A stretch of DNA of 64,000 bases from Patescibacteria group bacterium UBA1406. GTDB taxonomy: Bacteria > Patescibacteriota > Microgenomatia > UBA1406. The translations under genes and the position numbers were made by a program. The notes under the pieces are model-generated. The model was not told the DNA's origin, did no database searches, and worked only from the letters and a program-made list of their open reading frames with translations. Numbering within the stretch: position 1 is the first letter of the stretch; each line of letters begins with the position of its first letter. Of this stretch, positions 1 to 64,000 are shown piece by piece. The stretch spans positions 189 to 64,188 of the forward strand of contig DBQA01000001.1 of the NCBI GenBank assembly GCA_002305675.1, read 5' to 3'.

Positions 1-1155
1 GGGCGAAACATGGGGTAGTATAAATAAAAAGGCCAGATACAGCAAGGGCACCGTATCAAAGAAGTAGCGGTTACCGAACTGCACCCAGCCCGTTCCTACC
101 GACAGCATCAGGATAGCCAGGATCAGAACGGTGACTATGGCGGCCAAGGCCAGAAAGATCTTTTCCCTGGCTTTCAAGAACGTTTTAAAGTCGGCAAACT
201 GCAAAAGCAAAAAGAGCACCGGGTAGGTAAAAAAAACGCTGTTGCCTTCCATATCCCTGATTATGTATGGCCGGCCGAGCTTTATCCCCAGAGGATTGAG
301 GAAATAATAGTAGGCGTTGTGGCCGATATTTTTCAGGGACAGGATACGGTTCTCGCGGATATCCTTGTCATAGCGGATATGGCCCTTCTGATATCTCATG
401 CCGGTTTCCGTGATTTTGCCGAACCTGAGGTAATTGTAGCCAAAGAAAGCCAGGAAAAAGATAAGGGTAATGCTGCCAACTACCGCCGCTTCCCGGATAA
501 CAGACCGGATGTTTTTCCTGGTAAAGCTCAGGTAAGGCGGATACAGAAAAAGCAATAGGTAAAAAACCATCGTGTACCTCGAAAGCCAGGCCAGATTGAC
601 AAGGATGGCGGCCAAAGCCAGGTACGCCAACCGGCGGCGGTTCAGGTACCGGAATAAAGCCCACAGGCCGCCTACAGCATAAAGGCCGGCGACGGTTTGG
701 TTGGTCTGCCAGATTGCTCCCTTGACCGCCAGGAAAAAGAGGGGGGACACCAGGGCATAGGCGATCCACAGGAAGGCAGATTGGTACTCTGTCAGCTTGA
801 TCTTGAAAAACCTGGCCGCCTCTTTGGCGGCGAGCAGGAACCAGAAACCGCCCAAGATCGCCGCCACCATGGTATAGAGAACGTCGCTGGCCTCAAGCCG
901 GCCGACCAGATAGAATGGCAAAACGAATAAGGTCGGCGCCGGCCCCCAGTACATATACCACTTGCCCTGGTACAGGGACAGGTCAAAGATGTTCGGGGAA
1001 ATCAGGTCCAACCGGCCGTGGATCAGGGCATTGATCTGGTAATTATAGTAGTGGAAACCGGTGGCGCGAAAGAAATTGCGGTCTATGGCCAGGGACAGGG
1101 CGGCATATATGCCGACTATAAGTAAGCCCGTCAGGACCAGGATTTTGCCGCGCAT
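1..1155 (-). CDS. Polytopic membrane protein, GT-C-type glycosyltransferase-like (3' end runs off the window)
   Basis: My own minus-strand translation from ATG (complement of 1153-1155): MRGKILVLTGLLIVGIYAALSLAIDRNFF...GKWYMYWGPAPTLFVLPFYL... It stays open to position 1. Many hydrophobic segments. Absent from the ORF track, probably because there is no stop inside the window. Divergent from a similar membrane transferase at 1217. Confidence 0.6.
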   Translation of the reverse strand, partial: MRGKILVLTGLLIVGIYAALSLAIDRNFFRATGFHYYNYQINALIHGRLDLISPNIFDLSLYQGKWYMYWGPAPTLFVLPFYLVGRLEASDVLYTMVAAILGGFWFLLAAKEAARFFKIKLTEYQSAFLWIAYALVSPLFFLAVKGAIWQTNQTVAGLYAVGGLWALFRYLNRRRLAYLALAAILVNLAWLSRYTMVFYLLLFLYPPYLSFTRKNIRSVIREAAVVGSITLIFFLAFFGYNYLRFGKITETGMRYQKGHIRYDKDIRENRILSLKNIGHNAYYYFLNPLGIKLGRPYIIRDMEGNSVFFTYPVLFLLLQFADFKTFLKAREKIFLALAAIVTVLILAILMLSVGTGWVQFGNRYFFDTVPLLYLAFLFILPHVSP

Positions 1156-1216
1156 ACACACCATTATACCTCAATATTTTCGGATTTTATGGTACCCTAT
1201 CAGTACCCAAATTTCT

Positions 1217-2542
1217 ATGGAGAAGAAACTGAAGGCGACCGGGGTGGCGGTGTCCAGGATAGCGATAATTTTACTTATGGTCCTCTTCCTCCTGGAGGCC
1301 CTGTTCTTCGCCACCCGCATCGGCCGGGCGATCTCGCCTGACGAGACCTTCCACCTGGAACTAATCCAGAGGTATAGGACGAGCGCGGAGGTGCCCGTCC
1401 CCACGGACCAAAGGGCCTATCACCTCGGGCCGGTGGGACAGCAGCCGTACCTTTACCATCTCTTCATGGGCAAGGCGCTCTACCTGAACGTTTTCGGTCT
1501 CCCTGACCTCATCTATCTCAGGCTCCTGAACGTTGCTCTGACATTATTGGAGTTATATTTAGTCTACCGGATAGTCAGGCTCGTCACCAAAAACAGACTG
1601 GTCATCCTGTCCACCTTCGCCCTCCTGACAAACACGCTCATGTTCACCTTCATCTCGGCCATGGTTTCGTACGACAACCTGGTCAACCTGTTGGCCGTTC
1701 TGTCCGTCTACCTCATGCTGAAACTTTTGGAGAAGGGGGGGCGGATTTATTTTTGGGGTTGGACTCTGACTTTGTTAGCCGGCTCCCTGACCAAGGTGGC
1801 CTTTTTGCCTTTGGTGCTCCTTGAGGGAATGGTCGTCGCCTTCCACTACCGCAAGATATTTCCCGACCTCTGGCAAAGCAGGGTCAAAAGAGCGGAGCAC
1901 GCGCTCATCGCCCTAGTTCTGGCGTTCGGGCTCCTGAACCTCACCCTTTACGGCCGGAACCTCATCAGGTACCGCGCCATCGACCCGCCCCTGGACCGCG
2001 TCATCGGCCTGGACAGGGCAATCGGTCACAACTGGCTTTTTCGCAAGTTCCATAACCTGCGGGTCACCCGGAACGAGAGGGAAAGGATCCCGATACAGCG
2101 CTTTGTGGGGGAGTACGTCAACACCACCCTGGACCGAACCTATGGCATACTCGGCCACAAGACGCTGACTAAATCGATAGCCGAGATCATCGGCTTCAAG
2201 GTTATTGCCGTCTTTTATGTCCTGATGGTGCTGCTCAGCTTTAGGAAAATCTGCCAGGATAAAAAACTGTCGGCGCTCCTTTTTATCTCCGTGGGATACC
2301 TGGCGGTCGTTTTCCTTAACAACTACCTGGGATACCTCGGCCATTACTCGTTCGGCGAGGCCCTTCAGGGGAGATACAACTTTCCGGTGCTGGCCCTTCT
2401 GTTGATAATCGCAAACTACAGCCTGTTCAGCGTCCTCGGCCGGAAGTGGGGGATAGCCGTCTTTATGGTCATCATCTCCTTCTTTATTTTTGAAGATTTC
2501 ATCTGGTTCTATCTCAACGCCTCGCCCGACTGGTTCAGGTAA
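1217..2542 (+). CDS. GT-C-type membrane glycosyltransferase (GT39/GT83, PMT/ArnT-like)
   Basis: ORF track 1061..2542, trimmed to ATG 1217 (MEKKLKATGVAVSRIAIILLMVLF). About 10 or more hydrophobic helices. The early loop motif ISPDETFHLE resembles the Asp-Glu loop of lipid-sugar-dependent GT-C enzymes. Confidence 0.6.
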   Translation: MEKKLKATGVAVSRIAIILLMVLFLLEALFFATRIGRAISPDETFHLELIQRYRTSAEVPVPTDQRAYHLGPVGQQPYLYHLFMGKALYLNVFGLPDLIYLRLLNVALTLLELYLVYRIVRLVTKNRLVILSTFALLTNTLMFTFISAMVSYDNLVNLLAVLSVYLMLKLLEKGGRIYFWGWTLTLLAGSLTKVAFLPLVLLEGMVVAFHYRKIFPDLWQSRVKRAEHALIALVLAFGLLNLTLYGRNLIRYRAIDPPLDRVIGLDRAIGHNWLFRKFHNLRVTRNERERIPIQRFVGEYVNTTLDRTYGILGHKTLTKSIAEIIGFKVIAVFYVLMVLLSFRKICQDKKLSALLFISVGYLAVVFLNNYLGYLGHYSFGEALQGRYNFPVLALLLIIANYSLFSVLGRKWGIAVFMVIISFFIFEDFIWFYLNASPDWFR

Positions 2543-2587
2543 AACTCCCCCTTGCTAATTTTTCCCGCAGCGCCTACAATATATTCC

Positions 2588-3529
2588 ATGCCCAAAATCC
2601 TCGTCACCGGTGCCTTCGGCCAGATAGGGTCCGAGCTTGTTCCCACTTTACAGAAGAAATATGATCAAAATAATGTTATTGCTCTTGGCCATCAGAACGT
2701 GGCCGCGGGTTTTGAGGGAATTGTGGAAAAGGCGGAGATCACGAACATCGAAGCTCTCGCCGCCCTCGTAGACAAATACGCCATCGATACGGTTTTCCAC
2801 CTGGCCGGGTATCTGTCCGTCAAAAGCGAACAGGACCCGCAACGCGCCTGGGAGGTCAACCTGACCGGTTTGAAAAACGTGCTCGACATTGCCCGGGAGA
2901 GAAAGATCAAGGTTTTCTGGCCCTCCTCCATTGCCGCCTTCGGCCCCACCACCCCCAAGGTCAACACTCCCCAGCACACGGTTCTTGAGCCGACCACCAT
3001 GTACGGAGTGACGAAACTCGCCGGCGAAAACCTCTGCCACTATTACTTCCTCAAGTACGGCCTGGACGTCCGCTCACTCCGATATCCCGGGCTTTTGGAC
3101 CACAAGACCCCGCCGTCCCTGGGCACAACCGAGTATGCCAAGCAGATCTTCTACGATGCCATCCGGACAGGGGAATATCACTGTCCCTTAAGGGCGGATA
3201 CAACGTTGCCGATGATGTCCATGGACGACGCCGTCCTCGCCACACTCGGCATCATGGACGCTGATGCGGAAAAGATAAAGGTTCGGACTAGCTATAACCT
3301 CGCGGCCATCAGCTTTTCCCCACAGGAGATATATGAGGAGCTGAAAAAGTACGTACCGGGTTTGAAAATAGATTACCGGGAAACGGAGATCCAGAAGATA
3401 GCGGACTCCTGGCCTCAGGTGATAGACGACTCGGCCGCCCGCACCGACTGGGGCTGGTCCCATCAGCATAGCCTGGCCGACATAGTCCGGGAAATGTACG
3501 AAAATATCAGGGAAAAAATCACTACATGA
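2588..3529 (+). CDS. tdh: L-threonine 3-dehydrogenase, extended-SDR (UDP-galactose-4-epimerase-like) type
   Basis: Trimmed to MPKILVTGAFGQIGSELV (Rossmann GxxGxxG). YGVTKLAGE supplies YxxxK. The stop overlaps the start of a kbl-like gene (ATGA), the classical tdh-kbl pairing. Confidence 0.7.
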   Translation: MPKILVTGAFGQIGSELVPTLQKKYDQNNVIALGHQNVAAGFEGIVEKAEITNIEALAALVDKYAIDTVFHLAGYLSVKSEQDPQRAWEVNLTGLKNVLDIARERKIKVFWPSSIAAFGPTTPKVNTPQHTVLEPTTMYGVTKLAGENLCHYYFLKYGLDVRSLRYPGLLDHKTPPSLGTTEYAKQIFYDAIRTGEYHCPLRADTTLPMMSMDDAVLATLGIMDADAEKIKVRTSYNLAAISFSPQEIYEELKKYVPGLKIDYRETEIQKIADSWPQVIDDSAARTDWGWSHQHSLADIVREMYENIREKITT

Positions 3530-4767
3530 GCCACCAAGACTATCTGAACCTCCTCAAGGCCGAAGTGGACCGCATCGACCAGGCCGGCTCGAGCAAACGG
3601 CAGGAGAAGATAATCCTCGGCTTCACCGACGAGAACCCGCCCCGGGCGGTTATCGATGACCGCAAATACTACGTCTTCAACTCCAACGACTACCTGGGCC
3701 TGAAATACAATGCCGATCTCAAGGAGGCAGAGCACGAGGCCTCCAAAAAGTACGGGGCCGGCCCCGGCGCCGTCCGGTTCATCTCCGGTTCCCTGAAGGT
3801 CCACCGCGACCTGGAACAGGCGGTGGCCAGGTTCCACGGCCGGGATGACGCCATCCTGTATTCCTCGGCCTTTGCCGCAAACCTCGGTACCATCTTTCCC
3901 CTGATAGTCGGCCAGGCCAAGACATCCCTCGTCAGGGACAACGTCCTTGTCATCTCGGACGAGCTGAACCATCGCAGCATCATTGACTCCATCCGTCTCG
4001 CCAATCTTGCGAAGGAGAACCGGGCCATCTTCAAACACCTGGACCTCGATCACTTAGAAACCATCCTGAAGGAGGCCGCCTCCAAGTACGACCGGGCGGT
4101 CGTCATCACTGACGGCGTGTTCAGCATGCTCGGTGAGCTCCAGGATCTGAAGAGGCTCCATGCACTGAAGGAAAAGTACGATCAGGAGTTCAAGCACGGC
4201 ATCCTGACCATCGTGGACGACGCCCATGGGGTCGGGGCGATAGGGGAGACGGGCCGGGGAACGGAAGAGGACGCCGGAGAGCGGGCTGATGTTCTCATCG
4301 GGACTTTCGGCAAGGCCTTCGGCTCGGACGGAGGCTATGTGGCGGCCGGCCAGACGGTTATCGACTATCTGAGGGAGTCTTCGGCCACCTACATATACTC
4401 GAATCCCATCCCTCCCTCCACCGCCGGAGCGGCCCTCGCCGCCCTTGAGCTTATGGACACGGATGAGGGCCGGGAACTGACCGGCAAGCTCGCCGATAAC
4501 ATCCGCTACTTCAAGGAGAAGGCCAAAGCTGCCCATATCCCCTTTGCCGCGGACAGCCGCCATCCGGTGCAGCCCGTGCTGATAGGTGATACCCTCAAAA
4601 CCAAGCAGCTCGTCGGAGAGCTCTTTACGGAGGGGTTTCTGACCACGGCCATCAGCTATCCGGTGGTGCCGCCGGGCCGTGACGAGATCCGCGTCCAGAT
4701 CAACGCCGTGCATACTCCCGAATCCATCGATCTTCTCATCGGCGCCCTGGCCAAAAATATTACCTAA
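3526..4767 (+). CDS. kbl: 2-amino-3-ketobutyrate CoA ligase (glycine C-acetyltransferase), alpha-oxoamine synthase family
   Basis: 413 aa. FNSNDYLGL, DDAHGVG and the GTFGKAFG PLP-lysine region are typical of KBL/BioF-type enzymes. Translationally coupled to tdh. Confidence 0.8.
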   Translation: MSHQDYLNLLKAEVDRIDQAGSSKRQEKIILGFTDENPPRAVIDDRKYYVFNSNDYLGLKYNADLKEAEHEASKKYGAGPGAVRFISGSLKVHRDLEQAVARFHGRDDAILYSSAFAANLGTIFPLIVGQAKTSLVRDNVLVISDELNHRSIIDSIRLANLAKENRAIFKHLDLDHLETILKEAASKYDRAVVITDGVFSMLGELQDLKRLHALKEKYDQEFKHGILTIVDDAHGVGAIGETGRGTEEDAGERADVLIGTFGKAFGSDGGYVAAGQTVIDYLRESSATYIYSNPIPPSTAGAALAALELMDTDEGRELTGKLADNIRYFKEKAKAAHIPFAADSRHPVQPVLIGDTLKTKQLVGELFTEGFLTTAISYPVVPPGRDEIRVQINAVHTPESIDLLIGALAKNIT

Positions 4768-4770
4768 AAC

Positions 4771-5475
4771 TCAGACCTCGGCCGGGTCCCGGGTATAATG
4801 GAACTCGCCGGTGTCCATTTTCCCGGACACCTCCCGCGGTAAGACCAGTCCGCACAGGTGAAAAAAAGCTTCCACCGACCAGTTGCCCCGGTCCAGAACT
4901 TCTTCCAAAATAGCCCTGAACCGGGCCTCTTCCCTGTCCAGATAATGAGGCCGGAGGGCCAAAAGATGAGCAAAAGGCAGCGGCAGTTCCGAATCGATGG
5001 TCACCAGGCGGGAGTCGTTCCAGACCCGGGAAGCGGTCATGCCGTCCGTATAATGCCCGGATCCCTCGCTTCTCTCGAGAATGAGCCCGGCCAGGGGGCC
5101 GGTCAAGACTACGGCATTGTGTTCGCCGCTGGCCCTTTTCAAAAGCACGTCCCCGGCCATGAACTCCAGACTTCCCAGCCGGACGGGGATGTCGCGTATA
5201 AGCTCCACCGGCTGCCTGATGGCCCGGGGGACATCGGACTCGAGCGCCCGGTATATCCTCTGGTAGCGCTCCTTCTCCAGCTCCACCACCAGAGACCCGA
5301 CCATATTGGCGGGCGTGGCAGCACAAAGATGGGAAGGCGTGTTATTCGCCTCCTGGAATATGCTGGCATCCAGACCGGCCAGGGCGGATATTTCCGGGCT
5401 GGGCGGCCTAGACAAAATCCTGGCCGCGAAAGACCGTTCAATGTCAGCTTCAAGGTACAGTGTCCTTTCGGTCAT
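4771..5475 (-). CDS. Hypothetical protein
   Basis: 234-aa ORF filling the gap between kbl and the dehydrogenase gene. No motif I recognise. The overlapping plus-strand ORFs look like GC-rich shadows. Confidence 0.55.
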   Translation of the reverse strand: MTERTLYLEADIERSFAARILSRPPSPEISALAGLDASIFQEANNTPSHLCAATPANMVGSLVVELEKERYQRIYRALESDVPRAIRQPVELIRDIPVRLGSLEFMAGDVLLKRASGEHNAVVLTGPLAGLILERSEGSGHYTDGMTASRVWNDSRLVTIDSELPLPFAHLLALRPHYLDREEARFRAILEEVLDRGNWSVEAFFHLCGLVLPREVSGKMDTGEFHYTRDPAEV

Positions 5476-5491
5476 GATTGATTGGAGAGTA

Positions 5492-6391
5492 TTATATCAA
5501 GCGGAGTAGCTCCCTTGCCGGCGCCAAAGACATCTCCCTGTCCGCCTCCCCGGTATAGCCGGCGATGTGCGGGGTGGCCACCACGTTGTCAAGCTCCAGG
5601 AACTCCCGGCGGATGGCGGGCTCGTGCTCAAAAACATCCAAAGCGCATCCCCGGATCCGCCTTCTTCCCAGGGCCCGAAGAAGGGACGGCTCGTTGACAA
5701 TGCCGCCCCGCGCAGTATTGATGAGCACGGCGGACGGCTTCAGCAAAGCCAGTTCCCGCTCACCGATAAGGTTTTGGGTTTCCGGAGCCAAAGGAACATG
5801 CAGCGAAACGATGTCGGCATCGGCCAAAAGGCTTTTCAGGTCCGTCTTGTCAATGCCGTGCTTTTTCAGGAATTGGCTGTCCAGATACGGATCATACCCG
5901 AGCACATCCCTTACCCCGAAAGGGGCGAGCTTGGCAGCGAACAGACGTCCGATAGCCCCACAGCCCACGAGCCCCACCACCTTGCCCGCGAGTTCCGAGC
6001 CCATGAGCTCCCTGGACCGCCATTTTCCACTCCGAAGGAGCGCCTCCTGGCGACGGAAGTTCCTCAGGAGCATGACGGTGAGCATGACGGCAAATTCGGC
6101 CACCGCGTTCGCGTTCGCGCCGGGGGCCGAGAGGACCTTTATCCCTCGCCGGCGGCATTCCCCCAGGTCGATATTATCAAGACCGGCCCCTGCCCTCAGG
6201 ACAAACCTCAGGGATGGGAACCCGGCCAGATACGTCCTGTCCGCCCGGGTATACGTCCTGATGAACAGGGCCTCGACAGCCGGTTTCTGGCCGTCCTTAA
6301 GGGCACCCGAGAGCACCTTATGCCCGTTCTCCCTGAGGAGGGCAACGGCATCGGGATGAATCTCTTTCTGGTCCGGCAGATAGATCAGCAT
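5492..6391 (-). CDS. D-isomer-specific 2-hydroxyacid dehydrogenase (PGDH/GyaR-like)
   Basis: GLVGCGAIGR NAD-binding motif, then ...NTARGGIV..., DVFEHEP and the HIAGYT catalytic His region. Start trimmed to MLIYLPDQ (6391), which avoids a 44-nt overlap with the upstream gene. Confidence 0.8.
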   Translation of the reverse strand: MLIYLPDQKEIHPDAVALLRENGHKVLSGALKDGQKPAVEALFIRTYTRADRTYLAGFPSLRFVLRAGAGLDNIDLGECRRRGIKVLSAPGANANAVAEFAVMLTVMLLRNFRRQEALLRSGKWRSRELMGSELAGKVVGLVGCGAIGRLFAAKLAPFGVRDVLGYDPYLDSQFLKKHGIDKTDLKSLLADADIVSLHVPLAPETQNLIGERELALLKPSAVLINTARGGIVNEPSLLRALGRRRIRGCALDVFEHEPAIRREFLELDNVVATPHIAGYTGEADREMSLAPARELLRLI

Positions 6392-6398
6392 ACGGACA

Positions 6399-7346
6399 TT
6401 ATAGCGAACGGCGGAGGTTTTTGAGGGCAGCGGCCGAGGCAAAAAGCATCAGGTCCCTGACGATGATGAACAGCCGGTGAAGGATGGACAGGGACACGCC
6501 CACGGCGACCACGTAATTCAGGCGGGACAGGAGATAGCCAAGAACAAATTCGCGCACCCCGAGACCCCCGGGTGCAGGCAGGAACAGGAATCCGGCCACC
6601 CAGGCGATGATATAGGAGCTGATGATGTAAAGCTCCTGGTACACCCCGTCAAAGAGGTCCACTCCCAAGGCCCGCAGAAAGACCAGAAAGGACAGGCCCG
6701 ACAGGAGCCAGAACAGGATGTTCGCAAGGAGGATCTTGGCGAGGTCCGCCACCGACAGGGCCGGCAGGTGCATGGGCAACCTTTGGAAAATAAGCCGCCA
6801 GACAAGCTGCACGAAACGGAAAAAAGCGTTCAAGAGCAGTAGGCAGACAACGTACAGCAGAAGATACAGGGGCATGTAGGGAAAGGGCAGGACGATGGCC
6901 AGGAAAAGGAGGCCCGACAGGATGTTCATGAAGAGGTTGAAAACTACGAGCTTGGTGACCGACTTCCCTGTCCGGTGGCTCTGATCCTTGATGAGCATGG
7001 CCAGACCGGCATGATTCCAGATCCCTCCCGGGATATAGCGGTACAGATTGGTCCGGCTTAAGGTAGCCAGATATGAGGCCAGCCCAAGTCTGACGCCTTC
7101 CAGGCCGAAGATGAGCTTCAGGCTCCAGGCATTTGCCAGAACGCTCAGGACGGTGAGGGCCATGGCAACGCCGAGAAGAGGCCAATCGGGCTTCACCCAG
7201 AGGGCGCGAAAAGTGTCCAGGTTGCCATAAATGAAGCTGCCGACGAAAAAGAGGGCGGTCACCAAAAATACAAATTGCACAATCCTGAACAGCATTTTGC
7301 CCTGACCGCCGGAGAGGCGGGCTTGATTTCGGGGTGATTCTTTCAT
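6399..7346 (-). CDS. Integral membrane protein, UPF0104 / lysyl-PG-synthase-TM (flippase-like) family
   Basis: 315 aa, about 8 TM helices. C-terminal PAPGGLGVREFVLGYLL matches the conserved PGGxGxxE motif of this family. Confidence 0.55.
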   Translation of the reverse strand: MKESPRNQARLSGGQGKMLFRIVQFVFLVTALFFVGSFIYGNLDTFRALWVKPDWPLLGVAMALTVLSVLANAWSLKLIFGLEGVRLGLASYLATLSRTNLYRYIPGGIWNHAGLAMLIKDQSHRTGKSVTKLVVFNLFMNILSGLLFLAIVLPFPYMPLYLLLYVVCLLLLNAFFRFVQLVWRLIFQRLPMHLPALSVADLAKILLANILFWLLSGLSFLVFLRALGVDLFDGVYQELYIISSYIIAWVAGFLFLPAPGGLGVREFVLGYLLSRLNYVVAVGVSLSILHRLFIIVRDLMLFASAAALKNLRRSL

Positions 7347-7385
7347 ACAATTTTAGTCTGTTAGCAATTTTTATCATAGCACATT

Positions 7386-8324
7386 ATGAAACTCGATTTC
7401 CCTGACAAACAGATCCCCGCCTTCTTTGCCCGCAGCCGCCAGAAAAAGACGGATGTGGAGGCCTATATTGGAGGCCTGATAGAGCAGCTTGGGCAAAAGA
7501 TCGGCAGCGAACCCGGCTTCAAGATCACCCTGAAGGACAAGGTAGAACTGTCGAAATGGGTCATCCTCAGGGGTATAAGGGAGTTCGGGACGGAGAACGT
7601 GACCATAGCCTGGACGGGCGGCAAAGACTCCACCCTCATCCTATGGTTGGCACGCGAGGCCGTCAAAGAGCACGGACTGAAGATGCCCCACTGCATGTTC
7701 ATCAACGAAGGGCATGTCTTTGAGGAGGTCAGGGAGTTCGTGGCCGACCTGTCAAAGAAGTGGCGGCTTGAGGTGACCGAGGTCCAAAACAAGAACGTCA
7801 TCAGCCAGACTAAAAAAGTCGGTGACCCGGTCACGGTCAAGAAGCTAGACGATTACAACCGCCGGGAGATAAAGCGCCTCGGTTACACGAAGGACACTTT
7901 CCCGTTCGAGCCGGAGTCATATGTGGGCAACCACCTGATGAAGACCGTGGCCATGAACCGTTACCTCGAAAAGACGCATTACCGGGCCGTCGTCACCGGT
8001 ATCCGCTGGGACGAGCAGAAGGCTCGCGCCAGCGAGACATATTTCTCGCCCCGGGGGGACGATTTCACACCGGAGCACACCCGTATCCATCCCATCCTCC
8101 ACCTGACGGAGCGTGAGATATGGCAGATCACCCTGGACTATAAGGTCCCGTTCTGCAAGTTGTATAAGGAAGGCTACCGCTCGCTCGGGGCCAAAGGCAC
8201 CACCCACAAGGCCGGGGACAAACCCGCCTGGGAGCAGGATTTCGACAAGGTACCCGAACGCGCCGGCCGGCGGCAGGACAAGGAGGGGATCATGGACAAC
8301 CTGAGAAAGCTGGGTTATATGTGA
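7386..8324 (+). CDS. PAPS reductase / ATP-pyrophosphatase family protein
   Basis: 312 aa. The PP-loop-like WTGGKDSTLILWLA motif is typical of the phosphoadenosine phosphosulfate reductase family. Confidence 0.7.
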   Translation: MKLDFPDKQIPAFFARSRQKKTDVEAYIGGLIEQLGQKIGSEPGFKITLKDKVELSKWVILRGIREFGTENVTIAWTGGKDSTLILWLAREAVKEHGLKMPHCMFINEGHVFEEVREFVADLSKKWRLEVTEVQNKNVISQTKKVGDPVTVKKLDDYNRREIKRLGYTKDTFPFEPESYVGNHLMKTVAMNRYLEKTHYRAVVTGIRWDEQKARASETYFSPRGDDFTPEHTRIHPILHLTEREIWQITLDYKVPFCKLYKEGYRSLGAKGTTHKAGDKPAWEQDFDKVPERAGRRQDKEGIMDNLRKLGYM

Positions 8325-9794
8325 TCAGATCTCTATCCCTTCCACCAGCTTTCCATCTCTAATCTCTTTTTTGAACAAAGAGCGGCCGCGGCAATAGTCC
8401 GGTAGCGCCACCCCGAAATAATCCAGGATGGTGGGGGTGATATCCAAAAGGGAGGCGTTTTCCGTTTCTTTGAGCACATCCTGTCCCGGATATAAGGCCA
8501 GTATCCCTTTCATCCGGTGCTCGCCGGACTTATGGGTGATGGGGTCGGTGAACAGCCGATGGCCGGAGAACGCATAGATATTGGTCGAGACGATGGCGCC
8601 CTCCCGCATGAGGAACTGGATATCGGGGATGGTCGCCGGATATCTGTCCGTGCCGTATAGATTCTGCGAACTGTCAATAAAAGTCAGGTCAGTCCCGAAA
8701 TCCGCCTGCATTTCCCCGATAATCTTTTTGATAAGGGTCTTGTTTTTCCTAGTCAGATATATCCCGCCGTACATCCCGAAGGAATAGGCCTCTGTCCGGT
8801 CCCAATCGATGTCGGCATAGGAAAGCACCAGCCTGTTCATCAGCCTGTTCCTTTTGCCCATCTCCATCTTGCCGGAATGGCGCACCAGCCTGAGCTTCGA
8901 GGCGAGCGTTATCAGGCGGTCGGGGTTCATCCCCAGAAACGACAGAAGGCGCTTCAGGACCACGGCCGGAGTATTTTTGAAACGGAGGTACCCCCGTTTC
9001 TTCAGCCAGACGTTCAGGAACATCGTCTTCTCGAGGGGGCCGGCCCCGTGGTCTGAAACAACCAGGAAGCGGTGGGTGCGGCCGTATTTTTTCAAGACCC
9101 GCTCCAAGTATTTGTCCACCAGCCGGTATATCTCGAGCATTGCCCGCTTGTCATTCCAGAAAAAGTGCTGCACGTGGTCCACCGCCATGAAGTTCATGGC
9201 AAAAAAGTCCCACTTCTCCTTCCCAAGTACCCAGTCGCTGACCGCGATAACGTCGGTGACCTCTTTTTTTATTTCCTTAAAGAGCGTTCTATAGCTCTCG
9301 GGATCGTTCCTGGTCGCCTTGACCCTTGGGTTGAACTCGTAGCGGGGGAATTTTTTAATAAACTCTTTTTTCAGCTCCGGCGGATAAATGAAATCGGATT
9401 TGAGCCCCGGGGTCAGAAGCCCTCCGACCATGATGCCGTTCAAAGGCCGCACGGGAAAGGTAATGGGGATGTTGACGGCCGCTACCCTCAGGCCGGCGTC
9501 TGACAGGAGCTCCCAGACGAACGGATAGGGGATATCCGAGGCCAGGTTGACCGTCAGTTCCCTATTCTTGTCCAGGCTGTAGAAATCGTAACTGCCGTGG
9601 TCGCCCGGAGAGCTGCCGGTCATCATCGTCGGCCAGGCCACTGGCGTCAGCGGGGGGACGGTCGACATCAGGTCGCAGGCCGCGCCTCCCGAGAGGAGTT
9701 TTTTGAAGCCTGGCAGTTTGCCTTCCGCCACCCAGGGCCGTATCAGGTCCCACGTGGCGCTGTCAATGCCGAACATAAAAAGTTTTTTCCTCAT
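8325..9794 (-). CDS. Alkaline-phosphatase superfamily protein (type I phosphodiesterase / nucleotide pyrophosphatase-like)
   Basis: 489 aa. N-terminal FGIDSATWDLIRPWVAEGKLPGFKKLL and VVSDHGAGP are typical of AlkP-core phosphodiesterases. Last gene of the minus-strand glycan operon. Confidence 0.65.
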   Translation of the reverse strand: MRKKLFMFGIDSATWDLIRPWVAEGKLPGFKKLLSGGAACDLMSTVPPLTPVAWPTMMTGSSPGDHGSYDFYSLDKNRELTVNLASDIPYPFVWELLSDAGLRVAAVNIPITFPVRPLNGIMVGGLLTPGLKSDFIYPPELKKEFIKKFPRYEFNPRVKATRNDPESYRTLFKEIKKEVTDVIAVSDWVLGKEKWDFFAMNFMAVDHVQHFFWNDKRAMLEIYRLVDKYLERVLKKYGRTHRFLVVSDHGAGPLEKTMFLNVWLKKRGYLRFKNTPAVVLKRLLSFLGMNPDRLITLASKLRLVRHSGKMEMGKRNRLMNRLVLSYADIDWDRTEAYSFGMYGGIYLTRKNKTLIKKIIGEMQADFGTDLTFIDSSQNLYGTDRYPATIPDIQFLMREGAIVSTNIYAFSGHRLFTDPITHKSGEHRMKGILALYPGQDVLKETENASLLDITPTILDYFGVALPDYCRGRSLFKKEIRDGKLVEGIEI

Positions 9795-10924
9795 ATGTTT
9801 TCGATGATGCCGACGAACTTCTCCCAGCTTAGCTCCCGCTTTACCTTCCGGACGTTTCCGACAAACTTTTGCCTGTCCCCCTGGAAAAACCTTATTATAG
9901 CAGCCGCCATATCCGGGGGCGTAGCCTGCTTGGCCATAACGCCGATTTCCGCGACCGCAAAAAGTTCCGAGAGGTCGCCGGCCGGGGTGGCGATGATGGG
10001 AAGGTCGAAACCGATGGCGACTTTGGAAGGGCCGGTGCCCACGGCCCGCCGGTAGGGAAGGACCAGGGCATCGGCGGCCCTGAACAGGACAGGCACTTCT
10101 TCATTCTTGACATATCTGTCCATCAGGACGATGTTTTTGGCCAGGTGCAGTTTTTGGATCCGCTCTCTATAGATCCCGGCATCCTCCCAGAACTCGCCGG
10201 CCACCAAAAGCTTAATCTGTGGGTCCTCTTTGACAACTGCGGCCATAGCCTCTATCAGGATATCCAGCCCCTTATATTTCCGGACATGGCCAAAGAACAG
10301 GAGAAGGGGAGGGGACAGCTTGAGCTTCTTCAGGCTCTCTGCCCTCTCCGGAGCCCGTTGCTCATGGAAGATGTCGTAGAGGGGATGGAAAAGGCGGGTG
10401 ATCCTGTTTTTTTTCCGCGGGAACATCTCTTCAATGGCTGACTGCACGGCCCGGGAATTGACTATGTAGCGGTCTCCCAGGGAGAGCACCAGCCTCGCTG
10501 CCAGCCGCTTCAGGGGGTGGTCCTCGTGGTCGAAGGCGTTATGGGCGATAATGACTATCTTCACCCGGGAAAAAAGTTTCAGAAAGGTCATGATAACGAG
10601 GTAGGCCGGAGCCCAGAACCAGGTCCACCAGGGAAAAACGACCCGGTCCGCACCGGTACTCCTTATGTGAAAAAAAGTGGCCAGCCAGCTTAACGGATTC
10701 AGCCAATCGATCAGGGGCCGCTCGTTCTCAATCCGCGACAGGACCCGGCTCGTATCCGAGCTTGTTGCTCCGGGGAACAGCCGCTTCGGATAGGGTCGGG
10801 AAAACGAAACAAGCTCAATGGAGGGGTCCCTCCGGCGGTAGGCCTGGTACAGGCTGTATGTATAGAGGACGATACCGCCTTTGAATCTCGGGGCACTTGG
10901 ACCGACCAGAATCGCCCGGCTCAT
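9791..10924 (-). CDS. Glycosyltransferase family 4 (GT-B)
   Basis: ORF track 9791..11050, trimmed to MSRAILVG (10924), which gives an ATGA overlap with the upstream gene. C-terminal EFWED...ADALVLPYR...G region is GT4-like. Confidence 0.7.
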   Translation of the reverse strand: MSRAILVGPSAPRFKGGIVLYTYSLYQAYRRRDPSIELVSFSRPYPKRLFPGATSSDTSRVLSRIENERPLIDWLNPLSWLATFFHIRSTGADRVVFPWWTWFWAPAYLVIMTFLKLFSRVKIVIIAHNAFDHEDHPLKRLAARLVLSLGDRYIVNSRAVQSAIEEMFPRKKNRITRLFHPLYDIFHEQRAPERAESLKKLKLSPPLLLFFGHVRKYKGLDILIEAMAAVVKEDPQIKLLVAGEFWEDAGIYRERIQKLHLAKNIVLMDRYVKNEEVPVLFRAADALVLPYRRAVGTGPSKVAIGFDLPIIATPAGDLSELFAVAEIGVMAKQATPPDMAAAIIRFFQGDRQKFVGNVRKVKRELSWEKFVGIIENI

Positions 10925-11865
10925 CTTGCAGTCCCCCGTCCTAAGGAAAAACTGATGGCGTGCTGGCCAGTGCCGGGTTGTGGTTCGGACCTGCCCGACA
11001 AAGAGTAACCCGCCAGATCGGCATAGAGCTTGGATATGAACAGGCCGCAACCGGATCCTTCAATCTGGCTTTCCCCGGCCTTGCCTCTTTCGCCTAAAGC
11101 AAACGGATCAGCGGGCAGGGGATTGAGCGATTCGTTCCTGACCGAGATCCCTTTTTCTTCTTGGGCTATATGCATCTGGCTCTTGATGCCGTATTTGCGG
11201 GCATTATTGATAAGATTGTAGAGGATTATAGCCTGCACTCCGTCAAGTTCAACATCCTCTACAGGCTCACGATAGGTCGACTTACTGCCGAACCTGACCA
11301 CCGTCCCAAAGTTCACTTTCTGATTCATAAGGGCCTGGAAGCTGTCATTGTCCTGGTGCAATAAAAAAGCAAAGGACCGGCTCAGCACCGGCAGGAACCG
11401 GGATACACCGAGCGCATGTCGCCGCTGGTCCTCGTAGAACCTATAGAGCTCGTTGTCTGTGCTGACCTCGGTCTTGTCCAATATCGTCTGTACTTGGCGG
11501 ACCAGATCCTCCATACTCCCAAAAATACCCTGGAACGCATTTCCAGAATATTCCGTTTTCGCGGATCCGGCTGCGAATGACATTTCCCGGGACCCGGCCG
11601 CTTTTTCGAGTTCCCGACGAATCACTGCGTATTGGTTCCGCAGTTCGATCATGCTTTCGGGGTCCGCGCCCAGAATGTCCAACCAGCCGCCATAGTTGCC
11701 CACTAAACTTCTCAGATCGTGGAAGATTAAATTATCAAAATCAGATGGCCCCAAAAGTCTAACCTGATCAAAGCGCTTTTGGATCGACGGGTCTGAGCTA
11801 ATTTGTTGCCAATCAAGGGGGAGCAATGTTTGTCCGATTTGTTCTCCGTGTGGTTGATCGCTCAT
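10921..11865 (-). CDS. Soluble histidine-kinase-like protein (H-box plus HATPase_c), no sensor or TM domain
   Basis: IFHDLRSLVGN (H-box-like), LYNLINNARKY (N-box) and GSGCGLFISK (G2-box). No response regulator gene nearby. Confidence 0.55.
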   Translation of the reverse strand: MSDQPHGEQIGQTLLPLDWQQISSDPSIQKRFDQVRLLGPSDFDNLIFHDLRSLVGNYGGWLDILGADPESMIELRNQYAVIRRELEKAAGSREMSFAAGSAKTEYSGNAFQGIFGSMEDLVRQVQTILDKTEVSTDNELYRFYEDQRRHALGVSRFLPVLSRSFAFLLHQDNDSFQALMNQKVNFGTVVRFGSKSTYREPVEDVELDGVQAIILYNLINNARKYGIKSQMHIAQEEKGISVRNESLNPLPADPFALGERGKAGESQIEGSGCGLFISKLYADLAGYSLSGRSEPQPGTGQHAISFSLGRGTAR

Positions 11866-11875
11866 GAAACCTGAT

Positions 11876-12892
11876 TTACTTTCTCCACCCCTGGGGATGT
11901 ACCTGATACCATTTGACCAGCGAGTTGACAGAGTCCCTGATGGTGCGTTTCGGGCTCCATCCCAGGACCTTCCTTGCCTTGTCTATCTTTGCGACCATGG
12001 TGGCGTATTCGCCTTCCCGAGGGGTGGTCCGCGCGAGCGAAAATGTTTTGCCGGTGACCTCCTGGACCATCTTCACCACCTCCAGGACGGAGTTGCCGCT
12101 GCCTGTACCAAGATTAATGATCTCACTCCGGCCGCCCTTGGCAAGATACTCGAGCGCCGACAGATGGGCCTCGTTGAGGTCGACAACGTTGATATAGTCC
12201 CGAATGGGGGTCTTGTCGGGGGTATCCACTTCGGGGGAGGTGATATAAAAAGGCTCTATCCCCAAAGCGCCCCGGACCGCGTTCTGCACGAGAAGGGTGG
12301 ACGGCTCCTTGGAATCACCCACAGTTCCGTCCTCCGTCGCGCCGCAGACGTTGAAATAGCGCAAAATCACATAGTCCAGCTTACCAAGCTTCCCGTACCA
12401 CTCGATGATCCTTTCCACCATCCGCTTCGACTCCCCGTAAGGATTTTTGGGACGGGTGGGATGCTCCTCATCCACCGGCACATACTCGGCCTCGCCATAG
12501 ACGGCGCAGGTGGAGGAAAAAACGAGCTTCCGGATACCGAAATCGGTCATCGTTTCGATAAGGTTCAGGCTGCCGGAGATATTATTGCGGAAGTATTTGC
12601 CCGGGTCCTTGACGGACTCGTCGACCAGGCAGTGGGCAGCGTAGTGGACCACCGCCTCGATCCCTTTTTCCATCTCGAAGACGACCCGGAGATCCTTGGT
12701 CAGATCGAGCTCGAACCAGCGCAAGCGCTTTTCGCCGTACTTTTCCTGGAGATACTCGAGAGGTTCGCGATATCCGGTGGCCAGGTTGTCGATGACCACC
12801 ACCTCATAACCTGCCTGCAAAAAGAGGTCGGTCGCCACCGAGCCGATGTACCCGCCGCCGCCTGTCACCAGGATCTTTTTCCTATTTGTCAT
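11876..12892 (-). CDS. galE: UDP-glucose 4-epimerase
   Basis: 338 aa. KILVTGGGGYIGS, STCAVYG and YGESKRMVE (YxxxK). Length and motifs are typical of GalE. Confidence 0.85.
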   Translation of the reverse strand: MTNRKKILVTGGGGYIGSVATDLFLQAGYEVVVIDNLATGYREPLEYLQEKYGEKRLRWFELDLTKDLRVVFEMEKGIEAVVHYAAHCLVDESVKDPGKYFRNNISGSLNLIETMTDFGIRKLVFSSTCAVYGEAEYVPVDEEHPTRPKNPYGESKRMVERIIEWYGKLGKLDYVILRYFNVCGATEDGTVGDSKEPSTLLVQNAVRGALGIEPFYITSPEVDTPDKTPIRDYINVVDLNEAHLSALEYLAKGGRSEIINLGTGSGNSVLEVVKMVQEVTGKTFSLARTTPREGEYATMVAKIDKARKVLGWSPKRTIRDSVNSLVKWYQVHPQGWRK

Positions 12893-13241
12893 CCTGTTTT
12901 TCCGTCCGGCTGAGACTGATAATTTTTTCGAGCTTGTCCCGAACCGCCCGGTCCATGTCCACGTTCAGGGTGTTGGCCAGCATGAACACGGTCAGGACAA
13001 CGTCGGCGAATTCCTCATACATATTCGTCCTCTGGAATTCATCAAGCTTTTCCTTCCGTTGCAGGGACAGGGTGGCCAGGATGTCATTCGCGAGTTCGCC
13101 GACCTCTTCCGTCAACTTGACCGTCTTTGCCAGAATGTCCTTTTCCCTCTTTGTTAGGGTGGCGAATTCGATGCGAAGCGCCTTGCTCTTCACCTTCAGC
13201 TTTTTCTGCAGTCCCTTCAGGGATATTTCCGCCTTGTCCAT
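12882..13241 (-). CDS. MazG-like nucleotide pyrophosphohydrolase domain protein
   Basis: 119 aa, all-helical. EEVGELANDI ... EEFADVVLTVFMLAN is the paired EExxE/D motif of MazG-type NTP-PPases. Confidence 0.55.
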   Translation of the reverse strand: MDKAEISLKGLQKKLKVKSKALRIEFATLTKREKDILAKTVKLTEEVGELANDILATLSLQRKEKLDEFQRTNMYEEFADVVLTVFMLANTLNVDMDRAVRDKLEKIISLSRTEKQDDK

Positions 13242-13247
13242 AGCTGT

Positions 13248-14307
<1,060 letters not shown>

Positions 14308-14573
14308 ATGGGTTAATATAGCTGTTTGCTATAAGCTACTCACCTGCAGGCTAAGGGCTTGTTTGCAGGTCGCTCTTTGAAAACGTTTTTTCGCGCCGCA
14401 AGCACCTGTTCATATTATGCCTGACAGAAAGCTTTCGGTCAGCCTAAAAACACCGACCAACTACCAGATCTGATGATCAGGTTGCGTGACAGGAGGAGGG
14501 GTTTATCCCGTTTCCTGCTGCCACGCAGCCTGAATCCACAGGTCCTGCGAATTATCCTACACCGGAGGTTTAC

Positions 14574-15005
14574 ATGAACGGTCAAGTGAAGTTTGTCGCA
14601 AAGCAGGGAGATGAGCTTGGGGAGGCGGCCCTCGCCGTGTTGGCGAGAAAGGGCTGCCAAACTGAGCTTGTCGAGAGCGATGACCCCGATCTTGAGGGTC
14701 TGTGCGTAGCCTATTTCTCCTCCCAGGCTCCTTACCGGGGCAGGGGGTGGAGGGGAGGCCGCTGGTCCCGGGTGGCGAGCGTCTCCTTGTACCCGTCCTG
14801 GGCTGCTTGTGCTCAGATGCACGTCGAGCTTCGCCGGAACGAGAACGGCGAAGAGAACGGCTTCGAGCACGCAGTCGTATCGGCGGCCAGGGAGTGCGAG
14901 GCCGTCCTCGCCAGAGAGCATAAGATCAATCTCACTCCGGCTTTGCATGACAAGCCACCCAAGAAACAGCGTCAAAGGAAGGAGCGCAAAGGTAGAAAGT
15001 TTTAG
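14574..15005 (+). CDS. Hypothetical 143-aa protein with a basic C-terminal tail (coding status uncertain)
   Basis: GGAGG (14564-14568) lies 5 nt before the ATG. A 10-bp hairpin follows 19 nt after the stop. However, the region is GC-rich, open in several frames and full of hairpins, and it contains the low-complexity stretch RGRGWRGGRW. Confidence 0.35.
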   Translation: MNGQVKFVAKQGDELGEAALAVLARKGCQTELVESDDPDLEGLCVAYFSSQAPYRGRGWRGGRWSRVASVSLYPSWAACAQMHVELRRNENGEENGFEHAVVSAARECEAVLAREHKINLTPALHDKPPKKQRQRKERKGRKF

Positions 15006-15023
15006 CAGTTGGTCGTGAGAGTT

Positions 15024-15050
15024 GGGCTGCCGGCCAAAAACCGGCAGCCC
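15024..15050 (+). terminator. Perfect 10-bp GC-rich hairpin (GGGCTGCCGG-ccaaaaa-CCGGCAGCCC)
   Basis: Hand-checked inverted repeat. The weak U tract (tcttacc) makes the terminator function tentative. It separates the 14.3-15.0 kb unit from the leader promoter at 15076. Confidence 0.45.
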
Positions 15051-15075
15051 TCTTACCATCTCCAGCCAGTTCGAC

Positions 15076-15105
15076 TTGACAGGAAAACCGGTCTGCTTAT
15101 ATAAT
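15076..15105 (+). promoter_or_regulatory. Sigma70-type promoter TTGACA-N18-TATAAT for leader ORF 1
   Basis: TTGACA 15076-15081 and TATAAT 15100-15105. The leader ATG lies 12 nt after the -10 box. Confidence 0.65.
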
Positions 15106-15117
15106 CAGGCATTAGAC

Positions 15118-15171
15118 ATGAAATTTAGGGTTTTGTCCGTCATCATTTTGGTCCTCCTTATTACCGCCTAG
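15118..15171 (+). CDS. Leader peptide 1, MKFRVLSVIILVLLITA (Ile/Leu/Val-rich)
   Basis: 17 codons, 10 of them I/L/V including 8 in a row (VIILVLLI). The TAG stop lies in the loop of hairpin CCGCC/GGCGG. It sits between a consensus promoter and an intrinsic terminator. Confidence 0.6.
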   Translation: MKFRVLSVIILVLLITA

Positions 15172-15234
15172 GGCGGGGGAGGTTGACTGACGAAACTATT
15201 AAAAACCTAACCCGCCAAAAGGGCGGGTTTTTTT
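15163..15234 (+). promoter_or_regulatory. Transcription attenuator 1 (anti-antiterminator / antiterminator / terminator)
   Basis: Helix 1:2 is CCGCC 15164-68 with GGCGG 15172-76. Helix 2:3 is GGCGGG..AGGTT 15172-84 with AACCT..CCCGCC 15204-16. Helix 3:4 is the terminator at 15210-34. The helices are mutually exclusive; pairings were hand-counted. Confidence 0.65.
15210..15234 (+). terminator. Intrinsic terminator ACCCGCC-aaaag-GGCGGGT followed by T7
   Basis: 7-bp GC stem, 5-nt loop, then seven T. It ends 11 nt before the ATG at 15246. Confidence 0.8.
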
Positions 15235-15255
15235 GATGGGAAAAAATGACCGCGA
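15210..15255 (+). repeat. Copy 1 of the ~46-nt terminator-to-start-codon module
   Basis: acccgccaaaagggcgggtttttttgatgggaaaaaatgaccgcga, compared with the copy at 17166. About 40 of 47 positions are identical by hand alignment. Confidence 0.7.
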
Positions 15256-17042
15256 CCAAGGAAATTAAATACAGCTTTGAGGCAGGTGGCAGGCCGCTTG
15301 ACGAACAAACCCTCATGCGGGCCATCAGGGAGGAGACCCACAAGTTCCCCCATGTGTCCGAAGGCGAATGGCCGGGTGTGAAGGGGCGGATGGGGGAGAC
15401 CGGGGTGGTTGCCTACGGGAACGGGACCGGATTGATATTTGGGGCGGTCCGCCACCCCTCATTTATCCCCAGGGAAATCAACGGTCACGGGGTTGAATAT
15501 CAGGGTCCCCAGACTTTGAAGCATCTGGAAAGGTCGTTCCTGGTCGAACATACCGACGAGTACGTGGCCCGGCACGCGAGCGGGATGCTGCAGGTCCTCG
15601 GCCTGCCCGGAGCCAGGTTATCCGACCTCGCCGAGTTCTACGAGGGAGCGGGGGCCGGCGGCAGCGAACCCGAGGCCTGGCTGGTATCTAAGGACGGCAC
15701 GCCCTACCACATCGATGACGGCGGAGAGTTGCAGGACAATCTTCTTGAAGAGACTTTGGATGCGGTCTCCGACCCGTCCGTTTTCCTGCGGACACGCGCC
15801 CGACAGATAAAAGCCAGGAAGGAAAAATACCCCGAGGCCACCGTCGTGGATACGTCGTCCATGCCGACCGGGAGCCCGGCCGAGATGCGCGTTCTGGAAA
15901 GCGGGGAAATAGGCCCGTACGTCAAGGCCATCCAGAACATTCTCTACAGTCGCTTCATGCATGCCTACCACCCCCTGGCGAGGGGCCTGATGGATAAGAT
16001 CGCCGACGCATACCATTACCGGGACTGGCAGGATATGCATGGTTCACTCGGGAACATGGCCTACCTGGTATTCTCCGCCTCCCACCTGAGCATCGGCCTG
16101 CCGCACCTGAGAAAAGGGAACGAGGCCATGTCCATCCCGGAACAGGAGGCTATCGCCGTGGCCGACATCTTCAACAGCAACCTGGCCACGCTGGCCGAGC
16201 TATTGATGTTCTCGACCCCCATGGTCTACGGCATCACCCCGACCGTCAACGTGGACGGACAGGAGCTTTGGCCGCGGGATATGCGCTCCATCATGCGTTA
16301 CGCCCTGGATACCACCTATCCCGCTCCCTTCATCATGACCCCGGCAAACTACCGCCGCCGCGTCTCTGACCAGATAGTGAACGGCCTGTCGCATACCATA
16401 GACAGGGCCGCCTATATGACCGAGATCCCAGACCTCCAAAATGGGGGTTATACGAAAAGGGCCGTCATGCACGGCCGAGTGAGGATACGCGCCGCCTCCA
16501 ACGAACCCAGAAATCTGACCGGTCGGGTGGAGTTCACCGGCTGTTCCGCCTCTCCCTCCATCTGGGACGAGGCCGCCCGAAACTCCCTGCTGCAACTTCT
16601 GATGGTCGGCGCCTACGAGGCGCTGGCGAACGGTCAGCATCCCGCCGATTATTTCGGGGGCGAGTTTCCGAATCTGGCCGAATGGAAGGATCAGCAGGCC
16701 CTGGCCATCGAAGCCTCCCTGTACGGTTTCCGGACGCCCCGGATCACGTCCCTGATAGGGGAGGGGATCCGCTTCGTCGACCGCATGCAGGACAAGTATT
16801 TGACCCGCGAGAACGGGCACGGTCCCGTTTCTGCCCTGGGCACCCAGGCCCGCCTGGCCAGGGAAAGGCTTCTAAACCTCCAGGCCCCGCCTGCCCAGAG
16901 CCTGGGCGATTATGTGGACTCACCCCGGGGACCGTTCTCCGAGGTGGTCCGGAACGAGCTCATGGGCGGCAAGACCCCCCTGGAGGTGACCAGGGAAATA
17001 GAGTCATACCAGCTTGCCATGGCGGATAAACTCCTCCGTTGA
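15246..17042 (+). CDS. GCS2/YbdK-superfamily carboxylate-amine ligase-like protein, divergent paralog A
   Basis: 598 aa. HGRVRIR...GRVEFTGCSASP resembles the YbdK H-W-D-I-R...GTVEVRVMD region, and LMFSTPMVYG resembles SAASPYMQG. The usual HVHVG is HLSIG and the ExE motif is GVEYQ. Paralogous to 17202..18902. Confidence 0.8.
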   Translation: MTATKEIKYSFEAGGRPLDEQTLMRAIREETHKFPHVSEGEWPGVKGRMGETGVVAYGNGTGLIFGAVRHPSFIPREINGHGVEYQGPQTLKHLERSFLVEHTDEYVARHASGMLQVLGLPGARLSDLAEFYEGAGAGGSEPEAWLVSKDGTPYHIDDGGELQDNLLEETLDAVSDPSVFLRTRARQIKARKEKYPEATVVDTSSMPTGSPAEMRVLESGEIGPYVKAIQNILYSRFMHAYHPLARGLMDKIADAYHYRDWQDMHGSLGNMAYLVFSASHLSIGLPHLRKGNEAMSIPEQEAIAVADIFNSNLATLAELLMFSTPMVYGITPTVNVDGQELWPRDMRSIMRYALDTTYPAPFIMTPANYRRRVSDQIVNGLSHTIDRAAYMTEIPDLQNGGYTKRAVMHGRVRIRAASNEPRNLTGRVEFTGCSASPSIWDEAARNSLLQLLMVGAYEALANGQHPADYFGGEFPNLAEWKDQQALAIEASLYGFRTPRITSLIGEGIRFVDRMQDKYLTRENGHGPVSALGTQARLARERLLNLQAPPAQSLGDYVDSPRGPFSEVVRNELMGGKTPLEVTREIESYQLAMADKLLR

Positions 17043-17067
17043 CACCATCCGGGAATGATGCTAGAAT
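17039..17067 (+). promoter_or_regulatory. Sigma70-type promoter TTGACA-N17-TAGAAT for leader ORF 2
   Basis: TTGACA 17039-17044 overlaps the stop of paralog A. TAGAAT 17062-17067. The leader ATG lies 8 nt after the -10 box. Confidence 0.7.
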
Positions 17068-17075
17068 GGAAAACC

Positions 17076-17138
17076 ATGATCACAGCATCTACAAGTTTCG
17101 GTTTCTTTTTCTTTTTTACCCCGCAGATGGCGGGCTGA
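17076..17138 (+). CDS. Leader peptide 2, MITASTSFGFFFFFTPQMAG (Phe run)
   Basis: 20 codons, 6 of them Phe (TTC GGT TTC TTT TTC TTT TTT). The TGA stop lies inside the antiterminator arm. It resembles the enterobacterial pheL leader (..[10 protein letters not shown]). Confidence 0.6.
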   Translation: MITASTSFGFFFFFTPQMAG

Positions 17139-17190
17139 TGCTGTAATAAAAAAATAAATAATCAGACCCGCCAAAAAGGCGGGTTTTTTT
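17119..17190 (+). promoter_or_regulatory. Transcription attenuator 2 (same three-helix design as attenuator 1)
   Basis: Helix 1:2 is CCCGC 17120-24 with GCGGG 17130-34. Helix 2:3 is GGCGGG+CTGAT 17129-39 with ATCAG(a)CCCGCC 17161-72. Helix 3:4 is the terminator at 17166-90. Pairings were hand-counted. Confidence 0.65.
17166..17190 (+). terminator. Intrinsic terminator ACCCGCC-aaaaa-GGCGGGT followed by T7
   Basis: 7-bp GC stem, 5-nt loop, then seven T. It ends 11 nt before the ATG at 17202. It could also terminate paralog A transcripts. Confidence 0.8.
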
Positions 17191-17212
17191 GTGTCCAAAA
17201 AATGAACCGCGA
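17166..17212 (+). repeat. Copy 2 of the ~46-nt terminator-to-start-codon module
   Basis: acccgccaaaaaggcgggtttttttgtgtccaaaaaatgaaccgcga. See copy 1 at 15210. Confidence 0.7.
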
Positions 17213-18902
17213 AAGCAAAATATCGGCCGCCAAAGACGCCACGAACACCGGAGAGGTCATCGGCCACCGGGAGGAGGGGAGGGTATTCCTCAGGGCCGGC
17301 AAGCTGTATGCCCTCAAGCACAACATCCACCGTTATAACGGGGGCGAGGGGGTGAACCCGTGGGGGCGGGAGAACGGGGGTTACAAAGAGTCGGACCTGA
17401 TGGAGATAGGCTACCGGTTAAGCCCGTTTCCCACCCCCAGGGAGTCCCTGGACCTGAACGGCAGGGCGGTCACCGAATTAAAGGACGGCGCCATGCCTGA
17501 GTTCGCCACCGTGGGACTTGAGATCGAGGGGCCGGTCTATGACCGGACAGGGGAGTCGCTCATTTCTGTCTACGGCGACTGTGGGGTCGATGTGTTGAAA
17601 TACCCCCATCCCGAGCTCCTAAGTTTTTCCCTGGAAACGGCCACCGGCAAAAGCGGGGATCACTATCCCAGGACACCTGTCGAGATCGCAACCTCACTGG
17701 CGCAGACAGTTCTGGAAGGACAGCGGCTGGCCTCCCTCAAGGGCGGACGGGTCGTCTACACCTCGGTACCGGAGGGAGGTCACCATTCGCAGGCAGAAAT
17801 AACCCCCCATCCGTACCTGCTGTCCTTTGCCCCCAAGGTGCTCGGCTATACCTTGGAGAGGCAGGCCGATATCCCCGCCGAGGTCCTGGAAACATATGCC
17901 GGGGCGGGCGTGGACATCGTGCAGAGCCTGGCGGAAACGGGGACGCTTAATTGGCCGACCCACGCCCTCCATGTGCATACCGGTGTTCCTCTCATAGAGG
18001 GTCAGGCCGACCCCCGGACCGCTCTGGCTATGGGACAGCTCAGGCGGACGGAACTTGCCAAAGTGATGAGTTTCGCCCTGTACAACACGCGCCACCTGTA
18101 CGGTTACGACACGGGTGGGCGGGATGTCCGTTCGGTCATCCGCCGCCTCCTCGCGAGCGCCCACAGTTCACAGATCCCGGACCGGGCCATTATTTTCGTG
18201 AAAGAGGCCTTCCGGTCGCTGAAAGATGGGAGCATCCACTCCCTGCCGCGCTACCCCAGGGGCGGACAGCACGACGTGCTGCGGCTGAGGATGGATGGGG
18301 ATAAAAGGACCGTCGAGTCCATCGACGCACCCATGAACCCCGACCTGAGACTGGTGCTTTTCTGGACCTACTTCAACCAGGTTATGAACGTCATGGCGGT
18401 CGAGGCCATGGCCGCCACCGGAGGCGATGAGGCGGCCGTCCTGCCTTATTTGCAGACAAAGTGGGGTAGTCTTTTCCGGCCTATTTCCGCCCTGGGCCAG
18501 GACTCGAGCTATGAACATGACCTGGAGTTCAACCGCGCCGGGTTCGCGGGCGTGCTTTCCCGTTACGGGGCCGGAAACATTGGTCAGGTACTCAACCTGG
18601 CCGGAGCAGTGGTCGATCATTACGGCACCATGTATCCGGCAGTCAAAACACAGGCCGATATCATCGGCCAATGCCTGGACCGGGTCACATCCCGCGGGGA
18701 GGATAACGATCTCGTCGCGTATTTCGGCACGGAGAAGGGCTATTTCGAACCCAACGGCCTGAACCTGGGCCTGGTGACGGACCACAAAAAGGGTTTGGAC
18801 CCCAAGGAGCTCGTGCTTTCCCAGAACCTGGCTACTCTCTGCCAGGCGGAAGCTTTGGCCCACGTCCGTGACGAACAGGACCTGAGGGCCTTCTTTGCCT
18901 AA
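17202..18902 (+). CDS. GCS2/YbdK-superfamily carboxylate-amine ligase-like protein, paralog B
   Basis: 566 aa. EFATVGLEIEGPVYD resembles FTLGIELEMQVV. ALHVHTGVP resembles GQHVHVG. HDVLRLR...RTVESIDAP resembles HWDIRP...GTVEVRVMDTP of E. coli YbdK (recalled from memory). Confidence 0.8.
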   Translation: MNRESKISAAKDATNTGEVIGHREEGRVFLRAGKLYALKHNIHRYNGGEGVNPWGRENGGYKESDLMEIGYRLSPFPTPRESLDLNGRAVTELKDGAMPEFATVGLEIEGPVYDRTGESLISVYGDCGVDVLKYPHPELLSFSLETATGKSGDHYPRTPVEIATSLAQTVLEGQRLASLKGGRVVYTSVPEGGHHSQAEITPHPYLLSFAPKVLGYTLERQADIPAEVLETYAGAGVDIVQSLAETGTLNWPTHALHVHTGVPLIEGQADPRTALAMGQLRRTELAKVMSFALYNTRHLYGYDTGGRDVRSVIRRLLASAHSSQIPDRAIIFVKEAFRSLKDGSIHSLPRYPRGGQHDVLRLRMDGDKRTVESIDAPMNPDLRLVLFWTYFNQVMNVMAVEAMAATGGDEAAVLPYLQTKWGSLFRPISALGQDSSYEHDLEFNRAGFAGVLSRYGAGNIGQVLNLAGAVVDHYGTMYPAVKTQADIIGQCLDRVTSRGEDNDLVAYFGTEKGYFEPNGLNLGLVTDHKKGLDPKELVLSQNLATLCQAEALAHVRDEQDLRAFFA

Positions 18903-19537
18903 CTTTCCTTGATCAGGAGGCCGGAAACATCAAATCGGTACTCCTTCCTTTTCCGGTCGGTTTCATAATAGAGGATCAGGTGCTCAAGTCTGTCGGGCAT
19001 TCTCTCGACCGAGAACCTGGCAAAAAAGCGCTCTCCGGGCAATCTGGTCTCGCAAATGACCGTCCTATAGGCCGGCTCATGCATCAATCTTCCCGGATTT
19101 CGCCAAGAGCCCATGAAATAACCGGCCTCGGGCAGTTCGAAATAGGCATTAATATCATAAGGATAGGTTCCGAGACCTATCCGGACCGGAGGATAAGGCC
19201 AGGCCAGCTTCTGGGCGTCCTTCCCGATGCCCAATCGGTAAATTCCCCCGAGAGCCTGGTCTTCCGCTTCCCGGTACTGCGGTCTGCCTTTGCCACGGTA
19301 GAGTATGGCCACGTCCACCGCCTTGAACACATCGTTCGCCATGGCTGCATCCATATGGCGCTGCCTGTCCACGAACTCCAGAAGATTGAGCACCCTGTCG
19401 GGCATGGCCATCACCAAAGGCTCTCCGCCTGCCAGATAGAGGTCCGGGCCCATTTCATCCCTATAACGCCGGCTCAGGTCCCAATTGAAATCCTGTCCTT
19501 TCAGTCTTCTCTGGATATCCTTAAATATCTCTACCAT
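18899..19537 (-). CDS. Hypothetical protein
   Basis: 212-aa ORF. The stops overlap by 4 nt with paralog B (convergent). 7-nt overlap with the upstream gene. No recognisable motif. Confidence 0.65.
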   Translation of the reverse strand: MVEIFKDIQRRLKGQDFNWDLSRRYRDEMGPDLYLAGGEPLVMAMPDRVLNLLEFVDRQRHMDAAMANDVFKAVDVAILYRGKGRPQYREAEDQALGGIYRLGIGKDAQKLAWPYPPVRIGLGTYPYDINAYFELPEAGYFMGSWRNPGRLMHEPAYRTVICETRLPGERFFARFSVERMPDRLEHLILYYETDRKRKEYRFDVSGLLIKES

Positions 19538-20274
19538 TTGACGGTACGTTCGACTTCTCTCTGGCGGACCGGGTCACGGTAACAGACATCCATGTAGTTC
19601 TCCCCGGGGTGGATGTCCACCTGCCAGTCGAACCGCTCCCCATCCTCCGGACCTGCTGTCCGGTCGTGCACGGCCAGACGTCCGCTCAGATATAAAAGAC
19701 TGGGATAGGCAATGCCTTCGGCCAGGAAATGGGGCCGGCTGTACGCCAGTTCGACCAGATAGTCCGCCCGGTCGATGATGACCTCCGGACCGTTCATGTT
19801 ATATCCCTGGACCCAATTGTCGTTTCTGACCGCTCCCGTTCTGATGGTAAGCCCTAAAGGGCTTATTACCGGGCCACGGTCCGTCATGATGGTTTCCAGG
19901 GGGCGGCTGTCCATGGCGATGCTGCGCGTCAGGCGGGCGTCCATCTGGGGCATGTCGATAATGGTCGAGAGCGCCCTATCCGGATAGATTCCTGCCTTGT
20001 GGGGAAGATTAAGGCCCAATATCTCCACGCTTCTGGTCAGATTAAAGGGTCCATATCTCTCTTCATCGGCCAGAAGATCGGGATGGGAAGCGAGCCGTCT
20101 GGCCAACAGCATCTCGGCGGGCTGGTAGCGGTAATACCAGTGATTTGCGGCCACGAAAAACCGTCTGTCCACAAAAACATGCGGCCACAGCAGGCTGTTC
20201 GTCGCCGCCGCCCTTAGCGGATCCACCATCCGCACTTCGGGATCGTTCGACCAGCTTGGTATTTCTGTTTTCAT
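19531..20274 (-). CDS. Hypothetical protein
   Basis: 247-aa ORF, first gene of a two-gene minus-strand unit divergent from the M20 peptidase gene. No recognisable motif. Confidence 0.65.
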   Translation of the reverse strand: MKTEIPSWSNDPEVRMVDPLRAAATNSLLWPHVFVDRRFFVAANHWYYRYQPAEMLLARRLASHPDLLADEERYGPFNLTRSVEILGLNLPHKAGIYPDRALSTIIDMPQMDARLTRSIAMDSRPLETIMTDRGPVISPLGLTIRTGAVRNDNWVQGYNMNGPEVIIDRADYLVELAYSRPHFLAEGIAYPSLLYLSGRLAVHDRTAGPEDGERFDWQVDIHPGENYMDVCYRDPVRQREVERTVKW

Positions 20275-20322
20275 TAAATAGACCCCATTGTGTCATAAAT
20301 CTGTAAGAAAAATATATAAATC

Positions 20323-20331
20323 TGGTAAAAT
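20323..20331 (+). promoter_or_regulatory. Extended -10 box TGgTAAAAT, 6 nt before ATG 20338 (leaderless-type)
   Basis: The hexamer ends at 20331 and the ATG is at 20338. No Shine-Dalgarno sequence fits in the gap. Confidence 0.45.
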
Positions 20332-20337
20332 TAGCTA

Positions 20338-21411
20338 ATGTTGCCCCAGATCCTCAAACTAACCAAAGAGCTCATATCCATCAGATCGACCAAAGAGAAC
20401 CCGGCCCTGCTGAAGGAGGTCCTGGAGAGGGCCTTGGCCGAGGTGGGGGAATTTACAGTGGAGCGGTTCGAACGGAACGGCTGCCCCAGTGCGCTCGTGT
20501 ATTACGGAAGCCGTCGTCCAAAACGCTTCAAGATCATCCTCAACGGCCACCTGGACGTGGTCCCGGGCAGGGACGAGCAGTATCAACCTTTCGAGAAGGA
20601 CGGACGTCTCTACGGCCGGGGAGCGTCGGATATGAAGGCCTCCACCGCCGCCCTCCTGTACGTCTTCAAGAACATGGCCGCTAAAGTGGACTATCCCCTG
20701 GCTCTCCAACTGGTCACGGACGAGGAGATCGGCGGATATGACGGCACCAGATACCAGGCAGAGCAGGGGATACTGGCTGATTTCGTCATCGCCGGCGAGG
20801 GAACGGAGCTGAACATCAAGAACGAGACCAAGGGCGTTATCTGGCTGAAGATAAAAACCAAGGGCCGGACCGCGCACGGCGCCTATCTCTGGAAGGGGGA
20901 AAACGCCCTCTGGAAGCTCATGAGGATACTGGAAAGGCTCGAGGCCGAGTTCCCCGAGATCCACAAAGAGGCCTGGGCCACCACCGTCAACCTGGCTAAG
21001 GTGAGTTCGACCAATGAGACCTTCAACAAGGTTCCCGACCAGGCCGAGGCCTGGCTGGATGCCCGCTATATCGCCAGGGACAAGGAGAGTATTGTACCGG
21101 CCTTGAAAAAGATAGCCGGGAAAGAGGCGGAGCTCGACTTCTTGGAGAACGAACCCGAGCATTATACTGCCCCTGACAACCCCTTTATCCGGAAACTGGC
21201 GGACGCGGTCAACGGGCACTTCGGGAACGAGAAGGTAAAGCTTCTCAAGGGGCACGGCGCGTCCGATATCAGGCACTATTCGGCCATCGGGGTGGCCGGG
21301 GTGGAGTTCGGTCCGGTCGGAGCAGGTCTCCATACGGACAACGAGTGGGTGGATACCAAATTCCTGAGCGACTACTACGAAATACTGGCGTCTTTCCTCA
21401 AATCATTGTAG
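20338..21411 (+). CDS. M20-family metallopeptidase (ArgE/DapE/dipeptidase-like)
   Basis: 357 aa. NGHLDVVP, YGRGASDMK, DEEIGG and GTE motifs are typical of M20 zinc peptidases/deacylases. Confidence 0.8.
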   Translation: MLPQILKLTKELISIRSTKENPALLKEVLERALAEVGEFTVERFERNGCPSALVYYGSRRPKRFKIILNGHLDVVPGRDEQYQPFEKDGRLYGRGASDMKASTAALLYVFKNMAAKVDYPLALQLVTDEEIGGYDGTRYQAEQGILADFVIAGEGTELNIKNETKGVIWLKIKTKGRTAHGAYLWKGENALWKLMRILERLEAEFPEIHKEAWATTVNLAKVSSTNETFNKVPDQAEAWLDARYIARDKESIVPALKKIAGKEAELDFLENEPEHYTAPDNPFIRKLADAVNGHFGNEKVKLLKGHGASDIRHYSAIGVAGVEFGPVGAGLHTDNEWVDTKFLSDYYEILASFLKSL

Positions 21412-21514
21412 CCTATATTTTCGATATATCCGGACTCCACCGCATCCAGACATTATATTTCTTATTCCTTTGTATTTATACTATGAGTTTTATTTAAGTG
21501 TATAATTATATTGT

Positions 21515-22594
21515 TCAGTTCTTCACCAGCAGCTCGGCAGCTGCCCGCAGAATCTCATCCGGGGTAGGAAGGGGACAGGTTGAGGATGGTTCGATGAATT
21601 TCAGGACCTGGTTCGGGCTTCTTAGATCTTTCTCTACATCAAAATAAAGCACTTTGTGCCTGACCATCCAGGGCGTATGCTCCGGATTGGTGCGGGCATA
21701 CAGAGCCACGACGGGCGTGCCGACCGCGCTCGCGATGTGCATCGGTCCGGTATTGTTGGCTATCAGGAGAGGGGAGAGCTTGATCAGGGCCACGAGTTCC
21801 GAAAGGCTGAGCAGGCCGGCCAAAGAGATGATGTTCGTTCTGCTTTGCCGTTCTATCTCCCTTATGGTTGCACTCTCCGCCTCAAGGCCGGTCAGGCAGA
21901 TCTGATAGCCTAGTTTTTTCCTTATCAGACGGGCCGTCTCTGCGAACAATGCGGGCGGATAACGACGTTTCCGTTCGGAAACTCCCGGATGAATGACCAG
22001 CCAGCGTTTATCAAGATCCACGCCGCCCTCCTTAAGTTTCCGTTTCACTGCCTCCTCCGCTTCTTTGCCGGCCGTCAGCAATACCCGTCTGTCCCGGGCA
22101 GGAACCCCGACCGACCCCACCAGAGCGAGAAGACGCTCGACCGCGTGCCTTTGCAAGAAAAAGGGTTCCGGGTCCGGTACCCAGTCGGTCAAGAGCCGAT
22201 AAGGATTCTCCCGGACATAGGCGAGCCTCCTCGGAATACCGGCCAGATAACAGAGCATAACGGTGGGAAAGGCCGACTGGCTGAAGTTCGTGAATATGAC
22301 CGCCGCCTCGAACTTCTTTTTCCTGATAGCGTCGATCAAGCCCATCACCCCGGCCTCCGAGTCCCGCAACCCGTCGTTTTTGACCCAGGGGAGGGTGTAG
22401 GTGATAACTTCGTCCACTTCCGGCAGCATACGGGCGACGCCGCTGCCCATACGGGAGGTCAGAAGAGTGATCCTTCGTCCAGGACGGTCTTCCTTCAATG
22501 CCCTGATGGCCGGCTGAGCCATAAGCACGTCCCCCAGATTGTCCGGCCGGACACAGAGAATATGGTCCAAGTTCTTGAAACTGTCGCCATTCAT
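21515..22594 (-). CDS. Glycosyltransferase family 9 (heptosyltransferase-like)
   Basis: 359 aa. RPDNLGDVLMAQPAIRALK and NNTGPMHIASAVGTPVV are GT9 hallmarks. Confidence 0.8.
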   Translation of the reverse strand: MNGDSFKNLDHILCVRPDNLGDVLMAQPAIRALKEDRPGRRITLLTSRMGSGVARMLPEVDEVITYTLPWVKNDGLRDSEAGVMGLIDAIRKKKFEAAVIFTNFSQSAFPTVMLCYLAGIPRRLAYVRENPYRLLTDWVPDPEPFFLQRHAVERLLALVGSVGVPARDRRVLLTAGKEAEEAVKRKLKEGGVDLDKRWLVIHPGVSERKRRYPPALFAETARLIRKKLGYQICLTGLEAESATIREIERQSRTNIISLAGLLSLSELVALIKLSPLLIANNTGPMHIASAVGTPVVALYARTNPEHTPWMVRHKVLYFDVEKDLRSPNQVLKFIEPSSTCPLPTPDEILRAAAELLVKN

Positions 22595-22596
22595 GA

Positions 22597-24072
22597 TTAT
22601 CCGGCCTGCCCGGCAGCGAGTATCTTCCTGATGGTGTTGGTGGTCGATCTCTCCGGAATATAGGGCAGGATCTCCACTTTACCCCCTAACGCTTCGACCA
22701 CCGGCGTTTCGGGCAGTATCTCACGGCTATAGTCGCCCCCCTTGACGAAATAATCAGGCCTGACCTTCTTGATCAGGTTGACGGGTGTATCCTCGGCGAA
22801 GGGAACGATCAGATCCACTGCCGTGATGGCGGACAGAACCTTTATCCTCTCCTCCAGGCTGTTTATCGGCCGCGTCTCCCCCTTGAGCCGGCGGACGCTG
22901 GCGTCGGTGTTCAGGCCCACCACCAGCACATCTCCCAGGGATTTTGCCTTCTCCAGGTACCCGACATGCCCGCTGTGGAGAATGTCGAAACACCCGTTCG
23001 TGAAGACAATGCTTTGTCCGCTGGAGCGGTACTCTTTCAGTTTCTCCTGGAGATCCATGTCCCTCGCGATCGATTTGTTATTCGAAATCAGGTAGAGCTC
23101 CAGTTCCATTTTCGTGCATGTTGTTGTTCCATTCTTTTGTACTACCACTGCCGAGGCAGCGGAAGCCAGTTCCATCGCCATCTCACCTCCGGCCCCGGAT
23201 GCCATGGCCAACGCCAACGCGCTCGTAAAGGTGTCTCCCGCTCCAACGGCCTGCATGTTATCAAGCTGTCTGGCGTAAGTACGGTAGGGGACGGGCCTGC
23301 CTTTCTCAAACAGGAGTGCGCCGTCATGGTCCAGCGTTACCGCCGCCCGGCGGGCGCCGGTCAGCTTTAGGATGTCCCGGCCCTTATCCCAAAGCTGGGA
23401 AACCCTTTCCTCGCCGGCATAGCTTCTGGTCAATCCAAGGAGGGTCCTGATCTCCTCATAGTTAGGTTTCACTACCGCCGGCCGGAGTGGCCGGAACCTG
23501 TCCGGTTCTTTCGAGTCGACCACCAAGAGCCGCGGATTTTTGTCCTGCATTATTTTGATCTGTTGGATAAACGTGTCCGTCACCACCCCATAGCCATAGT
23601 CAGAGATGACTATTCCGTCCGCTTTCGCATATTTTTCGGCCAGCCACTCGATCAGGATACCCTCGGTAAATCCGTCCATTCTGTCTAGACCACCCCTGTC
23701 TATCCTCAGGAGAAGGTGGCCGTCGGTGGTGATCCTCTCTTTGGTAATAGTCTCCCGGCCATGGTGGCGGTGCAGCCCTTCCGTATCCACCCCGGCCGCC
23801 ATCAATAGCCTGGACAGGCCGTAACCCTCTCGGTCTTCCCCCACTACGGACAAAAGACTGGTGTTTGCGCCGAGAGCGGCGGCGTTGACGGCGGTATTGG
23901 CCGCTCCTCCCGCCCTGAGGAGGGTTTCTCCCGCCTCCACGATGGGGACGGGAGCTTCCCGACATAACCGGTGGACGGCCCCGTCCATATACACGTCCAG
24001 CATTGCGTCACCGACGACTATTACCTTCAATTCTCCGAATCTATTGATTATCCGTGACGGTTCCTGTGCCAT
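22597..24072 (-). CDS. hldE: Bifunctional D-beta-D-heptose 7-phosphate kinase / D-beta-D-heptose 1-phosphate adenylyltransferase
   Basis: N-terminal ribokinase-like domain (KVIVVGDAMLDVY, GAGDTF) plus C-terminal cytidylyltransferase domain (FTNGCFDILHSGHVGYL). The ORF extends to 24096; MAQEPSR at 24072 fits HldE N-termini better. Confidence 0.85.
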   Translation of the reverse strand: MAQEPSRIINRFGELKVIVVGDAMLDVYMDGAVHRLCREAPVPIVEAGETLLRAGGAANTAVNAAALGANTSLLSVVGEDREGYGLSRLLMAAGVDTEGLHRHHGRETITKERITTDGHLLLRIDRGGLDRMDGFTEGILIEWLAEKYAKADGIVISDYGYGVVTDTFIQQIKIMQDKNPRLLVVDSKEPDRFRPLRPAVVKPNYEEIRTLLGLTRSYAGEERVSQLWDKGRDILKLTGARRAAVTLDHDGALLFEKGRPVPYRTYARQLDNMQAVGAGDTFTSALALAMASGAGGEMAMELASAASAVVVQKNGTTTCTKMELELYLISNNKSIARDMDLQEKLKEYRSSGQSIVFTNGCFDILHSGHVGYLEKAKSLGDVLVVGLNTDASVRRLKGETRPINSLEERIKVLSAITAVDLIVPFAEDTPVNLIKKVRPDYFVKGGDYSREILPETPVVEALGGKVEILPYIPERSTTNTIRKILAAGQAG

Positions 24073-24688
24073 GGAGGTGCCCGTTCGGGCGGCCAACTGC
24101 TATTCTTCTGTCAGTTCCGATGATGTACCGCGCGGCCTGTTCCATATCCGAGGCGATCACTGTCGGTGTCCTCAGGCCGGAAAAGTTCCATTCCGATTCA
24201 TTCTCACCGTTGCTGATGAGTACCGTCCGACAGCCTGCCCTAACGCCCGCTTCCACATCGTTCAGAATATCACCGACCATCCAGGAGAAATTCAGGTCGG
24301 CCCTCAACTCCCTGGCCGCCTTTTTCAACATGCCCGGTTTGGGCTTGCGGCAAGAGCAGTGCAGGGCATAGTGTTCCAAAACGCCATTCGGATGGTGAGG
24401 GCAGTAATAGAAGCCGGACAGTTTGACCCCGTCTTCGAGTAGCATCTCCCTCAACTTCTCCTCGGCCTGAAGAAGGTGTTTCTCGCTGAACTTGCCATGG
24501 GCGACACCGGACTGGTTGGTAATGATGACCAATTGATAACCTTCCTCCATTAGGAGCCGCAGGCCGCTGGCAGTGTGCTCGCGCAGAATTATGAAGCGCG
24601 GGTCCACGTTGTAGGGAACGTTGTACACAAGCGTACCGTCCTTGTCCAGAAAGACCGTCTTCTTCGGTTTGCCATTACTTAAGGCCAT
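24041..24688 (-). CDS. gmhB: D-glycero-D-manno-heptose 1,7-bisphosphate phosphatase (HAD)
   Basis: VFLDKDGTLV (DxD motif), ITNQSG and CPHHP...CSCRKPKPGM are typical of GmhB / histidinol-phosphatase-type HADs. Confidence 0.8.
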   Translation of the reverse strand: MALSNGKPKKTVFLDKDGTLVYNVPYNVDPRFIILREHTASGLRLLMEEGYQLVIITNQSGVAHGKFSEKHLLQAEEKLREMLLEDGVKLSGFYYCPHHPNGVLEHYALHCSCRKPKPGMLKKAARELRADLNFSWMVGDILNDVEAGVRAGCRTVLISNGENESEWNFSGLRTPTVIASDMEQAARYIIGTDRRIAVGRPNGHLHGTGTVTDNQ

Positions 24689-25410
24689 GATGTCTCCAGC
24701 ATTGGTAAGACCATGATCTCGGCGATGTTCGTTTCGGGCGGAGAGGACAGCACAAATTTGATCGTCTCAGCGACATTCCTGGGGTCCTGCAATGTACTCG
24801 GGTCGGTGTCCGGAAAACGGCCCAGGATGAAGGGCGTCCTCATGCCTCCGGCAATGACGGCCGTAACCCTGATGTTCCTGCTTCTGCCCTCGGTCAGGAG
24901 GGCATGGGACAATCCCAGAAGCCCCCATTTGCTCGCATGGTAAGCGGCGGCGTTCTTCCAGGTCCGCTTGGCAGCCGTCGAGGTGATGTTCACGATATGG
25001 CCGGGTGCATCATGTTCTGCCGCCGCTTTGAAAAAGGCTCTCGACAGCACGAAGGGTCCCCTCAGATTTATCCGGAGCACTCTATCGAATTCTTCCACCG
25101 ACATCTCTTCCACGGACTTGGTGACGTCTATGCCGGCATTATTGATAAGTATGTCCAGTCGGCCGTATTTCTGTGATACCCTGTCCATTACCTCATCGAT
25201 ATTCTTCTCGCTTGCGATGTCGAGATACATGCCCTCTATCTTCCGTCCGGTCCCGCGGACTTTTGCCACCAGATGATCCATGTTCTTCTCGTTGATATCT
25301 CCGACCACCACCCTGGCACCGTTCTCCACCAGTATCCTGGCCGTGGCTTCGCCGAGCCCCTGTGCCCCTCCAGTGATCAGAATGACCTTATCGGTCAGCG
25401 GATTATCCAT
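24679..25410 (-). CDS. Classical short-chain dehydrogenase/reductase
   Basis: 243 aa. TGGAQGLG, NNAG and YHASK (YxxxK). Confidence 0.8.
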   Translation of the reverse strand: MDNPLTDKVILITGGAQGLGEATARILVENGARVVVGDINEKNMDHLVAKVRGTGRKIEGMYLDIASEKNIDEVMDRVSQKYGRLDILINNAGIDVTKSVEEMSVEEFDRVLRINLRGPFVLSRAFFKAAAEHDAPGHIVNITSTAAKRTWKNAAAYHASKWGLLGLSHALLTEGRSRNIRVTAVIAGGMRTPFILGRFPDTDPSTLQDPRNVAETIKFVLSSPPETNIAEIMVLPMLETSWP

Positions 25411-27292
25411 AATCCTCTCCCTTCCTTTTCAGACCGTTACTGTTCGCCTTGTGCTGGCCGGGGAAGATCTGCTTTTCAACCAGTTCGGCGATAGTGTGGA
25501 TGACGGCCAGATGGATCTCCTGGACCCTTTGCGGATTGGGGGAAGGGACCACTATCCCGACATCCGTGTGGGAAAGGGCCTTGCCGCCATTGTTGCCGAG
25601 TATCCCCACCGAGATCAACCCCTTTTGTGAGGCTTTCCTAAAGGCCCTGACCACGTTTTCCGAATTGCCGCTCGTGGAAATGCCCACGAGGATATCTCCC
25701 TCCCGTCCATAAGCTTCGACCTGCCTGGCGAACACCTGGGCATACCCGTAGTCGTTGGCCAGGGCGCTGAAGACTGGGGAGTTGGCACTCAGGGCCAGGG
25801 CGGGCAGGGCCTCGCGGTCTTCCAGCATAAAATGGCCGACCAGTTCGGCTGCCAGATGCTCGGCTTCGGCCGCACTGCCGCCGTTACCGCAGACCAGCAC
25901 CTTCCGTCCTTTCTGGAACGCGTCGGAAATGACCCGGCTCGCCTCCAGGATAGGCGCCTGGAGTGTCCTTTTTGCTTTTTTCACCGTCTCGTGCAGGGAC
26001 CGGAAGTTATCGCTGATGATGCCGGTTTGCGTTTCATACTCCTCATAGGCATCGTGGTTCGCCGTCAGCACCTCCTCATAAATGGCCGCCAGGCTGCGGG
26101 CGACTATCGCCCAGGTGAAGAACGTATTGACTCTTTTGGTGGCATTCTCTCTCATCAGTCTGGCCAGGTTCGCATTCCCGAGGATGCCCTTCAGCCTGTC
26201 GGCCAGAAGCTCCGGCTCCTTCGGAGGGACCAGAAAACCGGTTTTTCCGTCCGACACCGTAAATTTGATGCCACCCACGTTGGCGCCTACAACCGGAACA
26301 CCACAGGCCATTGCCTCAAGCAGGGTTATCCCGAAAGGTTCGTACCAGGGGGTACTGACAAAGACATCGGTCGCGTTGTAATAATACTTGAGCTGGTCGC
26401 GGTTCTTGCGGCCGACAAAGGTAACAAAATCATAAACGTTCTCCGCCTTGGCGATCTCCTGCAGTCTGCCTATCTCGGGCGTCATTTCGGGGTCGGGCTC
26501 GTCGCTTTCTCCGCCCACCACCACCAGTCTGGCTTGGATGTCATCCCGCTTGTGCAAGATACCCAAAGCCCGAATCACGTTGTCTATACCCTTACGCCTG
26601 ACCATCCGCCCAAGCTGCAGAATGATCGGGCCGTTGACGGGCAGGTTCAGCGTCATCCGGGAAAGCTGCCTGTCGATAGGGTAGAACTCGTTACGGTCGT
26701 AGCCGCAGGGAACGATAGAGATCTTGTCCTGATTCGCCCCGTAGAAAAAGATCAGATCCTCGCGGTCCTGTGGGCATTCGGCAATGATGCGGTCGGCTTC
26801 CTCAACTATCCTTTCCTCGATAGCGAACCGTTCGTCGGCAAATTCGTCTTCCTCCCCCTGGTGTTCCCTCCGCACGCGGCCGAGCGCATGGAAGGTGACC
26901 ACGAAGGGGGTGCCCGTCTGCCGTTTCAGATCTGCCGCCACCAGGGCGGACATAAAGAAGTTGGCGTGAATAAGCTGGTAATTTAGAGGGTGCTTGGCTA
27001 TGAATGCCATCATGTTTTTGGTAAATTCCTTCATATAAGGCAGCATGTCTTCCTTCCTGACGAACCTGACCGGTCCGGCTTTGACGTGGATAACCCGGAC
27101 ATGTTTCTGGTAATCGACCACCGGCGGCAGCTTCAGGTTGTCCCACCTGGTGAATATGTCAACCTCATACCCGAGCCGGGCCAGATTCTTGCTCACCTGG
27201 TCCACGTAGACGTTTTGCCCACCGCTGTCGACCCCGCCCAGGGTGGCCAGAGGGGAGGCGTGTTCAGAAATAAAGGCTATTCTCTGTCTCAT
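25403..27292 (-). CDS. Fusion protein: GT4 glycosyltransferase (N-terminal) plus SIS-domain phosphoheptose isomerase GmhA (C-terminal)
   Basis: 629 aa. The N-terminal half (IAFISEHASPLATLGGVDSGGQNVYV, ...EPFGITLLEAMACGVPVV) is GT4. The C-terminal ~190 aa (VLVCGNGGSAAEAEHLAAELVGHF, ISTSGNSENV, QEIHL) is GmhA-like. Confidence 0.8.
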   Translation of the reverse strand: MRQRIAFISEHASPLATLGGVDSGGQNVYVDQVSKNLARLGYEVDIFTRWDNLKLPPVVDYQKHVRVIHVKAGPVRFVRKEDMLPYMKEFTKNMMAFIAKHPLNYQLIHANFFMSALVAADLKRQTGTPFVVTFHALGRVRREHQGEEDEFADERFAIEERIVEEADRIIAECPQDREDLIFFYGANQDKISIVPCGYDRNEFYPIDRQLSRMTLNLPVNGPIILQLGRMVRRKGIDNVIRALGILHKRDDIQARLVVVGGESDEPDPEMTPEIGRLQEIAKAENVYDFVTFVGRKNRDQLKYYYNATDVFVSTPWYEPFGITLLEAMACGVPVVGANVGGIKFTVSDGKTGFLVPPKEPELLADRLKGILGNANLARLMRENATKRVNTFFTWAIVARSLAAIYEEVLTANHDAYEEYETQTGIISDNFRSLHETVKKAKRTLQAPILEASRVISDAFQKGRKVLVCGNGGSAAEAEHLAAELVGHFMLEDREALPALALSANSPVFSALANDYGYAQVFARQVEAYGREGDILVGISTSGNSENVVRAFRKASQKGLISVGILGNNGGKALSHTDVGIVVPSPNPQRVQEIHLAVIHTIAELVEKQIFPGQHKANSNGLKRKGEDYG

Positions 27293-28262
27293 AGGATTTA
27301 CCTGAATTTATAGCCCGGGTCATGACCTCTTTCCATCGCCGGGTGAATCTCTCGATCCCAAAGAAGCTATTGGCGGTCAAACGGGCAAAAACACCCAATT
27401 CATAGGCTTTCTCCCTGTTTTGCAGGAGGTCCCGCATTTTTTCCACCAAGTAGTCAACGTCGGTATGGATATATCCCGACACACCGTTCTCGATAACCGT
27501 CGGCAGTTCCGTGGTGGCGAGCCCCACCACCGGCAGACCGGTCATCATGGCCTCAATGAGGGTGAGCCCGAGGCTAGTGTGCCGGATGGGATAGAACAGG
27601 AAGCGGTAGCGGGACAAGGTCCGGGACAGCTCATGGTGGGGGACCTCACCGAGACCGCCGAGCCTCTCGGAACCCATACCTATCAGGTCGAGGGGAACCA
27701 GGTCCCGCACCTTCTCAAAAACATCCAGTCCGAGCCGCCGGCCGCGCCGATCCAGATCATTGACGACTACGACACCCTTAGCCCACTCACCGGTGTAATT
27801 GGCCGGCTCCAAGAGCCGCACGCCATGCTCGATGACCGCCGTGGGAGAGTTACCGTTATCCCACATCAGGCGGTTGTAATGCGTGACATGCACCACCAGG
27901 ATATCCGGTTCCCTGACCACATGGCGGGTATCCGTCGGGCTTTCCCGGGGAGGGTCGTGCTCCAGGTAGATCTTCGGCAGTTCAAGCTGGGCAGGGGAGA
28001 ATAACCTCTTACTGTCGTCCAGGTAATGCTCCCTGTCCTGAAATAGAATGATGTCGAATTCGACTTCCCTCACCCTGTCCGCCGGCACTTCCCGTACATT
28101 GTCCGGCCAGGGTAGACCTTTGGCCCGCCCGCCGTACCCGTTCTTTTTCCAACCGGCTACGGGCAGGATGAATTCATAGTCTGATATCTGCGACAGGTAG
28201 TACAGGTAATTACCGTGGACATGCCAGGTGAAAACTCTGTATTTGCCATTTTCCTTCGTCAT
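27264..28262 (-). CDS. Glycosyltransferase (GT-B, GT4-like)
   Basis: 332 aa. C-terminal SLGLTLIEAMMTGLPVVG...ENGVSGY is an ExxxxxxE-type GT4 motif. Confidence 0.65.
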   Translation of the reverse strand: MTKENGKYRVFTWHVHGNYLYYLSQISDYEFILPVAGWKKNGYGGRAKGLPWPDNVREVPADRVREVEFDIILFQDREHYLDDSKRLFSPAQLELPKIYLEHDPPRESPTDTRHVVREPDILVVHVTHYNRLMWDNGNSPTAVIEHGVRLLEPANYTGEWAKGVVVVNDLDRRGRRLGLDVFEKVRDLVPLDLIGMGSERLGGLGEVPHHELSRTLSRYRFLFYPIRHTSLGLTLIEAMMTGLPVVGLATTELPTVIENGVSGYIHTDVDYLVEKMRDLLQNREKAYELGVFARLTANSFFGIERFTRRWKEVMTRAINSGKSYETENSLYF

Positions 28263-29254
28263 AATCCGTGGCCATGATCGGAGAACTGGTATGTTGCCAA
28301 ATTCCCGTGCTTTTCACCGAGTAACCGCCAGACATGCCCGATAATGTCCGTATAGGTCGCCGCCTCGCCACCCGTCAGGGCGACGTGTTTTTTCCTGTCC
28401 AAAGGCCCCCATCTTTCGACAGACGAATGGGCGGTGAACAGGATAATGCTTTTTGTACCCACCGCCTGGGCCAGATGGGAAACACCTGTGTCATTGGCAA
28501 TAACGAGCTCTGCATTCCTTAGGAGTTCCGCCAGGCACCCTAGGCCGGTCTGGCCTCCTAGGTTGGCGGGGTGGTGGGCCATGAAGTGCTCCACCTGCTC
28601 CAGAAGATCGATCTCTTTGCGGATCCCGGTCAGGGCGGTGGCAAAGCCGGCCGCCTCGAGAGTGTCGCCGAGACGGGCAAACAGGGCAGGGTCGTGCCTT
28701 TTCCGCGGGTCCTTGGCACCAGGATGGAGAACGGTATAAGGTCTCCCCGTCAGGCCGGCCCTTTCCCTAATCATAAGGTATTCCTCCTTCTCCTCGCCTG
28801 ATACCGGGAACTCCAGATGGTTGCCCTGAAGCGGGATGCCCCTGGCCTTTACGAGCATCAGATATTTGACGACCTCGTGTTCCTCCTCCTGCCAGGGCAG
28901 GGTGAGCCCGTAGCCGACCACTTCCTTTGCCTGAAAATCGGCCGCCACCCTGTTTGTTATCTCACCGCTGCCATGCATCTGCCAGACAATGTCAAACCTC
29001 TCCCGCCGCATCCTTTCCATGAATGACTCTGTCCTGGCACTGTCATACGGCTGCTCTGGCAAACCGGGATAGCCCGGGAACTCGATGAACCTGTCCAGAT
29101 ATTTACCGAACCTGTCGGCAAAAGGAGCGGCCCAGGGCAGGGAAATAAGACAGATCTCGGCCCGGCGGTAGTGCCGTCTCAGTGCTCTCAGGGCAGGAAC
29201 GAGGCAGATAAGGTCGCCCAATTCCAAGGCCCTGAATATGGCAATTTTTCTCAT
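28259..29254 (-). CDS. Glycosyltransferase family 9 (heptosyltransferase-like)
   Basis: 331 aa. RALELGDLICLVPALRALR and NDTGVSHLAQAVGT. Confidence 0.75.
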   Translation of the reverse strand: MRKIAIFRALELGDLICLVPALRALRRHYRRAEICLISLPWAAPFADRFGKYLDRFIEFPGYPGLPEQPYDSARTESFMERMRRERFDIVWQMHGSGEITNRVAADFQAKEVVGYGLTLPWQEEEHEVVKYLMLVKARGIPLQGNHLEFPVSGEEKEEYLMIRERAGLTGRPYTVLHPGAKDPRKRHDPALFARLGDTLEAAGFATALTGIRKEIDLLEQVEHFMAHHPANLGGQTGLGCLAELLRNAELVIANDTGVSHLAQAVGTKSIILFTAHSSVERWGPLDRKKHVALTGGEAATYTDIIGHVWRLLGEKHGNLATYQFSDHGHGL

Positions 29255-29376
29255 AACCTGATTGTAAGAATTTGACTTATGACCGTAATCAGAAGGGAGT
29301 AAGAAGTCCTTAAGAGCAAAACAGAAGCCTTACCCCTATCTTACTCTTTTAACGGCTTTTTATTACAGCGGAAGGG

Positions 29377-29382
29377 TATAAA
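29377..29382 (+). promoter_or_regulatory. -10-like TATAAA, 7 nt before ATG 29390 (leaderless-type)
   Basis: gggTATAAAttggaagATG. The gap is too short for a functional SD spacing. Confidence 0.35.
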
Positions 29383-29389
29383 TTGGAAG

Positions 29390-29605
29390 ATGGAATTACC
29401 GAACCTCAAACGTAAACCGGCGCGGCGCTTTTTAAGCCTGGTGCTTTGGTTCATATACGGCCTGCTGAGCTCGCTGGCCGTTTACCTCCTCTTTCCCAAT
29501 GAAGGGATAGAGGCATATCTGGCGCTTCTCTTGATGCCGGTCTTCTTTATGGCTATAGGCATCATGGACGGCCAGGCGGAAAAGATGATCGGGGAAACCC
29601 GGTAA
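29390..29605 (+). CDS. Small membrane protein (2 TM)
   Basis: 71 aa with two hydrophobic helices. Lies 13 nt upstream of the ABC exporter gene. Confidence 0.5.
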   Translation: MELPNLKRKPARRFLSLVLWFIYGLLSSLAVYLLFPNEGIEAYLALLLMPVFFMAIGIMDGQAEKMIGETR

Positions 29606-29618
29606 ACCGATACGGACC

Positions 29619-31415
29619 ATGAAAGGGGAGTACGGGAAAATAATCAGGAATGTATGGCGACTCCTGGTTATTACCTGGGAAGAGGATAAGGTTCTTTTGG
29701 CCGCTTACTTTTCTACCTCTTTTTTAGGGGCCGTCCTTCTCTATGTGGTGTACTATGTGTACAAGCTGATGATCGACCAGGTGGCCGCAGAGATTACCAT
29801 GGGGGGCTTGTCATCGGTCCTTTTTATCATCGTTTCCACCTTCCTGTTCTTTGAGTACCTCTCGCGGTTCGTCAATTTCACCTTCAACCAGTACTACTTC
29901 GATTACCTGATCCGTGCCAAGCTGCAGAACGCCCTGACCAGAAGATTCATGAACAAGTTGGCCGAGCTCGATTTCGGCCTCCTGGAAAGAGGGGATGTCA
30001 GGAACCTGATCGCCAAAGTGGAGGGGTCATACTCATACCGCCTACCGGAGATACTCAAGACCCTTAATGCCATCGTCTATAATCTCGCCGCGCTCCTGTT
30101 TTCCATGCTCATTGCCCTCCGGCTGAACCCTGGCTATTTCGTCATCCTTGCCCTGGTGTCCGCTCCGATCTATTATCTGAGGTCGAAATACGGGAACGCC
30201 GCCTGGTCCCAATATTCCAAGAACGCCTCCGAAACGAACTATATCTGGTATCTCAGGTCCCTGTTCACGAACTTCCAGACGCTCGCAGAAATGAAGATCT
30301 ACGGCCTCCGACAATATTTCATCGACCGGGCTTCAAGCTTTCAGAAAAAGGTCCTTTCCGACTACCAGCGGCCGATACGGACCTACACCTTGTTGTCCAG
30401 TCTGAGCTTCATCCTGATCCCTCTGGCCATCTTCTTTGCCGTCCTCAACTTCATCGGAGCGGTCCGCACGGAACGTTACTCGATCGGCGACTTCACCTTC
30501 TTCCTGAACACCTTGTTCACTTTTTCCGGCCAGATCTCGAGCGTCCTTCTGAATTTCGGTCTGGTGACCGAGAACAGCCTTTTCCTGCATGACTATTTCA
30601 AGCTCCAGGACATCCACAACCAGATCGCCGCACCACGCCCTGCCGTCCGCCTGGAAGGATTGCGGCCCCGGGAGATCGTTTTCGAGAACGTCAGTTTCAG
30701 TTACCAGGGGAGCCGTAACCTGTCGCTGAAGAATGTGAACGTGGTTATTGAGAAAGGCCGGAACGTCGCCATCGTCGGCCATAACGGGGCAGGAAAGAGC
30801 ACTTTCATCAAACTGCTCCTTAGGTTTTACGACCCGACCGAGGGACGGATATTGATTGACGGGAAAGACCTGCGAAGAATAGACCTTAGGGAATGGTATG
30901 CGCATATCGGCATCCTGTTCCAGGATTTCGCCCGGTATTTCACCACTCTAAGGGAGAACATCAGGTTCGGCAACCTTCACCGACCGCCCAACGGCGGGAT
31001 CAGCGAGGCCCTGCACAAATCCGAGGGCGAGGACCTCCTGGAATTTCTGCCTAATAAATATGACCAGATCCTGGGACGGTGGTTCGAACACGGCGTGGAG
31101 CTGTCAGGCGGACAGTGGCAGAAGGTGGCCATTGCCCGGGCCATCTACCGCAATGCCCCCATCCTGATCATGGACGAGCCGACCTCGGCCATCGACGCCG
31201 AAGCGGAACATGCCATCTTCAATAATCTGGACAGTCTCTATCGGGATAAGAGCCTGCTTTTCATCTCCCACCGTTTCTCCACGGTCAGGAAAGCGGACCG
31301 GATATTCGTGTTTGAAAAAGGACAGGTGGTAGAGAAGGGAAGCCACTTGGAACTTTTACGTCAAAACCGGTTATATGCCCACATCTTCCGGCTACAAAGC
31401 CGGGGGTATGAGTAA
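29619..31415 (+). CDS. ABC exporter, fused permease-ATPase (MsbA/lipid-flippase-like)
   Basis: 598 aa with six N-terminal TM helices. Walker A GHNGAGKST, signature LSGGQWQKVAIARA, Walker B ILIMDEPTSAID. Confidence 0.85.
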   Translation: MKGEYGKIIRNVWRLLVITWEEDKVLLAAYFSTSFLGAVLLYVVYYVYKLMIDQVAAEITMGGLSSVLFIIVSTFLFFEYLSRFVNFTFNQYYFDYLIRAKLQNALTRRFMNKLAELDFGLLERGDVRNLIAKVEGSYSYRLPEILKTLNAIVYNLAALLFSMLIALRLNPGYFVILALVSAPIYYLRSKYGNAAWSQYSKNASETNYIWYLRSLFTNFQTLAEMKIYGLRQYFIDRASSFQKKVLSDYQRPIRTYTLLSSLSFILIPLAIFFAVLNFIGAVRTERYSIGDFTFFLNTLFTFSGQISSVLLNFGLVTENSLFLHDYFKLQDIHNQIAAPRPAVRLEGLRPREIVFENVSFSYQGSRNLSLKNVNVVIEKGRNVAIVGHNGAGKSTFIKLLLRFYDPTEGRILIDGKDLRRIDLREWYAHIGILFQDFARYFTTLRENIRFGNLHRPPNGGISEALHKSEGEDLLEFLPNKYDQILGRWFEHGVELSGGQWQKVAIARAIYRNAPILIMDEPTSAIDAEAEHAIFNNLDSLYRDKSLLFISHRFSTVRKADRIFVFEKGQVVEKGSHLELLRQNRLYAHIFRLQSRGYE

Positions 31416-32528
31416 GGTATCTTCCACCCGGGTTTCTTTAACAGTCCGGTCGGCCTTCAGAAGTTCAATGGCGGTCAAGGCCACTTCCGCCACTTTGACC
31501 CCCTTGGTGAACGATGTTAGGTGATCACACCCGATCTTCGGTTCAAAAGGAAACTCCTCGGCGCAGTTCATCCCACACATGGGGCAGTTGATGGTCCATG
31601 AGGCGAGGGCTCGGTGCCGGCGTCGATGAAGAGGAGCGGAGTTGATAAGGTTGGCACACCAGAAAACACCTACGGCCGGCGTATCCAGAGCATAGGCCAG
31701 GTGATAGGGACCGGTATCGTTACTGATGAGGAGAGCTGCGGCCGACAATAGGCCGGTCATCGCCCGGATAGTCAGTTTACCTGCCAGGTTCTCACTGGGC
31801 TCAGTCATTCTGGTCTGTACCTCCCGAACAACGTCCATTTCATCCTCAATGCCGGTGATAACAACCCTGAAACCCCGCTTGGCGAAAAAATCCGCGACGG
31901 CCGCAAACCTGTCCGCCGGCCAGCGGCGTCTCGGGTCCGAGGCGCCGGGGTGAACGACAATAAAACGACTACTGATATCCGCGACCTCCTTTATCTCCCT
32001 GGCATCCTTGTCCGTCAGGCTTACTACCGGTCTGGTTTGGGATGAGGTGGCACCGACACGGGAAACCACTTCCAGGTAGCGCATGTACTCGTTCTGGTAA
32101 TAGACATACGGCACATTGATGTCGAGGGCAGCCGCATCGGGGGTTCTTAAACCTACTGTCAGGGATGCTCCCAATTTGTGAATAAACGGATTGGACTGTC
32201 GTCCGCCGCCATGGAGCTGGAAAGCAAGATCGAAACTTTCCGCCTGCATCTTCTGGAAAAAGGCATCCGTCTCCCTTTGGTCCTCATGCCGGCCGGGCTC
32301 CTGCCTGAGTCCGTCGCTGACAGGCACGACTACCGTCCTGTCTATCACTCCTGGTCTGCCTGCCAGAAACAGGCGATGCCACGGCCGCCCAAGATAGACA
32401 ATCTCGCTCTCAGGATAGGTTTCCCTCAGGGCGGTCAGGGCGGGAAGAATAAAAATGAAATCGCCCAATCCGTTCGCCCTCAGCACGGCTATCTTTTTGA
32501 CATTGACCAGCTTCCTGTTAACCATCAT
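31392..32528 (-). CDS. Glycosyltransferase family 9 (heptosyltransferase-like) with a Cys-rich C-terminal extension
   Basis: 378 aa. RANGLGDFIFILPALTALRE and NDTGPYHLAYALDTP. The C-terminal CANL...CPMCGMNC cluster is unusual for GT9. Confidence 0.7.
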   Translation of the reverse strand: MMVNRKLVNVKKIAVLRANGLGDFIFILPALTALRETYPESEIVYLGRPWHRLFLAGRPGVIDRTVVVPVSDGLRQEPGRHEDQRETDAFFQKMQAESFDLAFQLHGGGRQSNPFIHKLGASLTVGLRTPDAAALDINVPYVYYQNEYMRYLEVVSRVGATSSQTRPVVSLTDKDAREIKEVADISSRFIVVHPGASDPRRRWPADRFAAVADFFAKRGFRVVITGIEDEMDVVREVQTRMTEPSENLAGKLTIRAMTGLLSAAALLISNDTGPYHLAYALDTPAVGVFWCANLINSAPLHRRRHRALASWTINCPMCGMNCAEEFPFEPKIGCDHLTSFTKGVKVAEVALTAIELLKADRTVKETRVEDTLLIPPAL

Positions 32529-32622
32529 TTAGGTAGAAGGATATTCGCCCTCCTTGTGAAATGGGGCAGATTGAAGTAAGAGTAGAATAAGAAATTCTTA
32601 CAAATTTTTCATAGTTTGGGCG

Positions 32623-32628
32623 TAGAAT
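32623..32628 (+). promoter_or_regulatory. -10 box TAGAAT, 7 nt before ATG 32636 (leaderless-type)
   Basis: gggcgTAGAATtctattaATG. Confidence 0.4.
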
Positions 32629-32635
32629 TCTATTA

Positions 32636-33613
32636 ATGGAAAGCATAACAGAGGGCTTGAACTGGTTCGACGCTGCGATCATCCTCCTGGTCCTGTTTTT
32701 TATCATCGAAGGGATCAGGCAGGGTTTCTGGAAATCCCTGGCCGACTTCCTGGCCTTTTTGGGGGCGGTCACCCTGGCTTTTCTCGGTTACCAGCGGGCT
32801 GCCGGGCTTATCCAGGACAGTTTTCCCATCGCCCCATCATTCGCAAACGCCTTCGGTTTCCTGGCGGTGGCCGTGTTAGGCGAAGTGGTCCTGAACATCC
32901 TGCTTCTGGTGTTCGTCTCCCGGCTGCCCCGGAAGTGGCTTGTTTTCAGGGGAGGCCGGACTTTGGCCGCCCTGCCGGCCGCAGGCCAGGCACTGGTCCT
33001 GGCTGCTTTTTTCCTGACCCTGGTGATAGGCTTGCCCCTTAACCCCCAAGCCAAGAAAGCGGCCATGGAGTCATATCTTGGCAACGCCATACTGAAGCAT
33101 TCCGGCCGGTTCGAAAATTCGCTGAACCGGATCTTCGGCGGCGCAGTGGAGGATACTCTGATGTACCTGACAGTCAAGCCACAGAGTAATGAGCGCGTCA
33201 GTTTGCCCGTCGAGATCGAGGAGCTCACCATAGACGAGGCCGCGGAAAGTGCCATCTTCGGACTGGTGAACGAGGAGAGGCAAAAGGAAGGGCTTGCCAT
33301 TCTTGAGTGGGCGCCGGAGGCCCTGCCAGTAGCACGGATACACGCCACGGACATGTGGCAAAGAAAGTACTTCGCCCATATCTCCCCGGAAGGCCGCGAT
33401 GTCGGCGACCGCCTCGAGACGGCCGGCGTTCTGTACTTTGTCGCCGGCGAGAACCTGGCCCTTGCCCCGACCGTAAGACTGGCCCACAACGGACTGATGA
33501 ATTCATCCGGCCATCGGGCCAATATCCTGCATCCCTCCTTCCGGAAAATGGCAGTCGGAGTTATAGATAACGGCATCTACGGAAAGATGTTTGTCCAGAT
33601 TTTTATTTCATAG
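32636..33613 (+). CDS. CvpA-family membrane domain fused to a CAP/SCP (PR-1-like) domain
   Basis: The N-terminal part has about 4 TM helices (NWFDAAIILLVLFFIIEGIRQGF, CvpA-like). The C-terminal part (HATDMWQRKYFAHISPEG...GENLA...GHRANIL) is CAP/SCP-like. Confidence 0.65.
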   Translation: MESITEGLNWFDAAIILLVLFFIIEGIRQGFWKSLADFLAFLGAVTLAFLGYQRAAGLIQDSFPIAPSFANAFGFLAVAVLGEVVLNILLLVFVSRLPRKWLVFRGGRTLAALPAAGQALVLAAFFLTLVIGLPLNPQAKKAAMESYLGNAILKHSGRFENSLNRIFGGAVEDTLMYLTVKPQSNERVSLPVEIEELTIDEAAESAIFGLVNEERQKEGLAILEWAPEALPVARIHATDMWQRKYFAHISPEGRDVGDRLETAGVLYFVAGENLALAPTVRLAHNGLMNSSGHRANILHPSFRKMAVGVIDNGIYGKMFVQIFIS

Positions 33614-33622
33614 AATATATCT

Positions 33623-34738
33623 ATGGGCAACAAAAACCTGACCCAGATCATCATCCTCATCCTCCTGGTGGCCGGCCTGGTATTACTGTCTTTCCGGCGA
33701 AATTATGGCGGCACGGACAACCTTGACGTTCCGGACAACAGTCGCCTGTCCGAAGACCTCAGGCAGATAGTGGTGGTCGCCGACGGTCTCGAGATACCCT
33801 GGGCACTGGCATTTCTACCCGACGAAAGCGTCCTTGTCACCGAACGGCCCGGCCGGGTGCGTCTGATAGACAGGGACGGAAACCTCCGGGAGCAACCGGT
33901 CGCCGTCATAGACGAAGTACTGCATGAAGGGGAGGGCGGTTTATTGGGAGTAGCCGTGCATCCGGACTTTGACCGGAACAGGTACGTTTACCTCTATTAC
34001 ACCTACTCGTCCGAGGGCAGCAGTACTTTGAATAAAGTGGTCCGCTACCGGTTTGAGAATAATGCCCTGACCGATACCCGGACCATCCTTGAAGGCATAC
34101 CCGGCGCCATCAATCATAACGGCGGACGCCTTAGGTTCGGACCGGACAGATTCCTATATGTGACCACCGGTGACGCGGGGGAGCCTTCCTCGGCACAGGA
34201 CCAGAGCAGCCTGGCTGGCAAGATCCTCCGCCTGACAGGTGAGGGTGCACCTGCCCCTGGAAACCCGTTCAACAACGAGGTATACTCGCTCGGGCACCGC
34301 AATCCGCAGGGCCTGGCTTGGGACAGCGAGGACAAACTTTGGTCCGTTGAGCACGGTCCGACAGCACAGGATGAACTGAACAGTATCCGGCCGGGCCGAA
34401 ACTACGGCTGGCCGGTTATAACCGGTGAGGGGAGCAGGGAAGGGATGGAAAACCCCGTCCTTCACAGCGGTGACAATACCTGGGCGCCAGGCGGGGCCGC
34501 TTTCCTGAACGGGACACTCTACTTTACGGGTCTCAGGGGAAACGCCTTATATAAGGTTGATGTTGCGGCCTCCCCACCGGCAATGGAGGAACTCTTTTCC
34601 GGGCGGTTCGGCAGGCTGCGGGAAGTGGTGGCCGGCCCGGATGACATGCTTTACCTTACAACCAGCAATCGGGACGGCCGGGGCTTTACCCAAAGCGGGG
34701 ATGACAAGATCATCCGCTACAATCCCAATTTACCTTAA
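33623..34738 (+). CDS. PQQ-dependent sugar dehydrogenase (soluble glucose/sorbosone dehydrogenase-like beta-propeller)
   Basis: N-terminal signal anchor. [31 protein letters not shown] and NYGWP motifs. Confidence 0.75.
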
Positions 34739-36246
34739 ACCTTCTTTTTAAGGGGAGCTAAGGCAGGACCGTGGATAACTTCACCATCTACCGTAAAGCG
34801 GGAACCATGGCAGGGACAGTCCCAAGATGTCTCGGCACTGTTGAAATTAACCAGGCATCCCATATGCGTGCATTCCGGGGAAATCTCATGTACCTTTCCA
34901 TTCTTATCTTTATAGACGGCTGTTTTCTTACCTTTTTCAGCGATGATTTTTCCCTCCCCCGGTCTTAGGCCGGATACTTTTTCAGTCCTGGCTTTTTTCA
35001 GCCTGTCACTGATATATCTTTTGGCAACCTTAACGTTCCGGTCAACAAGTTCTGCCCCCTCGGCCGCCGGTTTAAAGCGCTGCGGGGAGAAAAGGCCGGC
35101 CCAGCGGTTGTCCTTGCCCCGGATCAGGTCAGAGATAATCTCTGCCCCCACCATACTTGTGGTCATACCCCAACCTTGAAATCCTGTCGCCACAAAAAGG
35201 TGTTCGGCGTTAGGCATGAATCGACCTATAAAAGGTACGTGATCGAACGGGTAGTTGTCCTGGGTGGACCAGCGGTAATCTATGCTCTCCACCCGAAAAT
35301 GCGACCGGGCATAATCCTCGAGCTCCCGGTAGAATCGGTCCGTATCCGAAAACTCCCCGGTCACATGCAGCCCGCCACCGACAATGGTTAGAGTACCTTT
35401 TTCGGTCAGCTGGGTCCTGATATAGTGGGATGGTCGCTCCGTGCTGTCAAACATATCTTTGGCGACTCTGTCCTTGACACGGATACCCAGAACGTAGGAG
35501 CGGTAGGGGGTCATCCGGGCAAAGAAGCCGCCCCGGTCCAGAAAAGGGAAGTGGGTAGCGATGACCACTTCTTTGGCCGTGAGCTCTCCCTTGTTTGTTT
35601 TGACAATACATGGCTCACCCACTTCCACATCCAGGGCCCGGCTGTGTTCAAACACATAACTACCCTCCCTGTCGATTATTTCCGCCAGCCTGAGCAGGTA
35701 TTTTTGCGGGTGGAACTCTGCCTGGTCCGAATATCTGATGGCCCCGGCGGTCGGAAAAGGCAAGGGAGCCGAGCCCTGGTATGAGACGGGTAACCCGGCC
35801 CTTTGGGCCGATTCAAACTCCTGTCTTAATATCTCGAGGTCGTTATTCCTTTCGGCATAAACATATTCAGATACGGATCTGAAATCACAGTCTATTTTAT
35901 ATCTTTTGACCACGGCAGCGATCTGCCCGATCGCAGTCTGGTTGGCTTCGCCATAGATCCGGGCGCCGTCTTTCCCAAAGTTCTTTTCCAGATCGGCATA
36001 GATCAAATCGTGGGCAGAGGAAATATGGGCGGTTGTATGGCCGGTCACGCCGGAACCGATCTCCCGGGCTTCTATGACGGCCACCTTCAGGCCCGATTCC
36101 TTCAATCTCAGGGCAATATTCAAGCCCGCAATGCCGCCGCCAAGCACTGCCACGTCAACTTTAATGCCATCCTTCAGGATGTCGCACCTGCTTTTGAACG
36201 TGGAATCGAGCCAATATGACACCGCTTTACCAGGTAAGCTTTCCAT
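34735..36246 (-). CDS. FAD-dependent oxidoreductase with a C-terminal Rieske [2Fe-2S] domain
   Basis: [12 protein letters not shown] dinucleotide-binding motif. C-terminal CTHMGC...CPCHGSRF Rieske motif. Confidence 0.8.
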
Positions 36247-36281
36247 AAATCCAGATTATTAGATAGTGGTTTAAGAATTGT

Positions 36282-36926
36282 TTATACATTGCGTCGGGAA
36301 GGGGTAAGAGCCTGCGATCTCAGGAAATAATATAAGATCAGGCCATGTGCGAGCAGAAAGAATCCGACCCAGATGGAGATGTTGGAATAGTGGGGGATCA
36401 TGCCGGGGCCGGTGAAGAACCGGCCGAACTCCTCCTCCCAGGGAAACAGACCGGCTATGTGGAGCAGATACTCCTGGACGAGTTTCAAACCCAGGATAAG
36501 CATTAGGGTCAGAAAGAAAGCGGTTTTGGAGAGAATCCTGACCATCCTCCCCAGGACGAGGCGGCCGAACTCAATGAAGATGAAGAAGTGGTCGAAAAAA
36601 TTGGCGAACCAGAACAGGACGGGCCGCCAGGCGGTCAAGGCGAAAATGACCGTACCTATCAACCTCCATCCCAAAAGCAGCAGCCCGGCGTTTTTCGCCC
36701 AGGGATTCCGCCAGGTCTGGATCATATACAGACCGAAGACCAGGGAAGCATACATGTCGAGCATTTTGTCCCACATCTGATAGTCGGAATGGTCCATGTC
36801 TGATCCAAACGGAAACAGGCTCCAGTCCAAAGCATCCGTCATCATGGAAAGCATTATTCCGGGGAGCGGATATCTGAAGACCGTCCAAGGCACAGTCATA
36901 CGCACAACGCTCAGCCATAAAAGCAT
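36282..36926 (-). CDS. Integral membrane protein, unknown function
   Basis: 214 aa, about 6 hydrophobic helices. Confidence 0.6.
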   Translation of the reverse strand: MLLWLSVVRMTVPWTVFRYPLPGIMLSMMTDALDWSLFPFGSDMDHSDYQMWDKMLDMYASLVFGLYMIQTWRNPWAKNAGLLLLGWRLIGTVIFALTAWRPVLFWFANFFDHFFIFIEFGRLVLGRMVRILSKTAFFLTLMLILGLKLVQEYLLHIAGLFPWEEEFGRFFTGPGMIPHYSNISIWVGFFLLAHGLILYYFLRSQALTPSRRNV

Positions 36927-37074
36927 ATACCGAACATAGTAACTATAAATAAGAATAAAGAAAAAAAGGAGTATTAACTTCGTGAGAGTTGCCCTTAATT
37001 CATCCCTTTCATAGAAATCTTACCCAAAGTTTAATTATTTTTTACTCTATTTGAATACTTATAAAACAGCGATA

Positions 37075-37599
37075 ATGGAAAACAAACAGACCCCTCCGGT
37101 TGTCATCAGGAGAAGTATTCCGCTTCTGGTGGTCCGGATTGTACTTACCGAACTCATCTTTGAGTTTTTGTATATATTGTGGCGCTTCCTGATCGACATT
37201 AATATCCTCGAGCTTGAGCCTGAAACCCTGTTGGCCATTCATACGGCCTCGCTGCTGCTGTTTTTCCTCTTGGTAACAGTGGTCCAAACGGCAATCATAG
37301 TCATCATTATCATAGATTGGGCAAATCGTCATTATGAGATCAGAGCTGATGAAATTGCCTTCAAAAGGGGGATCTTTTCCACCCAGGAAAGGACCTATCC
37401 CTACAGCAACATACAATCGATCCGGGTTGAACAGAGTCTGTTGGGTAAAATATTAAAATACGGTACCGTAAACATTTATATCCCTACTTTGGGTTATGAC
37501 CTGCATTTCACGGAAGTCCCCAAACCCCAACAGTTTGTAGAGATGGTAAAAAGCGCCAATCCCAACGTCGAAGGGGGTAAGTTCCTGTTCCGGCGATAG
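37075..37599 (+). CDS. Membrane protein with a bacterial PH (bPH_2 / YdbS-YdbT-like) domain
   Basis: Trimmed to MENKQTPP (ATG 37075). Two TM helices followed by YEIRADEIAFKRGIFSTQERTYPYSNIQSIRVEQSLLGKILKYGTV. Confidence 0.65.
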   Translation: MENKQTPPVVIRRSIPLLVVRIVLTELIFEFLYILWRFLIDINILELEPETLLAIHTASLLLFFLLVTVVQTAIIVIIIIDWANRHYEIRADEIAFKRGIFSTQERTYPYSNIQSIRVEQSLLGKILKYGTVNIYIPTLGYDLHFTEVPKPQQFVEMVKSANPNVEGGKFLFRR

Positions 37600-37613
37600 C
37601 GGTTTTCGGAATC

Positions 37614-37622
37614 TGCTATAAT
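37614..37622 (+). promoter_or_regulatory. Extended -10 box TGcTATAAT, 6 nt before mini-ORF ATG 37629
   Basis: atcTGcTATAATcagtttATG. Confidence 0.4.
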
Positions 37623-37628
37623 CAGTTT

Positions 37629-37685
37629 ATGAGCTTGTTTATGGTTCTTATAGCCACCGCCTCCTGCTGTTGTAACCCCAGATAA
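37629..37685 (+). CDS. Candidate 18-aa mini-ORF MSLFMVLIATASCCCNPR
   Basis: Leaderless-type spacing to a consensus -10 box. Three consecutive Cys codons. No supporting terminator structure downstream. Speculative. Confidence 0.25.
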   Translation: MSLFMVLIATASCCCNPR

Positions 37686-37732
37686 ACGTCTCGTCTAACC
37701 CTCCCGTTTTCCTTATCAATTAAAAAAACAAC

Positions 37733-37969
37733 ATGCAAACCTCTGACATCATCAACAAATTCCTGTTCCAACTGGCCAGGTACAAGATAGGGGGCACCAA
37801 CGGAGCGAGCGTTATTCTGACGGTGAATTATCAGGACAACCTGTTCAAGATCACGAGGACCAGCGGAGCTCCCAATGAAAGATTTCTGAACGAAGTTAAA
37901 TCATTAGCCCGGGACCTGCTGCGGCGTAAACACAATGTCAATTTCGCCCAGGCCAAACCGGGCAAGTAG
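37733..37969 (+). CDS. Hypothetical small protein (78 aa)
   Basis: The only sizeable ORF in the gap. No motif recognised. Confidence 0.45.
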   Translation: MQTSDIINKFLFQLARYKIGGTNGASVILTVNYQDNLFKITRTSGAPNERFLNEVKSLARDLLRRKHNVNFAQAKPGK

Positions 37970-37978
37970 TGCTATAAT
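37970..37978 (+). promoter_or_regulatory. Extended -10 box TGcTATAAT, 8 nt before ychF ATG 37987 (leaderless-type)
   Basis: tagTGcTATAATttacctctATG. Confidence 0.45.
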
Positions 37979-37986
37979 TTACCTCT

Positions 37987-39054
37987 ATGAATCTTTCCGT
38001 AGGGATCGTCGGGTTGCCTAATGCGGGCAAGTCCACCCTTTTTAACGCGCTTCTGAAAAAACAGGCGGCTTTGGCAGCCAACTATCCTTTTGCCACCATT
38101 GAGCCAAATACCGGTATTGTTCCTGTGCCCGATGACAGACTGCCGGTCCTGGCAAAGATAGTCCGCACGGAAAAGATCGTCCCGGCCACGGTGGAGTTTG
38201 TGGACATTGCGGGTCTGGTGCGGGGAGCCCACGAAGGCGAAGGACTGGGAAACAAATTCCTCTCCCACATCCGGGAAACAAATGCCATCTGTTATGTCCT
38301 GCGTTTTTTCGAGGACCCGGACGTCGTGCATGTCTCGGGCAGGGTAGACCCATTGGAAGACCTGGCGGTTTTGAACGAGGAGCTTATCCTGGCGGATCTG
38401 CAAACATTGGAAAACCAGAAAGACCCCAAGCAAAACGCAGGCAAAGAAGACAAGGAGAGGTGGGTAATTATCCAAGCGCTTAAACGACATTTAAATGATA
38501 GCAAACCCGCCCGTATCTTTGAGTTTAAGCCGGAACAAAAAGAGCTTATTAAGCCTTTGAACCTTTTAACCATGAAACCGGCCATTTATGTGGCCAACAT
38601 GTCCGAACCCCAGCTCAAGAAGAGCGGGGAAGTGCTGTTAAAATTTCCTTATCAGCCAGTTATCGCCCTGTCCGCCAAGGTGGAGAGCGAACTTTCGGAT
38701 GTTGAGGATAAGGAAAGGGAGGAGCTTCTCAGATCGGTCGGGATTGAGGAACCCGCCCTCAATCTTCTGGCCCGCACCGCCTATGATACGCTGGGACTGA
38801 TGTCTTTCCTGACGGCCGGGGAAAAGGAGGTCAGGGCGTGGACCATCCGAAAGGGTACTTCTGCCCAGAGGGCGGCCGGTGTTATCCACACCGATTTCGA
38901 GAAGAAATTCATCAAAGCCGACGTTGTCGGCTATCCGGATTTCGTGGCCAGCGGAGGATGGACGGGGGCCCGCACCAAAGGCCTCGTGCGTTCGGAAGGC
39001 AAGGACTATGTCATGCAGGAAGGTGACGTGGTGGAATTCAAGATCGGTGGATAA
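37987..39054 (+). CDS. ychF: Ribosome-binding ATPase YchF
   Basis: GIVGLPNAGKSTLFNALL P-loop. C-terminal RAWTIRKGTSAQRAAGVIHTDFEKKFIKADV, the YchF TGS-like domain. Confidence 0.9.
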   Translation: MNLSVGIVGLPNAGKSTLFNALLKKQAALAANYPFATIEPNTGIVPVPDDRLPVLAKIVRTEKIVPATVEFVDIAGLVRGAHEGEGLGNKFLSHIRETNAICYVLRFFEDPDVVHVSGRVDPLEDLAVLNEELILADLQTLENQKDPKQNAGKEDKERWVIIQALKRHLNDSKPARIFEFKPEQKELIKPLNLLTMKPAIYVANMSEPQLKKSGEVLLKFPYQPVIALSAKVESELSDVEDKEREELLRSVGIEEPALNLLARTAYDTLGLMSFLTAGEKEVRAWTIRKGTSAQRAAGVIHTDFEKKFIKADVVGYPDFVASGGWTGARTKGLVRSEGKDYVMQEGDVVEFKIGG

Positions 39055-39066
39055 ATCACATCGCTT

Positions 39067-39075
39067 TGGTAAAAT
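39067..39075 (+). promoter_or_regulatory. Extended -10 box TGgTAAAAT, 6 nt before ATG 39082 (leaderless-type)
   Basis: cttTGgTAAAATaagcggATG. Confidence 0.4.
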
Positions 39076-39081
39076 AAGCGG

Positions 39082-40101
39082 ATGGGTAAATTTTTCGTAT
39101 TCCTGATTACAATTCTCTTTCTGTCCGTCGGGCTTATTCTATTACGCCCCAAACAGACCGCTCCAGCTATTGTCGATGACGGGGGAGAGATGGAAGAAGA
39201 ATTGCATCCGCTTTCCGTTGCCGCGCTGAGACAGGGAGAATACCCTGGCAGCGAGATAACGATCGAGCAGACCCTGGACCCGGGCACGAACTACAGTCGC
39301 CAGATCGTTTCCTACAGATCGGAAGGGCTGAAGATCTATGCCCTGATGACCATCCCGGGCGGGGACAGGCCAAAGAACGGCTGGCCGGCCGTCATCTTCA
39401 ACCATGGGTATATACCGCCCACCGAATACCGGACCACGGAGCGTTACTTATCTTATGTGGACAGTTTTGCCCGGAACGGCTACGTTGTTTTCAAAAGCGA
39501 CTACCGGGGTCACGGCAATTCCGAGGGTGAGCCGGGGGGGGCTTACGGGTCGCCAAATTACACTATAGACGTGCTGAACGCGCTCTCTTCGGTAGCCAGG
39601 TATCCGGACGTTGACCCGGACCGGATAGGCATGTGGGGGCATTCGATGGGAGGGTACATAACACTTCGTTCCATGGTGGTCGACAGGAATATCAGGGCCG
39701 GCGTTGTCTGGGCAGGCGTGGTAGCCTCCTATCCTGATCTCATCAACCGGTGGCGTCGTCGTCCGTCCACCATCCCCACACTGCCCGGTGGCCGGGGTTA
39801 CTGGCGGATTGAACTGATCGAGAAATACGGTACGCCCGAAGAAAATCCGGAGTTCTGGAACTCTATTTCAGCCAACAGTTTTCTGAATGATATCTCCGGG
39901 CCTCTCCAGTTACACCATGGCACGGCAGACTATTCCGTACCCGTGGAGTTTTCCGAAACGCTTGTCAGGCAATTGAACCAGGCGGGCAGACCGGTAGAAT
40001 ATTATTCCTACCCGGACGACGATCACAATATATCCGCCAACTTCAATACGGCCATGGACAGGTCGGTCGCTTTCTTTGATAAACACGTCAAGGGGAAGTG
40101 A
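39082..40101 (+). CDS. Alpha/beta hydrolase, S9 prolyl-oligopeptidase / dienelactone-hydrolase-like, N-terminal membrane anchor
   Basis: 339 aa. GHSMGG nucleophile elbow. C-terminal ...HHGTAD...DDDHN supplies Asp/His candidates. Confidence 0.7.
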   Translation: MGKFFVFLITILFLSVGLILLRPKQTAPAIVDDGGEMEEELHPLSVAALRQGEYPGSEITIEQTLDPGTNYSRQIVSYRSEGLKIYALMTIPGGDRPKNGWPAVIFNHGYIPPTEYRTTERYLSYVDSFARNGYVVFKSDYRGHGNSEGEPGGAYGSPNYTIDVLNALSSVARYPDVDPDRIGMWGHSMGGYITLRSMVVDRNIRAGVVWAGVVASYPDLINRWRRRPSTIPTLPGGRGYWRIELIEKYGTPEENPEFWNSISANSFLNDISGPLQLHHGTADYSVPVEFSETLVRQLNQAGRPVEYYSYPDDDHNISANFNTAMDRSVAFFDKHVKGK

Positions 40102-40102
40102 G

Positions 40103-41656
40103 TTAAAAAGGTATTCGGCCCTGCTCGTAGATTATACGGGAGGGGATATTCTTAAGCACGGACTGCTCGAAGGCCGCCTTGGCCGGATCAAGCGCATACA
40201 GGGGAACTTTTCTGCGCCTCAATTCCCGCATCATTTTTTTAGCCTGCCAGACAGCAGATACCGACCATCCCTGGACCGGCTGGGGCTCCTGGTACTCCAC
40301 CGGATGACCACCTCGGGAGAAGGTCAACCCCTTGACCGTGTTTATTAAGGGTTCGGTACTGTCGTACCCTTGGATGAACTCCGGAAATGTCCCCAGTCTG
40401 TTCGTGATCAGGATGTTGCGCCAATAAAGCTGCCAGGCCAGATTATAATAGCCGCGTTGCCAGAGTCCCTTGGCCATCTGGTTGTTGTCCATCTGCCAGA
40501 TGGAACCGTTGTGGTAGGAGAGCGGGCAGAAACGCAGTTCACTGTCTGCCAGTGTTCGCACCCCCCAGCGGACGAACATGTCCTCTGAAAAAAGATGGGT
40601 AACGATCTCTCGGGTATACCGCTCATCCCCGGACCCTTCGAATAGCCGGGTATTCAAGAGCCATCCCATCACCGAAGACTTCACTGCGAGTGCGCTGAAC
40701 GTCCCGTTTGTCCTTTCGGATCCCAGGGCAAAGTACCCGGGCCCTCCCGAACTGCCGGCCACATAGAGGTTCGAGATAACGGAAGATTTCAGGGCCTGTG
40801 CCCGCATTACCAGTTCGGACGCCTCCTTCTTCAGGTCTGCCGGAGAGGATATTCCGCACGGACCGACCATGTCTCTGACCCTCCACTCGGACATCTCCGC
40901 CATCTGTCCGTACAGTTCGGCCGCAGAAAGGAGTGCATCATAGGCCAGGCCCTGCACCTCGGTAGAAGCCACCGGGGCATTCGCCCTGGTTCCGTCCTGC
41001 CTGAAGTACGAGTCGCGGCCGTCCCGCCAGCTCTGGAACTGAATGCCCATGGGGTTCGGGCTCTGGGACTCGATAAAGCCCTGCACATTCCTGTCCATTC
41101 TCCTCTTGATCCACTGCACCGAGTTGACGAGGGAAGCGGCCAATGTCCTGGCCGTTCCCTTGTGCCCGTCCACCCGCCGGCTCAAAAAATCCGGTCCGTA
41201 CTGCCGGTTGTGCTTCGCGACCAGTCTCACGAAAAGGGGAGTAGAGTCGACGGCACCGTAATAAGGGGTCACCCTCCAAAAGCGGGTGCGAGCTAGCCTT
41301 AGGGCGATGGGGTCGTCGGCACGGCGGTGCTCATGGAGGATGCGGCCGAGCTCTTCTTCGGACCAAAGGCCTTCCTCGTCGGCGCAGGTCTGGTCGGCCT
41401 CCCCCTGCCATGTGGCCAGATGGACCATCGTATCCTCCGCCACCTCCCGGTCATCATCAAAATCGTCTGCCATGATCAGACTGTCCCTGCCGAAAGGGAC
41501 GGTAAACAGCTTGTGGTCTTCGCGGTCCGGATCCCATTCATGGGGAAGGGCCGCCAAAGGGATGCGGGGACCGGCGCCGGGAATCAGCCTGGCCCTCTGA
41601 TAGCCCACAGAAACCACGTTTGCCCTTGGTCGGGTTTTCTCCACTGCCACCACCAT
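40103..41656 (-). CDS. Amylo-alpha-1,6-glucosidase / glycogen-debranching-enzyme-like (GDE_C, six-hairpin glycosidase)
   Basis: 517 aa. FGRDSLI and YHNGSIWQMDN motifs are typical of the bacterial/archaeal GDE_C family. Confidence 0.7.
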   Translation of the reverse strand: MVVAVEKTRPRANVVSVGYQRARLIPGAGPRIPLAALPHEWDPDREDHKLFTVPFGRDSLIMADDFDDDREVAEDTMVHLATWQGEADQTCADEEGLWSEEELGRILHEHRRADDPIALRLARTRFWRVTPYYGAVDSTPLFVRLVAKHNRQYGPDFLSRRVDGHKGTARTLAASLVNSVQWIKRRMDRNVQGFIESQSPNPMGIQFQSWRDGRDSYFRQDGTRANAPVASTEVQGLAYDALLSAAELYGQMAEMSEWRVRDMVGPCGISSPADLKKEASELVMRAQALKSSVISNLYVAGSSGGPGYFALGSERTNGTFSALAVKSSVMGWLLNTRLFEGSGDERYTREIVTHLFSEDMFVRWGVRTLADSELRFCPLSYHNGSIWQMDNNQMAKGLWQRGYYNLAWQLYWRNILITNRLGTFPEFIQGYDSTEPLINTVKGLTFSRGGHPVEYQEPQPVQGWSVSAVWQAKKMMRELRRRKVPLYALDPAKAAFEQSVLKNIPSRIIYEQGRIPF

Positions 41657-41728
41657 AAGTCTTTGGTATTATTAAAAAAAGAAATCCGAGTTGTCAAGCG
41701 GTTTTGAAAATGCTATCTTTCGGAAGAC

Positions 41729-43141
41729 ATGATGAATGAACCTATCTGCTTCCTGGACGTCGAGACGACCGGCGGGAGCCCTTACCGAAGCCGCATCATC
41801 GAGATCGGCATCATTAAGGTCCAGAACGGCCGGGTGGCCAAAAAGTATGAGCGACTGATAAACCCGGAGACAGCCGTCGACCCGTTCGTCAGCCGCATGA
41901 CCGGCATCCGCCAGAAAGACCTCGAAAACTCACCCACATTCATGGACCTCGCGGACGAACTCCTTTATCTCCTCGAGGATTCGGTGATCGCCGCCCACAA
42001 TGTCCGCTTTGACTACGGTATGCTCAGGCACGAGTTCCGGCGCTCCGGGATTAAGTTTCAAAGCCGGCATTTCTGTACCGTCCGGCTGGCCAGGCAGCTG
42101 TATCCGGGCAGACAGAACTACAACCTGGACGCGCTCATCGAAAGCTTCAACCTGACCTGTCTCCATCGCCACCGGGCCTATGACGACGCGAAAGCCATCT
42201 GGGACTTCTACAAACTGGCCGAAACCCAAAACCCGGCCGAGGTTTTCCACGAGGCCTTGAAAACCATCATGAAAAGGCCGACCATCCCAAGCCACATTCC
42301 CGCCGACATTCTGGACGACCTGCCTGAGGCGCCGGGAGTTTACACATTCTATGCCGAAAATAACGTACCGCTTTACATAGGTAAAAGCAAGAACGTGAGG
42401 GAAAGGGTGTTTTCCCATTTCGTCAACGACCACCAGTCCGCAACCGACTTAAAGATCTCACAGCAGGCGGTGGATGTAGAAGTTCTGGAGACCGCCGGAG
42501 AGCTCGGGGCATTGCTCCTGGAGTCGGACATGGTTAAAAAGCGCCAGCCTCTCCTGAACCGACAGCTGAGGGACATAAAGCTGATGGCGCTCCTGACAAA
42601 AACAGCGACCAAGAACGGCTATTATTCAGTGGAGATAACTCAAGCCAGCCGGATCCCGGTCGAGTTGGCCGGTCGCATCATGGGGGTCTTCAGGACCAAG
42701 AAGCAGGCGGAAGATTTTTTATATGAACTGGCCAAGGAGCACCACCTTTGTCCCAAGCTCCTCGGCCTGGAAAAGGGGAGGGGGGCTTGCTTCTATTCCC
42801 AGATAGAGGAATGCTTCGGAGCTTGTACCGGCCAGGAGCCGTTCCTCAAATACAACCTGCGCTTCGACGACGCCTTCTACAAGCGCAAGATAAAAGCCTG
42901 GAGATTCGACGGTCCCATCGTCATCAGGGAAGCAGGGGAGAGGGAAGAGCTTTTCGTGGTAGACAAATGGTGCCTGCTCGGCCGTTACGACCCCGGAACC
43001 GAAGGGTTCGATCTCTCCTCGGCCGAATACCGCTTCGACTACGATGTCTATAAAATACTTTACAGGTATCTGAACAGACCAGGAAAAAAGCTGCTTCACA
43101 GAATCAGCATGCCGTCACCGAAGCTGAAGAAGCGGTATTGA
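41729..43141 (+). CDS. DEDDh 3'-5' exonuclease (DnaQ-like) fused to a GIY-YIG nuclease domain
   Basis: FLDVETTG, AHNVRFDYGML and HRAYDDA (ExoI-III), then PGVYTFYAENNVPLYIGKSKNVRERVFSHF (GIY-YIG). Confidence 0.8.
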   Translation: MMNEPICFLDVETTGGSPYRSRIIEIGIIKVQNGRVAKKYERLINPETAVDPFVSRMTGIRQKDLENSPTFMDLADELLYLLEDSVIAAHNVRFDYGMLRHEFRRSGIKFQSRHFCTVRLARQLYPGRQNYNLDALIESFNLTCLHRHRAYDDAKAIWDFYKLAETQNPAEVFHEALKTIMKRPTIPSHIPADILDDLPEAPGVYTFYAENNVPLYIGKSKNVRERVFSHFVNDHQSATDLKISQQAVDVEVLETAGELGALLLESDMVKKRQPLLNRQLRDIKLMALLTKTATKNGYYSVEITQASRIPVELAGRIMGVFRTKKQAEDFLYELAKEHHLCPKLLGLEKGRGACFYSQIEECFGACTGQEPFLKYNLRFDDAFYKRKIKAWRFDGPIVIREAGEREELFVVDKWCLLGRYDPGTEGFDLSSAEYRFDYDVYKILYRYLNRPGKKLLHRISMPSPKLKKRY

Positions 43142-44112
43142 CGGGATACGGCCACCCGGTACAGGTCCAGGGTCTTTTCCCGGCTACCGATGAAGGCCGA
43201 GATCATGAGCAGCAGGGAAGAGCGGGGGAGGTGGAAGTTCGTCACCATCCCGTCCACCGTTTTGAACTTGTAGCCCGGTGTGATGAAAAGGTCCGTTTCA
43301 CCCTGCTTGCCAGCGGCCAGGCTTTCGAGCGTCCGCACCACGGTCGTCCCGACGGCGATGATCTTCCGGCCCGACTTTTTGGCCGCTGCAATTTTTTCCA
43401 GAAGCTCCGCGGTCACCGAGAAGCGCTCCGTATGCAGCCTGCCAGTCCGGAAATTCTCTTCGGTCAGGGGCGCGAACGTCCCCAGACCGACATGCAGGGT
43501 AACAAAGTCGTACCCAACACCTATCGTCCTTATCCTCTCTAAGAGCCTCTCCGTGAAATGCAGCGAGGCCGTGGGGGCGGCACTTGACCCATACTCGCGG
43601 GCAAAGATGGTCTGGTACTCCGTCCGCAGCCTCTTTTCGCTGTCCGGCTTTTCAATATAAGGCGGAATGGGCATATGGCCATGCTTTTCGAGATAGCTAA
43701 TAAGCTCGCTATATGAAAGGGGAGAGCGGACCAGAAAATACTTCCCCTCTTGGGCAGTGACCGTTATCCTGCCGCCGCCTTCAAGGACGATCTCTTCACC
43801 CGGTTTTATATACCTGTCGAGCATGGCCCTGTACGTATTTTTTCCGGCACTCTCCAAGAAGAAAACCTCCAGGCGGCCGCCGGTCCTTTTCCGGCCGAAA
43901 ATACGGACGGGGATTACCTTGGTATCATTGAATATCAATAAAGAGTCTGTCGGCAGATAATCCGGCAGATCCAGAAAAACCCCCTCCCTGAGAGTTCCTA
44001 TATCCCGGTCATAGATCATCAGCCTGGCAGTGTCGGGCGGGATTGAAGGGCGCTGGGCAATAAGCTCTTTTGGGAGATTGTAATCGAAATTCCAGATCTC
44101 GTCGTACTTCAT
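43096..44112 (-). CDS. queA: S-adenosylmethionine:tRNA ribosyltransferase-isomerase
   Basis: 338 aa. FNYNLPKELIAQRP, GHMPIPPYI and VGTTVVRTLES. Confidence 0.9.
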   Translation of the reverse strand: MKYDEIWNFDYNLPKELIAQRPSIPPDTARLMIYDRDIGTLREGVFLDLPDYLPTDSLLIFNDTKVIPVRIFGRKRTGGRLEVFFLESAGKNTYRAMLDRYIKPGEEIVLEGGGRITVTAQEGKYFLVRSPLSYSELISYLEKHGHMPIPPYIEKPDSEKRLRTEYQTIFAREYGSSAAPTASLHFTERLLERIRTIGVGYDFVTLHVGLGTFAPLTEENFRTGRLHTERFSVTAELLEKIAAAKKSGRKIIAVGTTVVRTLESLAAGKQGETDLFITPGYKFKTVDGMVTNFHLPRSSLLLMISAFIGSREKTLDLYRVAVSRQYRFFSFGDGMLIL

Positions 44113-45029
44113 TTCCGCATCTCTTCGATCAGGCGCCGGTTGTAGGAGATCATGTCGGCTATGAAGCCGATGACCAGGATATTGAAGCCTATCCCGACCA
44201 GAATGGATGAAATGACCAGGGACTGGACATGACCCGACGGGTCGCCCATGACAAGGGCAAAATACAGGAAACGAACCACCCCAATCGTCCCCCCCAGGAT
44301 AAAGAGGCCACCGATGAAGGAGAAAAAAGGCAGTGCCTGGTAAAGCAAAATCGTCCGGACAATGGTCGCCCCCGACTTGCCGATATGTGACAGGACGCCC
44401 GAGATGAGACGGGACCCGCCAGTCGTGCGCTTGCGAAAGGTGACCGGAACGTTTTTCGTGACCAGGTTTTTGTAATGGGCGGAAATGATCATCTCATGGG
44501 TGTAGGTATGACCAGAGGAGATATAGGTCTTTTCCGCCACTTCGCGGGTAAATGCCCTGAATCCCGAGGAGGCATCCACCACATTCGTACCGGTCAAAAA
44601 TCTGATCATGGCACTCCCCAGGATATTGCCGTATTTCTTGCTCTTCGGCATATGCGCCAGCTTCTCTATTTGCCTGTCGCCAATGACCATATCCGCCTCG
44701 CCCTTCAGGATAGGCTCCAGGATGAGAGCGATCTCCTTCTGATCGTACTGGTTGTCGGCATCCGTGTTCACTATAACGTCCGCCCCAAGCTTCAATGCTT
44801 CGCTGACGGCATCCTTGAAGGTTTGCGCCAGGCCAAAATTCCGTTTGTGCTTAAGGATGTGATCGACACCGTTCGCCCTGGCCACGTCGCTGGTCCGGTC
44901 GGAAGAGCCGTCGTCGTACAACAATATCTCCAGCCTGTCCACCCCTTTGATCCGACGCGGGATGCTCCGGATGACATCGGCAATGGTCTTCTCTTCGTTG
45001 TAGGCCGGAATGGTGATTATAAGCTTCAT
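44109..45029 (-). CDS. GT2 glycosyltransferase with C-terminal TM helices (polyprenol-phosphate sugar synthase, Dpm1/GtrB-like)
   Basis: Trimmed to MKLIITIPAYNEE (45029). YDDGSSDRT and DADNQYD (DxD). Two C-terminal TM helices. Adjacent to a GT-C membrane protein. Confidence 0.8.
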   Translation of the reverse strand: MKLIITIPAYNEEKTIADVIRSIPRRIKGVDRLEILLYDDGSSDRTSDVARANGVDHILKHKRNFGLAQTFKDAVSEALKLGADVIVNTDADNQYDQKEIALILEPILKGEADMVIGDRQIEKLAHMPKSKKYGNILGSAMIRFLTGTNVVDASSGFRAFTREVAEKTYISSGHTYTHEMIISAHYKNLVTKNVPVTFRKRTTGGSRLISGVLSHIGKSGATIVRTILLYQALPFFSFIGGLFILGGTIGVVRFLYFALVMGDPSGHVQSLVISSILVGIGFNILVIGFIADMISYNRRLIEEMRK

Positions 45030-45033
45030 GGGA

Positions 45034-46689
45034 TCAATAGCCCAGGGGGCAATAGTATAAAAGTTCGCCCGAAACAAACCGGTAGTTCAGGAGGCACGAG
45101 GCAGGGACGATCTTCTTCGTGTCGGCGCCGGAGATTATCCTTTTGGGCTGCATATCTTTATAATCCCCACATTTTACCAAATACTGGTAAGGATATAAAA
45201 AGTGATACAGGTAATAGACCTCCGGGCTCAGGCTGCCCTCGTAGATGCAAAGGGGCGTATCCTTGGGGAACTTGAGCATGGCGGCATTCCACTCCCGGAC
45301 GACCTCGCGGTACTTACCGGTAACATAGGCCGGGGTACTGAGCGTGCTTTTGATGCTCAGGAACGTCTGCCAAAGGAATAAGGCCGCGAACAGGTATAAC
45401 ACTGATCTCCTCTTGCCGATATAAAAAAAGTACAGCATCCCGAGCACTAGGGCCGCAAGGAAATAGAACCAGGCGGGGTTCTCCACAAACTCCCGCAGGA
45501 AATAGACCGACATTGTGTTACCGAACTTATACGAGCCCAGATAAAAGCCGCGCTTGAACCAGAACAGCAGATAGAAGATGAACAGCACCCACAGCCCGTG
45601 GAGCATGACATTCTCTTTGCGGTCTTTGACATAGGCCATGAGATCGGCCAGACCGTAAACAAAAATGACGGCGATGATCGGGTCAAGGTACCGGCTGAAG
45701 ATCAGGTACTGGTTGTTGCCGACCGCCCCCTTGACCATATGCGTCAGGGTCAGGGCGAGCGAAAAAACAAAGGCCGCCACCACAAAGAGACGCGGTACGA
45801 ACTCGTGCCAGTCCTTTTTCGTCCACGCCCGCCTGGTGCCGGCGGTAAAAAAGACCGGCAACACCCACAGGAGCAGGGTGAAGATGGCAAAAAGCTCATT
45901 CTTGATCAGTCGGAAGGACAGGCCCAGATTACTGAAACCGGTCCGCACGGCTTGGAAATAGTCTGCCCTTTCATAGAAGCCGCCGTCCGGGAAAACGAAC
46001 CGTTTCGCCACCAGGTCAAGGATCCCGTAAGTGACCACGGCCGCCGCCAGAAAGCCAACATAGTTCAAAAGCCTGTACCTGGCTTCGCGCCGGTGGATAA
46101 GGAAAGCTGCCACCGCACCGGCCAGGACCAGGGCGGGCAGGTAGATGACCCCGAATGAGCGGACCAGCCGGAGATAGTAAATGAGAAAACCGATGACCAT
46201 GCCGGAAATGCCGGCGGTCCATTTGCGCTTCAGTTCGTCACGGATGGTGAATTTCAGGGTCACAAGCGCCAGGAAGGTAATGAAGATATAGACCGTTTCG
46301 GACATGATGCTCGAACTGTAAACGAAGAGGGGAGGGTAGACAGCCAAGAACCCAGCCACCAGAAGGTTTCCCACCAGGAAATAGGCCAGAACGGGCACCA
46401 GGGCGGAAATCAGCATAGTAGACAACAGGATCAGCCGATATTCAAGGTACGGATTGTTGGCCAGGTTCGAGAAGGCCGAAAACAGGAACGGCCAGCCGGC
46501 CGGATAGAGCTGCGGGTCGCGGGTCATCAAGGAATGCGGGTTCAGCCGGACCACCTGCCTGGCCGTATCCATATAGATATATTCGTCGTAGATGATCCAG
46601 GGAAGCTTGATGAATCCGTAGGTGACAAGTCTGAATATGAAGCCGACTACCACAATCACCAGCAACCAGAACCACGGTTTCCTGAACAT
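45034..46689 (-). CDS. Polytopic membrane protein, GT-C-type glycosyltransferase-like
   Basis: 551 aa with 12 or more hydrophobic helices. Immediately upstream of the GT2 polyprenol-phosphate sugar synthase-like gene. Confidence 0.6.
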   Translation of the reverse strand: MFRKPWFWLLVIVVVGFIFRLVTYGFIKLPWIIYDEYIYMDTARQVVRLNPHSLMTRDPQLYPAGWPFLFSAFSNLANNPYLEYRLILLSTMLISALVPVLAYFLVGNLLVAGFLAVYPPLFVYSSSIMSETVYIFITFLALVTLKFTIRDELKRKWTAGISGMVIGFLIYYLRLVRSFGVIYLPALVLAGAVAAFLIHRREARYRLLNYVGFLAAAVVTYGILDLVAKRFVFPDGGFYERADYFQAVRTGFSNLGLSFRLIKNELFAIFTLLLWVLPVFFTAGTRRAWTKKDWHEFVPRLFVVAAFVFSLALTLTHMVKGAVGNNQYLIFSRYLDPIIAVIFVYGLADLMAYVKDRKENVMLHGLWVLFIFYLLFWFKRGFYLGSYKFGNTMSVYFLREFVENPAWFYFLAALVLGMLYFFYIGKRRSVLYLFAALFLWQTFLSIKSTLSTPAYVTGKYREVVREWNAAMLKFPKDTPLCIYEGSLSPEVYYLYHFLYPYQYLVKCGDYKDMQPKRIISGADTKKIVPASCLLNYRFVSGELLYYCPLGY

Positions 46690-46707
46690 GAAATAATTAT
46701 AGCAGGA

Positions 46708-46738
46708 TTGGAAAATGCAAGGCCGTCTTTGTTATACT
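46708..46738 (+). promoter_or_regulatory. Candidate promoter TTGGAA-N19-TATACT, 6 nt before ATG 46745 (leaderless-type)
   Basis: TTGGAA 46708-13 and TATACT 46733-38. This supports the MSLKEAV start rather than 46715. Confidence 0.4.
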
Positions 46739-46744
46739 GGTTCT

Positions 46745-47674
46745 ATGTCGTTAAAGGAAGCCGTGCTGCAATTCCTGGAATATTGCGAACTGGATAAGAA
46801 CCTCTCCCAGAAAAGCATCCGGATGTATGGCTACTACCTTAATTTTTTCCAGGACTGGATGACCAAGAACTTCGGGAACGACGCGGAGAATGTGTCAAAG
46901 GTGAACGACCAGCACGTGCGCAAATTCCGGCTATACCTGTCCCAACAATACTACAACCCCTTCAAGGGTCCGCTGAAAAGGCAGTCCCAGAATTATTTCC
47001 TCATCGCCATCCGTTCCATGCTCCGGTATCTCCTGAAGGAAGAGGTACCGGTTCTGTCGCCTGATAAAATTGAGCTCGGCAAGACTCGTGACCGCGAGAT
47101 AAAATTCCTGTCCCCGGAGGATCTGAAACGTCTGTTCGACGCGGTGAACTTCAAACGGCTGTCGGGCCTGAGGGACAGGGCCATCCTGGAGGTCCTGTTT
47201 TCGACGGGGTTGCGCGTCTCGGAGCTAGCGAACCTCAACCGCGACCAGATCAACCTGGACCGGGGCGAGTTCGGGGTCATCGGCAAAGGCGGCAAGGCCC
47301 GGGTAGTCTTCCTCTCCAAGAACGCCGTGGACTGGCTCGGCCGGTATCTCCAGAAAAGGCAGGACGACTGTCCAGCCGTCTTTGTCCGCTACCGGGGCAA
47401 GAAGCCCAACCAGCCCGAGGAAAAGAGGCTGTCTCCAAGGCAGATACAGAGATTGGTGGAAAAATACCGCCGGAAGGCGGGCATAACCGTGAAGATCACC
47501 CCCCATGTCCTCCGCCACAGCTTCGCCACAGATCTTTTGATGCACGGGGCAGATTTAAGGTCGGTCCAGGAGATGCTCGGCCACAAGAACATCGCCACCA
47601 CCCAAATTTATACCCATGTCACAAACCCCAGGCTGAGAGAGATCCACGAGAAATACCATAGCGGCAACAAATAG
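46745..47674 (+). CDS. Tyrosine recombinase XerC/XerD-like
   Basis: N-terminal SAM-like domain. Catalytic RxxxxLxxTGLR, HVLRHSFATDLL and LGHKNIATTQIYTHV (R-H-R-Y). Confidence 0.85.
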   Translation: MSLKEAVLQFLEYCELDKNLSQKSIRMYGYYLNFFQDWMTKNFGNDAENVSKVNDQHVRKFRLYLSQQYYNPFKGPLKRQSQNYFLIAIRSMLRYLLKEEVPVLSPDKIELGKTRDREIKFLSPEDLKRLFDAVNFKRLSGLRDRAILEVLFSTGLRVSELANLNRDQINLDRGEFGVIGKGGKARVVFLSKNAVDWLGRYLQKRQDDCPAVFVRYRGKKPNQPEEKRLSPRQIQRLVEKYRRKAGITVKITPHVLRHSFATDLLMHGADLRSVQEMLGHKNIATTQIYTHVTNPRLREIHEKYHSGNK

Positions 47675-47679
47675 AAGGG

Positions 47680-48474
47680 TTATTCTATCAGGGTGAGGCG
47701 CTTTTGCTTTTCCGGTTCCAGAAGATACCCCCGATGGAACCGCTCTCCGTTCGCTATCACCACCCGGGCGCCGAGTCTGGCCAGGATGAGTGATTCTTCC
47801 ACCTTGTGCAGCATACCACCGGTCACGTCATAACCGTGGCTCGCCCCCAGACTGTGTTTAACGGCAGGGTAGATCTCTTCGGTGATGCCCTCGATTGTCC
47901 GGCCCTCGCCGTCGAGGACCCCGTCCGTCGTCCCCAGATGCAGGACGGTTATCTTAGCGGTCCTGTCGCGGCGGAAAAGCTCCCTGACCAGTATCCCGAT
48001 TATTTTTTCCGTCGAATAAATCGTAAAGCCGATCTGTTTATCTATGATAACGTCGCCATAGAAAAGGGGCACGAGGCCGATTTCGGCAGAGTGGATGAGG
48101 GGAGTGAGAAAACCCTCATTGCCCTCCCCCAACCCCAAAACAAAGCTCCCGGCGCTGAAGGAAAAGGCGGGCACCCCTGTCTCCACCAGGACCTCCAGGC
48201 ACAGCCCATGCAGCTTAAGGGCCGCTTCCTTGACCTTTGATGCCCCGATCAGGCTGTTTTCGTCCCTGAATCCGCGCTTCGTCTGGTATTCGGTGGCCGG
48301 GACATGCGCATATGAACCGGCACCGTTCCCAAGGTATAACTGCCGTTCCCTTGGATCATAGACCTCCTTGATAACCGTGGCGATGTTTTGGACCACGTCG
48401 ATCCGGGCACTGAACGCCCGGTCTTTATGGGTAATCAGACTGCCGCCCAGTTTGACGATGTAGACGGGACGCAT
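47680..48474 (-). CDS. Amino-acid-kinase-fold protein, isopentenyl phosphate kinase-like
   Basis: Trimmed to MRPVYIVKLGGS. GNGAGSYAH and YDVTGGMLHKVEE resemble archaeal IPK (KLGGS...HGGGAFGH...DVTGGM). Confidence 0.55.
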   Translation of the reverse strand: MRPVYIVKLGGSLITHKDRAFSARIDVVQNIATVIKEVYDPRERQLYLGNGAGSYAHVPATEYQTKRGFRDENSLIGASKVKEAALKLHGLCLEVLVETGVPAFSFSAGSFVLGLGEGNEGFLTPLIHSAEIGLVPLFYGDVIIDKQIGFTIYSTEKIIGILVRELFRRDRTAKITVLHLGTTDGVLDGEGRTIEGITEEIYPAVKHSLGASHGYDVTGGMLHKVEESLILARLGARVVIANGERFHRGYLLEPEKQKRLTLIE

Positions 48475-49216
48475 ATATATGTATATATTATCAGAGAAGG
48501 CCGTTTTCCGGTTCAGATACACTATTTAGAGCCTTATTAAGCTCTTTTTCTAATATTATCCGTCTTAATCTGGCTGACAGCCGGCCTGCGGGCAGACAGG
48601 GGCCAAAGGTGGGGATAGATTAAATAAATATTCTGGTAACCAAAAGAAAATAAACCGTAAAATCGCATGATAAATCGTACAGCCGATATTTAATCCCCCC
48701 GCCTGAGCCGGTTCCACAATGTCGTTAAAGATATATTATACGACATTATATCCCTCCCTGCTTTGCGGGAATTCTCCCTCCAAAATGGCCCTCGGCCAAG
48801 GGTGCCCATATGGAATCGGCATATACCCATAGGTGTAGGGATCCTCACTTCTCCGATATGGTGTACAAATATGGTCTCATTTAACGGTGCATTTAGCGGA
48901 TTAATTTCCAATTAATTACCAGACCATACCTCCTCTCCGCTCGCATCTGGAGATGGTGCTTAGTTTAGAGCTTTACTACGCTCTATATAAAATTTTTGAA
49001 CCGGAATTTTGTTTATGACCACACAATTGCCATGCTTTCTTTAGAGCTTTGGGTCAGCCCTTATTAATTTACGGGTTGTTGTTTAGCTCTGTTTAATGCA
49101 CTCGAAATATCAACTGGCATGTCTTCCGGAAGAGTGCAGACCACCTCGTCCCTGCTTTATCTTTCTTACATTACATCCGTAAACCAAGTTTTCCACATTG
49201 ACCCCGCGATTCACTT

Positions 49217-49287
49217 ACGGACGTAAATATTATAGGATATAGGTACTATAGGATATTACTATAGGATACAGTATTGTTCACGTCCGT
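49217..49287. repeat. 8-bp inverted repeat ACGGACGT/ACGTCCGT enclosing four TATAGG(A/T)A direct repeats
   Basis: Arms at 49217-24 and 49280-87. TATAGGATA at 49231, 49247 and 49260, plus TATAGGTAC at 49238. A third arm TCCGTAA (49176-82) can pair with TTACGGA (49215-21). Confidence 0.6.
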
Positions 49288-49317
49288 TCTACCCTCTTCC
49301 CTGCTCCCCTATGGGTG

Positions 49318-50139
49318 TCAGCCCCATCCGGCGGTCAAAAGCACCAATACCGTCATTAAAGAAAAAACTATCAGATACTCGCGGATACGCTCACGGAACA
49401 CGGTATCCTGGATAATCTCCTGGGTGATCCCAAGAAGCACATAGGCCACCGCCACATTATATAAGGCGAATATGGAGGTTTTGATGGGCATGAAGTTCAG
49501 GACAAGGACGGCAAACGACAGCAGGATCGTCAGAACGGTCGCGAACTTATATATCCGCTCCTCCAGTACCGCCTTAGGGCTGGACATCCAGATGCCGTGG
49601 AAAAAGAGCGGCCAGGAGATGAGCGCGCCGAAGAAGGCGTTGAAAAGGAAATGTAACCTAAATGACAGGAGGACGGTGTACATCAGGAAAAAGACCACCA
49701 GGGTCAGGAAGTTGGCCACGGAGAAGGCGGCCCGATATAAAGGCAAGCTCTTCTCTACTCCCACGTTGAAGATATTTTCCGATAAAAGCACGGCGTACGT
49801 ACCGACGCTCAGAGCCAGGAAATACGGAACCTTGGCAAAGAGCCGATCCGGTAAAAGATAGTAGAAAAAGAACATACTGACGGAGAAGTAGACAGGCAGG
49901 ATGAAAAGAACCACCCACTCTATCTGTTCTATCTCTTCAAGTAGCGCCATATACGTGGCCGCATAAACCATCACCAACAGCAGCGGGACCAGATAAATGG
50001 CCACCTGGAATGGCAAAAGGGTAAGGAGGGAGTTGGCGCCGACAATGAGCAGGGTGGCGTAAACGAACCGCTGTCTCTTGCTGGCCTTGCGGATGCTCTT
50101 TAACCACAGGCCCTTCAGGTTTTCCAACAGCCTTTTCAT
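49318..50139 (-). CDS. Integral membrane protein, unknown function
   Basis: 273 aa, about 8 hydrophobic helices. Directly downstream of yebC. Confidence 0.65.
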   Translation of the reverse strand: MKRLLENLKGLWLKSIRKASKRQRFVYATLLIVGANSLLTLLPFQVAIYLVPLLLVMVYAATYMALLEEIEQIEWVVLFILPVYFSVSMFFFYYLLPDRLFAKVPYFLALSVGTYAVLLSENIFNVGVEKSLPLYRAAFSVANFLTLVVFFLMYTVLLSFRLHFLFNAFFGALISWPLFFHGIWMSSPKAVLEERIYKFATVLTILLSFAVLVLNFMPIKTSIFALYNVAVAYVLLGITQEIIQDTVFRERIREYLIVFSLMTVLVLLTAGWG

Positions 50140-50140
50140 C

Positions 50141-50857
50141 TTATTCCTTGAGGCTCATATTGGTAAAGGTGGACTGCACGTCCTCCAGGTCCTCCAACGT
50201 TTCCATCAGGCGCAGGGCTTTCTGGGAAGTTTCCGCATCCACGTCAATATAGGTGCGGGGTTTGTAGACAAGCTCCGGGGCTTTATTAATACCCGTTTCC
50301 TGGGCTTTTTGCCAAGCCGCGGACAGGTCATCATAGTTCACGTATATGAAGTATGTCCCCTCTTCGTTCTCCATATCTATCGCTCCCAAAGCCTCAGCGG
50401 CCATAAGCGCCTCTTCTTCGGTTTTGTTTTCCAGCATGAACATCCCGCAAAGGACGAAGTTGTACATGACAGCCCCCTTCTCTACCAGCTTGCCGCCGTT
50501 CTTGTCCATAAGGATCTTGATCTCTGTTTGTGTCCGTCTGGGGTTATCGGAAGCGGTTTTGATGACATAGGAGATCCCGCTTGGCCCGATGGCCTCATAG
50601 ACGACCTCGCTGATGTTCTCGCGCCTCTCTTTGACCCGGTCGATGATCCGCTGGATGTTATCCTTCGGCATATTGACCTCCTTGGCCTTTTCCATGGCGC
50701 TTCTCAGCCGGATGTTCGCGCCGGGGTCGGTGATGCCGCCCCCTTCCTGGATGGCCAGCATGATTTCGCGCGTCACTTTCGAAAAGAGCTTGCCCCTCTC
50801 ATGATCGTTAGCCTCCTTTTTGCGCTTGATGGTTGCCCAATGCGAATGACCTGACAT
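50141..50857 (-). CDS. yebC: YebC/PmpR-family transcriptional regulator
   Basis: The MSGHSHWATIKRKKEANDHERGKLFSK N-terminus is diagnostic of the family. Confidence 0.9.
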   Translation of the reverse strand: MSGHSHWATIKRKKEANDHERGKLFSKVTREIMLAIQEGGGITDPGANIRLRSAMEKAKEVNMPKDNIQRIIDRVKERRENISEVVYEAIGPSGISYVIKTASDNPRRTQTEIKILMDKNGGKLVEKGAVMYNFVLCGMFMLENKTEEEALMAAEALGAIDMENEEGTYFIYVNYDDLSAAWQKAQETGINKAPELVYKPRTYIDVDAETSQKALRLMETLEDLEDVQSTFTNMSLKE

Positions 50858-50885
50858 ACTCTTATTATATCATTAAAGCTCTCCC

Positions 50886-50913
50886 TTGACTTTTGGATTT
50901 CCTTAGATATACT
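50886..50913 (+). promoter_or_regulatory. Promoter TTGACT-N16-TATACT, 8 nt before ATG 50922 (leaderless-type)
   Basis: TTGACT 50886-91 and TATACT 50908-13. Confidence 0.5.
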
Positions 50914-50921
50914 TAAGTTTT

Positions 50922-51725
50922 ATGAATAATTTCGACCTCGAGAAGCTAAAAGAAAGGGCTGTGGAAGTAGCTATCCAGGGCAACTACCAAGAGGCTATCC
51001 GGATCAACACCGAGATCCTGGAGCACAACCCACAGGATGTAGACAGCCTGATGCAGCTCGCCCACGCCTACTGGCAGATCGGGGACCTCCACAAAGCCAA
51101 GGATTATTACAAAAGGACGCTGGAAATAGAGCCGAACAACAACCTGGCCAGAAAAAGGCTGGCCCTCCTCAACTCCGTCACCAAAAAGCACCCGGGACCC
51201 TTGGAGCGGAAAAAAGGGAGGATCGTTCCCATCACCGATCTCATAGAAGAGCCCGGCAAGACCAAAATCGTGCGCCTAGGCAATATCGGTAAGCCGGAGC
51301 ACATTTCGCTCCTATCCATTGGTGAGGAAGTGTTTCTCAATATCAGAAAACGGAAGATAGAGATCAGGGACACCGGCGGAAACTTTATCGGCTACCTCCC
51401 GGACGATATCTCCAAGCGGTTGACAGAGTTCATCAACCACGGCGGCAAATACGAAGCCTTCGTCTTTTCCATAGACAAGAACGAGATAAAGGTTTTCGTC
51501 CGCGAGATCAAGAAAGCCTCCCGATACCGCAAGGTCTCAAGCTTCATCTACGAGGATATCATCCCCCGCCTCGAGGATGAGGAAGATGAGGAGGAGACGC
51601 CCGACAAGGACCTCGAGGATGACGAGGACGCCATTCTGACCCCGGACGAGATCATCGAGGACGACGATGAGGATGAGGAGGAGGACGACGAGGAGGAGGA
51701 CCGCTACAACGAATACGAGGAATGA
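50922..51725 (+). CDS. TPR-repeat protein with a highly acidic C-terminal tail
   Basis: N-terminal TPR-like repeats (AIRINTEILEHNPQDVDSLMQLAHAYWQIGDLHKAKDYYKRTLEIEPNN). The last ~55 aa are mostly D/E. Confidence 0.7.
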   Translation: MNNFDLEKLKERAVEVAIQGNYQEAIRINTEILEHNPQDVDSLMQLAHAYWQIGDLHKAKDYYKRTLEIEPNNNLARKRLALLNSVTKKHPGPLERKKGRIVPITDLIEEPGKTKIVRLGNIGKPEHISLLSIGEEVFLNIRKRKIEIRDTGGNFIGYLPDDISKRLTEFINHGGKYEAFVFSIDKNEIKVFVREIKKASRYRKVSSFIYEDIIPRLEDEEDEEETPDKDLEDDEDAILTPDEIIEDDDEDEEEDDEEEDRYNEYEE

Positions 51726-51729
51726 GGGC

Positions 51730-51906
51730 TTATTTTGAACGGTAGTGCTTGACCTCGTTCTCGGTGAAGACTATTCCCCCCTTTATCTTTTCCTTCCTGA
51801 GGTTCCTTGTGATCTCATCCACCTCCCGCCTCCCTTTATAGTCCCGTAGCGACAGGGCGGCCAGTATGAATGAGGCCAAAAGTATCAGGCCGGCAACGGT
51901 CAGCAT
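51730..51906 (-). CDS. Candidate small membrane protein (58 aa)
   Basis: My own translation: MLTVAGLILLASFILAALSLRDYKGRREVDEITRNLRKEKIKGGIVFTENEVKHYRSK. One TM helix. Preceded by GGAAGGG. Below the ORF-track length cutoff. Confidence 0.4.
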   Translation of the reverse strand: MLTVAGLILLASFILAALSLRDYKGRREVDEITRNLRKEKIKGGIVFTENEVKHYRSK

Positions 51907-51925
51907 ATCGTCAACCCTTCCAGGG

Positions 51926-52834
51926 TCACTTGTAACTCTGCACTATCATTTTATCAAGATACAGACGAATAAAGGAGTCCTCTGTCCCCGCTCCCTTTAT
52001 CGCGCAGCCGTAATAGTCCGAAAGAAGCCGGACCGCCGGCTCATTAGCCTTACTATTATCTATCTGGCACTTCGGGGGCAATTTGTCCCTAAGCTCTATC
52101 TCGAAGACCTTAAGACCGGCGCCCTCGATACGCCTGCTGATCCGCTTGGCGGCGCCATAGCCCTCGGCGGACGTATAGATAACCACCTTCCCGGGCACGT
52201 TTGTCAGGCTTTGCTGATAGAAAAAACCCTTCAGCCGGGTATCCAGCTTATCGGCAAAATAGTTCTTTTTCCTGCTTTTGAGGTGATATACTTCGGTAGC
52301 ATCCGTCATGATCAGGCGGTCGTTCCTCAAGTTAAACTTTCCTTTCAGAATGGTCCGGTCAAATATGTTCCGGGTGGAAAGGGCGTTGTCGCCGCTCGAA
52401 AGATCCGAGGAGCGGTAGGTAAAAAAATAGTCCATAAAGGGCTGTCCGCTGGCCTTTTCTACCACCTCCCCTGCCTTGGGATAGATGACGATATCGACGG
52501 GAATACCCGCGAGCTCCTCAAAGGTCCGGGTCAGGATCTCGGTCCGCCGGTTCTCGATCTTCCCCAATAGATTGACGCTGCCAAGGCGGTAGAGGCCGTA
52601 TCCCCCGGGCACATCCACATAGATATCGGGGTCGAAATAGACGATGTGGGCCAGGTTCGTAAGCCTGTTGTAGGAATAGACAAACGGGGTTTCAGCGAAG
52701 ACCCCGATACTGATCCGCTCCCGCCTGTTCAGAAAAAGCGAGCCGGCATATTCGCGCCACAGGAACAGAAAGATCAGTCCGGCGAGGATAATGCCGATAA
52801 TACGGTAATTCGTGTTCGGCTTATTTCTTGGCAC
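51926..52834 (-). CDS. Membrane-anchored protein, weakly LytR/CpsA/Psr (LCP)-like
   Basis: 302 aa with an N-terminal TM anchor. The pattern ...IVYFDPDIYVDVPGGYGLYRLG...FEELAGIPVDIVIY loosely resembles the LCP core. The functional call is weak. Confidence 0.6.
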   Translation of the reverse strand: MPRNKPNTNYRIIGIILAGLIFLFLWREYAGSLFLNRRERISIGVFAETPFVYSYNRLTNLAHIVYFDPDIYVDVPGGYGLYRLGSVNLLGKIENRRTEILTRTFEELAGIPVDIVIYPKAGEVVEKASGQPFMDYFFTYRSSDLSSGDNALSTRNIFDRTILKGKFNLRNDRLIMTDATEVYHLKSRKKNYFADKLDTRLKGFFYQQSLTNVPGKVVIYTSAEGYGAAKRISRRIEGAGLKVFEIELRDKLPPKCQIDNSKANEPAVRLLSDYYGCAIKGAGTEDSFIRLYLDKMIVQSYK

Positions 52835-53177
52835 AATCGATGCAGAGGGTTGCTAAGGGATTGGATGACAGTCTGTCTGTGTCGATCATCTTGCCGCATT
52901 CCTTGCAGACTCCGTAATTGCCCTTATCGATCCTCTCCAAAACCTCATCTATCTCCGCCAGCCTTTTTTTGAGCTGATTGCGGTTGGCCTCATAGTGCTG
53001 GTGGGCCATTTCCTCCCGGACATCGATCCCGATGTCGGCATTGTCATTGGCATGGTCCGGGTCCAGGAAGGGGTCGGATTCGTCAATCTGTGCCAGCCTT
53101 TTTACCAGGCGCTCCTTCTCCTTCTTGAAATAGTCCTCTATCCCCACCAATATTTTCTTCGGATAGTTAGGTGTCAT
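52821..53177 (-). CDS. DksA/TraR-family C4 zinc-finger protein
   Basis: C-terminal CKECGKMIDTDRL...CIDCAKK four-Cys motif after a coiled-coil region. Confidence 0.75.
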   Translation of the reverse strand: MTPNYPKKILVGIEDYFKKEKERLVKRLAQIDESDPFLDPDHANDNADIGIDVREEMAHQHYEANRNQLKKRLAEIDEVLERIDKGNYGVCKECGKMIDTDRLSSNPLATLCIDCAKK

Positions 53178-53875
53178 GATCTTTTCTTAAAGACAACTTT
53201 TATTGAAAAACTCACCAGCGCGGCGACCATCACCAGGAGATGCAACAGTTGTTCCTGTGACAGTATATTTTGACTATCAAAGTATACCCTGTCCCCACTC
53301 CAAAAGTCAATAATAAAGGCAGGCAGTGCCAAAGCTCCGAACAGGAAATTTCTGAGGGCAGTTTCGGACACTTTGCCTTGCTTGGTCTGCCGGCGCAAAA
53401 GATAGTAGGCGCCCAATAACACCAATAGGGCCAGCGTCTCATAAACATGCGCCAGGGAGAACGTCCTGACGAACGAAAAAAAACCGATGAGGGTTCTGGC
53501 CAGAAGAAGCGGCACGGCCAGAAGCCGCACCATCTGGTCAAACGACAGCTTCTGTTTCATGGAGGCAAGACCCCAGGTCAGGAAGAATCCCAGCCAGAAG
53601 GCGATCTCCTGCACGCCCGGATAGGTGAAGAGCAGAAAGCCCCTCAAGAGGCTCGGGGCAAACACCTCGTAATGGAAAAGTATATAGCCTATCCGGCCCA
53701 GCACCAGCCCGGACACGGCCGAGGCAAATAGGATGTCTATCAGCTTCTCCTCGCTGAGAGCGGTCTTACGGATATTTCTCCAGAACAGGAACAAGGCTAG
53801 CGCCAGGGACAGGAATATCCCGATACCGGACAGGTAGACATTCAGTCCGGACAGGACTAAAAGAAAGTTTGGCAT
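53174..53875 (-). CDS. Membrane protein, prolipoprotein diacylglyceryl transferase (Lgt)-like
   Basis: The ORF-track N-terminus (to 53986) is antisense to tRNA-Leu, so I trimmed to MPNFLLVLSG (53875). SGLVLGRIGYILFHYE resembles the Lgt GARxGxxxF region. The family call is tentative. Confidence 0.55.
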   Translation of the reverse strand: MPNFLLVLSGLNVYLSGIGIFLSLALALFLFWRNIRKTALSEEKLIDILFASAVSGLVLGRIGYILFHYEVFAPSLLRGFLLFTYPGVQEIAFWLGFFLTWGLASMKQKLSFDQMVRLLAVPLLLARTLIGFFSFVRTFSLAHVYETLALLVLLGAYYLLRRQTKQGKVSETALRNFLFGALALPAFIIDFWSGDRVYFDSQNILSQEQLLHLLVMVAALVSFSIKVVFKKRS

Positions 53876-53901
53876 AGGTATATTATATAATATATATGAC
53901 A

Positions 53902-53985
53902 GCCAGGGTGGTGGAATGGCAGACACGCAGGATTTAGGATCCTGTGTCCCAAAAGGACGTAAGGGTTCAAGTCCCTTCCCTGGCA
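53902..53985 (+). tRNA. tRNA-Leu (anticodon TAG)
   Basis: Hand-folded. Acceptor GCCAGGG/CCCTGGC. Anticodon stem CAGGA/TCCTG with loop TTTAGGA. Long variable arm. T-arm AGGGTTCAAGTCCCT. No encoded CCA. Confidence 0.9.
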
Positions 53986-54002
53986 CCGGACCCCGCTAGA
54001 GT

Positions 54003-55343
54003 TTAGAGTTCTTCCCTTTGCTCCACCTCAAAGAAGCTGAGTTCGTTGGCCTTGAACAGGTATTCGATCTCACCGGTGGGACCGCTCCGGTGCTTGGCCA
54101 CGGCCAGCTTGATGATCCGCTTGCTCTCGGGCAGAAGCTCTGAATCGTCATCGGAACGGTACAGGAACATGACGATGTCCGCGTCCTGCTCGATGGCACC
54201 GGAGTCCCTAAGATCAGCGAGCTGCGGCTTTTTCTCGCCTCTCTGCTCCACCGCCCTCGAGAGCTGGGACAGGGCGATCACCGGCACCTGGAGTTCACGG
54301 GCAATGTTCTTGAGTCCCTGCGAGATATAGGAGACCTCCTGCACCCGCGAGTCTGTCCGGCGGCCGGGGTCGGCCAGCTGAATATAGTCCATGATGACAA
54401 GGTCAAGCTTCCGTTCTATCTGGAGTTTTCTGGCCTTCGTGCGCATCTCGGTGATGCTGAGGGCCGGGGTATCGTCTATATAAAGGCTGGCGTCGGCCAA
54501 ACGTCCGTACGCCTGGGTCAGCCGGGTCATCTCTTCATCCGTCAGCCGACCGGTCTTGAGCTTCCAGGAGTCTATGCCCGCCTCCATCACCAGCAGCCTG
54601 TCCACAAGCTCCTCCTTGCTCATCTCCAAGGAGAAGAAACCGACCGTTTTCTTTTCCTCTAGGCAAAGGTAGTTGGCAATGTTCAGGGCGAAGGTCGTCT
54701 TACCTATTCCCGGCCGGGCGGCGATCACGATCAGGTTCGAGGGATTGAGACCGGCCAGCTTGTTGTCCAGTTTCTTGAAGCCGGTCGGGACACCTCTCAT
54801 ACCCACACCGGACTTCATTATCTCCTCTAGCTGCTCGTAGCTCGTGGTCAGGATGTCCTTGACCTGGATGAAGTTCCGTTTGATATTCTGCTGGGACAGC
54901 GCGAAAACCTCCCTTTCCACCGTATTCAGAAGCTCTTCGATGTTGCCTTCCTCCAAAAGGGCCTTCCGGACGAGGTCTGAACCAAGGCTGATAAGCGCCC
55001 GTTTGATGGCCGACTCCCGCACCAGTCGCGAATAATGCTCGATGTTCGCGCTCGTCGGAACTATCTGCAATAGTTCGGCGATGTACGCCTTGCCGCCGCA
55101 CTCCTTGTAGTGCTTCTGCTTTTTCAGTTCGTCCGACAGCGTCAGGATATCGATCGGTCTGTTCTCCTGGAACAGCATCAGCATGGCTTCATAAATGTAG
55201 TTGTTCTCCCGGGAATAGAAATGGACGGGCTTGAGGGTTTCCGAGACCAGGGAGATGGCCGTCGGGTCAATCAATATAGCCCCGAGCACGGACTGCTCTG
55301 CATCCTGGTCGTGCGGTGGTAGCTGGTTATCGGGATTCTGCAT
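54003..55343 (-). CDS. dnaB: Replicative DNA helicase
   Basis: PPHDQDAEQSVLGAIL N-terminus, Walker A ARPGIGKTTF, and the IMDYIQL and SQLSR motifs. Confidence 0.95.
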   Translation of the reverse strand: MQNPDNQLPPHDQDAEQSVLGAILIDPTAISLVSETLKPVHFYSRENNYIYEAMLMLFQENRPIDILTLSDELKKQKHYKECGGKAYIAELLQIVPTSANIEHYSRLVRESAIKRALISLGSDLVRKALLEEGNIEELLNTVEREVFALSQQNIKRNFIQVKDILTTSYEQLEEIMKSGVGMRGVPTGFKKLDNKLAGLNPSNLIVIAARPGIGKTTFALNIANYLCLEEKKTVGFFSLEMSKEELVDRLLVMEAGIDSWKLKTGRLTDEEMTRLTQAYGRLADASLYIDDTPALSITEMRTKARKLQIERKLDLVIMDYIQLADPGRRTDSRVQEVSYISQGLKNIARELQVPVIALSQLSRAVEQRGEKKPQLADLRDSGAIEQDADIVMFLYRSDDDSELLPESKRIIKLAVAKHRSGPTGEIEYLFKANELSFFEVEQREEL

Positions 55344-55356
55344 ATTAGGTACCTTT

Positions 55357-56007
55357 TTACGATGTTATCTCCAAGACCGCAGTCTCGTTCTCCGGCATGC
55401 TCTCCGCCTTGACGTCGAGGCGCCTGACAGGCTCGAGGCCCTCTTTGCCGGCGAGCTTCAGGTATTCGCTCACCGGGGCCAACTGGCCGAACGTCTCCTG
55501 GTTCATGGCCGGGACTAGGTAGTGCATGGGGATGGTCAGCTTGGGGCTGAGCTTGTCCCCGAGTTCCTTGGCCGTCTTGGCATCGATGGTATATATGCCT
55601 CCGACCGGCACCATCAGGATGTCCACGTCGTCGAGCTGGGCCAGGATCTCATTGGCGGGCATGTGGCCGAGGTCGCCGCAGTGGACAACGGTTATTCCTT
55701 CGGCGATGATCTTGAAGATGATGTTCTCCCCCCTCTCGCCCCCGCCCTGATCGTCATGAAAGACCTGATAGCCATAGAACCTCACTCCCCGGCTTTCATA
55801 CTCGCCGGGAAAGTCAAAAACAACACGCTTTCCCTCCACCAGCTCCGTCTGATTATGATCCCGGTGTTGGTGGGAAACGGTGATAATGTCCGCCTCCACT
55901 TTGGGAAACTTCAGGCCCGTCATTTTCGGGTCGAACGGGTCGGTGAGGATGGAGGCTTCCTTTGTCTTGATAAGGAAACTGGAGTGTCCCAGGTATTGGA
56001 TTCTCAT
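55357..56007 (-). CDS. Metallo-beta-lactamase-fold hydrolase (UPF0173-like)
   Basis: The MRIQYLGHSSFLIKT...ILTDPF and VSHQHRDH pattern is typical of the UPF0173 family. Confidence 0.75.
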   Translation of the reverse strand: MRIQYLGHSSFLIKTKEASILTDPFDPKMTGLKFPKVEADIITVSHQHRDHNQTELVEGKRVVFDFPGEYESRGVRFYGYQVFHDDQGGGERGENIIFKIIAEGITVVHCGDLGHMPANEILAQLDDVDILMVPVGGIYTIDAKTAKELGDKLSPKLTIPMHYLVPAMNQETFGQLAPVSEYLKLAGKEGLEPVRRLDVKAESMPENETAVLEITS

Positions 56008-56043
56008 AAGTGCTTAACAGTTTACACTCTTGCGCTGAAAAAT

Positions 56044-56742
56044 TCAAGCCGCCCAGGCAGCGAATTCTTCAAAGGAGCCGGCCACGAAGTCGGCATACGG
56101 CAAAACCGGCTCCCGGCGGACATTCTCGGTAAAGGCGGCAAAAAAATGGGCCACGCCCGCCTTTTTAATCTCGTAGTCCGAATAGCCGTCCCCGAGGACA
56201 TACACCTGTCCGGGCAGGTTAAGCCGTCTGACCACCTCTGCCTTGCCGCCGCTCCTGGACAGGGGGTTGTCCCTATCGTAGCCTGTCACCACCCCCTTTT
56301 CATCATAAATAAAAGTGTTTGCAAACACATGGCCGGCGGGTATCCCGAAGTCCGCCACCACCGGGACCACGAACTCCCGGAATCCGCCCGTAACGATATA
56401 AATGCGGTCGCTCAGCTGTCTGATGAGTTCCCTGTTCCTCTGGAACGAAGGTGAAACGCTTTCCCTGAACTCCTTGATTATGGCCTCGATATGCCGCTTC
56501 TCAAGCCTGAGCATCTTCAGGCGGCGGGAGAGGCTGACATCGAAGGTTATCCTTCCTTCCATCCCGAGCCGGGTGATCTCGGTCACCTCGGTGATGAGCG
56601 CCTCGTCCCTGGTCGGATCGAAGACCATTCTGGCCATTTCCTCCAGTGCCTCCAGCCGGATGAAGGTGCTGTCAAAATCGATGATGAAGGATTTTTTGCT
56701 CATGAATTTTCCCATCTTAGGAAAAGGCGGATTGTCTGTCAA
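56044..56742 (-). CDS. HAD-IB hydrolase, phosphoserine-phosphatase-like
   Basis: IIDFDSTFI (DxD), TGGF and GDGYSD motifs. The true start may be M14 (56703). Confidence 0.7.
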   Translation of the reverse strand: MTDNPPFPKMGKFMSKKSFIIDFDSTFIRLEALEEMARMVFDPTRDEALITEVTEITRLGMEGRITFDVSLSRRLKMLRLEKRHIEAIIKEFRESVSPSFQRNRELIRQLSDRIYIVTGGFREFVVPVVADFGIPAGHVFANTFIYDEKGVVTGYDRDNPLSRSGGKAEVVRRLNLPGQVYVLGDGYSDYEIKKAGVAHFFAAFTENVRREPVLPYADFVAGSFEEFAAWAA

Positions 56743-56749
56743 ACTGTGC

Positions 56750-57817
56750 TTAATTACGGGCTTTGGAACACCCCGGTGTTTTTTGCAATTTCTCGGTCAG
56801 CCGGGTGAACGTCCGCAGATTATGGATGCTGGACAGGCGCCAGGCCAGGGAATCCCCTATCTTGAACAGGTGATGGAGATAAGCCCGGGAGTATCTCTGG
56901 CAGGTATAACAATCACAGACATCACTGATCGGCTTAGAGTCCGTGCTGTACCTGTCACGGTTGATATAGATAAAGCTACTGCTTAAGTCGTCGTCCAGCA
57001 CATACAGCCGGTGGTGCCGGGCATCCCTGGTCGGCAGAACGCAGTCGAACAGATGATAACCGTATTTATGGCCTTCGATGATATCCTGGGGCTTCCCCAC
57101 GCCCAGGGCGAAGCGCAGCTTGCTGTCGGGCGTCAGGGAAGCGTTGAAACGGAAAAGGTCCCGGTTGAACCTCCCTTCGGCATCCACCGGCCAGCCGCCG
57201 TATCCGTAGCCGTCAAAGCCAATCTTCAGAAGCTCGTTGGCGCATTGCTCACGCAATCGTTTATCTTCCCCACCCTGGATAACGCCGAACAATAGCGGTC
57301 TGTTGCTTTCTTTCATCTTCCTTTTCTCGATCTGCCGCCAAAACTCCTCCTGGCTCCGTTTAGCCCACTCCACGGTCAGTCGCACGCTCTCCTTAATTCC
57401 GTCCTTTTTGGCTTTGGGGTTCGTGAAATAATCCAGGCAGACCATGATGTCCGCGCCCAGGGCGAACTGGGTTTCTATTGACCTCTCCGGTGTCAGTCGG
57501 GCGGTTTCCCTTTTCCCTTTAATGGTCCAGTCGAACTCCACCCCGTCCTCCGTTATGCGGCCGCGGGTTCTGCCTTGGTGGATCAGGGACATTATCTGGA
57601 AGCCCCCCGAGTCCGAAGCGACCAGCCCGGAAAAATTCATCAGGGCCTTGACCCCGCCTACTTCCTCCAATACGTCCAGGCCGGGCTCCAGCATCAGATG
57701 ATAGGTGTTGACGACTACGCCCTTGATCTTGGCGGCGGAAAGGTCCGGCGCATCCACGCCCTTGACCACGGCCCGTGTGCCGTCGGGCAGAAAAATAGGA
57801 TATTTTGCTTTTATCAT
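56750..57817 (-). CDS. tgt: Queuine tRNA-ribosyltransferase (tRNA-guanine transglycosylase)
   Basis: VASDSGGFQ, GVIQGG and the zinc motif CDCYTCQRYSRAYLHHL. Confidence 0.9.
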   Translation of the reverse strand: MIKAKYPIFLPDGTRAVVKGVDAPDLSAAKIKGVVVNTYHLMLEPGLDVLEEVGGVKALMNFSGLVASDSGGFQIMSLIHQGRTRGRITEDGVEFDWTIKGKRETARLTPERSIETQFALGADIMVCLDYFTNPKAKKDGIKESVRLTVEWAKRSQEEFWRQIEKRKMKESNRPLLFGVIQGGEDKRLREQCANELLKIGFDGYGYGGWPVDAEGRFNRDLFRFNASLTPDSKLRFALGVGKPQDIIEGHKYGYHLFDCVLPTRDARHHRLYVLDDDLSSSFIYINRDRYSTDSKPISDVCDCYTCQRYSRAYLHHLFKIGDSLAWRLSSIHNLRTFTRLTEKLQKTPGCSKARN

Positions 57818-57832
57818 GCGCTAATTCTACCA

Positions 57833-57841
57833 TGGTATAAT
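57833..57841 (+). promoter_or_regulatory. Extended -10 box TGgTATAAT upstream of the peptidase / ATP-grasp operon
   Basis: caTGgTATAATatc, 23 nt before GTG 57865, in the divergent gap with tgt. Confidence 0.45.
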
Positions 57842-57864
57842 ATCTTAAGCTCAATGTAAAGCCG

Positions 57865-58392
57865 GTGCGGCAGAAGAAAAGTTACTGGTGTGGCCCCACT
57901 TCCCTGAAGATGGTGCTGGATTATCTGGGCATCAGAAAGAACTCCAAGGAAATCGCACTGGCCACCCAGTGCTCGGCGGATGCCGGCGTGGAAGCCGACA
58001 GCATGGTCAAATATGCCGAGTCCCTTGGCCTAAGGGCTTTCTTTAAGGACAACTCCACCATCGAGGAACTGCGCCACTACGTTCATGAGAAGAATATCCC
58101 GGTCATTGTGGACTGGTTCGACAGCGACGACAGCCATTACTCGGTGGTGGTGGGTGTGAACGGCAAATACATCTACGTCATCGACCCATATGTCGGTTAC
58201 CTGAAGAGCATCAAGATAAACCGTTTCCTGCGGATCTGGTTCGATTTCCCCGGCAGCATGATCAGGTCAACCGCCGACATCTATCTGCGGCGGATGGTGG
58301 TGGTATTGCCCAAAAATGGAGTTGACAAATCAGCGGAATTTAATATAAATAGTAAATCTGAAATCATCGATCATACCCATGAGCAAGGCTGA
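57865..58392 (+). CDS. Papain-like cysteine peptidase, C39-like domain (Peptidase_C39_2-type)
   Basis: 175 aa from a GTG start. The Q-x5-C motif RQKKSYWCGPTSLKMVLDYLG gives the oxyanion Gln and the Cys nucleophile. DDSHYSVVVG gives the His. IDPY gives the Asp. Confidence 0.7.
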   Translation: MRQKKSYWCGPTSLKMVLDYLGIRKNSKEIALATQCSADAGVEADSMVKYAESLGLRAFFKDNSTIEELRHYVHEKNIPVIVDWFDSDDSHYSVVVGVNGKYIYVIDPYVGYLKSIKINRFLRIWFDFPGSMIRSTADIYLRRMVVVLPKNGVDKSAEFNINSKSEIIDHTHEQG

Positions 58393-59428
58393 AGAAAAAC
58401 CTGGCGGTGAAAGAGCGCCAAACGGCCAAAACGGCAGCTATATCCTTCCCAAAAAGGTCGGTATCATCTTCAGCGATGTCAAACGGGAGTACTTCCCCAC
58501 CGAAGCGCAGTTCATCACGGAAAAGACGGCGCTCAGGGATGCCACGGTTATAGCAGGCTATATCAACAAGCTGAACATCGAGACCATCCTTTATCCCGGC
58601 ACGCCCGAAGTGGCGGAAAAACTCCGCCATGACAAGCCGGATATGGTCCTGAACCTGGTGGGGTCGGTCCGTGGCAACGAATACCTGGCCTCCACCATCC
58701 CCGCCATGCTCGAGTTTTTGGATATTCCATATACCGGGGCCGGCATTCTCGGCGAGTCGCTCTCATACAATAAATTCCTCGTTAAAAAGCTCCTGCAGCA
58801 GCACGGCATTCCGTTACCGAACTACCAGTTGTTCAACACCCCCTCCGATCCCCTCGACCCCATTCTGAGGTTCCCTCTCATCTCCAAGCTCAACGAGATC
58901 CACGGCTCGGTGGAGATCACCCGCAAATACGCGGTCTCGGAGAACGAGAAAGACCTGCGCTCCCGCCTCAAATTCCTGATGCAGACGTATGAGCAGCCCG
59001 TCGTGGTAGAGGAGTTCATCGTCGGCCGGGAGATCTCGGCCTTCCTGCTGTGGGGGGTAAAGCGCAAGGTCTATATGAGTGAGAACATTTTCGAGAAGCC
59101 CCAGGGAAAATACGTGTTCGCCGATTTTGAGACCCAGTGGCTGGAAAAGGAGTCCCATATCACCAACCAGAAATATGAGGACCCCGTGCTCAGGGAGCTT
59201 GTCAAAAAAGCCTTTGAGGTTACCCGCATGGCCGATTACGGCAAATTCGACATCCGTATAGACGGCGCCGGCCGCTACTACTTTATCGATTCTAACAGCA
59301 ATCCGTTCTTCGGCCCAAAGGAGATCGACTGCCCCATGGCCAGCGTCCTCGAGATGTACGGAGTGACCTTCACGGAGATACTGAAACGCCTGTTGTCAAA
59401 TACCATGCGCGACGCAACGCGCGATTGA
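58379..59428 (+). CDS. ATP-grasp ligase, D-alanine--D-alanine-ligase-family-like
   Basis: 349 aa. The layout (central LDIPYTGAGILGESLSYNKFLVKKLL, then ...EEFIVGREIS..., then C-terminal DIRIDGAGRYYFIDSNSNP) matches the Ddl-type ATP-grasp fold. Overlaps the peptidase stop by 14 nt. Confidence 0.75.
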   Translation: MSKAEEKPGGERAPNGQNGSYILPKKVGIIFSDVKREYFPTEAQFITEKTALRDATVIAGYINKLNIETILYPGTPEVAEKLRHDKPDMVLNLVGSVRGNEYLASTIPAMLEFLDIPYTGAGILGESLSYNKFLVKKLLQQHGIPLPNYQLFNTPSDPLDPILRFPLISKLNEIHGSVEITRKYAVSENEKDLRSRLKFLMQTYEQPVVVEEFIVGREISAFLLWGVKRKVYMSENIFEKPQGKYVFADFETQWLEKESHITNQKYEDPVLRELVKKAFEVTRMADYGKFDIRIDGAGRYYFIDSNSNPFFGPKEIDCPMASVLEMYGVTFTEILKRLLSNTMRDATRD

Positions 59429-59440
59429 CATAAAATATAT

Positions 59441-60862
59441 ATGGCATCTACCGTCCAAAACAACCAAAAACCAAGTAACGGCGCCACGAACGGCGACCGC
59501 CGGAGCGAATTTTTCGTATACCTTTACAACATCGTGGAGGACGAATGGAACTTCATCAACGCCCTCTCCACCGAGGAAAAACGCCAGCATGAGCTGGTTA
59601 ACTCCGTCAATACCGCCGACGCCTTCTTCCTGGCATCAACATCGGAAGACACTACGGTCTATGTCTCGCCCATCCCCATCTCCAAAGCTTTCCGTGACTA
59701 TGCCCAGGCGGTCACCGGCGGCCATGTCACGGAAGTGGTGGTGCCCGAGTTCAAAAGCGGTAAGATCTGCCTGGACCTGATGGCCGACCGGAATCTGTTC
59801 AAGTCCCTCGTCGACAGGGCCAGGCACTATAAACGGCTTGTATTGACTGGCTACGCTGCCACGGAGGAGTTTTACGCCCTCAAGGAAGGGCTTATCAAGG
59901 AAGGGTTGAATGTTTATACTCCCGAGGCCCCGGATATCGACTCGGCCTGGACGGTCAACTTCTTCGGCAGCAAATCCGGCATCAGGCAGCTGGCGCAGCA
60001 GAGCACGGCCGTGGAGCCGGACCTGGTGATGCCCGAGGGGGTCATCTCGGTGGGAGTTTTCGACGCCTCAAAGATAGCCGCCAACAAATATCTAAAGGAG
60101 AGAGGGGTGGTCATCAAGACCAACAAAGGCTCGGGCGGCAGCGGGGTGCTCATTTTCCGCGACGGCGACCTGCCCGCCACCTATACCGAGTGCGAAAAGA
60201 CCATCAGCCAGATCCTCAGCCGCGAACCGTACTGGCAAAAATACCCGATCGTCATTGAAAGCCTGGTCAAGATAAACCCGGCCGTGGGTGGCGGGTTTCC
60301 CAACGTGGAGTTCAAGATCCTCAAGAACGGCCATATCGATATGCTTTACTACTGCAAGTGTATGGTCACGCCCCAGGGGGCTTTCTACGGTGTGGATATC
60401 AACGAGGACGTCATCAGCGAACGATATGCCGCCCGGATTGTGGACACCGGCTTTTACGTCGCCGAGAAGTACGCTTCTGCCGGCTACCGCGGCCACTTCG
60501 ATGTGGACATGATCGCCGCCAAGAACAACATCTTTGTCTGCGAGTCGAATACCAGGAACACCGGCGGCACGGACATCTTCAAGCTCGCGCTGCGCCTGAT
60601 AGGTAAGGACTTCATGGAGGACGCCTATATCATCAGCCGCAGCCACCTGCCCCTGCACAGCCAGACGCCGCCGTTACTCGCGGATGTTCTCGAGGCGCTT
60701 TCCCCGCTTCTTTTCTCGCACCGTAAAAAGGAGGGGGTGGTCGTCAACTCGGAGAACAAGCTTAAGGAAAAGGAGTTGATCTATTCCATTTTCGCCGCCG
60801 ACAAAAAAAGGGCCTATAAACTCGAAGACCAGATGAAGCAGTTACTGAATAAACTGACTTGA
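59441..60862 (+). CDS. ATP-grasp peptide-ligase-like protein with an N-terminal pre-ATP-grasp domain (PGM1-like)
   Basis: 473 aa. GVVIKTNKGSGGSGVLIF glycine-rich loop, then ...GHFDVDMI...VCESNTRNTGGT Mg/ATP site-like region. The large N-terminal accessory domain is as in PGM1-type ligases (recalled). Confidence 0.65.
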   Translation: MASTVQNNQKPSNGATNGDRRSEFFVYLYNIVEDEWNFINALSTEEKRQHELVNSVNTADAFFLASTSEDTTVYVSPIPISKAFRDYAQAVTGGHVTEVVVPEFKSGKICLDLMADRNLFKSLVDRARHYKRLVLTGYAATEEFYALKEGLIKEGLNVYTPEAPDIDSAWTVNFFGSKSGIRQLAQQSTAVEPDLVMPEGVISVGVFDASKIAANKYLKERGVVIKTNKGSGGSGVLIFRDGDLPATYTECEKTISQILSREPYWQKYPIVIESLVKINPAVGGGFPNVEFKILKNGHIDMLYYCKCMVTPQGAFYGVDINEDVISERYAARIVDTGFYVAEKYASAGYRGHFDVDMIAAKNNIFVCESNTRNTGGTDIFKLALRLIGKDFMEDAYIISRSHLPLHSQTPPLLADVLEALSPLLFSHRKKEGVVVNSENKLKEKELIYSIFAADKKRAYKLEDQMKQLLNKLT

Positions 60863-61884
60863 AAAAACTGACCATAGCTTTCCTCTACAACATCAGGCAT
60901 GTCTACCCGGACCCCGGGGACGCAGCGGCACATAACCAAGCCGACTACGACGACCCGCCGACCATCCAGCACATGACCAGGCACCTGACAGAGATGGGTT
61001 ACGAGGTCATCCCCATAGAAGCCAATGAGGATGCCTATTTCAAGCTGCATCAGAACCGTGACCGGATAGGCCTGGCCTATAACTACTCCATGGGCCTGTA
61101 CGGAAAGTCGCGCTATGCCCATCTGCCCTCTATTCTGGAGATGCTCCGTATCCCCTACACCGGCTCCTCCCCTTTGACCCAGGCGTTAGTTTTAGATAAG
61201 GCCAAGATGCAGGAGGTTTTGAAAGCGAGCGGCGTCCCCACCCTGCCGTCGCAGGTATTCAGGAAGGCCGACGAACCTCTATCCCCGGGACTGACATACC
61301 CTTTGATCGTTAAACCCGTTTCCCAGGGTTCTTCGGCCGGTATCACCAAGGACAGCGTGGTCAACAACGCCGAAGAGCTGAGAAGGCAGGTCGGGTTCAT
61401 CCTGAAGACATTCCAGCAGCCCGCTCTGGTACAAAGGTTCCTGACGGGCCGGGAATTCTCCGTGCCTGTCTTAGGGAACCCGCCCTCGGTCATGCCTATT
61501 ATCGAACCCGTTTTCTCCAAACTGCCCGAAGGTTTTCTCCCGTTCGATTCCCTGGAGGTGAAATGGATATTCGAGGAGCAGGTCGAGGAAAACCATCTGC
61601 AGTGCCCCGCCGAACTTAACGAGGAGTTGAGGAAAGAGATAGGGACCATTGCCCTAAACGCCTGGAACGCCCTCGATATCCAGGATTATTGCCGGATGGA
61701 CATGCGGCAGGACCATATCACCGGCCGGATCTATGTCCTGGATGTCAACTCGCCCGCCGGAATGATCCCGCCGGAAGTGTCCATGTCCTCCTATTTCCCC
61801 CTCTCCGCTCGGGCAGCCGGCCTGAGCTACCAGGAACTCTTAGGTAAGATCATCGATTCCGCCCGCAAGCGCTACGGGATTTGA
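60859..61884 (+). CDS. ATP-grasp ligase, D-alanine--D-alanine-ligase-family-like (second copy)
   Basis: 341 aa. LRIPYTGSSPLTQALVLDKAKMQEVL, PLIVKPVSQGSSAGI and RMDMRQD...IYVLDVNSPAG. 4-nt overlap with the preceding gene. Confidence 0.75.
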   Translation: MKKLTIAFLYNIRHVYPDPGDAAAHNQADYDDPPTIQHMTRHLTEMGYEVIPIEANEDAYFKLHQNRDRIGLAYNYSMGLYGKSRYAHLPSILEMLRIPYTGSSPLTQALVLDKAKMQEVLKASGVPTLPSQVFRKADEPLSPGLTYPLIVKPVSQGSSAGITKDSVVNNAEELRRQVGFILKTFQQPALVQRFLTGREFSVPVLGNPPSVMPIIEPVFSKLPEGFLPFDSLEVKWIFEEQVEENHLQCPAELNEELRKEIGTIALNAWNALDIQDYCRMDMRQDHITGRIYVLDVNSPAGMIPPEVSMSSYFPLSARAAGLSYQELLGKIIDSARKRYGI

Positions 61885-61912
61885 TAAAATACTGATATCG
61901 ACGTCTCTTCTC

Positions 61913-61983
61913 GCGGGTGTAGTTCAATGGTAGAACGAATCCCTTCCAAGGATTAGACGAGGGTTCGATTCCCTTCACCCGCT
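61913..61983 (+). tRNA. tRNA-Gly (anticodon TCC)
   Basis: Hand-folded. Acceptor GCGGGTG/CACCCGC. D-arm GTTC/GAAC. Anticodon stem AATCC/GGATT with loop CTTCCAA. T-arm GAGGGTTCGATTCCCTT. No encoded CCA. Confidence 0.9.
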
Positions 61984-61992
61984 CAAAATCCC

Positions 61993-62021
61993 TTGCATCG
62001 GGATACCGCTTGGGCTATAAT
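61993..62021 (+). promoter_or_regulatory. Promoter TTGCAT-N17-TATAAT immediately upstream of the 5S rRNA
   Basis: TTGCAT 61993-98 and TATAAT 62016-21. The predicted start, about 7 nt downstream, coincides with the 5' end of 5S helix I. Confidence 0.6.
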
Positions 62022-62028
62022 ATCCTTT

Positions 62029-62147
62029 GCTCTGGTTATTTGAGCGGCCTGGAACCACCTCTTCCCATTCCGAACAGAGTCGTGAAACGGGCCAGCGCTG
62101 ACGATACTTAGGACTTGTTTCTAGGGACAATAAGTCATAGCCAGGGC
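62029..62147 (+). rRNA. rrf: 5S ribosomal RNA (stand-alone, no 16S/23S in the window)
   Basis: The core CCCATTCCGAACAGAGTCGTGAAACGGGCCAGCGCTGACGATACT matches the universal bacterial 5S loop B/C-helix III/IV region. Helix I pairs CTGGTTAT with ATAGCCAG. Followed by T7. Confidence 0.85.
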
Positions 62148-62164
62148 TTTTTTTATGGCCTCGG

Positions 62165-63787
62165 TCAGACGATGACCGGAATGATCTGGGGGCTTCTCTC
62201 CATATGGGAGTTTATAAAGCCCGAAAGCTCTGTCACCAACTGCTCCTCCAGGCCTTTCCGGCCCTTGTTCTGCCGGATGATCCGGCCGGCCAGTTTCTCT
62301 ATCTCCTGGAAAAGGTCCTTTTCGTGGAAGATAAATCCTTTGGAAATGAGCTTGATTTCCTTGTCATTGACGATAATTACGAGCACCCCCTCCTTGCCCA
62401 GGCTTTCGCGCTCGTTCAGGATGGTCTGCCCCACGTCGCCGATAGACCGGCCGTCCACCAGCATGTCCCTGACGGGGATCCGTTTCTCCGTATACACCCT
62501 GCCCTTCTCCACCACCAAGGGTTCGCCGTCGTGCAGGCGGAAGACATCCTCATCGCGATAGCCGGCATCCTCCATGACATCGGCATAGGCACGGGCATGC
62601 TTGACGGTGGTCCCGATGGGAACCAGGTACTTAGGCTTGGTCAGGCGCACTAAGAGCTTATGGTCGCCCTGTGAACCGTGACCGGAAGCATGGAGCTGAT
62701 CACGGACGGCGGTATAGATGACGTCCGCCCCCCTTTCGATAATGTTCTCGATCACTTCCGTGACATTTGCCTCGTTGCCGGGGATGGGGTCCGAGGAGAA
62801 CAGGAACCGGTCGGTCTTTTGCAGCTTGATGGTCCTGTGCCGACCCGACGCTATCCTGTCCAGGGCAGACCCGAACTCTCCCTGAGAGCCGGTCAGGATG
62901 ACACAGACATTCTTCGGGTTCAATTTGCTCGTCGCCTCTTCGGAAATGACATGCTCCCGGTTCAGCCGCAGATATCCCTCGCTGAGGGCGATCTCGGTGT
63001 TCCTCTTCATGGTCCGGCCGACAAAACAGACCTTGCGGTTGAATTTCATGGCCGCATCCACGCACTGCTTGATGCGGGACAGGTTCGAGGCGAAGGTGGT
63101 CATGAAGAACCGTCCCTTCGTTTTTCTCATCTCTTCCTCGAACGTTTCACCGACGATCATTTCGGACAGGGTAAAACCCTCTCTTTCCGAACCCAGGGCA
63201 TCGGACAGAAGTACGTCCACTCCCCGGCCGCCGCTCCTGACTATCTCCGCAAAATCGGGCGGTTCGCCGTAAACAGGCGTCAGGTCGAATTTATAATCCG
63301 AACCGTGATAGACGTTCCCCGCCGGCGTTTCGATAAAGATGTGGGTGGTGTCCGGAATGGAATGCGTCATATTAATGTATCTGGCCTTTATGCTGCCGAA
63401 TTCATAGTCGTACCGGTGCTTGATGATATTGACCCTGGCCTTCTCGATGGCCAGTTCCGCCAGCTTTTCCTTTATCAGGAGGGCCGCAAGCTTGGGCGCA
63501 AACACGGGCGGAAAGTTGAGTTGCGGCAATATGAACGGTACGGCGCCGATATGGTCGTCGTGGCCGTGGGTGATCAGTAGCGCCCTGATCAGGTGCAGCT
63601 TATCCTTGAGGTAGCTGACATCGGGGATGACGAAATCCACCCCAAGCTTCTGGAGCTCGGAGAGGAAACCCACCCCGCAGTCTACGAGGACGATATCCTT
63701 GATCGCACCGCCTTCGCGGTACTCGTAGACGAACATGTTTTTTGTAACATTGGATTGACCCCCTAGGGGGATAATTCTTAATTGCAT
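62165..63787 (-). CDS. rnj: Ribonuclease J (beta-CASP metallo-beta-lactamase)
   Basis: 540 aa. LITHGHDDHIGAVPF motif II and beta-CASP region with ...HASGHGSQGD... Length is typical of RNase J. Confidence 0.9.
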   Translation of the reverse strand: MQLRIIPLGGQSNVTKNMFVYEYREGGAIKDIVLVDCGVGFLSELQKLGVDFVIPDVSYLKDKLHLIRALLITHGHDDHIGAVPFILPQLNFPPVFAPKLAALLIKEKLAELAIEKARVNIIKHRYDYEFGSIKARYINMTHSIPDTTHIFIETPAGNVYHGSDYKFDLTPVYGEPPDFAEIVRSGGRGVDVLLSDALGSEREGFTLSEMIVGETFEEEMRKTKGRFFMTTFASNLSRIKQCVDAAMKFNRKVCFVGRTMKRNTEIALSEGYLRLNREHVISEEATSKLNPKNVCVILTGSQGEFGSALDRIASGRHRTIKLQKTDRFLFSSDPIPGNEANVTEVIENIIERGADVIYTAVRDQLHASGHGSQGDHKLLVRLTKPKYLVPIGTTVKHARAYADVMEDAGYRDEDVFRLHDGEPLVVEKGRVYTEKRIPVRDMLVDGRSIGDVGQTILNERESLGKEGVLVIIVNDKEIKLISKGFIFHEKDLFQEIEKLAGRIIRQNKGRKGLEEQLVTELSGFINSHMERSPQIIPVIV

Positions 63788-63830
63788 AACTATAGTATAA
63801 CTAACTTCATAATTTTTGTCTTAGAGTGAC

Positions 63831-64000
63831 CTGAGCAGTTTGTCGAGATCGCCGGTAATTATCCGGTCCAGGTTGTGGAAGCTCTTCCCCGCCCGATGGT
63901 CCGTCAGGCGGTTCTGGGGAAAGTTATAGGTCCGTATCTTTTCCGATCTCTCGCCGTGCCCGGCGGTCTGGGAAAAGGCTGAAATGACACCCTTTCTCTT
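63831..64000 (-). CDS. prfA: Peptide chain release factor 1, C-terminal fragment (5' part outside the window)
   Basis: My own minus-strand translation: ...[50 protein letters not shown]. It matches the RF1 RTYNFPQxRxTDHR region. Confidence 0.85.

Follow-up and report, generated by a model that had tools for sequence, protein, structure and literature searches.

A conserved heptose gene cassette in a Patescibacteria chromosome, probably not devoted to ordinary lipopolysaccharide synthesis

What might a bacterium of a clade regarded as lacking an outer membrane make with enzymes known from the lipopolysaccharide (LPS) inner core? This question is raised by a gene block on a 64-kb stretch of DNA (64,000 nucleotides, hereafter the window), whose products share a SIS isomerase, a PfkB kinase-nucleotidyltransferase, a HAD-IIIA phosphatase and GT-B-fold family-9 glycosyltransferases (GT9) with the inner-core system of Proteobacteria (GmhA, HldE, GmhB and HldD; WaaC, WaaF and WaaQ). 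The block probably does not serve ordinary LPS synthesis. With slightly better than even confidence, we read it as the copy, in a CPR chromosome, of a cassette for an LPS-independent heptose glycan that would be built on an anionic acceptor and exported over a single membrane.

Gene content and host of the block

Pfam and NCBIfam scans of the window ORFs established the following gene identities:

21515-22594, minus strand: GT9a, WaaF-like family-9 glycosyltransferase, last operon gene (Glyco_transf_9, E 2.9e-29)
22597-24003, minus strand: hldE, heptose-7-P kinase plus heptose-1-P nucleotidyltransferase (PfkB and CTP_transf_like)
24041-24688, minus strand: gmhB-like HAD-IIIA phosphatase, heptose 1,7-bisphosphate 7-phosphatase family (HAD-IIIA, PRK08942, TIGR00213)
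24679-25410, minus strand: classical SDR, probably NAD-preferring (adh_short, E 2e-52)
25403-27292, minus strand: GT4::GmhA fusion, whole gene (GT4 and C-terminal GmhA/SIS domain)
25403-26017, minus strand: GmhA (sedoheptulose-7-P isomerase) domain of the fusion (SIS_2, E 2.3e-26)
26048-27292, minus strand: GT4 domain of the fusion, sucrose-phosphate-synthase/MshA type (best solved relatives 6KIH and 3C48)
27264-28262, minus strand: GT4b, divergent GT-B glycosyltransferase (Pfam match to the C-terminal half alone)
28259-29221, minus strand: GT9b, divergent family-9 glycosyltransferase, first operon gene (Glyco_transf_9, E 6e-25)
29222-29389, no strand: intergenic region between the divergent cassette operon and exporter pair (coordinates from gene calls)
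29390-29605, plus strand: 71-aa protein with two hydrophobic segments (hydropathy analysis)
29619-31415, plus strand: ABCB-type half-transporter, membrane domain plus nucleotide-binding domain (ABC_tran, E 1e-32)
31392-32528, minus strand: GT9c, third family-9 glycosyltransferase (Glyco_transf_9, E 8e-29)

All eleven genes of the initial annotation were recovered at their coordinates, and their families were borne out by the scans; the GmhA domain that it had listed is present, not as a free-standing protein but joined to a GT4 enzyme. From GT9b through GT9a, seven minus-strand genes follow one another with overlaps or gaps of no more than 37 nt, and are thus read as one operon. A promoter scan of the intergenic region returned no more sites than expected by chance.

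The host is a Patescibacteria/CPR bacterium, Roizmanbacteria-like: the nearest named relatives of the DnaB encoded in the window are Ca. Roizmanbacteria and Patescibacteria (59–64% identity), and the named relatives of its ABC exporter all belong to Patescibacteria, Roizmanbacteria, Microgenomates or Saccharimonadales. As CPR bacteria are placed within a monoderm clade in the literature (i.e. without an outer membrane), we infer from taxonomy that the host is monoderm. The block is bordered by chromosomal housekeeping genes, and the GC content of the cassette does not depart from that of the remaining window. Since its gene order is repeated in 80 genomes and the same 22-kb arrangement is found in two independent assemblies, the block is neither a misassembly nor a product of chance. 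Among about 55 ORFs scanned across the 64-kb window there were zero matches to lpx, kds or waaA and no HldD gene, in agreement with what had been noted before; Und-P machinery is likewise missing from the window. Two extended SDRs were considered as HldD and rejected: the one at 11876-12892 is GalE (341 bits versus a cut-off of 262), and the one at 2552-3529 reached just 55 bits with the HldD model.

Conservation of the cassette

The block is a conserved cassette, probably shared horizontally between very different bacteria. One gene order, i.e. GT9b, GT4b, GT4 (±GmhA), (SDR), GmhB, (HldE), GT9a, recurs at ~45–60% identity across 80 genome loci with labels of at least nine phyla, among them Bacteroidota, Cyanobacteria, Chloroflexota, Proteobacteria, Planctomycetota, Actinomycetota and Patescibacteria; many of these labels stem from metagenome-assembled genomes and may be wrong. 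In the 58 loci with full context used for gene counts, orthologues of GT9a (41–52% identity) are present in 57, a second GT9 in 55, GT4b in 54, gmhB in 53 and the SDR in 33, and orthologues of GT9b are 31–44% identical. Natural fusions of the types GT9::GT4b and GT4b::GT4 were seen as well. Many carriers are diderm, and a carbamoyltransferase is often added at their loci. We found no description of this cassette in the literature searched.

In contrast to the LPS inner-core system of Proteobacteria, the cassette resides here in a CPR host, on a window without HldD, waaA, lpx and kds, and occurs at about equal identity in monoderm- and diderm-labelled phyla. In 143 ORFs that flank 18 monoderm-labelled loci, the 25 most frequent Pfam families include neither lipid A/Kdo nor Und-P genes, waaA, lpx and kds do not recur in the flanks of related loci, and the flank survey shows no phosphoglycosyltransferase near the cassette. 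With a CPR host, a cassette in monoderm-labelled phyla and flanks without lipid A/Kdo genes, Kdo-lipid A is a very unlikely acceptor, and the earlier proposal that the acceptor is not a canonical lipid A core gains support.

Heptose supply, glycosyltransferases and acceptor

Going by family membership, the GmhA domain would convert sedoheptulose-7-P to D-glycero-D-manno-heptose-7-P, the HldE kinase domain would yield the 1,7-bisphosphate, GmhB would take off the 7-phosphate and the HldE transferase domain would form NDP-D,D-heptose (ADP-heptose, possibly also CDP-/UDP-heptose), with no 6-epimerase involved. The GmhA domain reaches 190 bits with the gmhA model TIGR00441 and E-values of 1e-45 to 1e-39 with GmhA structures, and its residues H479, E483, Q591 and H599 are invariant in the alignment. 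HldE (468 aa by the gene callers, not the 499-aa TTG ORF) scores 370 bits with the HldE model PRK11316 and 198.6 versus a cut-off of 181.5 with the rfaE domain II model, the one NCBIfam equivalog cut-off that is reached among the pathway enzymes. GmhB stays under the equivalog cut-offs of both PRK08942 (150 bits) and TIGR00213 (130 bits), and its sequence has the CxH...CxC zinc-loop pattern. A D,D-heptose product, as suggested initially, is consistent with the window lacking HldD and with none recurring beside the cassette in related loci. The C-terminal motif of HldE is YIPERSTT, in which the Arg immediately precedes STT; this 'RSTT' arginine has been linked in the literature to CDP- and UDP-heptose synthesis, and on this basis the nucleotide of the activated heptose may not be ADP alone. 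The SDR carries the motifs TGxxxGxG, NNAG and YxxxK and an Asp following strand beta-2, and might alter one sugar or the acceptor. Heptoses outside LPS, one monoderm included, are made by the GDP-D-glycero-alpha-D-manno-heptose pathways for S-layer glycans and capsules (e.g. in Aneurinibacillus thermoaerophilus and Campylobacter jejuni). There, kinase and guanylyltransferase are separate proteins, HddA of the GHMP type and HddC of the NTP_transferase type, whereas the cassette joins PfkB to a cytidylyltransferase-like domain in one HldE-type protein and has GT9 enzymes as its transferases.

Judged by their sequences, the GT9 proteins are not WaaC/WaaF orthologues. LPS heptosyltransferase cut-offs are reached by GT9a only, and barely so (136.4 versus 134.6 bits with the WaaF model TIGR02195, but 86 versus 569 with the RfaF model); automatic annotation would therefore name it lipopolysaccharide heptosyltransferase II. 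Its best solved relative is WaaF (1PSW, E 4e-19), that of GT9c is a Veillonella GT9 (3TOV, E 1e-18), and the top LPS model for GT9b (called as 320 aa) is heptsyl_trn_I with 54 bits versus a cut-off of 185.

The fused GT4 domain, which has no fused counterpart in the Proteobacteria system, is covered over its whole length by its best solved relatives, the sucrose-phosphate synthase (SPS) Tll1590 (TeSPS, 6KIH, E 1e-79) and MshA (3C48, E 4e-61), with which its catalytic His and EX7E residues align. Its K80 and R155, invariant in alignment A1, match the acceptor-phosphate ligands R105 and R178 of TeSPS and K78 and R154 of MshA, which argues for an anionic, probably phosphate-bearing acceptor. The AlphaFold2 model of GT4b (pLDDT 94) displays a full GT-B fold, with TeSPS, BshA, glucosylsucrose synthase (TeGSS) and MshA as nearest solved folds. 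By alignment and model, both enzymes most resemble GT4 enzymes of small soluble acceptors; a soluble product would thus fit better than a glycolipid, and a soluble oligosaccharide is a live alternative. In the reading we favour, the five soluble GT-B enzymes (three GT9 and two GT4-type) would put together a short oligosaccharide that contains heptose, on the cytoplasmic side of the membrane and on an acceptor that is probably phosphate-bearing and would not be Kdo-lipid A. No enzyme that would start such a glycan, and no anchor that would hold it in the membrane, was identified.

The strongest alternative, to which we give about half the credence of the favoured reading, is a soluble pathway in the style of sucrose or mycothiol synthesis. 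Here the GT4 would glycosylate heptose-7-phosphate from its own fused GmhA domain, the GmhB-like phosphatase would remove the 7-phosphate in a step parallel to that of sucrose-phosphate phosphatase or MshA2, and GT4b and the GT9s would extend the free disaccharide with hexose and NDP-heptose to a soluble oligosaccharide, retained as a solute or, in CPR bacteria, passed out through the ABC exporter. Indeed, the solved structures nearest to the GT4 are those of enzymes with soluble phosphorylated acceptors, K80 and R155 match the acceptor-phosphate ligands of these enzymes, and the GT4b model has mainly small-acceptor neighbors. The GT4 is physically joined to GmhA in 34 of the 58 loci. A phosphatase gene adjoins it, recalling the synthase-plus-phosphatase logic of the Tll1590 and MshA (3C48/3C4V) systems: in 50 of the 58 loci gmhB follows the GT4 downstream at a distance of at most 1.7 kb, and it is retained in 16 of the 17 that are without both hldE and the fusion. 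None of the core enzymes has a convincing transmembrane segment, which together with the missing phosphoglycosyltransferase speaks for this alternative, and the neighboring genes tll1590 (SPS) and tll1591, which produce soluble glucosylsucrose oligosaccharides, set a precedent. However, GmhA, HldE and GmhB already complete the canonical NDP-heptose pathway, so that there is no spare enzyme that would call for a soluble reading. In the fused GT4, which reaches 288 bits on the MshA model versus a cut-off of 462, two hydrogen-bonding residues out of the four phosphate ligands of MshA are replaced (Y110 by F112, T134 by A136), and the Foldseek E-values of GT4b are almost flat over GT4 enzymes. Unlike in the Tll1590 and MshA systems, the GT4 is fused to GmhA instead of an SPP-like domain and set between GT9 genes, with no mshB/mshC-type or sucrose genes accompanying the cassette. 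To our knowledge, the acceptors of GT9 enzymes are proteins or lipid-linked glycans; we know of no heptose-based solute, nor did the literature searched contain one.

Considerably less probable is protein glycosylation, in which the GT9 and GT4 enzymes would heptosylate a surface protein (pilin, S-layer protein or adhesin) like the autotransporter heptosyltransferases (TibC/Aah, BAHT family), with which they share the GT9 fold and NDP-heptose use. CPR cells need surface structures for attaching to their hosts, and proteins can be GT9 targets; in a commentary on Tang et al., NDP-heptose is given as a building block when proteins are glycosylated through aah. Against this, the autotransporter heptosyltransferase model TIGR04414 gives 18.5 bits for GT9c (cut-off 200) and no match for GT9a or GT9b, related loci have no conserved candidate substrate protein, autotransporter-like or other, beside the cassette, and a cytoplasmic route would need no dedicated ABCB exporter.

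The exporter pair

By sequence, the exporter is of the generic ABCB type and shares with MsbA, PglK and NdvA/ChvA the half-transporter layout of N-terminal membrane and C-terminal nucleotide-binding domains. It matches the MsbA, MsbA-related, glucan-exporter and PglK models with E-values of 1e-42 to 1e-81, but under every equivalog cut-off (MsbA 262 versus 602 bits, MsbA_rel 273 versus 780), and solved structures (Atm1 4MRN, MsbA 6O30) at about E 1e-55; Pfam ABC_membrane does not match its membrane domain. The earlier label 'MsbA-like' hence holds for the ABCB exporter class and not for MsbA itself. Differing from the known glycan exporters, it belongs to a subfamily with exclusively Patescibacteria among its named members and is paired with a small two-TM gene. 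That the block is an ordinary LPS inner-core locus (WaaC, WaaF and WaaQ with MsbA and the ADP-heptose pathway) of a diderm with lipid A/Kdo genes elsewhere is hardly credible: GT9a narrowly passes the WaaF model, many carriers are diderm and cassette loci with a carbamoyltransferase may resemble the core cluster of Pseudomonas aeruginosa, but DnaB and exporter affiliate with a clade called monoderm, the exporter misses the MsbA cut-offs, neither GT9b nor GT9c nor any of the E. coli-type models comes near the respective cut-off, waaA, lpx and kds are absent from the window and do not recur in related flanks, and the same cassette sits at Chloroflexota-, Actinomycetota- and Patescibacteria-labelled loci.

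The tie of exporter and small two-TM gene to the cassette is confined to one CPR subclade with four contigs, where the association proposed initially is real and the position the same: homologues of 60–64% identity lie beside the cassette at loci L012, L088 and L089, and one of 53% identity is located elsewhere. As most non-CPR loci are without such an exporter within 10 kb, export is no built-in function of the cassette. For the LPS-independent glycan that we favour, the conserved linkage suggests that in the CPR lineage the dedicated ABCB-type exporter and its small partner would carry the product over the single membrane to the cell surface. A gap of 13 nt separates the 71-aa gene from the exporter gene downstream, and the 71-aa product has no family match in Pfam or NCBIfam. 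Positional counterparts at L012 (64 aa, with two stretches that look hydrophobic by eye) and L089 (56 aa) have no significant sequence similarity to it. On its other side, the exporter gene is convergent with GT9c (3' overlap of 24 nt); orthologues of GT9c with 47–49% identity occur at L022, L088, L019 and L073, and at L088 the gene is convergent with the exporter, too.

The heptose gene block and its host

The ORF listing and profile searches bore out every gene that the initial annotation had placed in the block at 21515-32528. Seven of these genes form an operon on the minus strand, running from 29221 down to 21515, in which neighbouring genes either overlap by 4-29 nt or are separated by gaps of 2-37 nt.

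Genes of the block (coordinates, strand, product)
28259-29221, minus: GT9b, family-9 glycosyltransferase
27264-28262, minus: GT4b, divergent GT4-type transferase
25403-27292, minus: GT4::GmhA, 629 aa, a GT4 joined to a GmhA/SIS domain
24679-25410, minus: SDR, classical short-chain dehydrogenase
24041-24688, minus: gmhB, HAD-IIIA phosphatase
22597-24003, minus: hldE, 468 aa according to the gene callers
21515-22594, minus: GT9a, family-9 glycosyltransferase
29390-29605, plus (divergent from the operon): small protein of 71 aa with two hydrophobic segments
29619-31415, plus: fused ABC exporter, 598 aa, starting 13 nt past the 71-aa gene
31392-32528, minus: GT9c, family-9 glycosyltransferase, convergent with the exporter and overlapping it by 24 nt

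Because the 22-kb arrangement is identical in two independent assemblies, a misassembly of the locus can be dismissed. A few kb off the cassette, at the position of 34735-36926 in the window, assembly SRR8427164 (locus L002, 1-2558) carries a 567-aa resolvase-like gene in place of the N-terminal half of a FAD/Rieske oxidoreductase, a strain-level rearrangement. Scanning 21-33 kb for sigma-70 promoters and terminators gave sites no commoner than in shuffled sequence, and isoelectric points, used as a proxy for membrane association, were uninformative.

The window is chromosomal and carries YchF, QueA, XerD, YebC, DnaB, Tgt, RNase J, 5S rRNA and two tRNA genes. Its DnaB has its closest named sequences in Candidatus Roizmanbacteria (59-64% identity) and in entries labelled 'Patescibacteria group' (59-61%), while identity to unnamed relatives reaches 80%, and the pair formed by DnaB and a hydrolase gene is syntenic with one Patescibacteria assembly. 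The ABC exporter has more than 120 relatives at 50-67% identity, and all named ones are Patescibacteria, Roizmanbacteria, Microgenomates or Saccharimonadales. By the affinity and synteny of DnaB and the relatives of the exporter, the host is thus a bacterium of the Candidate Phyla Radiation (CPR), probably Roizmanbacteria-like. On the same two proteins we rejected a Chloroflexota host, at which the named relatives of GT4::GmhA had hinted; since the cassette is common to many phyla, relatives of its proteins are no guide to host taxonomy. The CPR has been described as a monoderm clade, and we infer a monoderm state for this host. A profile scan of about 55 ORFs over the whole 64 kb returned zero matches to lpx, kds or waaA families, in agreement with the initial annotation, which had seen none in the window.

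The cassette in other genomes

Relatives of GT4::GmhA were aligned and run against a set holding a single genome for each GTDB species. This gave at least 599 confirmed stretches, from which we kept the best 80 loci, with phylum labels taken from record titles. Among these best 80, 27 loci are labelled Bacteroidota, 14 Cyanobacteria, 11 Chloroflexota, 12 Proteobacteria or Myxococcota, 5 Actinomycetota, 4 Planctomycetota and 2 Patescibacteria; 5 bear other labels. Isolates or complete genomes are represented as well (Chlorogloeopsis fritschii PCC 6912, Nannocystis pusilla, Tundrisphaera sp. TA3, Noviherbaspirillum sp. ST 5-3, Pedobacter yulinensis, Dawidia cretensis). In tblastn searches with the window proteins the recurring order was GT9b, a variable position, GT4b, GT4 (with or without GmhA), SDR (optional), gmhB, hldE (optional) and GT9a, and identity to the window proteins across the 80 loci was about 40-60% for most cassette genes. 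The counts below come from the 58 loci for which 5 kb or more of sequence was present on both flanks.

Cassette components among the 58 loci
GT9a-type gene: 57/58
Second GT9: 55/58
GT4b: 54/58
gmhB: 53/58; within 1.7 kb downstream of the GT4 in 50/58
hldE: 34/58
GmhA fusion: 34/58
SDR: 33/58

Even where both hldE and the GmhA fusion are missing, gmhB is kept (16 of 17 such loci). Natural fusions of GT9 with GT4b and of GT4b with GT4 tie these enzymes to one pathway. At E ≤ 1e-30, a set of 1.84 billion representative proteins contains 120 clusters of GT4b relatives.

Recurrent accessory genes encode a carbamoyltransferase of the NodU/CmcH type (37 loci), a GT2 whose C-terminus carries membrane segments (36 loci), another GT2 and, in some loci, a radical-SAM/SPASM protein; one CPR contig, locus L089, is among the loci with these accessories. 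The carbamoyltransferase suggests that in the lineages bearing it the product is carbamoylated. In 18 monoderm-labelled loci the commonest Pfam families of 143 flanking ORFs were GT2, ABC_tran, carbamoyltransferase and MFS; phosphoglycosyltransferase, Wzx/Wzy, lipid A and Kdo families were absent from the top 25 families of the same ORFs. Likewise, LPS-core and lipid A genes were not among the recurrent neighbours in the 80 loci. A full-text literature search did not find a description of the cassette, which is widely distributed, sits here in an unexpected host and is built from familiar enzyme families.

GT9 enzymes together with HldE, GmhA and GmhB are routinely taken as markers of LPS and hence of an outer membrane. 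The cassette is self-contained and recurs at roughly 45-60% identity in monoderm-labelled and diderm-labelled phyla alike; automatic 'LPS heptosyltransferase' calls in genomes that carry it would mislead the inference of envelope type. CPR bacteria have small genomes and, according to the literature, large biosynthetic deficits, so that 11 kb devoted to one glycan and its exporter indicate a product that matters, and this product plausibly acts at the cell surface, where CPR bacteria contact their hosts. Carriers that can be grown in culture include Chlorogloeopsis fritschii PCC 6912, Nannocystis pusilla and species of Mucilaginibacter, Pedobacter and Noviherbaspirillum, which opens the product to experimental determination. 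NDP-heptoses are innate-immune agonists according to a commentary on Tang et al., and producers without LPS broaden the range of their possible sources.

Sugar nucleotide, transferases and acceptor

The fused GmhA domain belongs to SIS_2, reaches 190 bits against a cut-off of 209 with the gmhA model and is matched by GmhA structures at about E 1e-45. Its His/Glu/Gln/His positions, which we take to be the GmhA catalytic residues, are invariant in an alignment of 19 GT4::GmhA relatives. HldE combines PfkB and CTP_transf_like domains; domain II exceeds its cut-off (198.6 versus 181.5), and with 370 versus 521 on the whole-protein model we keep the assignment at family level. The gmhB product is a HAD-IIIA protein and putative 7-phosphatase, with GmhB as its top model but with scores under the cut-offs (150 versus 178 and 130 versus 149.6). 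All ORFs of the window stay below the HldD cut-off of 274.6 bits, with GalE as top scorer at 103, and an HldD-type gene is not recurrent beside the cassette in the 80 loci. A hidden HldD was considered and rejected: 11876-12892 is GalE (341 bits, cut-off 262) and 2552-3529 encodes an extended SDR resembling D-erythronate dehydrogenase, so the earlier statement that no HldD-type epimerase is visible in the window holds. Compared with the pathway to ADP-L-glycero-beta-D-manno-heptose, the window thus has the GmhA and HldE types and a candidate GmhB-like phosphatase but lacks the HldD 6-epimerase. The HldE type (PfkB plus cytidylyltransferase-like) predicts the beta-D,D-heptose series, and in the absence of HldD the product would stay D-glycero. 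HldE of the window ends in YIPERSTT, and an Arg directly precedes STT in 17 of 26 cassette HldE proteins. As the commentary on Tang et al. 2024 has it, Arg at the fifth position of (F/L)XXGXSTT allows synthesis of CDP- and UDP-heptose; given this rule and the Arg of RSTT, the nucleotide need not be ADP alone.

The best supported reading is an LPS-independent heptose glycan, which would be built in the cytoplasm on an acceptor other than lipid A that probably carries phosphate; in this CPR lineage a dedicated exporter would take it over the single membrane. The nature of the acceptor is addressed by the fused GT4. Over the whole domain its best solved relative is the sucrose-phosphate synthase Tll1590 of Thermosynechococcus elongatus (TeSPS; 6KIH, E 1e-79), and it matches MshA of Corynebacterium glutamicum (3C48) at E 4e-61; it thus shares close full-length similarity with SPS/MshA-type GT4 enzymes, yet with 288 bits against a cut-off of 462 on the MshA model it is no MshA equivalog. 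In the printed alignments, read by eye, K80 corresponds to K78 of MshA and R105 of TeSPS, and R155 to R154 of MshA and R178 of TeSPS; K78 and R154 are ligands of the inositol phosphate. All 19 aligned relatives keep K80 and R155. Of the other two phosphate ligands of MshA, Y110 gives way to F112 and T134 to A136 in the window protein, with Phe and Ala invariant too. In TeSPS, Arg105 and Arg178 bind the phosphate of sucrose-6-phosphate. By these similarities the fused GT4 may take an acceptor that is anionic and perhaps soluble.

These features also speak for the main rival, a previously undescribed soluble sugar pathway similar to those of sucrose or mycothiol and yielding a heptose-based oligosaccharide. 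The SPS/MshA-type GT4 would glycosylate heptose-7-phosphate supplied by its own fused GmhA domain, the GmhB-like phosphatase would release the glycosyl-heptose, and GT4b and the GT9 enzymes would lengthen it, using hexose and NDP-heptose; other lineages would carbamoylate the product, and CPR would secrete it through the dedicated ABC exporter. Besides the relatives of the GT4 and the putative phosphate-binding residues K80 and R155, the joining of GT4 and GmhA in one protein fits such a route, as do the lack of any membrane-bound core enzyme and the near-universal adjacent phosphatase, kept in 16/17 loci without hldE and fusion. As in SPS/MshA systems, a phosphatase gene (the GmhB-like HAD) lies near the GT4, and the enzyme might act on the GT4 product. 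However, the canonical route already explains GmhA, HldE and GmhB, and we consider the soluble pathway rather unlikely. If true, it would be present in bacteria of at least nine phyla and would give GT9 'LPS heptosyltransferases' a widespread role unrelated to lipid A.

GT4b has no N-terminal domain recognisable from sequence. Its predicted fold is GT-B (pLDDT 94), and among solved structures it comes closest to TeSPS, BshA, the glucosylsucrose synthase Tll1591 and MshA, with E-values flat across GT4 enzymes. When 27 GT4b relatives served as a profile, matches to solved structures were confined to the C-terminal ~110 residues, with Tll1591 (E 4.7e-9) below BshA, TeSPS and TreT. We therefore rejected the idea that GT4b is a Tll1591 homologue and that GT4b/GT4 copies the tll1591/tll1590 pair: the profile and fold searches (Tll1591 ranks third in the latter) fail to single it out, and the pair may serve as a functional precedent only.

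The GT9 enzymes bear on the two remaining alternatives to an LPS-independent glycan. All three contain the GT9 domain (PF01075, E 6e-25 to 3e-29). Protein heptosylation is less likely: on the model for autotransporter heptosyltransferases of the TibC/Aah type (BAHT; TIGR04414) GT9c reaches 18.5 versus 200, and GT9a and GT9b give no match. An ordinary LPS core is also less likely. GT9a is borderline on the WaaF model TIGR02195 (136.4 versus 134.6 bits) and resembles WaaF weakly among solved structures (E 4e-19), but with RfaF, a model of the E. coli type, it has 86 versus 569; for GT9b the top LPS model gives only 54 versus 185 and for GT9c 77 versus 170. GT9c is closest to a Veillonella GT9 structure (E 1e-18), GT9b has almost no match among solved structures, the similarity to solved WaaF and WaaC is weak, and GT9c orthologues (47-49% identity) adjoin the cassette in four other loci. 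An LPS inner-core locus shares the GT9 domain with the block, but the window proteins fail equivalog-level matches to WaaC, WaaF or WaaQ, of which by these scores they are not orthologues, and LPS-core or lipid A genes are not recurrent neighbours of the cassette in the 80 loci. The initial proposal of an acceptor other than a canonical lipid A core is thus supported by evidence that is indirect but convergent, whereas its idea of a surface glycolipid that an MsbA-like exporter flips stands as a hypothesis.

The exporter and the surroundings of the block

The hydrophobic segments of the exporter lie in its N-terminal 290 residues and ABC_tran spans residues 370-523; Pfam did not recognise the membrane domain, and the protein aligns over its full length with Atm1 (4MRN). 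By this predicted architecture it is an ABCB-type half-transporter. It falls under all equivalog cut-offs: 262 versus 602 for MsbA (TIGR02203), 224 versus 867 for PRK11176, 273 versus 780 for the MsbA-related TIGR02204 and 239 versus 733 for the glucan exporter. Of the earlier label 'MsbA-like', the half-transporter architecture, shared with the MsbA lipid A flippase, can be retained, but not an equivalog-level match. Homologues with 60-64% identity occupy the same divergent position by the cassette in L012 (labelled Ca. Roizmanbacteria), L088 and L089; we count the latter two as CPR on account of their exporter subfamily. L088 repeats the convergent arrangement of exporter and GT9c orthologue seen in the window, and L012 and L089 each have a small ORF immediately upstream of the exporter gene. 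For the 71-aa protein tblastn found no homologue, only small ORFs at the equivalent position. A 53%-identical exporter homologue sits in an unrelated context, and at other loci only scattered, less similar exporters lie near the cassette. Given linkage in the CPR contigs and sporadic occurrence elsewhere, export appears to be a lineage-specific addition to the cassette.

Two large soluble proteins adjoin the cassette (15246-17042, 598 aa; 17202-18902, 566 aa). Neither has a Pfam or NCBIfam match, their mutual similarity is marginal (E 0.012), and a sequence search of solved structures found nothing for the second. The same region (15246-21411) contains two more genes without a family (18899-19537, 19531-20274) and an M20 ArgE/DapE-type deacylase (20338-21411). 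The deacylase and the four no-family genes were considered as members of the system by analogy to mycothiol and rejected, as none recurs beside the cassette in other genomes. A second envelope-glycosylation set comprises a GT2 of the polyprenyl-phosphate glycosyltransferase type (AglJ/DPM-like, 44109-45077) and, overlapping it, a gene for a 551-aa protein with ~12 hydrophobic segments and no family match (45034-46689). Also counted in this set are a separate gene (1061-2542) for a 493-aa protein with ~10 hydrophobic segments and, upstream, gmd and galE together with genes for a GT4, a phosphodiesterase and a PAPS-reductase-like protein.

Two D-Ala-D-Ala-ligase-like ATP-grasp genes (58379-59428, 60859-61884), both under equivalog cut-offs, flank a 473-aa ORF without family match (59441-60862). 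A lone 5S rRNA gene (62031-62146) lies just past tRNA-Gly (61913-61984), with RNase J next on the opposite strand; as no 23S rRNA is adjacent, it is unlinked here from the remaining rRNA genes. GC content is clearly lower at 36001-38000 and 48001-50000 (0.47-0.48 versus ~0.55), and a stretch of ~800 nt without a called gene inside a low-GC region (48523-49317) gave no Rfam match. Finally, an archaeal-type isopentenyl phosphate kinase (47680-48522; 133.5 bits, cut-off 120) may indicate that the host uses an alternative mevalonate route.

What the first reader, a model, noticed from the sequence alone, without database searches (positions are those of the whole stretch)
57833..61884. Operon of a C39-like cysteine peptidase followed by three ATP-grasp ligases: candidate non-ribosomal peptide or peptide-tag synthesis system
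Seen in sequence. There are four co-directional genes with overlapping or near-abutting boundaries (58379/58392 and 60859/60862). A TGgTATAAT box lies upstream. The tRNA-Gly gene follows 28 nt after the last stop. Gene 1 is a 175-aa papain-like domain with Q-x5-C (RQKKSYWCGPTS), His (DSHYSVVVG) and Asp. Genes 2 and 4 are Ddl-family-like ATP-grasp enzymes. Gene 3 is a 473-aa ATP-grasp with a large N-terminal accessory domain, resembling PGM1-type peptide ligases. Established knowledge: ATP-grasp enzymes build D-Ala-D-Ala, cyanophycin, poly-glutamate tails (RimK), dipeptide antibiotics and pheganomycin-type peptides. Papain/C39-like domains act as leader peptidases or as transpeptidases (phytochelatin synthase). 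Inference: three successive ligases plus a transpeptidase/peptidase could assemble a tri- or tetrapeptide, or a repeating peptide polymer, and then mature or transfer it. They could also rebuild cell-wall stem peptides in an organism lacking canonical mur genes nearby. No transporter, precursor gene or immunity gene is evident in the operon.
Basis: partly seen in the sequence, partly recalled or inferred. Interest (0 to 1): 0.72.

Follow-up and report, generated by a model that had tools for sequence, protein, structure and literature searches.

The report
Modular ATP-grasp peptide-ligase cassette with peptidase
Four adjacent genes in an uncultivated ultra-small (Patescibacteria/Microgenomates-type) bacterium encode three different ATP-dependent amide-bond-forming ligases and a small cysteine peptidase. 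These gene families turn up next to each other in many related genomes, so they probably build an unknown short peptide without the ribosome.

Summary
In detail: there are four real, co-directional, tightly packed genes. They are g1 57865-58392, g2 58379-59428, g3 59441-60862 and g4 60859-61884, followed by tRNA-Gly 28 nt later.

- **g1** is a standalone C39 cysteine peptidase with its catalytic residues intact.
- **g2 and g4** have the D-Ala-D-Ala ligase (Ddl) fold but are not ordinary Ddl. They score below the curated cut-offs, their D-Ala site is altered, and no mur genes lie nearby.
- **g3** is a PGM1/BesA-type ATP-grasp peptide ligase, by profile and by predicted fold.

The exact four-gene order was found only in this genome. 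Every pairwise adjacency recurs, though: g3-g4 in about 21 of 79 species loci, g1-g2 in at least 10 different flanking contexts, and also g2-g3, g2-g4 and tandem g3 paralogues. No transporter, precursor peptide, carrier protein or mur gene is associated.

Best reading: a carrier-free, ribosome-independent peptide or amide assembly pathway. It is built from interchangeable stand-alone ATP-grasp ligases, with a facultative product-specific cysteine amidase. The product is unknown, and a cell-wall peptide role is not excluded. I found no paper describing this cassette. I rate it a new variant of a known kind, of moderate interest.

The parts
57833..57841 (+). Extended -10 promoter-like box TGGTATAAT upstream of g1
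   Evidence: Exact match. The motif occurs 7 times in the window against 0.77 expected by chance. Four other copies sit 6-8 nt before an ATG. No promoter activity was tested.
57865..58392 (+). g1: standalone C39-family cysteine peptidase (175 aa, GTG start). Soluble, with no exporter domain.
   Evidence: Pfam C39_2 57 bits and C39 52 bits, both above cut-off. Closest solved relative is the LahT150-type double-glycine protease domain, 6mpz. Q3, C9, H91 and D107 are invariant or nearly so in a 31-sequence family alignment. No transmembrane segment. The N-terminus is about 6 residues shorter than in the family; the position of the family's Met is AAG at 57847-57849.
58379..59428 (+). g2: Ddl-fold ATP-grasp ligase, a conserved Patescibacteria-specific subfamily (349 aa). 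The recurrent partner of g1.
   Evidence: Dala_Dala_lig_C 1.6e-10. NCBIfam Ddl 88.6 bits against a cut-off of 243. 22% identical to E. coli DdlB. ATP/Mg residues are kept, but K215 and S150 are not conserved, Y216 is mostly W, and the Ddl N-terminal loop is replaced by the invariant motif SxVKREYFPTE. 1511 homologues; the top 120 are 63-74% identical. Lies immediately downstream of a g1 orthologue in 18 (+2 partial) of 80 g1 loci, in at least 10 flanking contexts.
59441..60862 (+). g3: PGM1/BesA-type ATP-grasp peptide ligase with an N-terminal pre-ATP-grasp domain (473 aa). The core gene of the cassette.
   Evidence: Profile against PDB: 8ynd 3.3e-8, PGM1 3wvq 8.2e-8, BesA 8yi6 9e-3. AF2 model pLDDT 80.5. 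Foldseek: 8ynd E 1.6e-21 (TM 0.66/0.75), 3wvq 2.5e-18, 8yi6 2.7e-18; the next ATP-grasp clades score 1e-12 or weaker. Catalytic K178, K226, D356 and E368-x-N370 are invariant in orthologues and paralogues. Relatives occur in 139 GTDB species representatives.
60859..61884 (+). g4: Ddl-fold ATP-grasp ligase, a second distinct subfamily (341 aa, TTG start overlapping the g3 stop). The usual downstream partner of g3.
   Evidence: Dala_Dala_lig_C 9e-29. NCBIfam Ddl 154 bits against a cut-off of 243. 29% identical to DdlB. S150, K215, R255, D257 and N272 are kept, but Y216 is an invariant W (EVKW), L282 is Y, there is a 5-residue PPE insertion, and the N-terminal GGxSxExxVS loop is replaced by YNVRH...DFDDP. 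Orthologues (49-60% identical) occur in 35 of 79 g3 loci, in most (about 31) directly after the g3-type block.
61913..61984 (+). tRNA-Gly(UCC), 28 nt after g4. An adjacent feature whose relation to the cassette is unknown.
   Evidence: ARAGORN and Rfam, 74.9 bits. A tRNA gene lies within 350 nt downstream of the ATP-grasp block in 32 of 69 evaluable species loci against about 2 expected; the tRNA identities vary.

Best explanation
**What it is.** The four genes are a lineage-specific (Microgenomates-type Patescibacteria), cytoplasmic pathway that forms amide bonds without the ribosome and without carrier proteins. It is made of stand-alone ATP-grasp ligases.

**How it most likely works (inferred).** Each ligase would activate a carboxylate as an acyl-phosphate using ATP, then join it to the amine of an amino acid or a growing peptide. 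The three ligases belong to three distinct subfamilies: g2 and g4 have the Ddl fold, and g3 is PGM1/BesA-type. They would therefore add different residues in succession, giving a short peptide or a peptide conjugate.

**Modularity (shown).** Related genomes carry one to four such ligases in different combinations, with g3 as the core.

**The peptidase (inferred).** g1 is a facultative accessory coupled specifically to g2. It most likely acts as a product-specific cysteine amidase or peptidase that trims, recycles or limits what g2 makes. The logic would be that of the amidase and synthetase halves of glutathionylspermidine and trypanothione synthetase. Less likely, g1 acts as a transpeptidase.

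**Shown versus inferred.** Shown: gene structure, family and fold assignments, intact catalytic residues, recurrent neighbourhoods, and the absence of exporter, precursor, carrier or mur partners. Inferred: sequential action, a peptide product, and the role of g1. The product and substrates are unknown.
For: - **All three ligases keep the ATP-grasp catalytic set**. The consensus set is described in PMC4431377.
- **g3 is closest to enzymes that ligate an acid to the N-terminus of amino acids or peptides**: PGM1, BesA and 8ynd.
- **g2 and g4 differ from Ddl at the D-Ala-binding positions** and fall below the curated Ddl cut-offs.
- **A neighbourhood network links all four families.**
  - g3-g4 in about 21 species loci, g3-g3'-g4 in 4, g2*-g3-g4 in 4, g3-g2-g4 in 2-3, and g3-g3'-g3'' with or without g2* in 4.
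  - g1-g2-g3 (L024/L095), g1-g2-g4 (L096/97) and g1-g2-g3'' (L109).
  - g2-g4 and g2-g2-g4 (L175-L177).
- **g1 to g2 is always same-strand and abutting**, across at least 10 flanking contexts.
- **The genes overlap or abut in the window**.
- **All four proteins are soluble**: no hydrophobic segment.
- **Other neighbours are unrelated housekeeping genes.** A Pfam census of 139 neighbour clusters found no enrichment of Mur ligase, transpeptidase or ABC exporter families among the 25 commonest families it reports.
- **A papain-like amidase paired with an ATP-grasp synthetase has precedent**: PMC2427367.
Against: - No substrate, product or expression data exist.
- The exact four-gene order is unique to this genome.
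- 26 species loci show g3 alone within 10 kb, so g3 can work without adjacent partners, or its partners lie elsewhere in the genome.
- g1 is absent from 78 of 79 g3 loci, and about three quarters of g1-family genes (60 of 80 loci) have no ligase neighbour. Its link to the pathway is therefore weaker than the link among the ligases.
- In this genome g1 appears to have lost its ancestral start codon and may be impaired.
- High conservation and housekeeping surroundings fit a cell-envelope or protein-modifying role just as well.
- I could not check whether these genomes also carry a canonical ddl.
Confidence: 0.5

Rival explanations
1. Cell-envelope peptide synthesis. g4 and/or g2 would be the lineage's working D-Ala-D-X ligase. 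The g3-type ligases would add side-chain or cross-bridge residues to peptidoglycan precursors, as ATP-grasp D-aspartate ligases do in enterococci, or would build a peptide on another wall polymer.
For: - g2 and g4 are the closest Ddl relatives found in 2.15 Mb of fetched Patescibacteria DNA.
- g4 keeps S150, K215, R255, D257, N272 and S281.
- The families are strongly conserved, with 63-69% mean column identity, and sit among housekeeping genes.
- Some wall-related genes lie near a few loci: FemAB, DegT and Transglut_core upstream of g2-g4 in L175; VanY near L090; YkuD and Amidase_3 in L005.
- Reports of a complete peptidoglycan pathway in Microgenomates (PMC7143001) may be counting these genes as ddl. 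That last point is my inference.
Against: - No Mur ligase, MraY, MurG or PBP lies next to the cassette in the window (30 ORFs scanned).
- None of these families was among the 25 commonest Pfam families that the census of 139 neighbour clusters reports.
- The Ddl N-terminal D-Ala1 loop is not recognisable, Y216 is W, and scores fall far below the curated Ddl cut-offs.
- NCBI's pipeline leaves these proteins as 'hypothetical'.
- The wall-related neighbours are sporadic.
Confidence: 0.2
2. Two independent systems that merely happen to sit side by side here: a g1+g2 ligase/amidase pair, and a g3+g4 ligase pair, with unrelated products.
For: - The full four-gene order is unique to this genome.
- g1-g2 pairs mostly occur far from any g3 or g4, for example between dnaK and dnaJ in L091.
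- g3-g4 mostly occurs without g1 or g2.
Against: g2 or close g2-like genes abut g3 and/or g4 in many independent arrangements: L024/L095, L055, L057, L067, L096/97, L109, L175-L177, and the g2*-g3 loci. That is hard to explain without a shared function. In the window all four genes are packed with overlaps behind one promoter-like box.
Confidence: 0.15
3. A reversible peptide tag on a protein, or on another macromolecule. The ligases would add amino acids to a protein C-terminus or side chain, as RimK, LysX or tubulin-tyrosine-ligase enzymes do. The C39 peptidase would remove the tag or expose the acceptor.
For: - g2 is very highly conserved: 63-74% identity over the top 120 clusters.
- The combination of a peptidase with a ligase fits tagging logic.
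- The g1-g2 pair is inserted between dnaK and dnaJ in one lineage.
- tRNA genes directly follow the cassette in 32 of 69 loci, which hints at a link with the translation apparatus.
Against: - The characterised members nearest to g2, g3 and g4 (Ddl, PGM1, BesA) act on small molecules or free peptides.
- No candidate acceptor protein is co-conserved.
- Matches to the RimK family are marginal: E 0.022 for g2.
Confidence: 0.1
4. Maturation of a ribosomally made peptide (RiPP). The C39 peptidase would remove a double-glycine leader, and the ATP-grasp enzymes would modify or extend the core peptide, in graspetide or pheganomycin style.
For: - g1 belongs to the double-glycine peptidase family.
- PGM1 itself ligates onto ribosomal peptides, and graspetide loci occur in candidate phyla radiation (CPR) bacteria (PMC8939145).
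Against: - There is no room for a precursor gene. The intergenic gaps are 47, 12 and 28 nt.
- No ABC exporter or conserved small ORF is found in relatives.
- None of the ligases matches a graspetide-type NCBIfam model.
- PMC8939145 calls PGM1 only distantly related to graspetide ligases.
Confidence: 0.03

Closest known systems
PGM1 (pheganomycin peptide ligase, PDB 3WVQ/3WVR), BesA (L-propargylglycine-L-glutamate ligase, 8YI6) and a Streptomyces 'ATP-grasp peptide ligase' (8YND)
   Same: g3 shares their full-length fold: pre-ATP-grasp domain, ATP-grasp core and C-terminal domain. TM scores are 0.63-0.75 with E 1e-16 to 1e-21. It matches them by sequence profile and keeps the catalytic Lys/Lys/Asp/ExN set.
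   Different: - Only 16-18% identical, and the sequence match covers mainly the C-terminal third.
- Pfam PGM1_C and PreAtp-grasp hits are below threshold for the window protein.
- The known enzymes sit in actinomycete natural-product clusters. g3 sits among housekeeping genes of reduced genomes, often with tandem paralogues and Ddl-fold partners.
D-alanine-D-alanine ligase (E. coli DdlB, PDB 2DLN/1IOV)
   Same: g2 and g4 have the same fold and Pfam domain, are 22-31% identical to DdlB, and conserve the ATP and Mg2+ ligands K97, K144, E180, E187, D257, E270 (D/E) and N272.
   Different: - Both fall below the curated Ddl cut-offs: 154 and 89 bits against 243.
- The N-terminal loop that holds Glu15 is replaced by family-specific motifs.
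- Tyr216 becomes Trp.
- g4 has Leu282 as Tyr and a PPE insertion. g2 lacks Lys215 and Ser150.
- There are no mur or dcw neighbours.
Glutathionylspermidine synthetase/amidase and trypanothione synthetase-amidase
   Same: A papain-like cysteine amidase is encoded together with an ATP-grasp C:N ligase, giving opposed synthetic and hydrolytic activities on one amide (PMC2427367). g1 and g2 form such a pair in at least 10 genomic contexts.
   Different: - Here the two activities are separate genes, not one fused protein.
- The peptidase is C39-type, not CHAP-type.
- The ligase is Ddl-fold, not GspS-type.
- Substrates are unknown. The pairing is facultative.
Closthioamide assembly (ATP-grasp CtaD with the papain-like ligase CtaG)
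   Same: Non-ribosomal peptide assembly by stand-alone enzymes, combining an ATP-grasp enzyme with a protease-like enzyme that forms rather than breaks amide bonds (PMC7183216; PMC12865890).
   Different: CtaG works on substrates tethered to two peptidyl carrier proteins. No carrier protein or phosphopantetheinyl transferase is present in or near this cassette.
Mur ligase pathway (MurC-MurF plus Ddl) and stand-alone L-amino-acid ligases (e.g. LdmS, PDB 7R8Q)
   Same: The logic matches: soluble, carrier-free, ATP-dependent ligases that each add one residue. LdmS-type ligases appear among the weaker structural matches to g3 (PMC9486568).
   Different: MurC-F belong to a different enzyme superfamily. 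The characterised L-amino-acid ligases fall in other ATP-grasp clades and usually act singly.
C39 double-glycine leader peptidase domains of bacteriocin exporters (e.g. LahT150, PDB 6MPZ)
   Same: g1 has the same domain and the same Gln/Cys/His/Asp catalytic residues.
   Different: g1 is a free 155-175 aa protein with no ABC transporter fused or adjacent. It has no precursor gene nearby. It also carries a family-specific conserved C-terminal motif, RVWFDFPG.

Membership tests
D-alanine-D-alanine ligase (Ddl), for g2 and g4 | ATP-grasp fold with the Dala_Dala_lig_C domain | tested here: met
   Pfam PF07478: g4 9e-29, g2 1.6e-10. The best PDB sequence hits are all Ddl or Van ligases.
D-alanine-D-alanine ligase (Ddl), for g2 and g4 | Score above the curated family cut-off of the NCBIfam Ddl models | tested here: not met
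   g4 scores 154.2 bits and g2 88.6 bits against the 243 cut-off of NF002378. Every other Ddl or Van model is also far below its cut-off.
D-alanine-D-alanine ligase (Ddl), for g2 and g4 | ATP and Mg2+ binding residues (DdlB K97, K144, E180, E187, D257, E270, N272) | tested here: met
   Conserved in the alignment with E. coli DdlB. E270 is D or E.
D-alanine-D-alanine ligase (Ddl), for g2 and g4 | D-Ala binding residues (Glu15 in the GGxSxExxVS loop, Ser150, Tyr216, Lys215, Arg255, Ser281/Leu282). The residue list is from my own knowledge of the DdlB literature. | tested here: not met
   - The Glu15 loop is not recognisable in either family.
- g4: Y216 is an invariant W, L282 is Y, and there is a PPE insertion.
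- g2: K215 is not conserved, S150 is G, and R255 is K or R.
- The alignment around the Glu15 loop is uncertain. A Glu one position away (g2 E48) could substitute.
D-alanine-D-alanine ligase (Ddl), for g2 and g4 | The only ddl-type gene of the genome, or association with mur/dcw genes | tested here: inconclusive
   No mur or dcw gene lies beside the cassette in the window or among 139 neighbour clusters. Whole genomes could not be searched, so I do not know whether a canonical ddl exists elsewhere.
PGM1/BesA-type ATP-grasp peptide ligases, for g3 | Full-length fold: pre-ATP-grasp domain, ATP-grasp core and PGM1-type C-terminal domain | tested here: met
   AF2 model pLDDT 80.5. The top 19 Foldseek PDB hits are 8ynd/8ynq, 3wvq/3wvr and 8yi6, with TM 0.61-0.75. 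They are clearly separated from other ATP-grasp clades.
PGM1/BesA-type ATP-grasp peptide ligases, for g3 | Significant sequence match to the family models (Pfam PGM1_C PF18105, PreAtp-grasp PF18604) | tested here: inconclusive
   - The window protein scores PreAtp-grasp 17.2 bits against a cut-off of 27.5, and has no PGM1_C hit.
- Among 35 orthologues, 11 hit PGM1_C and 15 hit PreAtp-grasp at E<=0.01.
- The family profile against PDB gives PGM1 8.2e-8 and 8ynd 3.3e-8.
PGM1/BesA-type ATP-grasp peptide ligases, for g3 | Catalytic residues of ATP-grasp peptide-bond ligases (linker Lys, strand-2 Lys, Asp, ExN, Arg) | tested here: met
   K178, K226, D356, E368 and N370 are invariant across g3 and its paralogues; R350 is invariant among the g3 orthologues. 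The residue scheme follows PMC4431377.
PGM1/BesA-type ATP-grasp peptide ligases, for g3 | Ligation of an acid to the N-terminus of an amino acid or peptide | not testable with these tools
   Needs enzyme assays.
C39 bacteriocin-processing peptidase, for g1 | C39 domain with the Gln/Cys/His/Asp catalytic residues | tested here: met
   Pfam scores above cut-off. C9, H91 and D107 are invariant and Q3 nearly invariant.
C39 bacteriocin-processing peptidase, for g1 | Fused to or encoded beside an ABC exporter, with a double-glycine leader peptide substrate gene | tested here: not met
   Standalone 155-175 aa protein. Its neighbours are g2-type ligases or housekeeping genes (argS, ileS, smpB, infC, dnaK/dnaJ). 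There is no exporter and no precursor ORF.
Glutathionylspermidine/trypanothione synthetase-amidase type ligase-amidase pair, for g1+g2 | A papain-like cysteine amidase and an ATP-grasp ligase encoded together | tested here: met
   g1 to g2 is same-strand and abutting or overlapping in the window, in L024, in L090-L093, and in 18 (+2 partial) of 80 metagenome loci.
Glutathionylspermidine/trypanothione synthetase-amidase type ligase-amidase pair, for g1+g2 | CHAP-type amidase and GspS-type synthetase domains acting on glutathione-polyamine amides | tested here: not met
   No CHAP or GspS Pfam or NCBIfam match was found. g1 is C39-type and g2 is Ddl-type. The resemblance is one of logic only.
Graspetide (RiPP) ATP-grasp macrocyclases | Match to graspetide-type ATP-grasp models, with an adjacent precursor peptide | tested here: not met
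   No such NCBIfam or Pfam hit, and no precursor ORF.

The most novel reading that the evidence does not exclude
Microgenomates-type Patescibacteria possess a lineage-wide, probably essential, ATP-grasp-based counterpart of the Mur ligase pathway. A variable set of two to five stand-alone ligases (g3, g3', g3'', g2, g4) would build a conserved oligopeptide on an as yet unknown acceptor: a cell-envelope polymer, a cofactor-like small molecule or a macromolecule. A dedicated C39-type cysteine enzyme would edit, recycle or transfer the product. Because these organisms have almost no other biosynthetic capacity, the product would be a defining molecule of their biology.
Probability: 0.2. Interest if true: 0.8.

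Novelty: new variant of a known kind. Interest (0 to 1): 0.55.

Why it matters
Patescibacteria (also called the candidate phyla radiation, CPR) have tiny genomes and lack most biosynthetic pathways. It is therefore notable that many species keep several paralogous peptide-bond-forming ligases, strongly conserved, among their housekeeping genes. Whatever these enzymes make is likely to matter to the cell: a small peptide, a modified wall peptide or a tag.

All three ligase subfamilies, and the standalone C39 family, are uncharacterised and mostly annotated 'hypothetical' or, misleadingly, 'D-Ala-D-Ala ligase'. If g2 and g4 are being counted as Ddl in pathway reconstructions, statements that the peptidoglycan pathway is complete in these lineages may need re-examination.

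The system also offers compact, carrier-free amide ligases of possible use in biocatalysis.

Tried and rejected
- **Ordinary Ddl.** Rejected on curated cut-offs, active-site residues and context.
- **RiPP or graspetide system.** No precursor, no exporter, no model match.
- **Anti-phage defence.** No PADLOC match for any of the four proteins.
- **Functionally informative neighbours.** Clustering of ORFs around 79 g3 loci and 85 g1 loci gave only housekeeping synteny: ClpB-like, Tmk, GalU-like, EF-Ts, S2, RseP, RRF, ArgRS, IleRS, SmpB, IF-3. A Pfam census of 139 neighbour clusters showed no enriched wall, transport or carrier family.
- **A canonical ddl or mur cluster in Patescibacteria DNA.** I searched 2.15 Mb of fetched DNA with E. 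coli dcw proteins. Only mraY (L102/L103) and ftsA/ftsZ (L164) turned up, with no Mur ligase or second ddl nearby, so the result is uninformative.
- **AlphaFold model of g2.** It was poor (pLDDT 54.7), so I ran no fold search on it.
- **Source names for the window proteins and for ten distant g3-family relatives.** None were informative.
- **Literature.** Searches for ATP-grasp with Roizmanbacteria, Patescibacteria, CPR or peptidoglycan found no description of this cassette. The key review, Iyer et al. 2009 on amidoligases, is not held in the library. The 8YND structure paper was not found.

Full report
**1. The observation**

The region holds four co-directional ORFs on the + strand:
- g1 57865-58392 (175 aa, GTG start)
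- g2 58379-59428 (349 aa)
- g3 59441-60862 (473 aa)
- g4 60859-61884 (341 aa, TTG start)

g1 and g2 overlap by 14 nt, g3 and g4 share TTGA, and g2 and g3 are 12 nt apart. tRNA-Gly(UCC) follows 28 nt after g4, and a 5S rRNA gene follows 46 nt after that.

The TGGTATAAT box at 57833-57841 is real. The motif TGNTATAAT occurs 7 times in the window against 0.77 expected. Four other copies lie 6-8 nt in front of an ATG, which suggests that leaderless transcripts are common in this organism.

All four proteins lack hydrophobic segments, so they are soluble.

One detail needs attention. g1 is about 6 residues shorter at its N-terminus than its family, which begins M-L-N/K-I/V-x-P-x-R-Q. The codons upstream of the GTG encode the homologous K-L-N-V-K-P-V, with AAG (57847-57849) where the family has Met, and a TAA three codons further up. 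Two independent assemblies of the same organism are identical here. The ancestral start codon therefore seems to be lost, and g1 may be N-terminally truncated or poorly expressed in this genome.

**2. What the proteins are**

*g1* matches Peptidase_C39_2 and Peptidase_C39 above the Pfam cut-offs. Its best solved relative is the double-glycine protease domain 6mpz. In a 31-sequence alignment C9, H91 and D107 are invariant and Q3 nearly so. There is also a family-specific motif, RVWFDFPG. g1 belongs to a large family of free-standing 155-175 aa peptidases: 528 database hits, and at least 520 metagenome stretches.

*g2 and g4* carry the Ddl C-terminal domain, and their best PDB sequence matches are all Ddl or Van ligases. 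They nevertheless score 88.6 and 154.2 bits against a curated Ddl cut-off of 243. I aligned both with E. coli DdlB (fetched; alignment):
- Both keep the nucleotide and Mg2+ ligands.
- g4 has an invariant Trp in place of Tyr216 (motif EVKW), Tyr in place of Leu282, and a five-residue PPE insertion.
- g2 lacks Lys215 and Ser150.
- Both replace the N-terminal GGxSxExxVS loop, which holds Glu15, with their own invariant motifs: YNVRH...DFDDP in g4 and SxVKREYFPTE in g2.

The alignment around that loop is uncertain, so I treat the loss of Glu15 as probable rather than certain. g2 and g4 are only about 30% identical to each other, so they are two distinct subfamilies.

*g3* has only marginal Pfam hits. 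However:
- A profile of 35 orthologues matches the Streptomyces ATP-grasp peptide ligase 8ynd (3.3e-8), PGM1 (8.2e-8) and BesA (9e-3), and nothing else in the PDB.
- An AlphaFold model (pLDDT 80.5) matches these same three proteins over its whole length. TM scores are 0.61-0.75 with E 1e-16 to 1e-21. Other ATP-grasp clades follow at 1e-12 or weaker.
- The canonical catalytic residues are invariant (the residue scheme is from PMC4431377).

**3. Organism and distribution**

Homologues of all four proteins that carry a label come overwhelmingly from Patescibacteria of the Microgenomates group: Roizman-, Gottesman-, Beckwith-, Chisholm-, Pace- and Wirthbacteria. A few automatic labels are evidently wrong.

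g3 relatives occur in 139 GTDB species representatives. In a library of 1.84 billion representative proteins, the whole g3 superfamily numbers only 749 at E<=1e-3.

The families are strongly conserved. Mean column identity is 63% for g3, 68% for g4 and 69% for close g2 orthologues.

**4. Is it a cassette?**

I fetched 79 species-level loci around g3 relatives and 80 metagenome loci around g1 relatives, and searched them with the four window proteins. The exact order g1-g2-g3-g4 occurs only in this organism's own contigs (L007, L008). The pieces recur constantly, however:

| Arrangement | Where seen |
|---|---|
| g3-g4 | about 21 species loci |
| g3-g3'-g4 | 4 |
| g2*-g3-g4 | 4 |
| g3-g2-g4 | 2-3 |
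| g3-g3'-g3'', with or without g2* | 4 |
| g2*-g3-g3'' | 2 |
| g1-g2-g3 | L024/L095 |
| g1-g2-g4 | L096/97 |
| g1-g2-g3'' | L109 |
| g2-g4 | L175/176 |
| g2-g2-g4 | L177 |

Here g3' and g3'' are paralogues of g3, about 33% and about 25% identical to it, and both keep all catalytic residues. g2* denotes g2-like genes 34-42% identical to g2.

g3 stands alone within 10 kb in 26 loci.

The g1 family is mostly found without any ligase, among housekeeping genes. In 18 (+2 partial) of 80 loci, though, and in at least 10 different flanking contexts, it is followed on the same strand, abutting or overlapping, by a g2 orthologue. One of those contexts is an insertion between dnaK and dnaJ.

In short, three ligase families form a tight but modular neighbourhood network. 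The peptidase is a facultative partner of g2 specifically.

**5. What is not there**

Clustering of all neighbouring ORFs gave only housekeeping synteny. A Pfam census of 139 neighbour clusters showed no enrichment of Mur ligases, transpeptidases, Fem transferases, ABC exporters or carrier proteins.

Thirty large ORFs of the window include no mur, ddl or PBP gene. There is no room for a precursor peptide gene inside or beside the operon. None of the four proteins matches an anti-phage defence model.

I could not test whether these genomes have a canonical ddl elsewhere.

**6. Mechanism**

The best-supported reading is a carrier-free, ribosome-independent amide-ligation pathway. Several stand-alone ATP-grasp ligases of distinct specificity would each add a residue through an acyl-phosphate intermediate. 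The outcome would be a short peptide or a peptide conjugate in the cytoplasm.

The variable number and mix of ligases suggests products that differ in length or composition between lineages.

g1, with an intact Cys/His/Asp triad and tight coupling to g2, most plausibly hydrolyses or trims the g2 product. The best-known precedent for a papain-like amidase paired with an ATP-grasp synthetase is glutathionylspermidine and trypanothione synthetase-amidase (PMC2427367). A papain-like enzyme acting as a ligase beside an ATP-grasp enzyme is known from closthioamide, but that system needs carrier proteins, which are absent here (PMC7183216, PMC12865890).

Family membership, intact catalytic residues and gene association are shown. 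Sequential action, the nature of the product and the direction of g1's reaction are inferred.

**7. Rivals**

- **Cell-envelope peptide role** (confidence 0.2). This is the strongest rival. It is favoured by the high conservation, the housekeeping setting, the Ddl-like residues that g4 retains, and sporadic wall-related neighbours: FemAB, DegT and Transglut_core in L175, VanY in L090, YkuD and Amidase_3 in L005. It is disfavoured by the altered D-Ala site and the absence of any consistent mur association.
- **Two independent modules juxtaposed here by chance** (0.15). This is weakened by the many g2-g3 and g2-g4 adjacencies.
- **A reversible peptide tag on a macromolecule** (0.1).
- **RiPP maturation** (0.03).

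The last two have little support.

**8. Novelty and verdict**

The superfamilies and the chemistry are known. The three ligase subfamilies, the standalone peptidase family and their modular association are not described in any paper I could find. Databases call them 'hypothetical' or 'D-Ala-D-Ala ligase'. I class the finding as a new variant of a known kind.

It is interesting because organisms with minimal biosynthetic capacity conserve up to four peptide ligases side by side. The product may be important for their biology, and annotating g2 and g4 as Ddl may distort cell-wall pathway reconstructions. No product or substrate can be named from sequence, so I set interest at 0.55.

Noticed in passing
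window 57838-57867: g1 seems to have lost its ancestral start codon. The family begins M-L-N-I-I-P-V-R-Q. The window encodes K(AAG 57847)-L-N-V-K-P-V-R-Q in frame, with a TAA at 57838-57840 and no ATG, GTG or TTG before the GTG at 57865. Two other assemblies of the same organism (L007, L008) are identical here.
   Followed up: partly
window 5491-5499(-), 37614-37622(+), 37970-37978(+), 46696-46704(-), 50864-50872(-), 57833-57841(+), 9894-9902(-): Extended -10 boxes (TGNTATAAT) occur 7 times against 0.77 expected. Four of them end 6-8 nt before an ATG start codon, so leaderless mRNAs appear common in this organism. Shine-Dalgarno-like sequences are not evident before g1-g4.
   Followed up: partly
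window 61913-61984; loci L010-L088: A tRNA gene lies within 350 nt downstream of the ATP-grasp gene block in 32 of 69 evaluable species loci (about 2 expected from local tRNA density), but upstream in only 1 of 71. The tRNA differs between lineages: Ile(GAU)+Val(UAC) in either orientation, Ile(UAU), Gly(UCC) or Gln(UUG). Shared synteny explains part of this, but not the changing identity. Unexplained.
   Followed up: partly
window 62031-62146: A 5S rRNA gene (Rfam 68.8 bits) stands alone 46 nt after tRNA-Gly. There is no 16S or 23S rRNA gene in the window, so the 5S gene lies apart from any 16S/23S gene present in this 64-kb window. A TATAAT lies just upstream, at about 62019-62024.
   Followed up: no
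window about 2500-32600: A large glycan-biosynthesis cluster, unusual for a presumed single-membrane Patescibacteria cell. It includes:
- three family-9 (heptosyltransferase-like) glycosyltransferases (21515-22594, 28259-29254, 31392-32528);
- an HldE-like sugar kinase/cytidylyltransferase fusion (22597-24096);
- a GT4 glycosyltransferase fused to a SIS (sugar isomerase) domain (25403-27292);
- further GT4 enzymes (9791-11050, 27264-28262);
- GDP-mannose 4,6-dehydratase (13248-14228);
- an epimerase (2552-3529).
   Followed up: no
window 43096-44112(-) and 56750-57817(-): QueA and tRNA-guanine transglycosylase (TGT) genes are present. TGT is divergently adjacent to the cassette here, and directly adjacent to the g3 orthologue in the closest syntenic relative, L009.
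   Followed up: no
L009 9409-13003: The closest syntenic relative has the same TGT ... RNase J frame. There, the g3 orthologue is followed by a g3'' paralogue on the opposite strand, a FolC/Mur-ligase-type gene and an F420-ligase (CofE)-type gene, instead of g1, g2 and g4. This is another set of amide or glutamyl ligases at the same spot.
   Followed up: no
L094 2766-5582: A 189-aa member of the g1 peptidase family, in a contig whose protein is labelled Deltaproteobacteria, is followed by an AstE/AspA-type (succinylglutamate desuccinylase/aspartoacylase) gene and a 424-aa protein with no domain match, rather than by a Ddl-fold ligase.
   Followed up: no
L093 3889-5995 and L104 1799-4017: In two loci the g1-g2 pair is preceded by a further small ATP-grasp gene (DcsG_N/GSH-S_ATP type, 275-289 aa) and a Cys/Met-metabolism PLP enzyme. 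It is followed by a DUF2207 membrane protein.
   Followed up: no
L029 93-7618: The g3-g4 pair appears twice as a perfect inverted duplication on a 7.7 kb contig. This is probably an assembly artefact.
   Followed up: no
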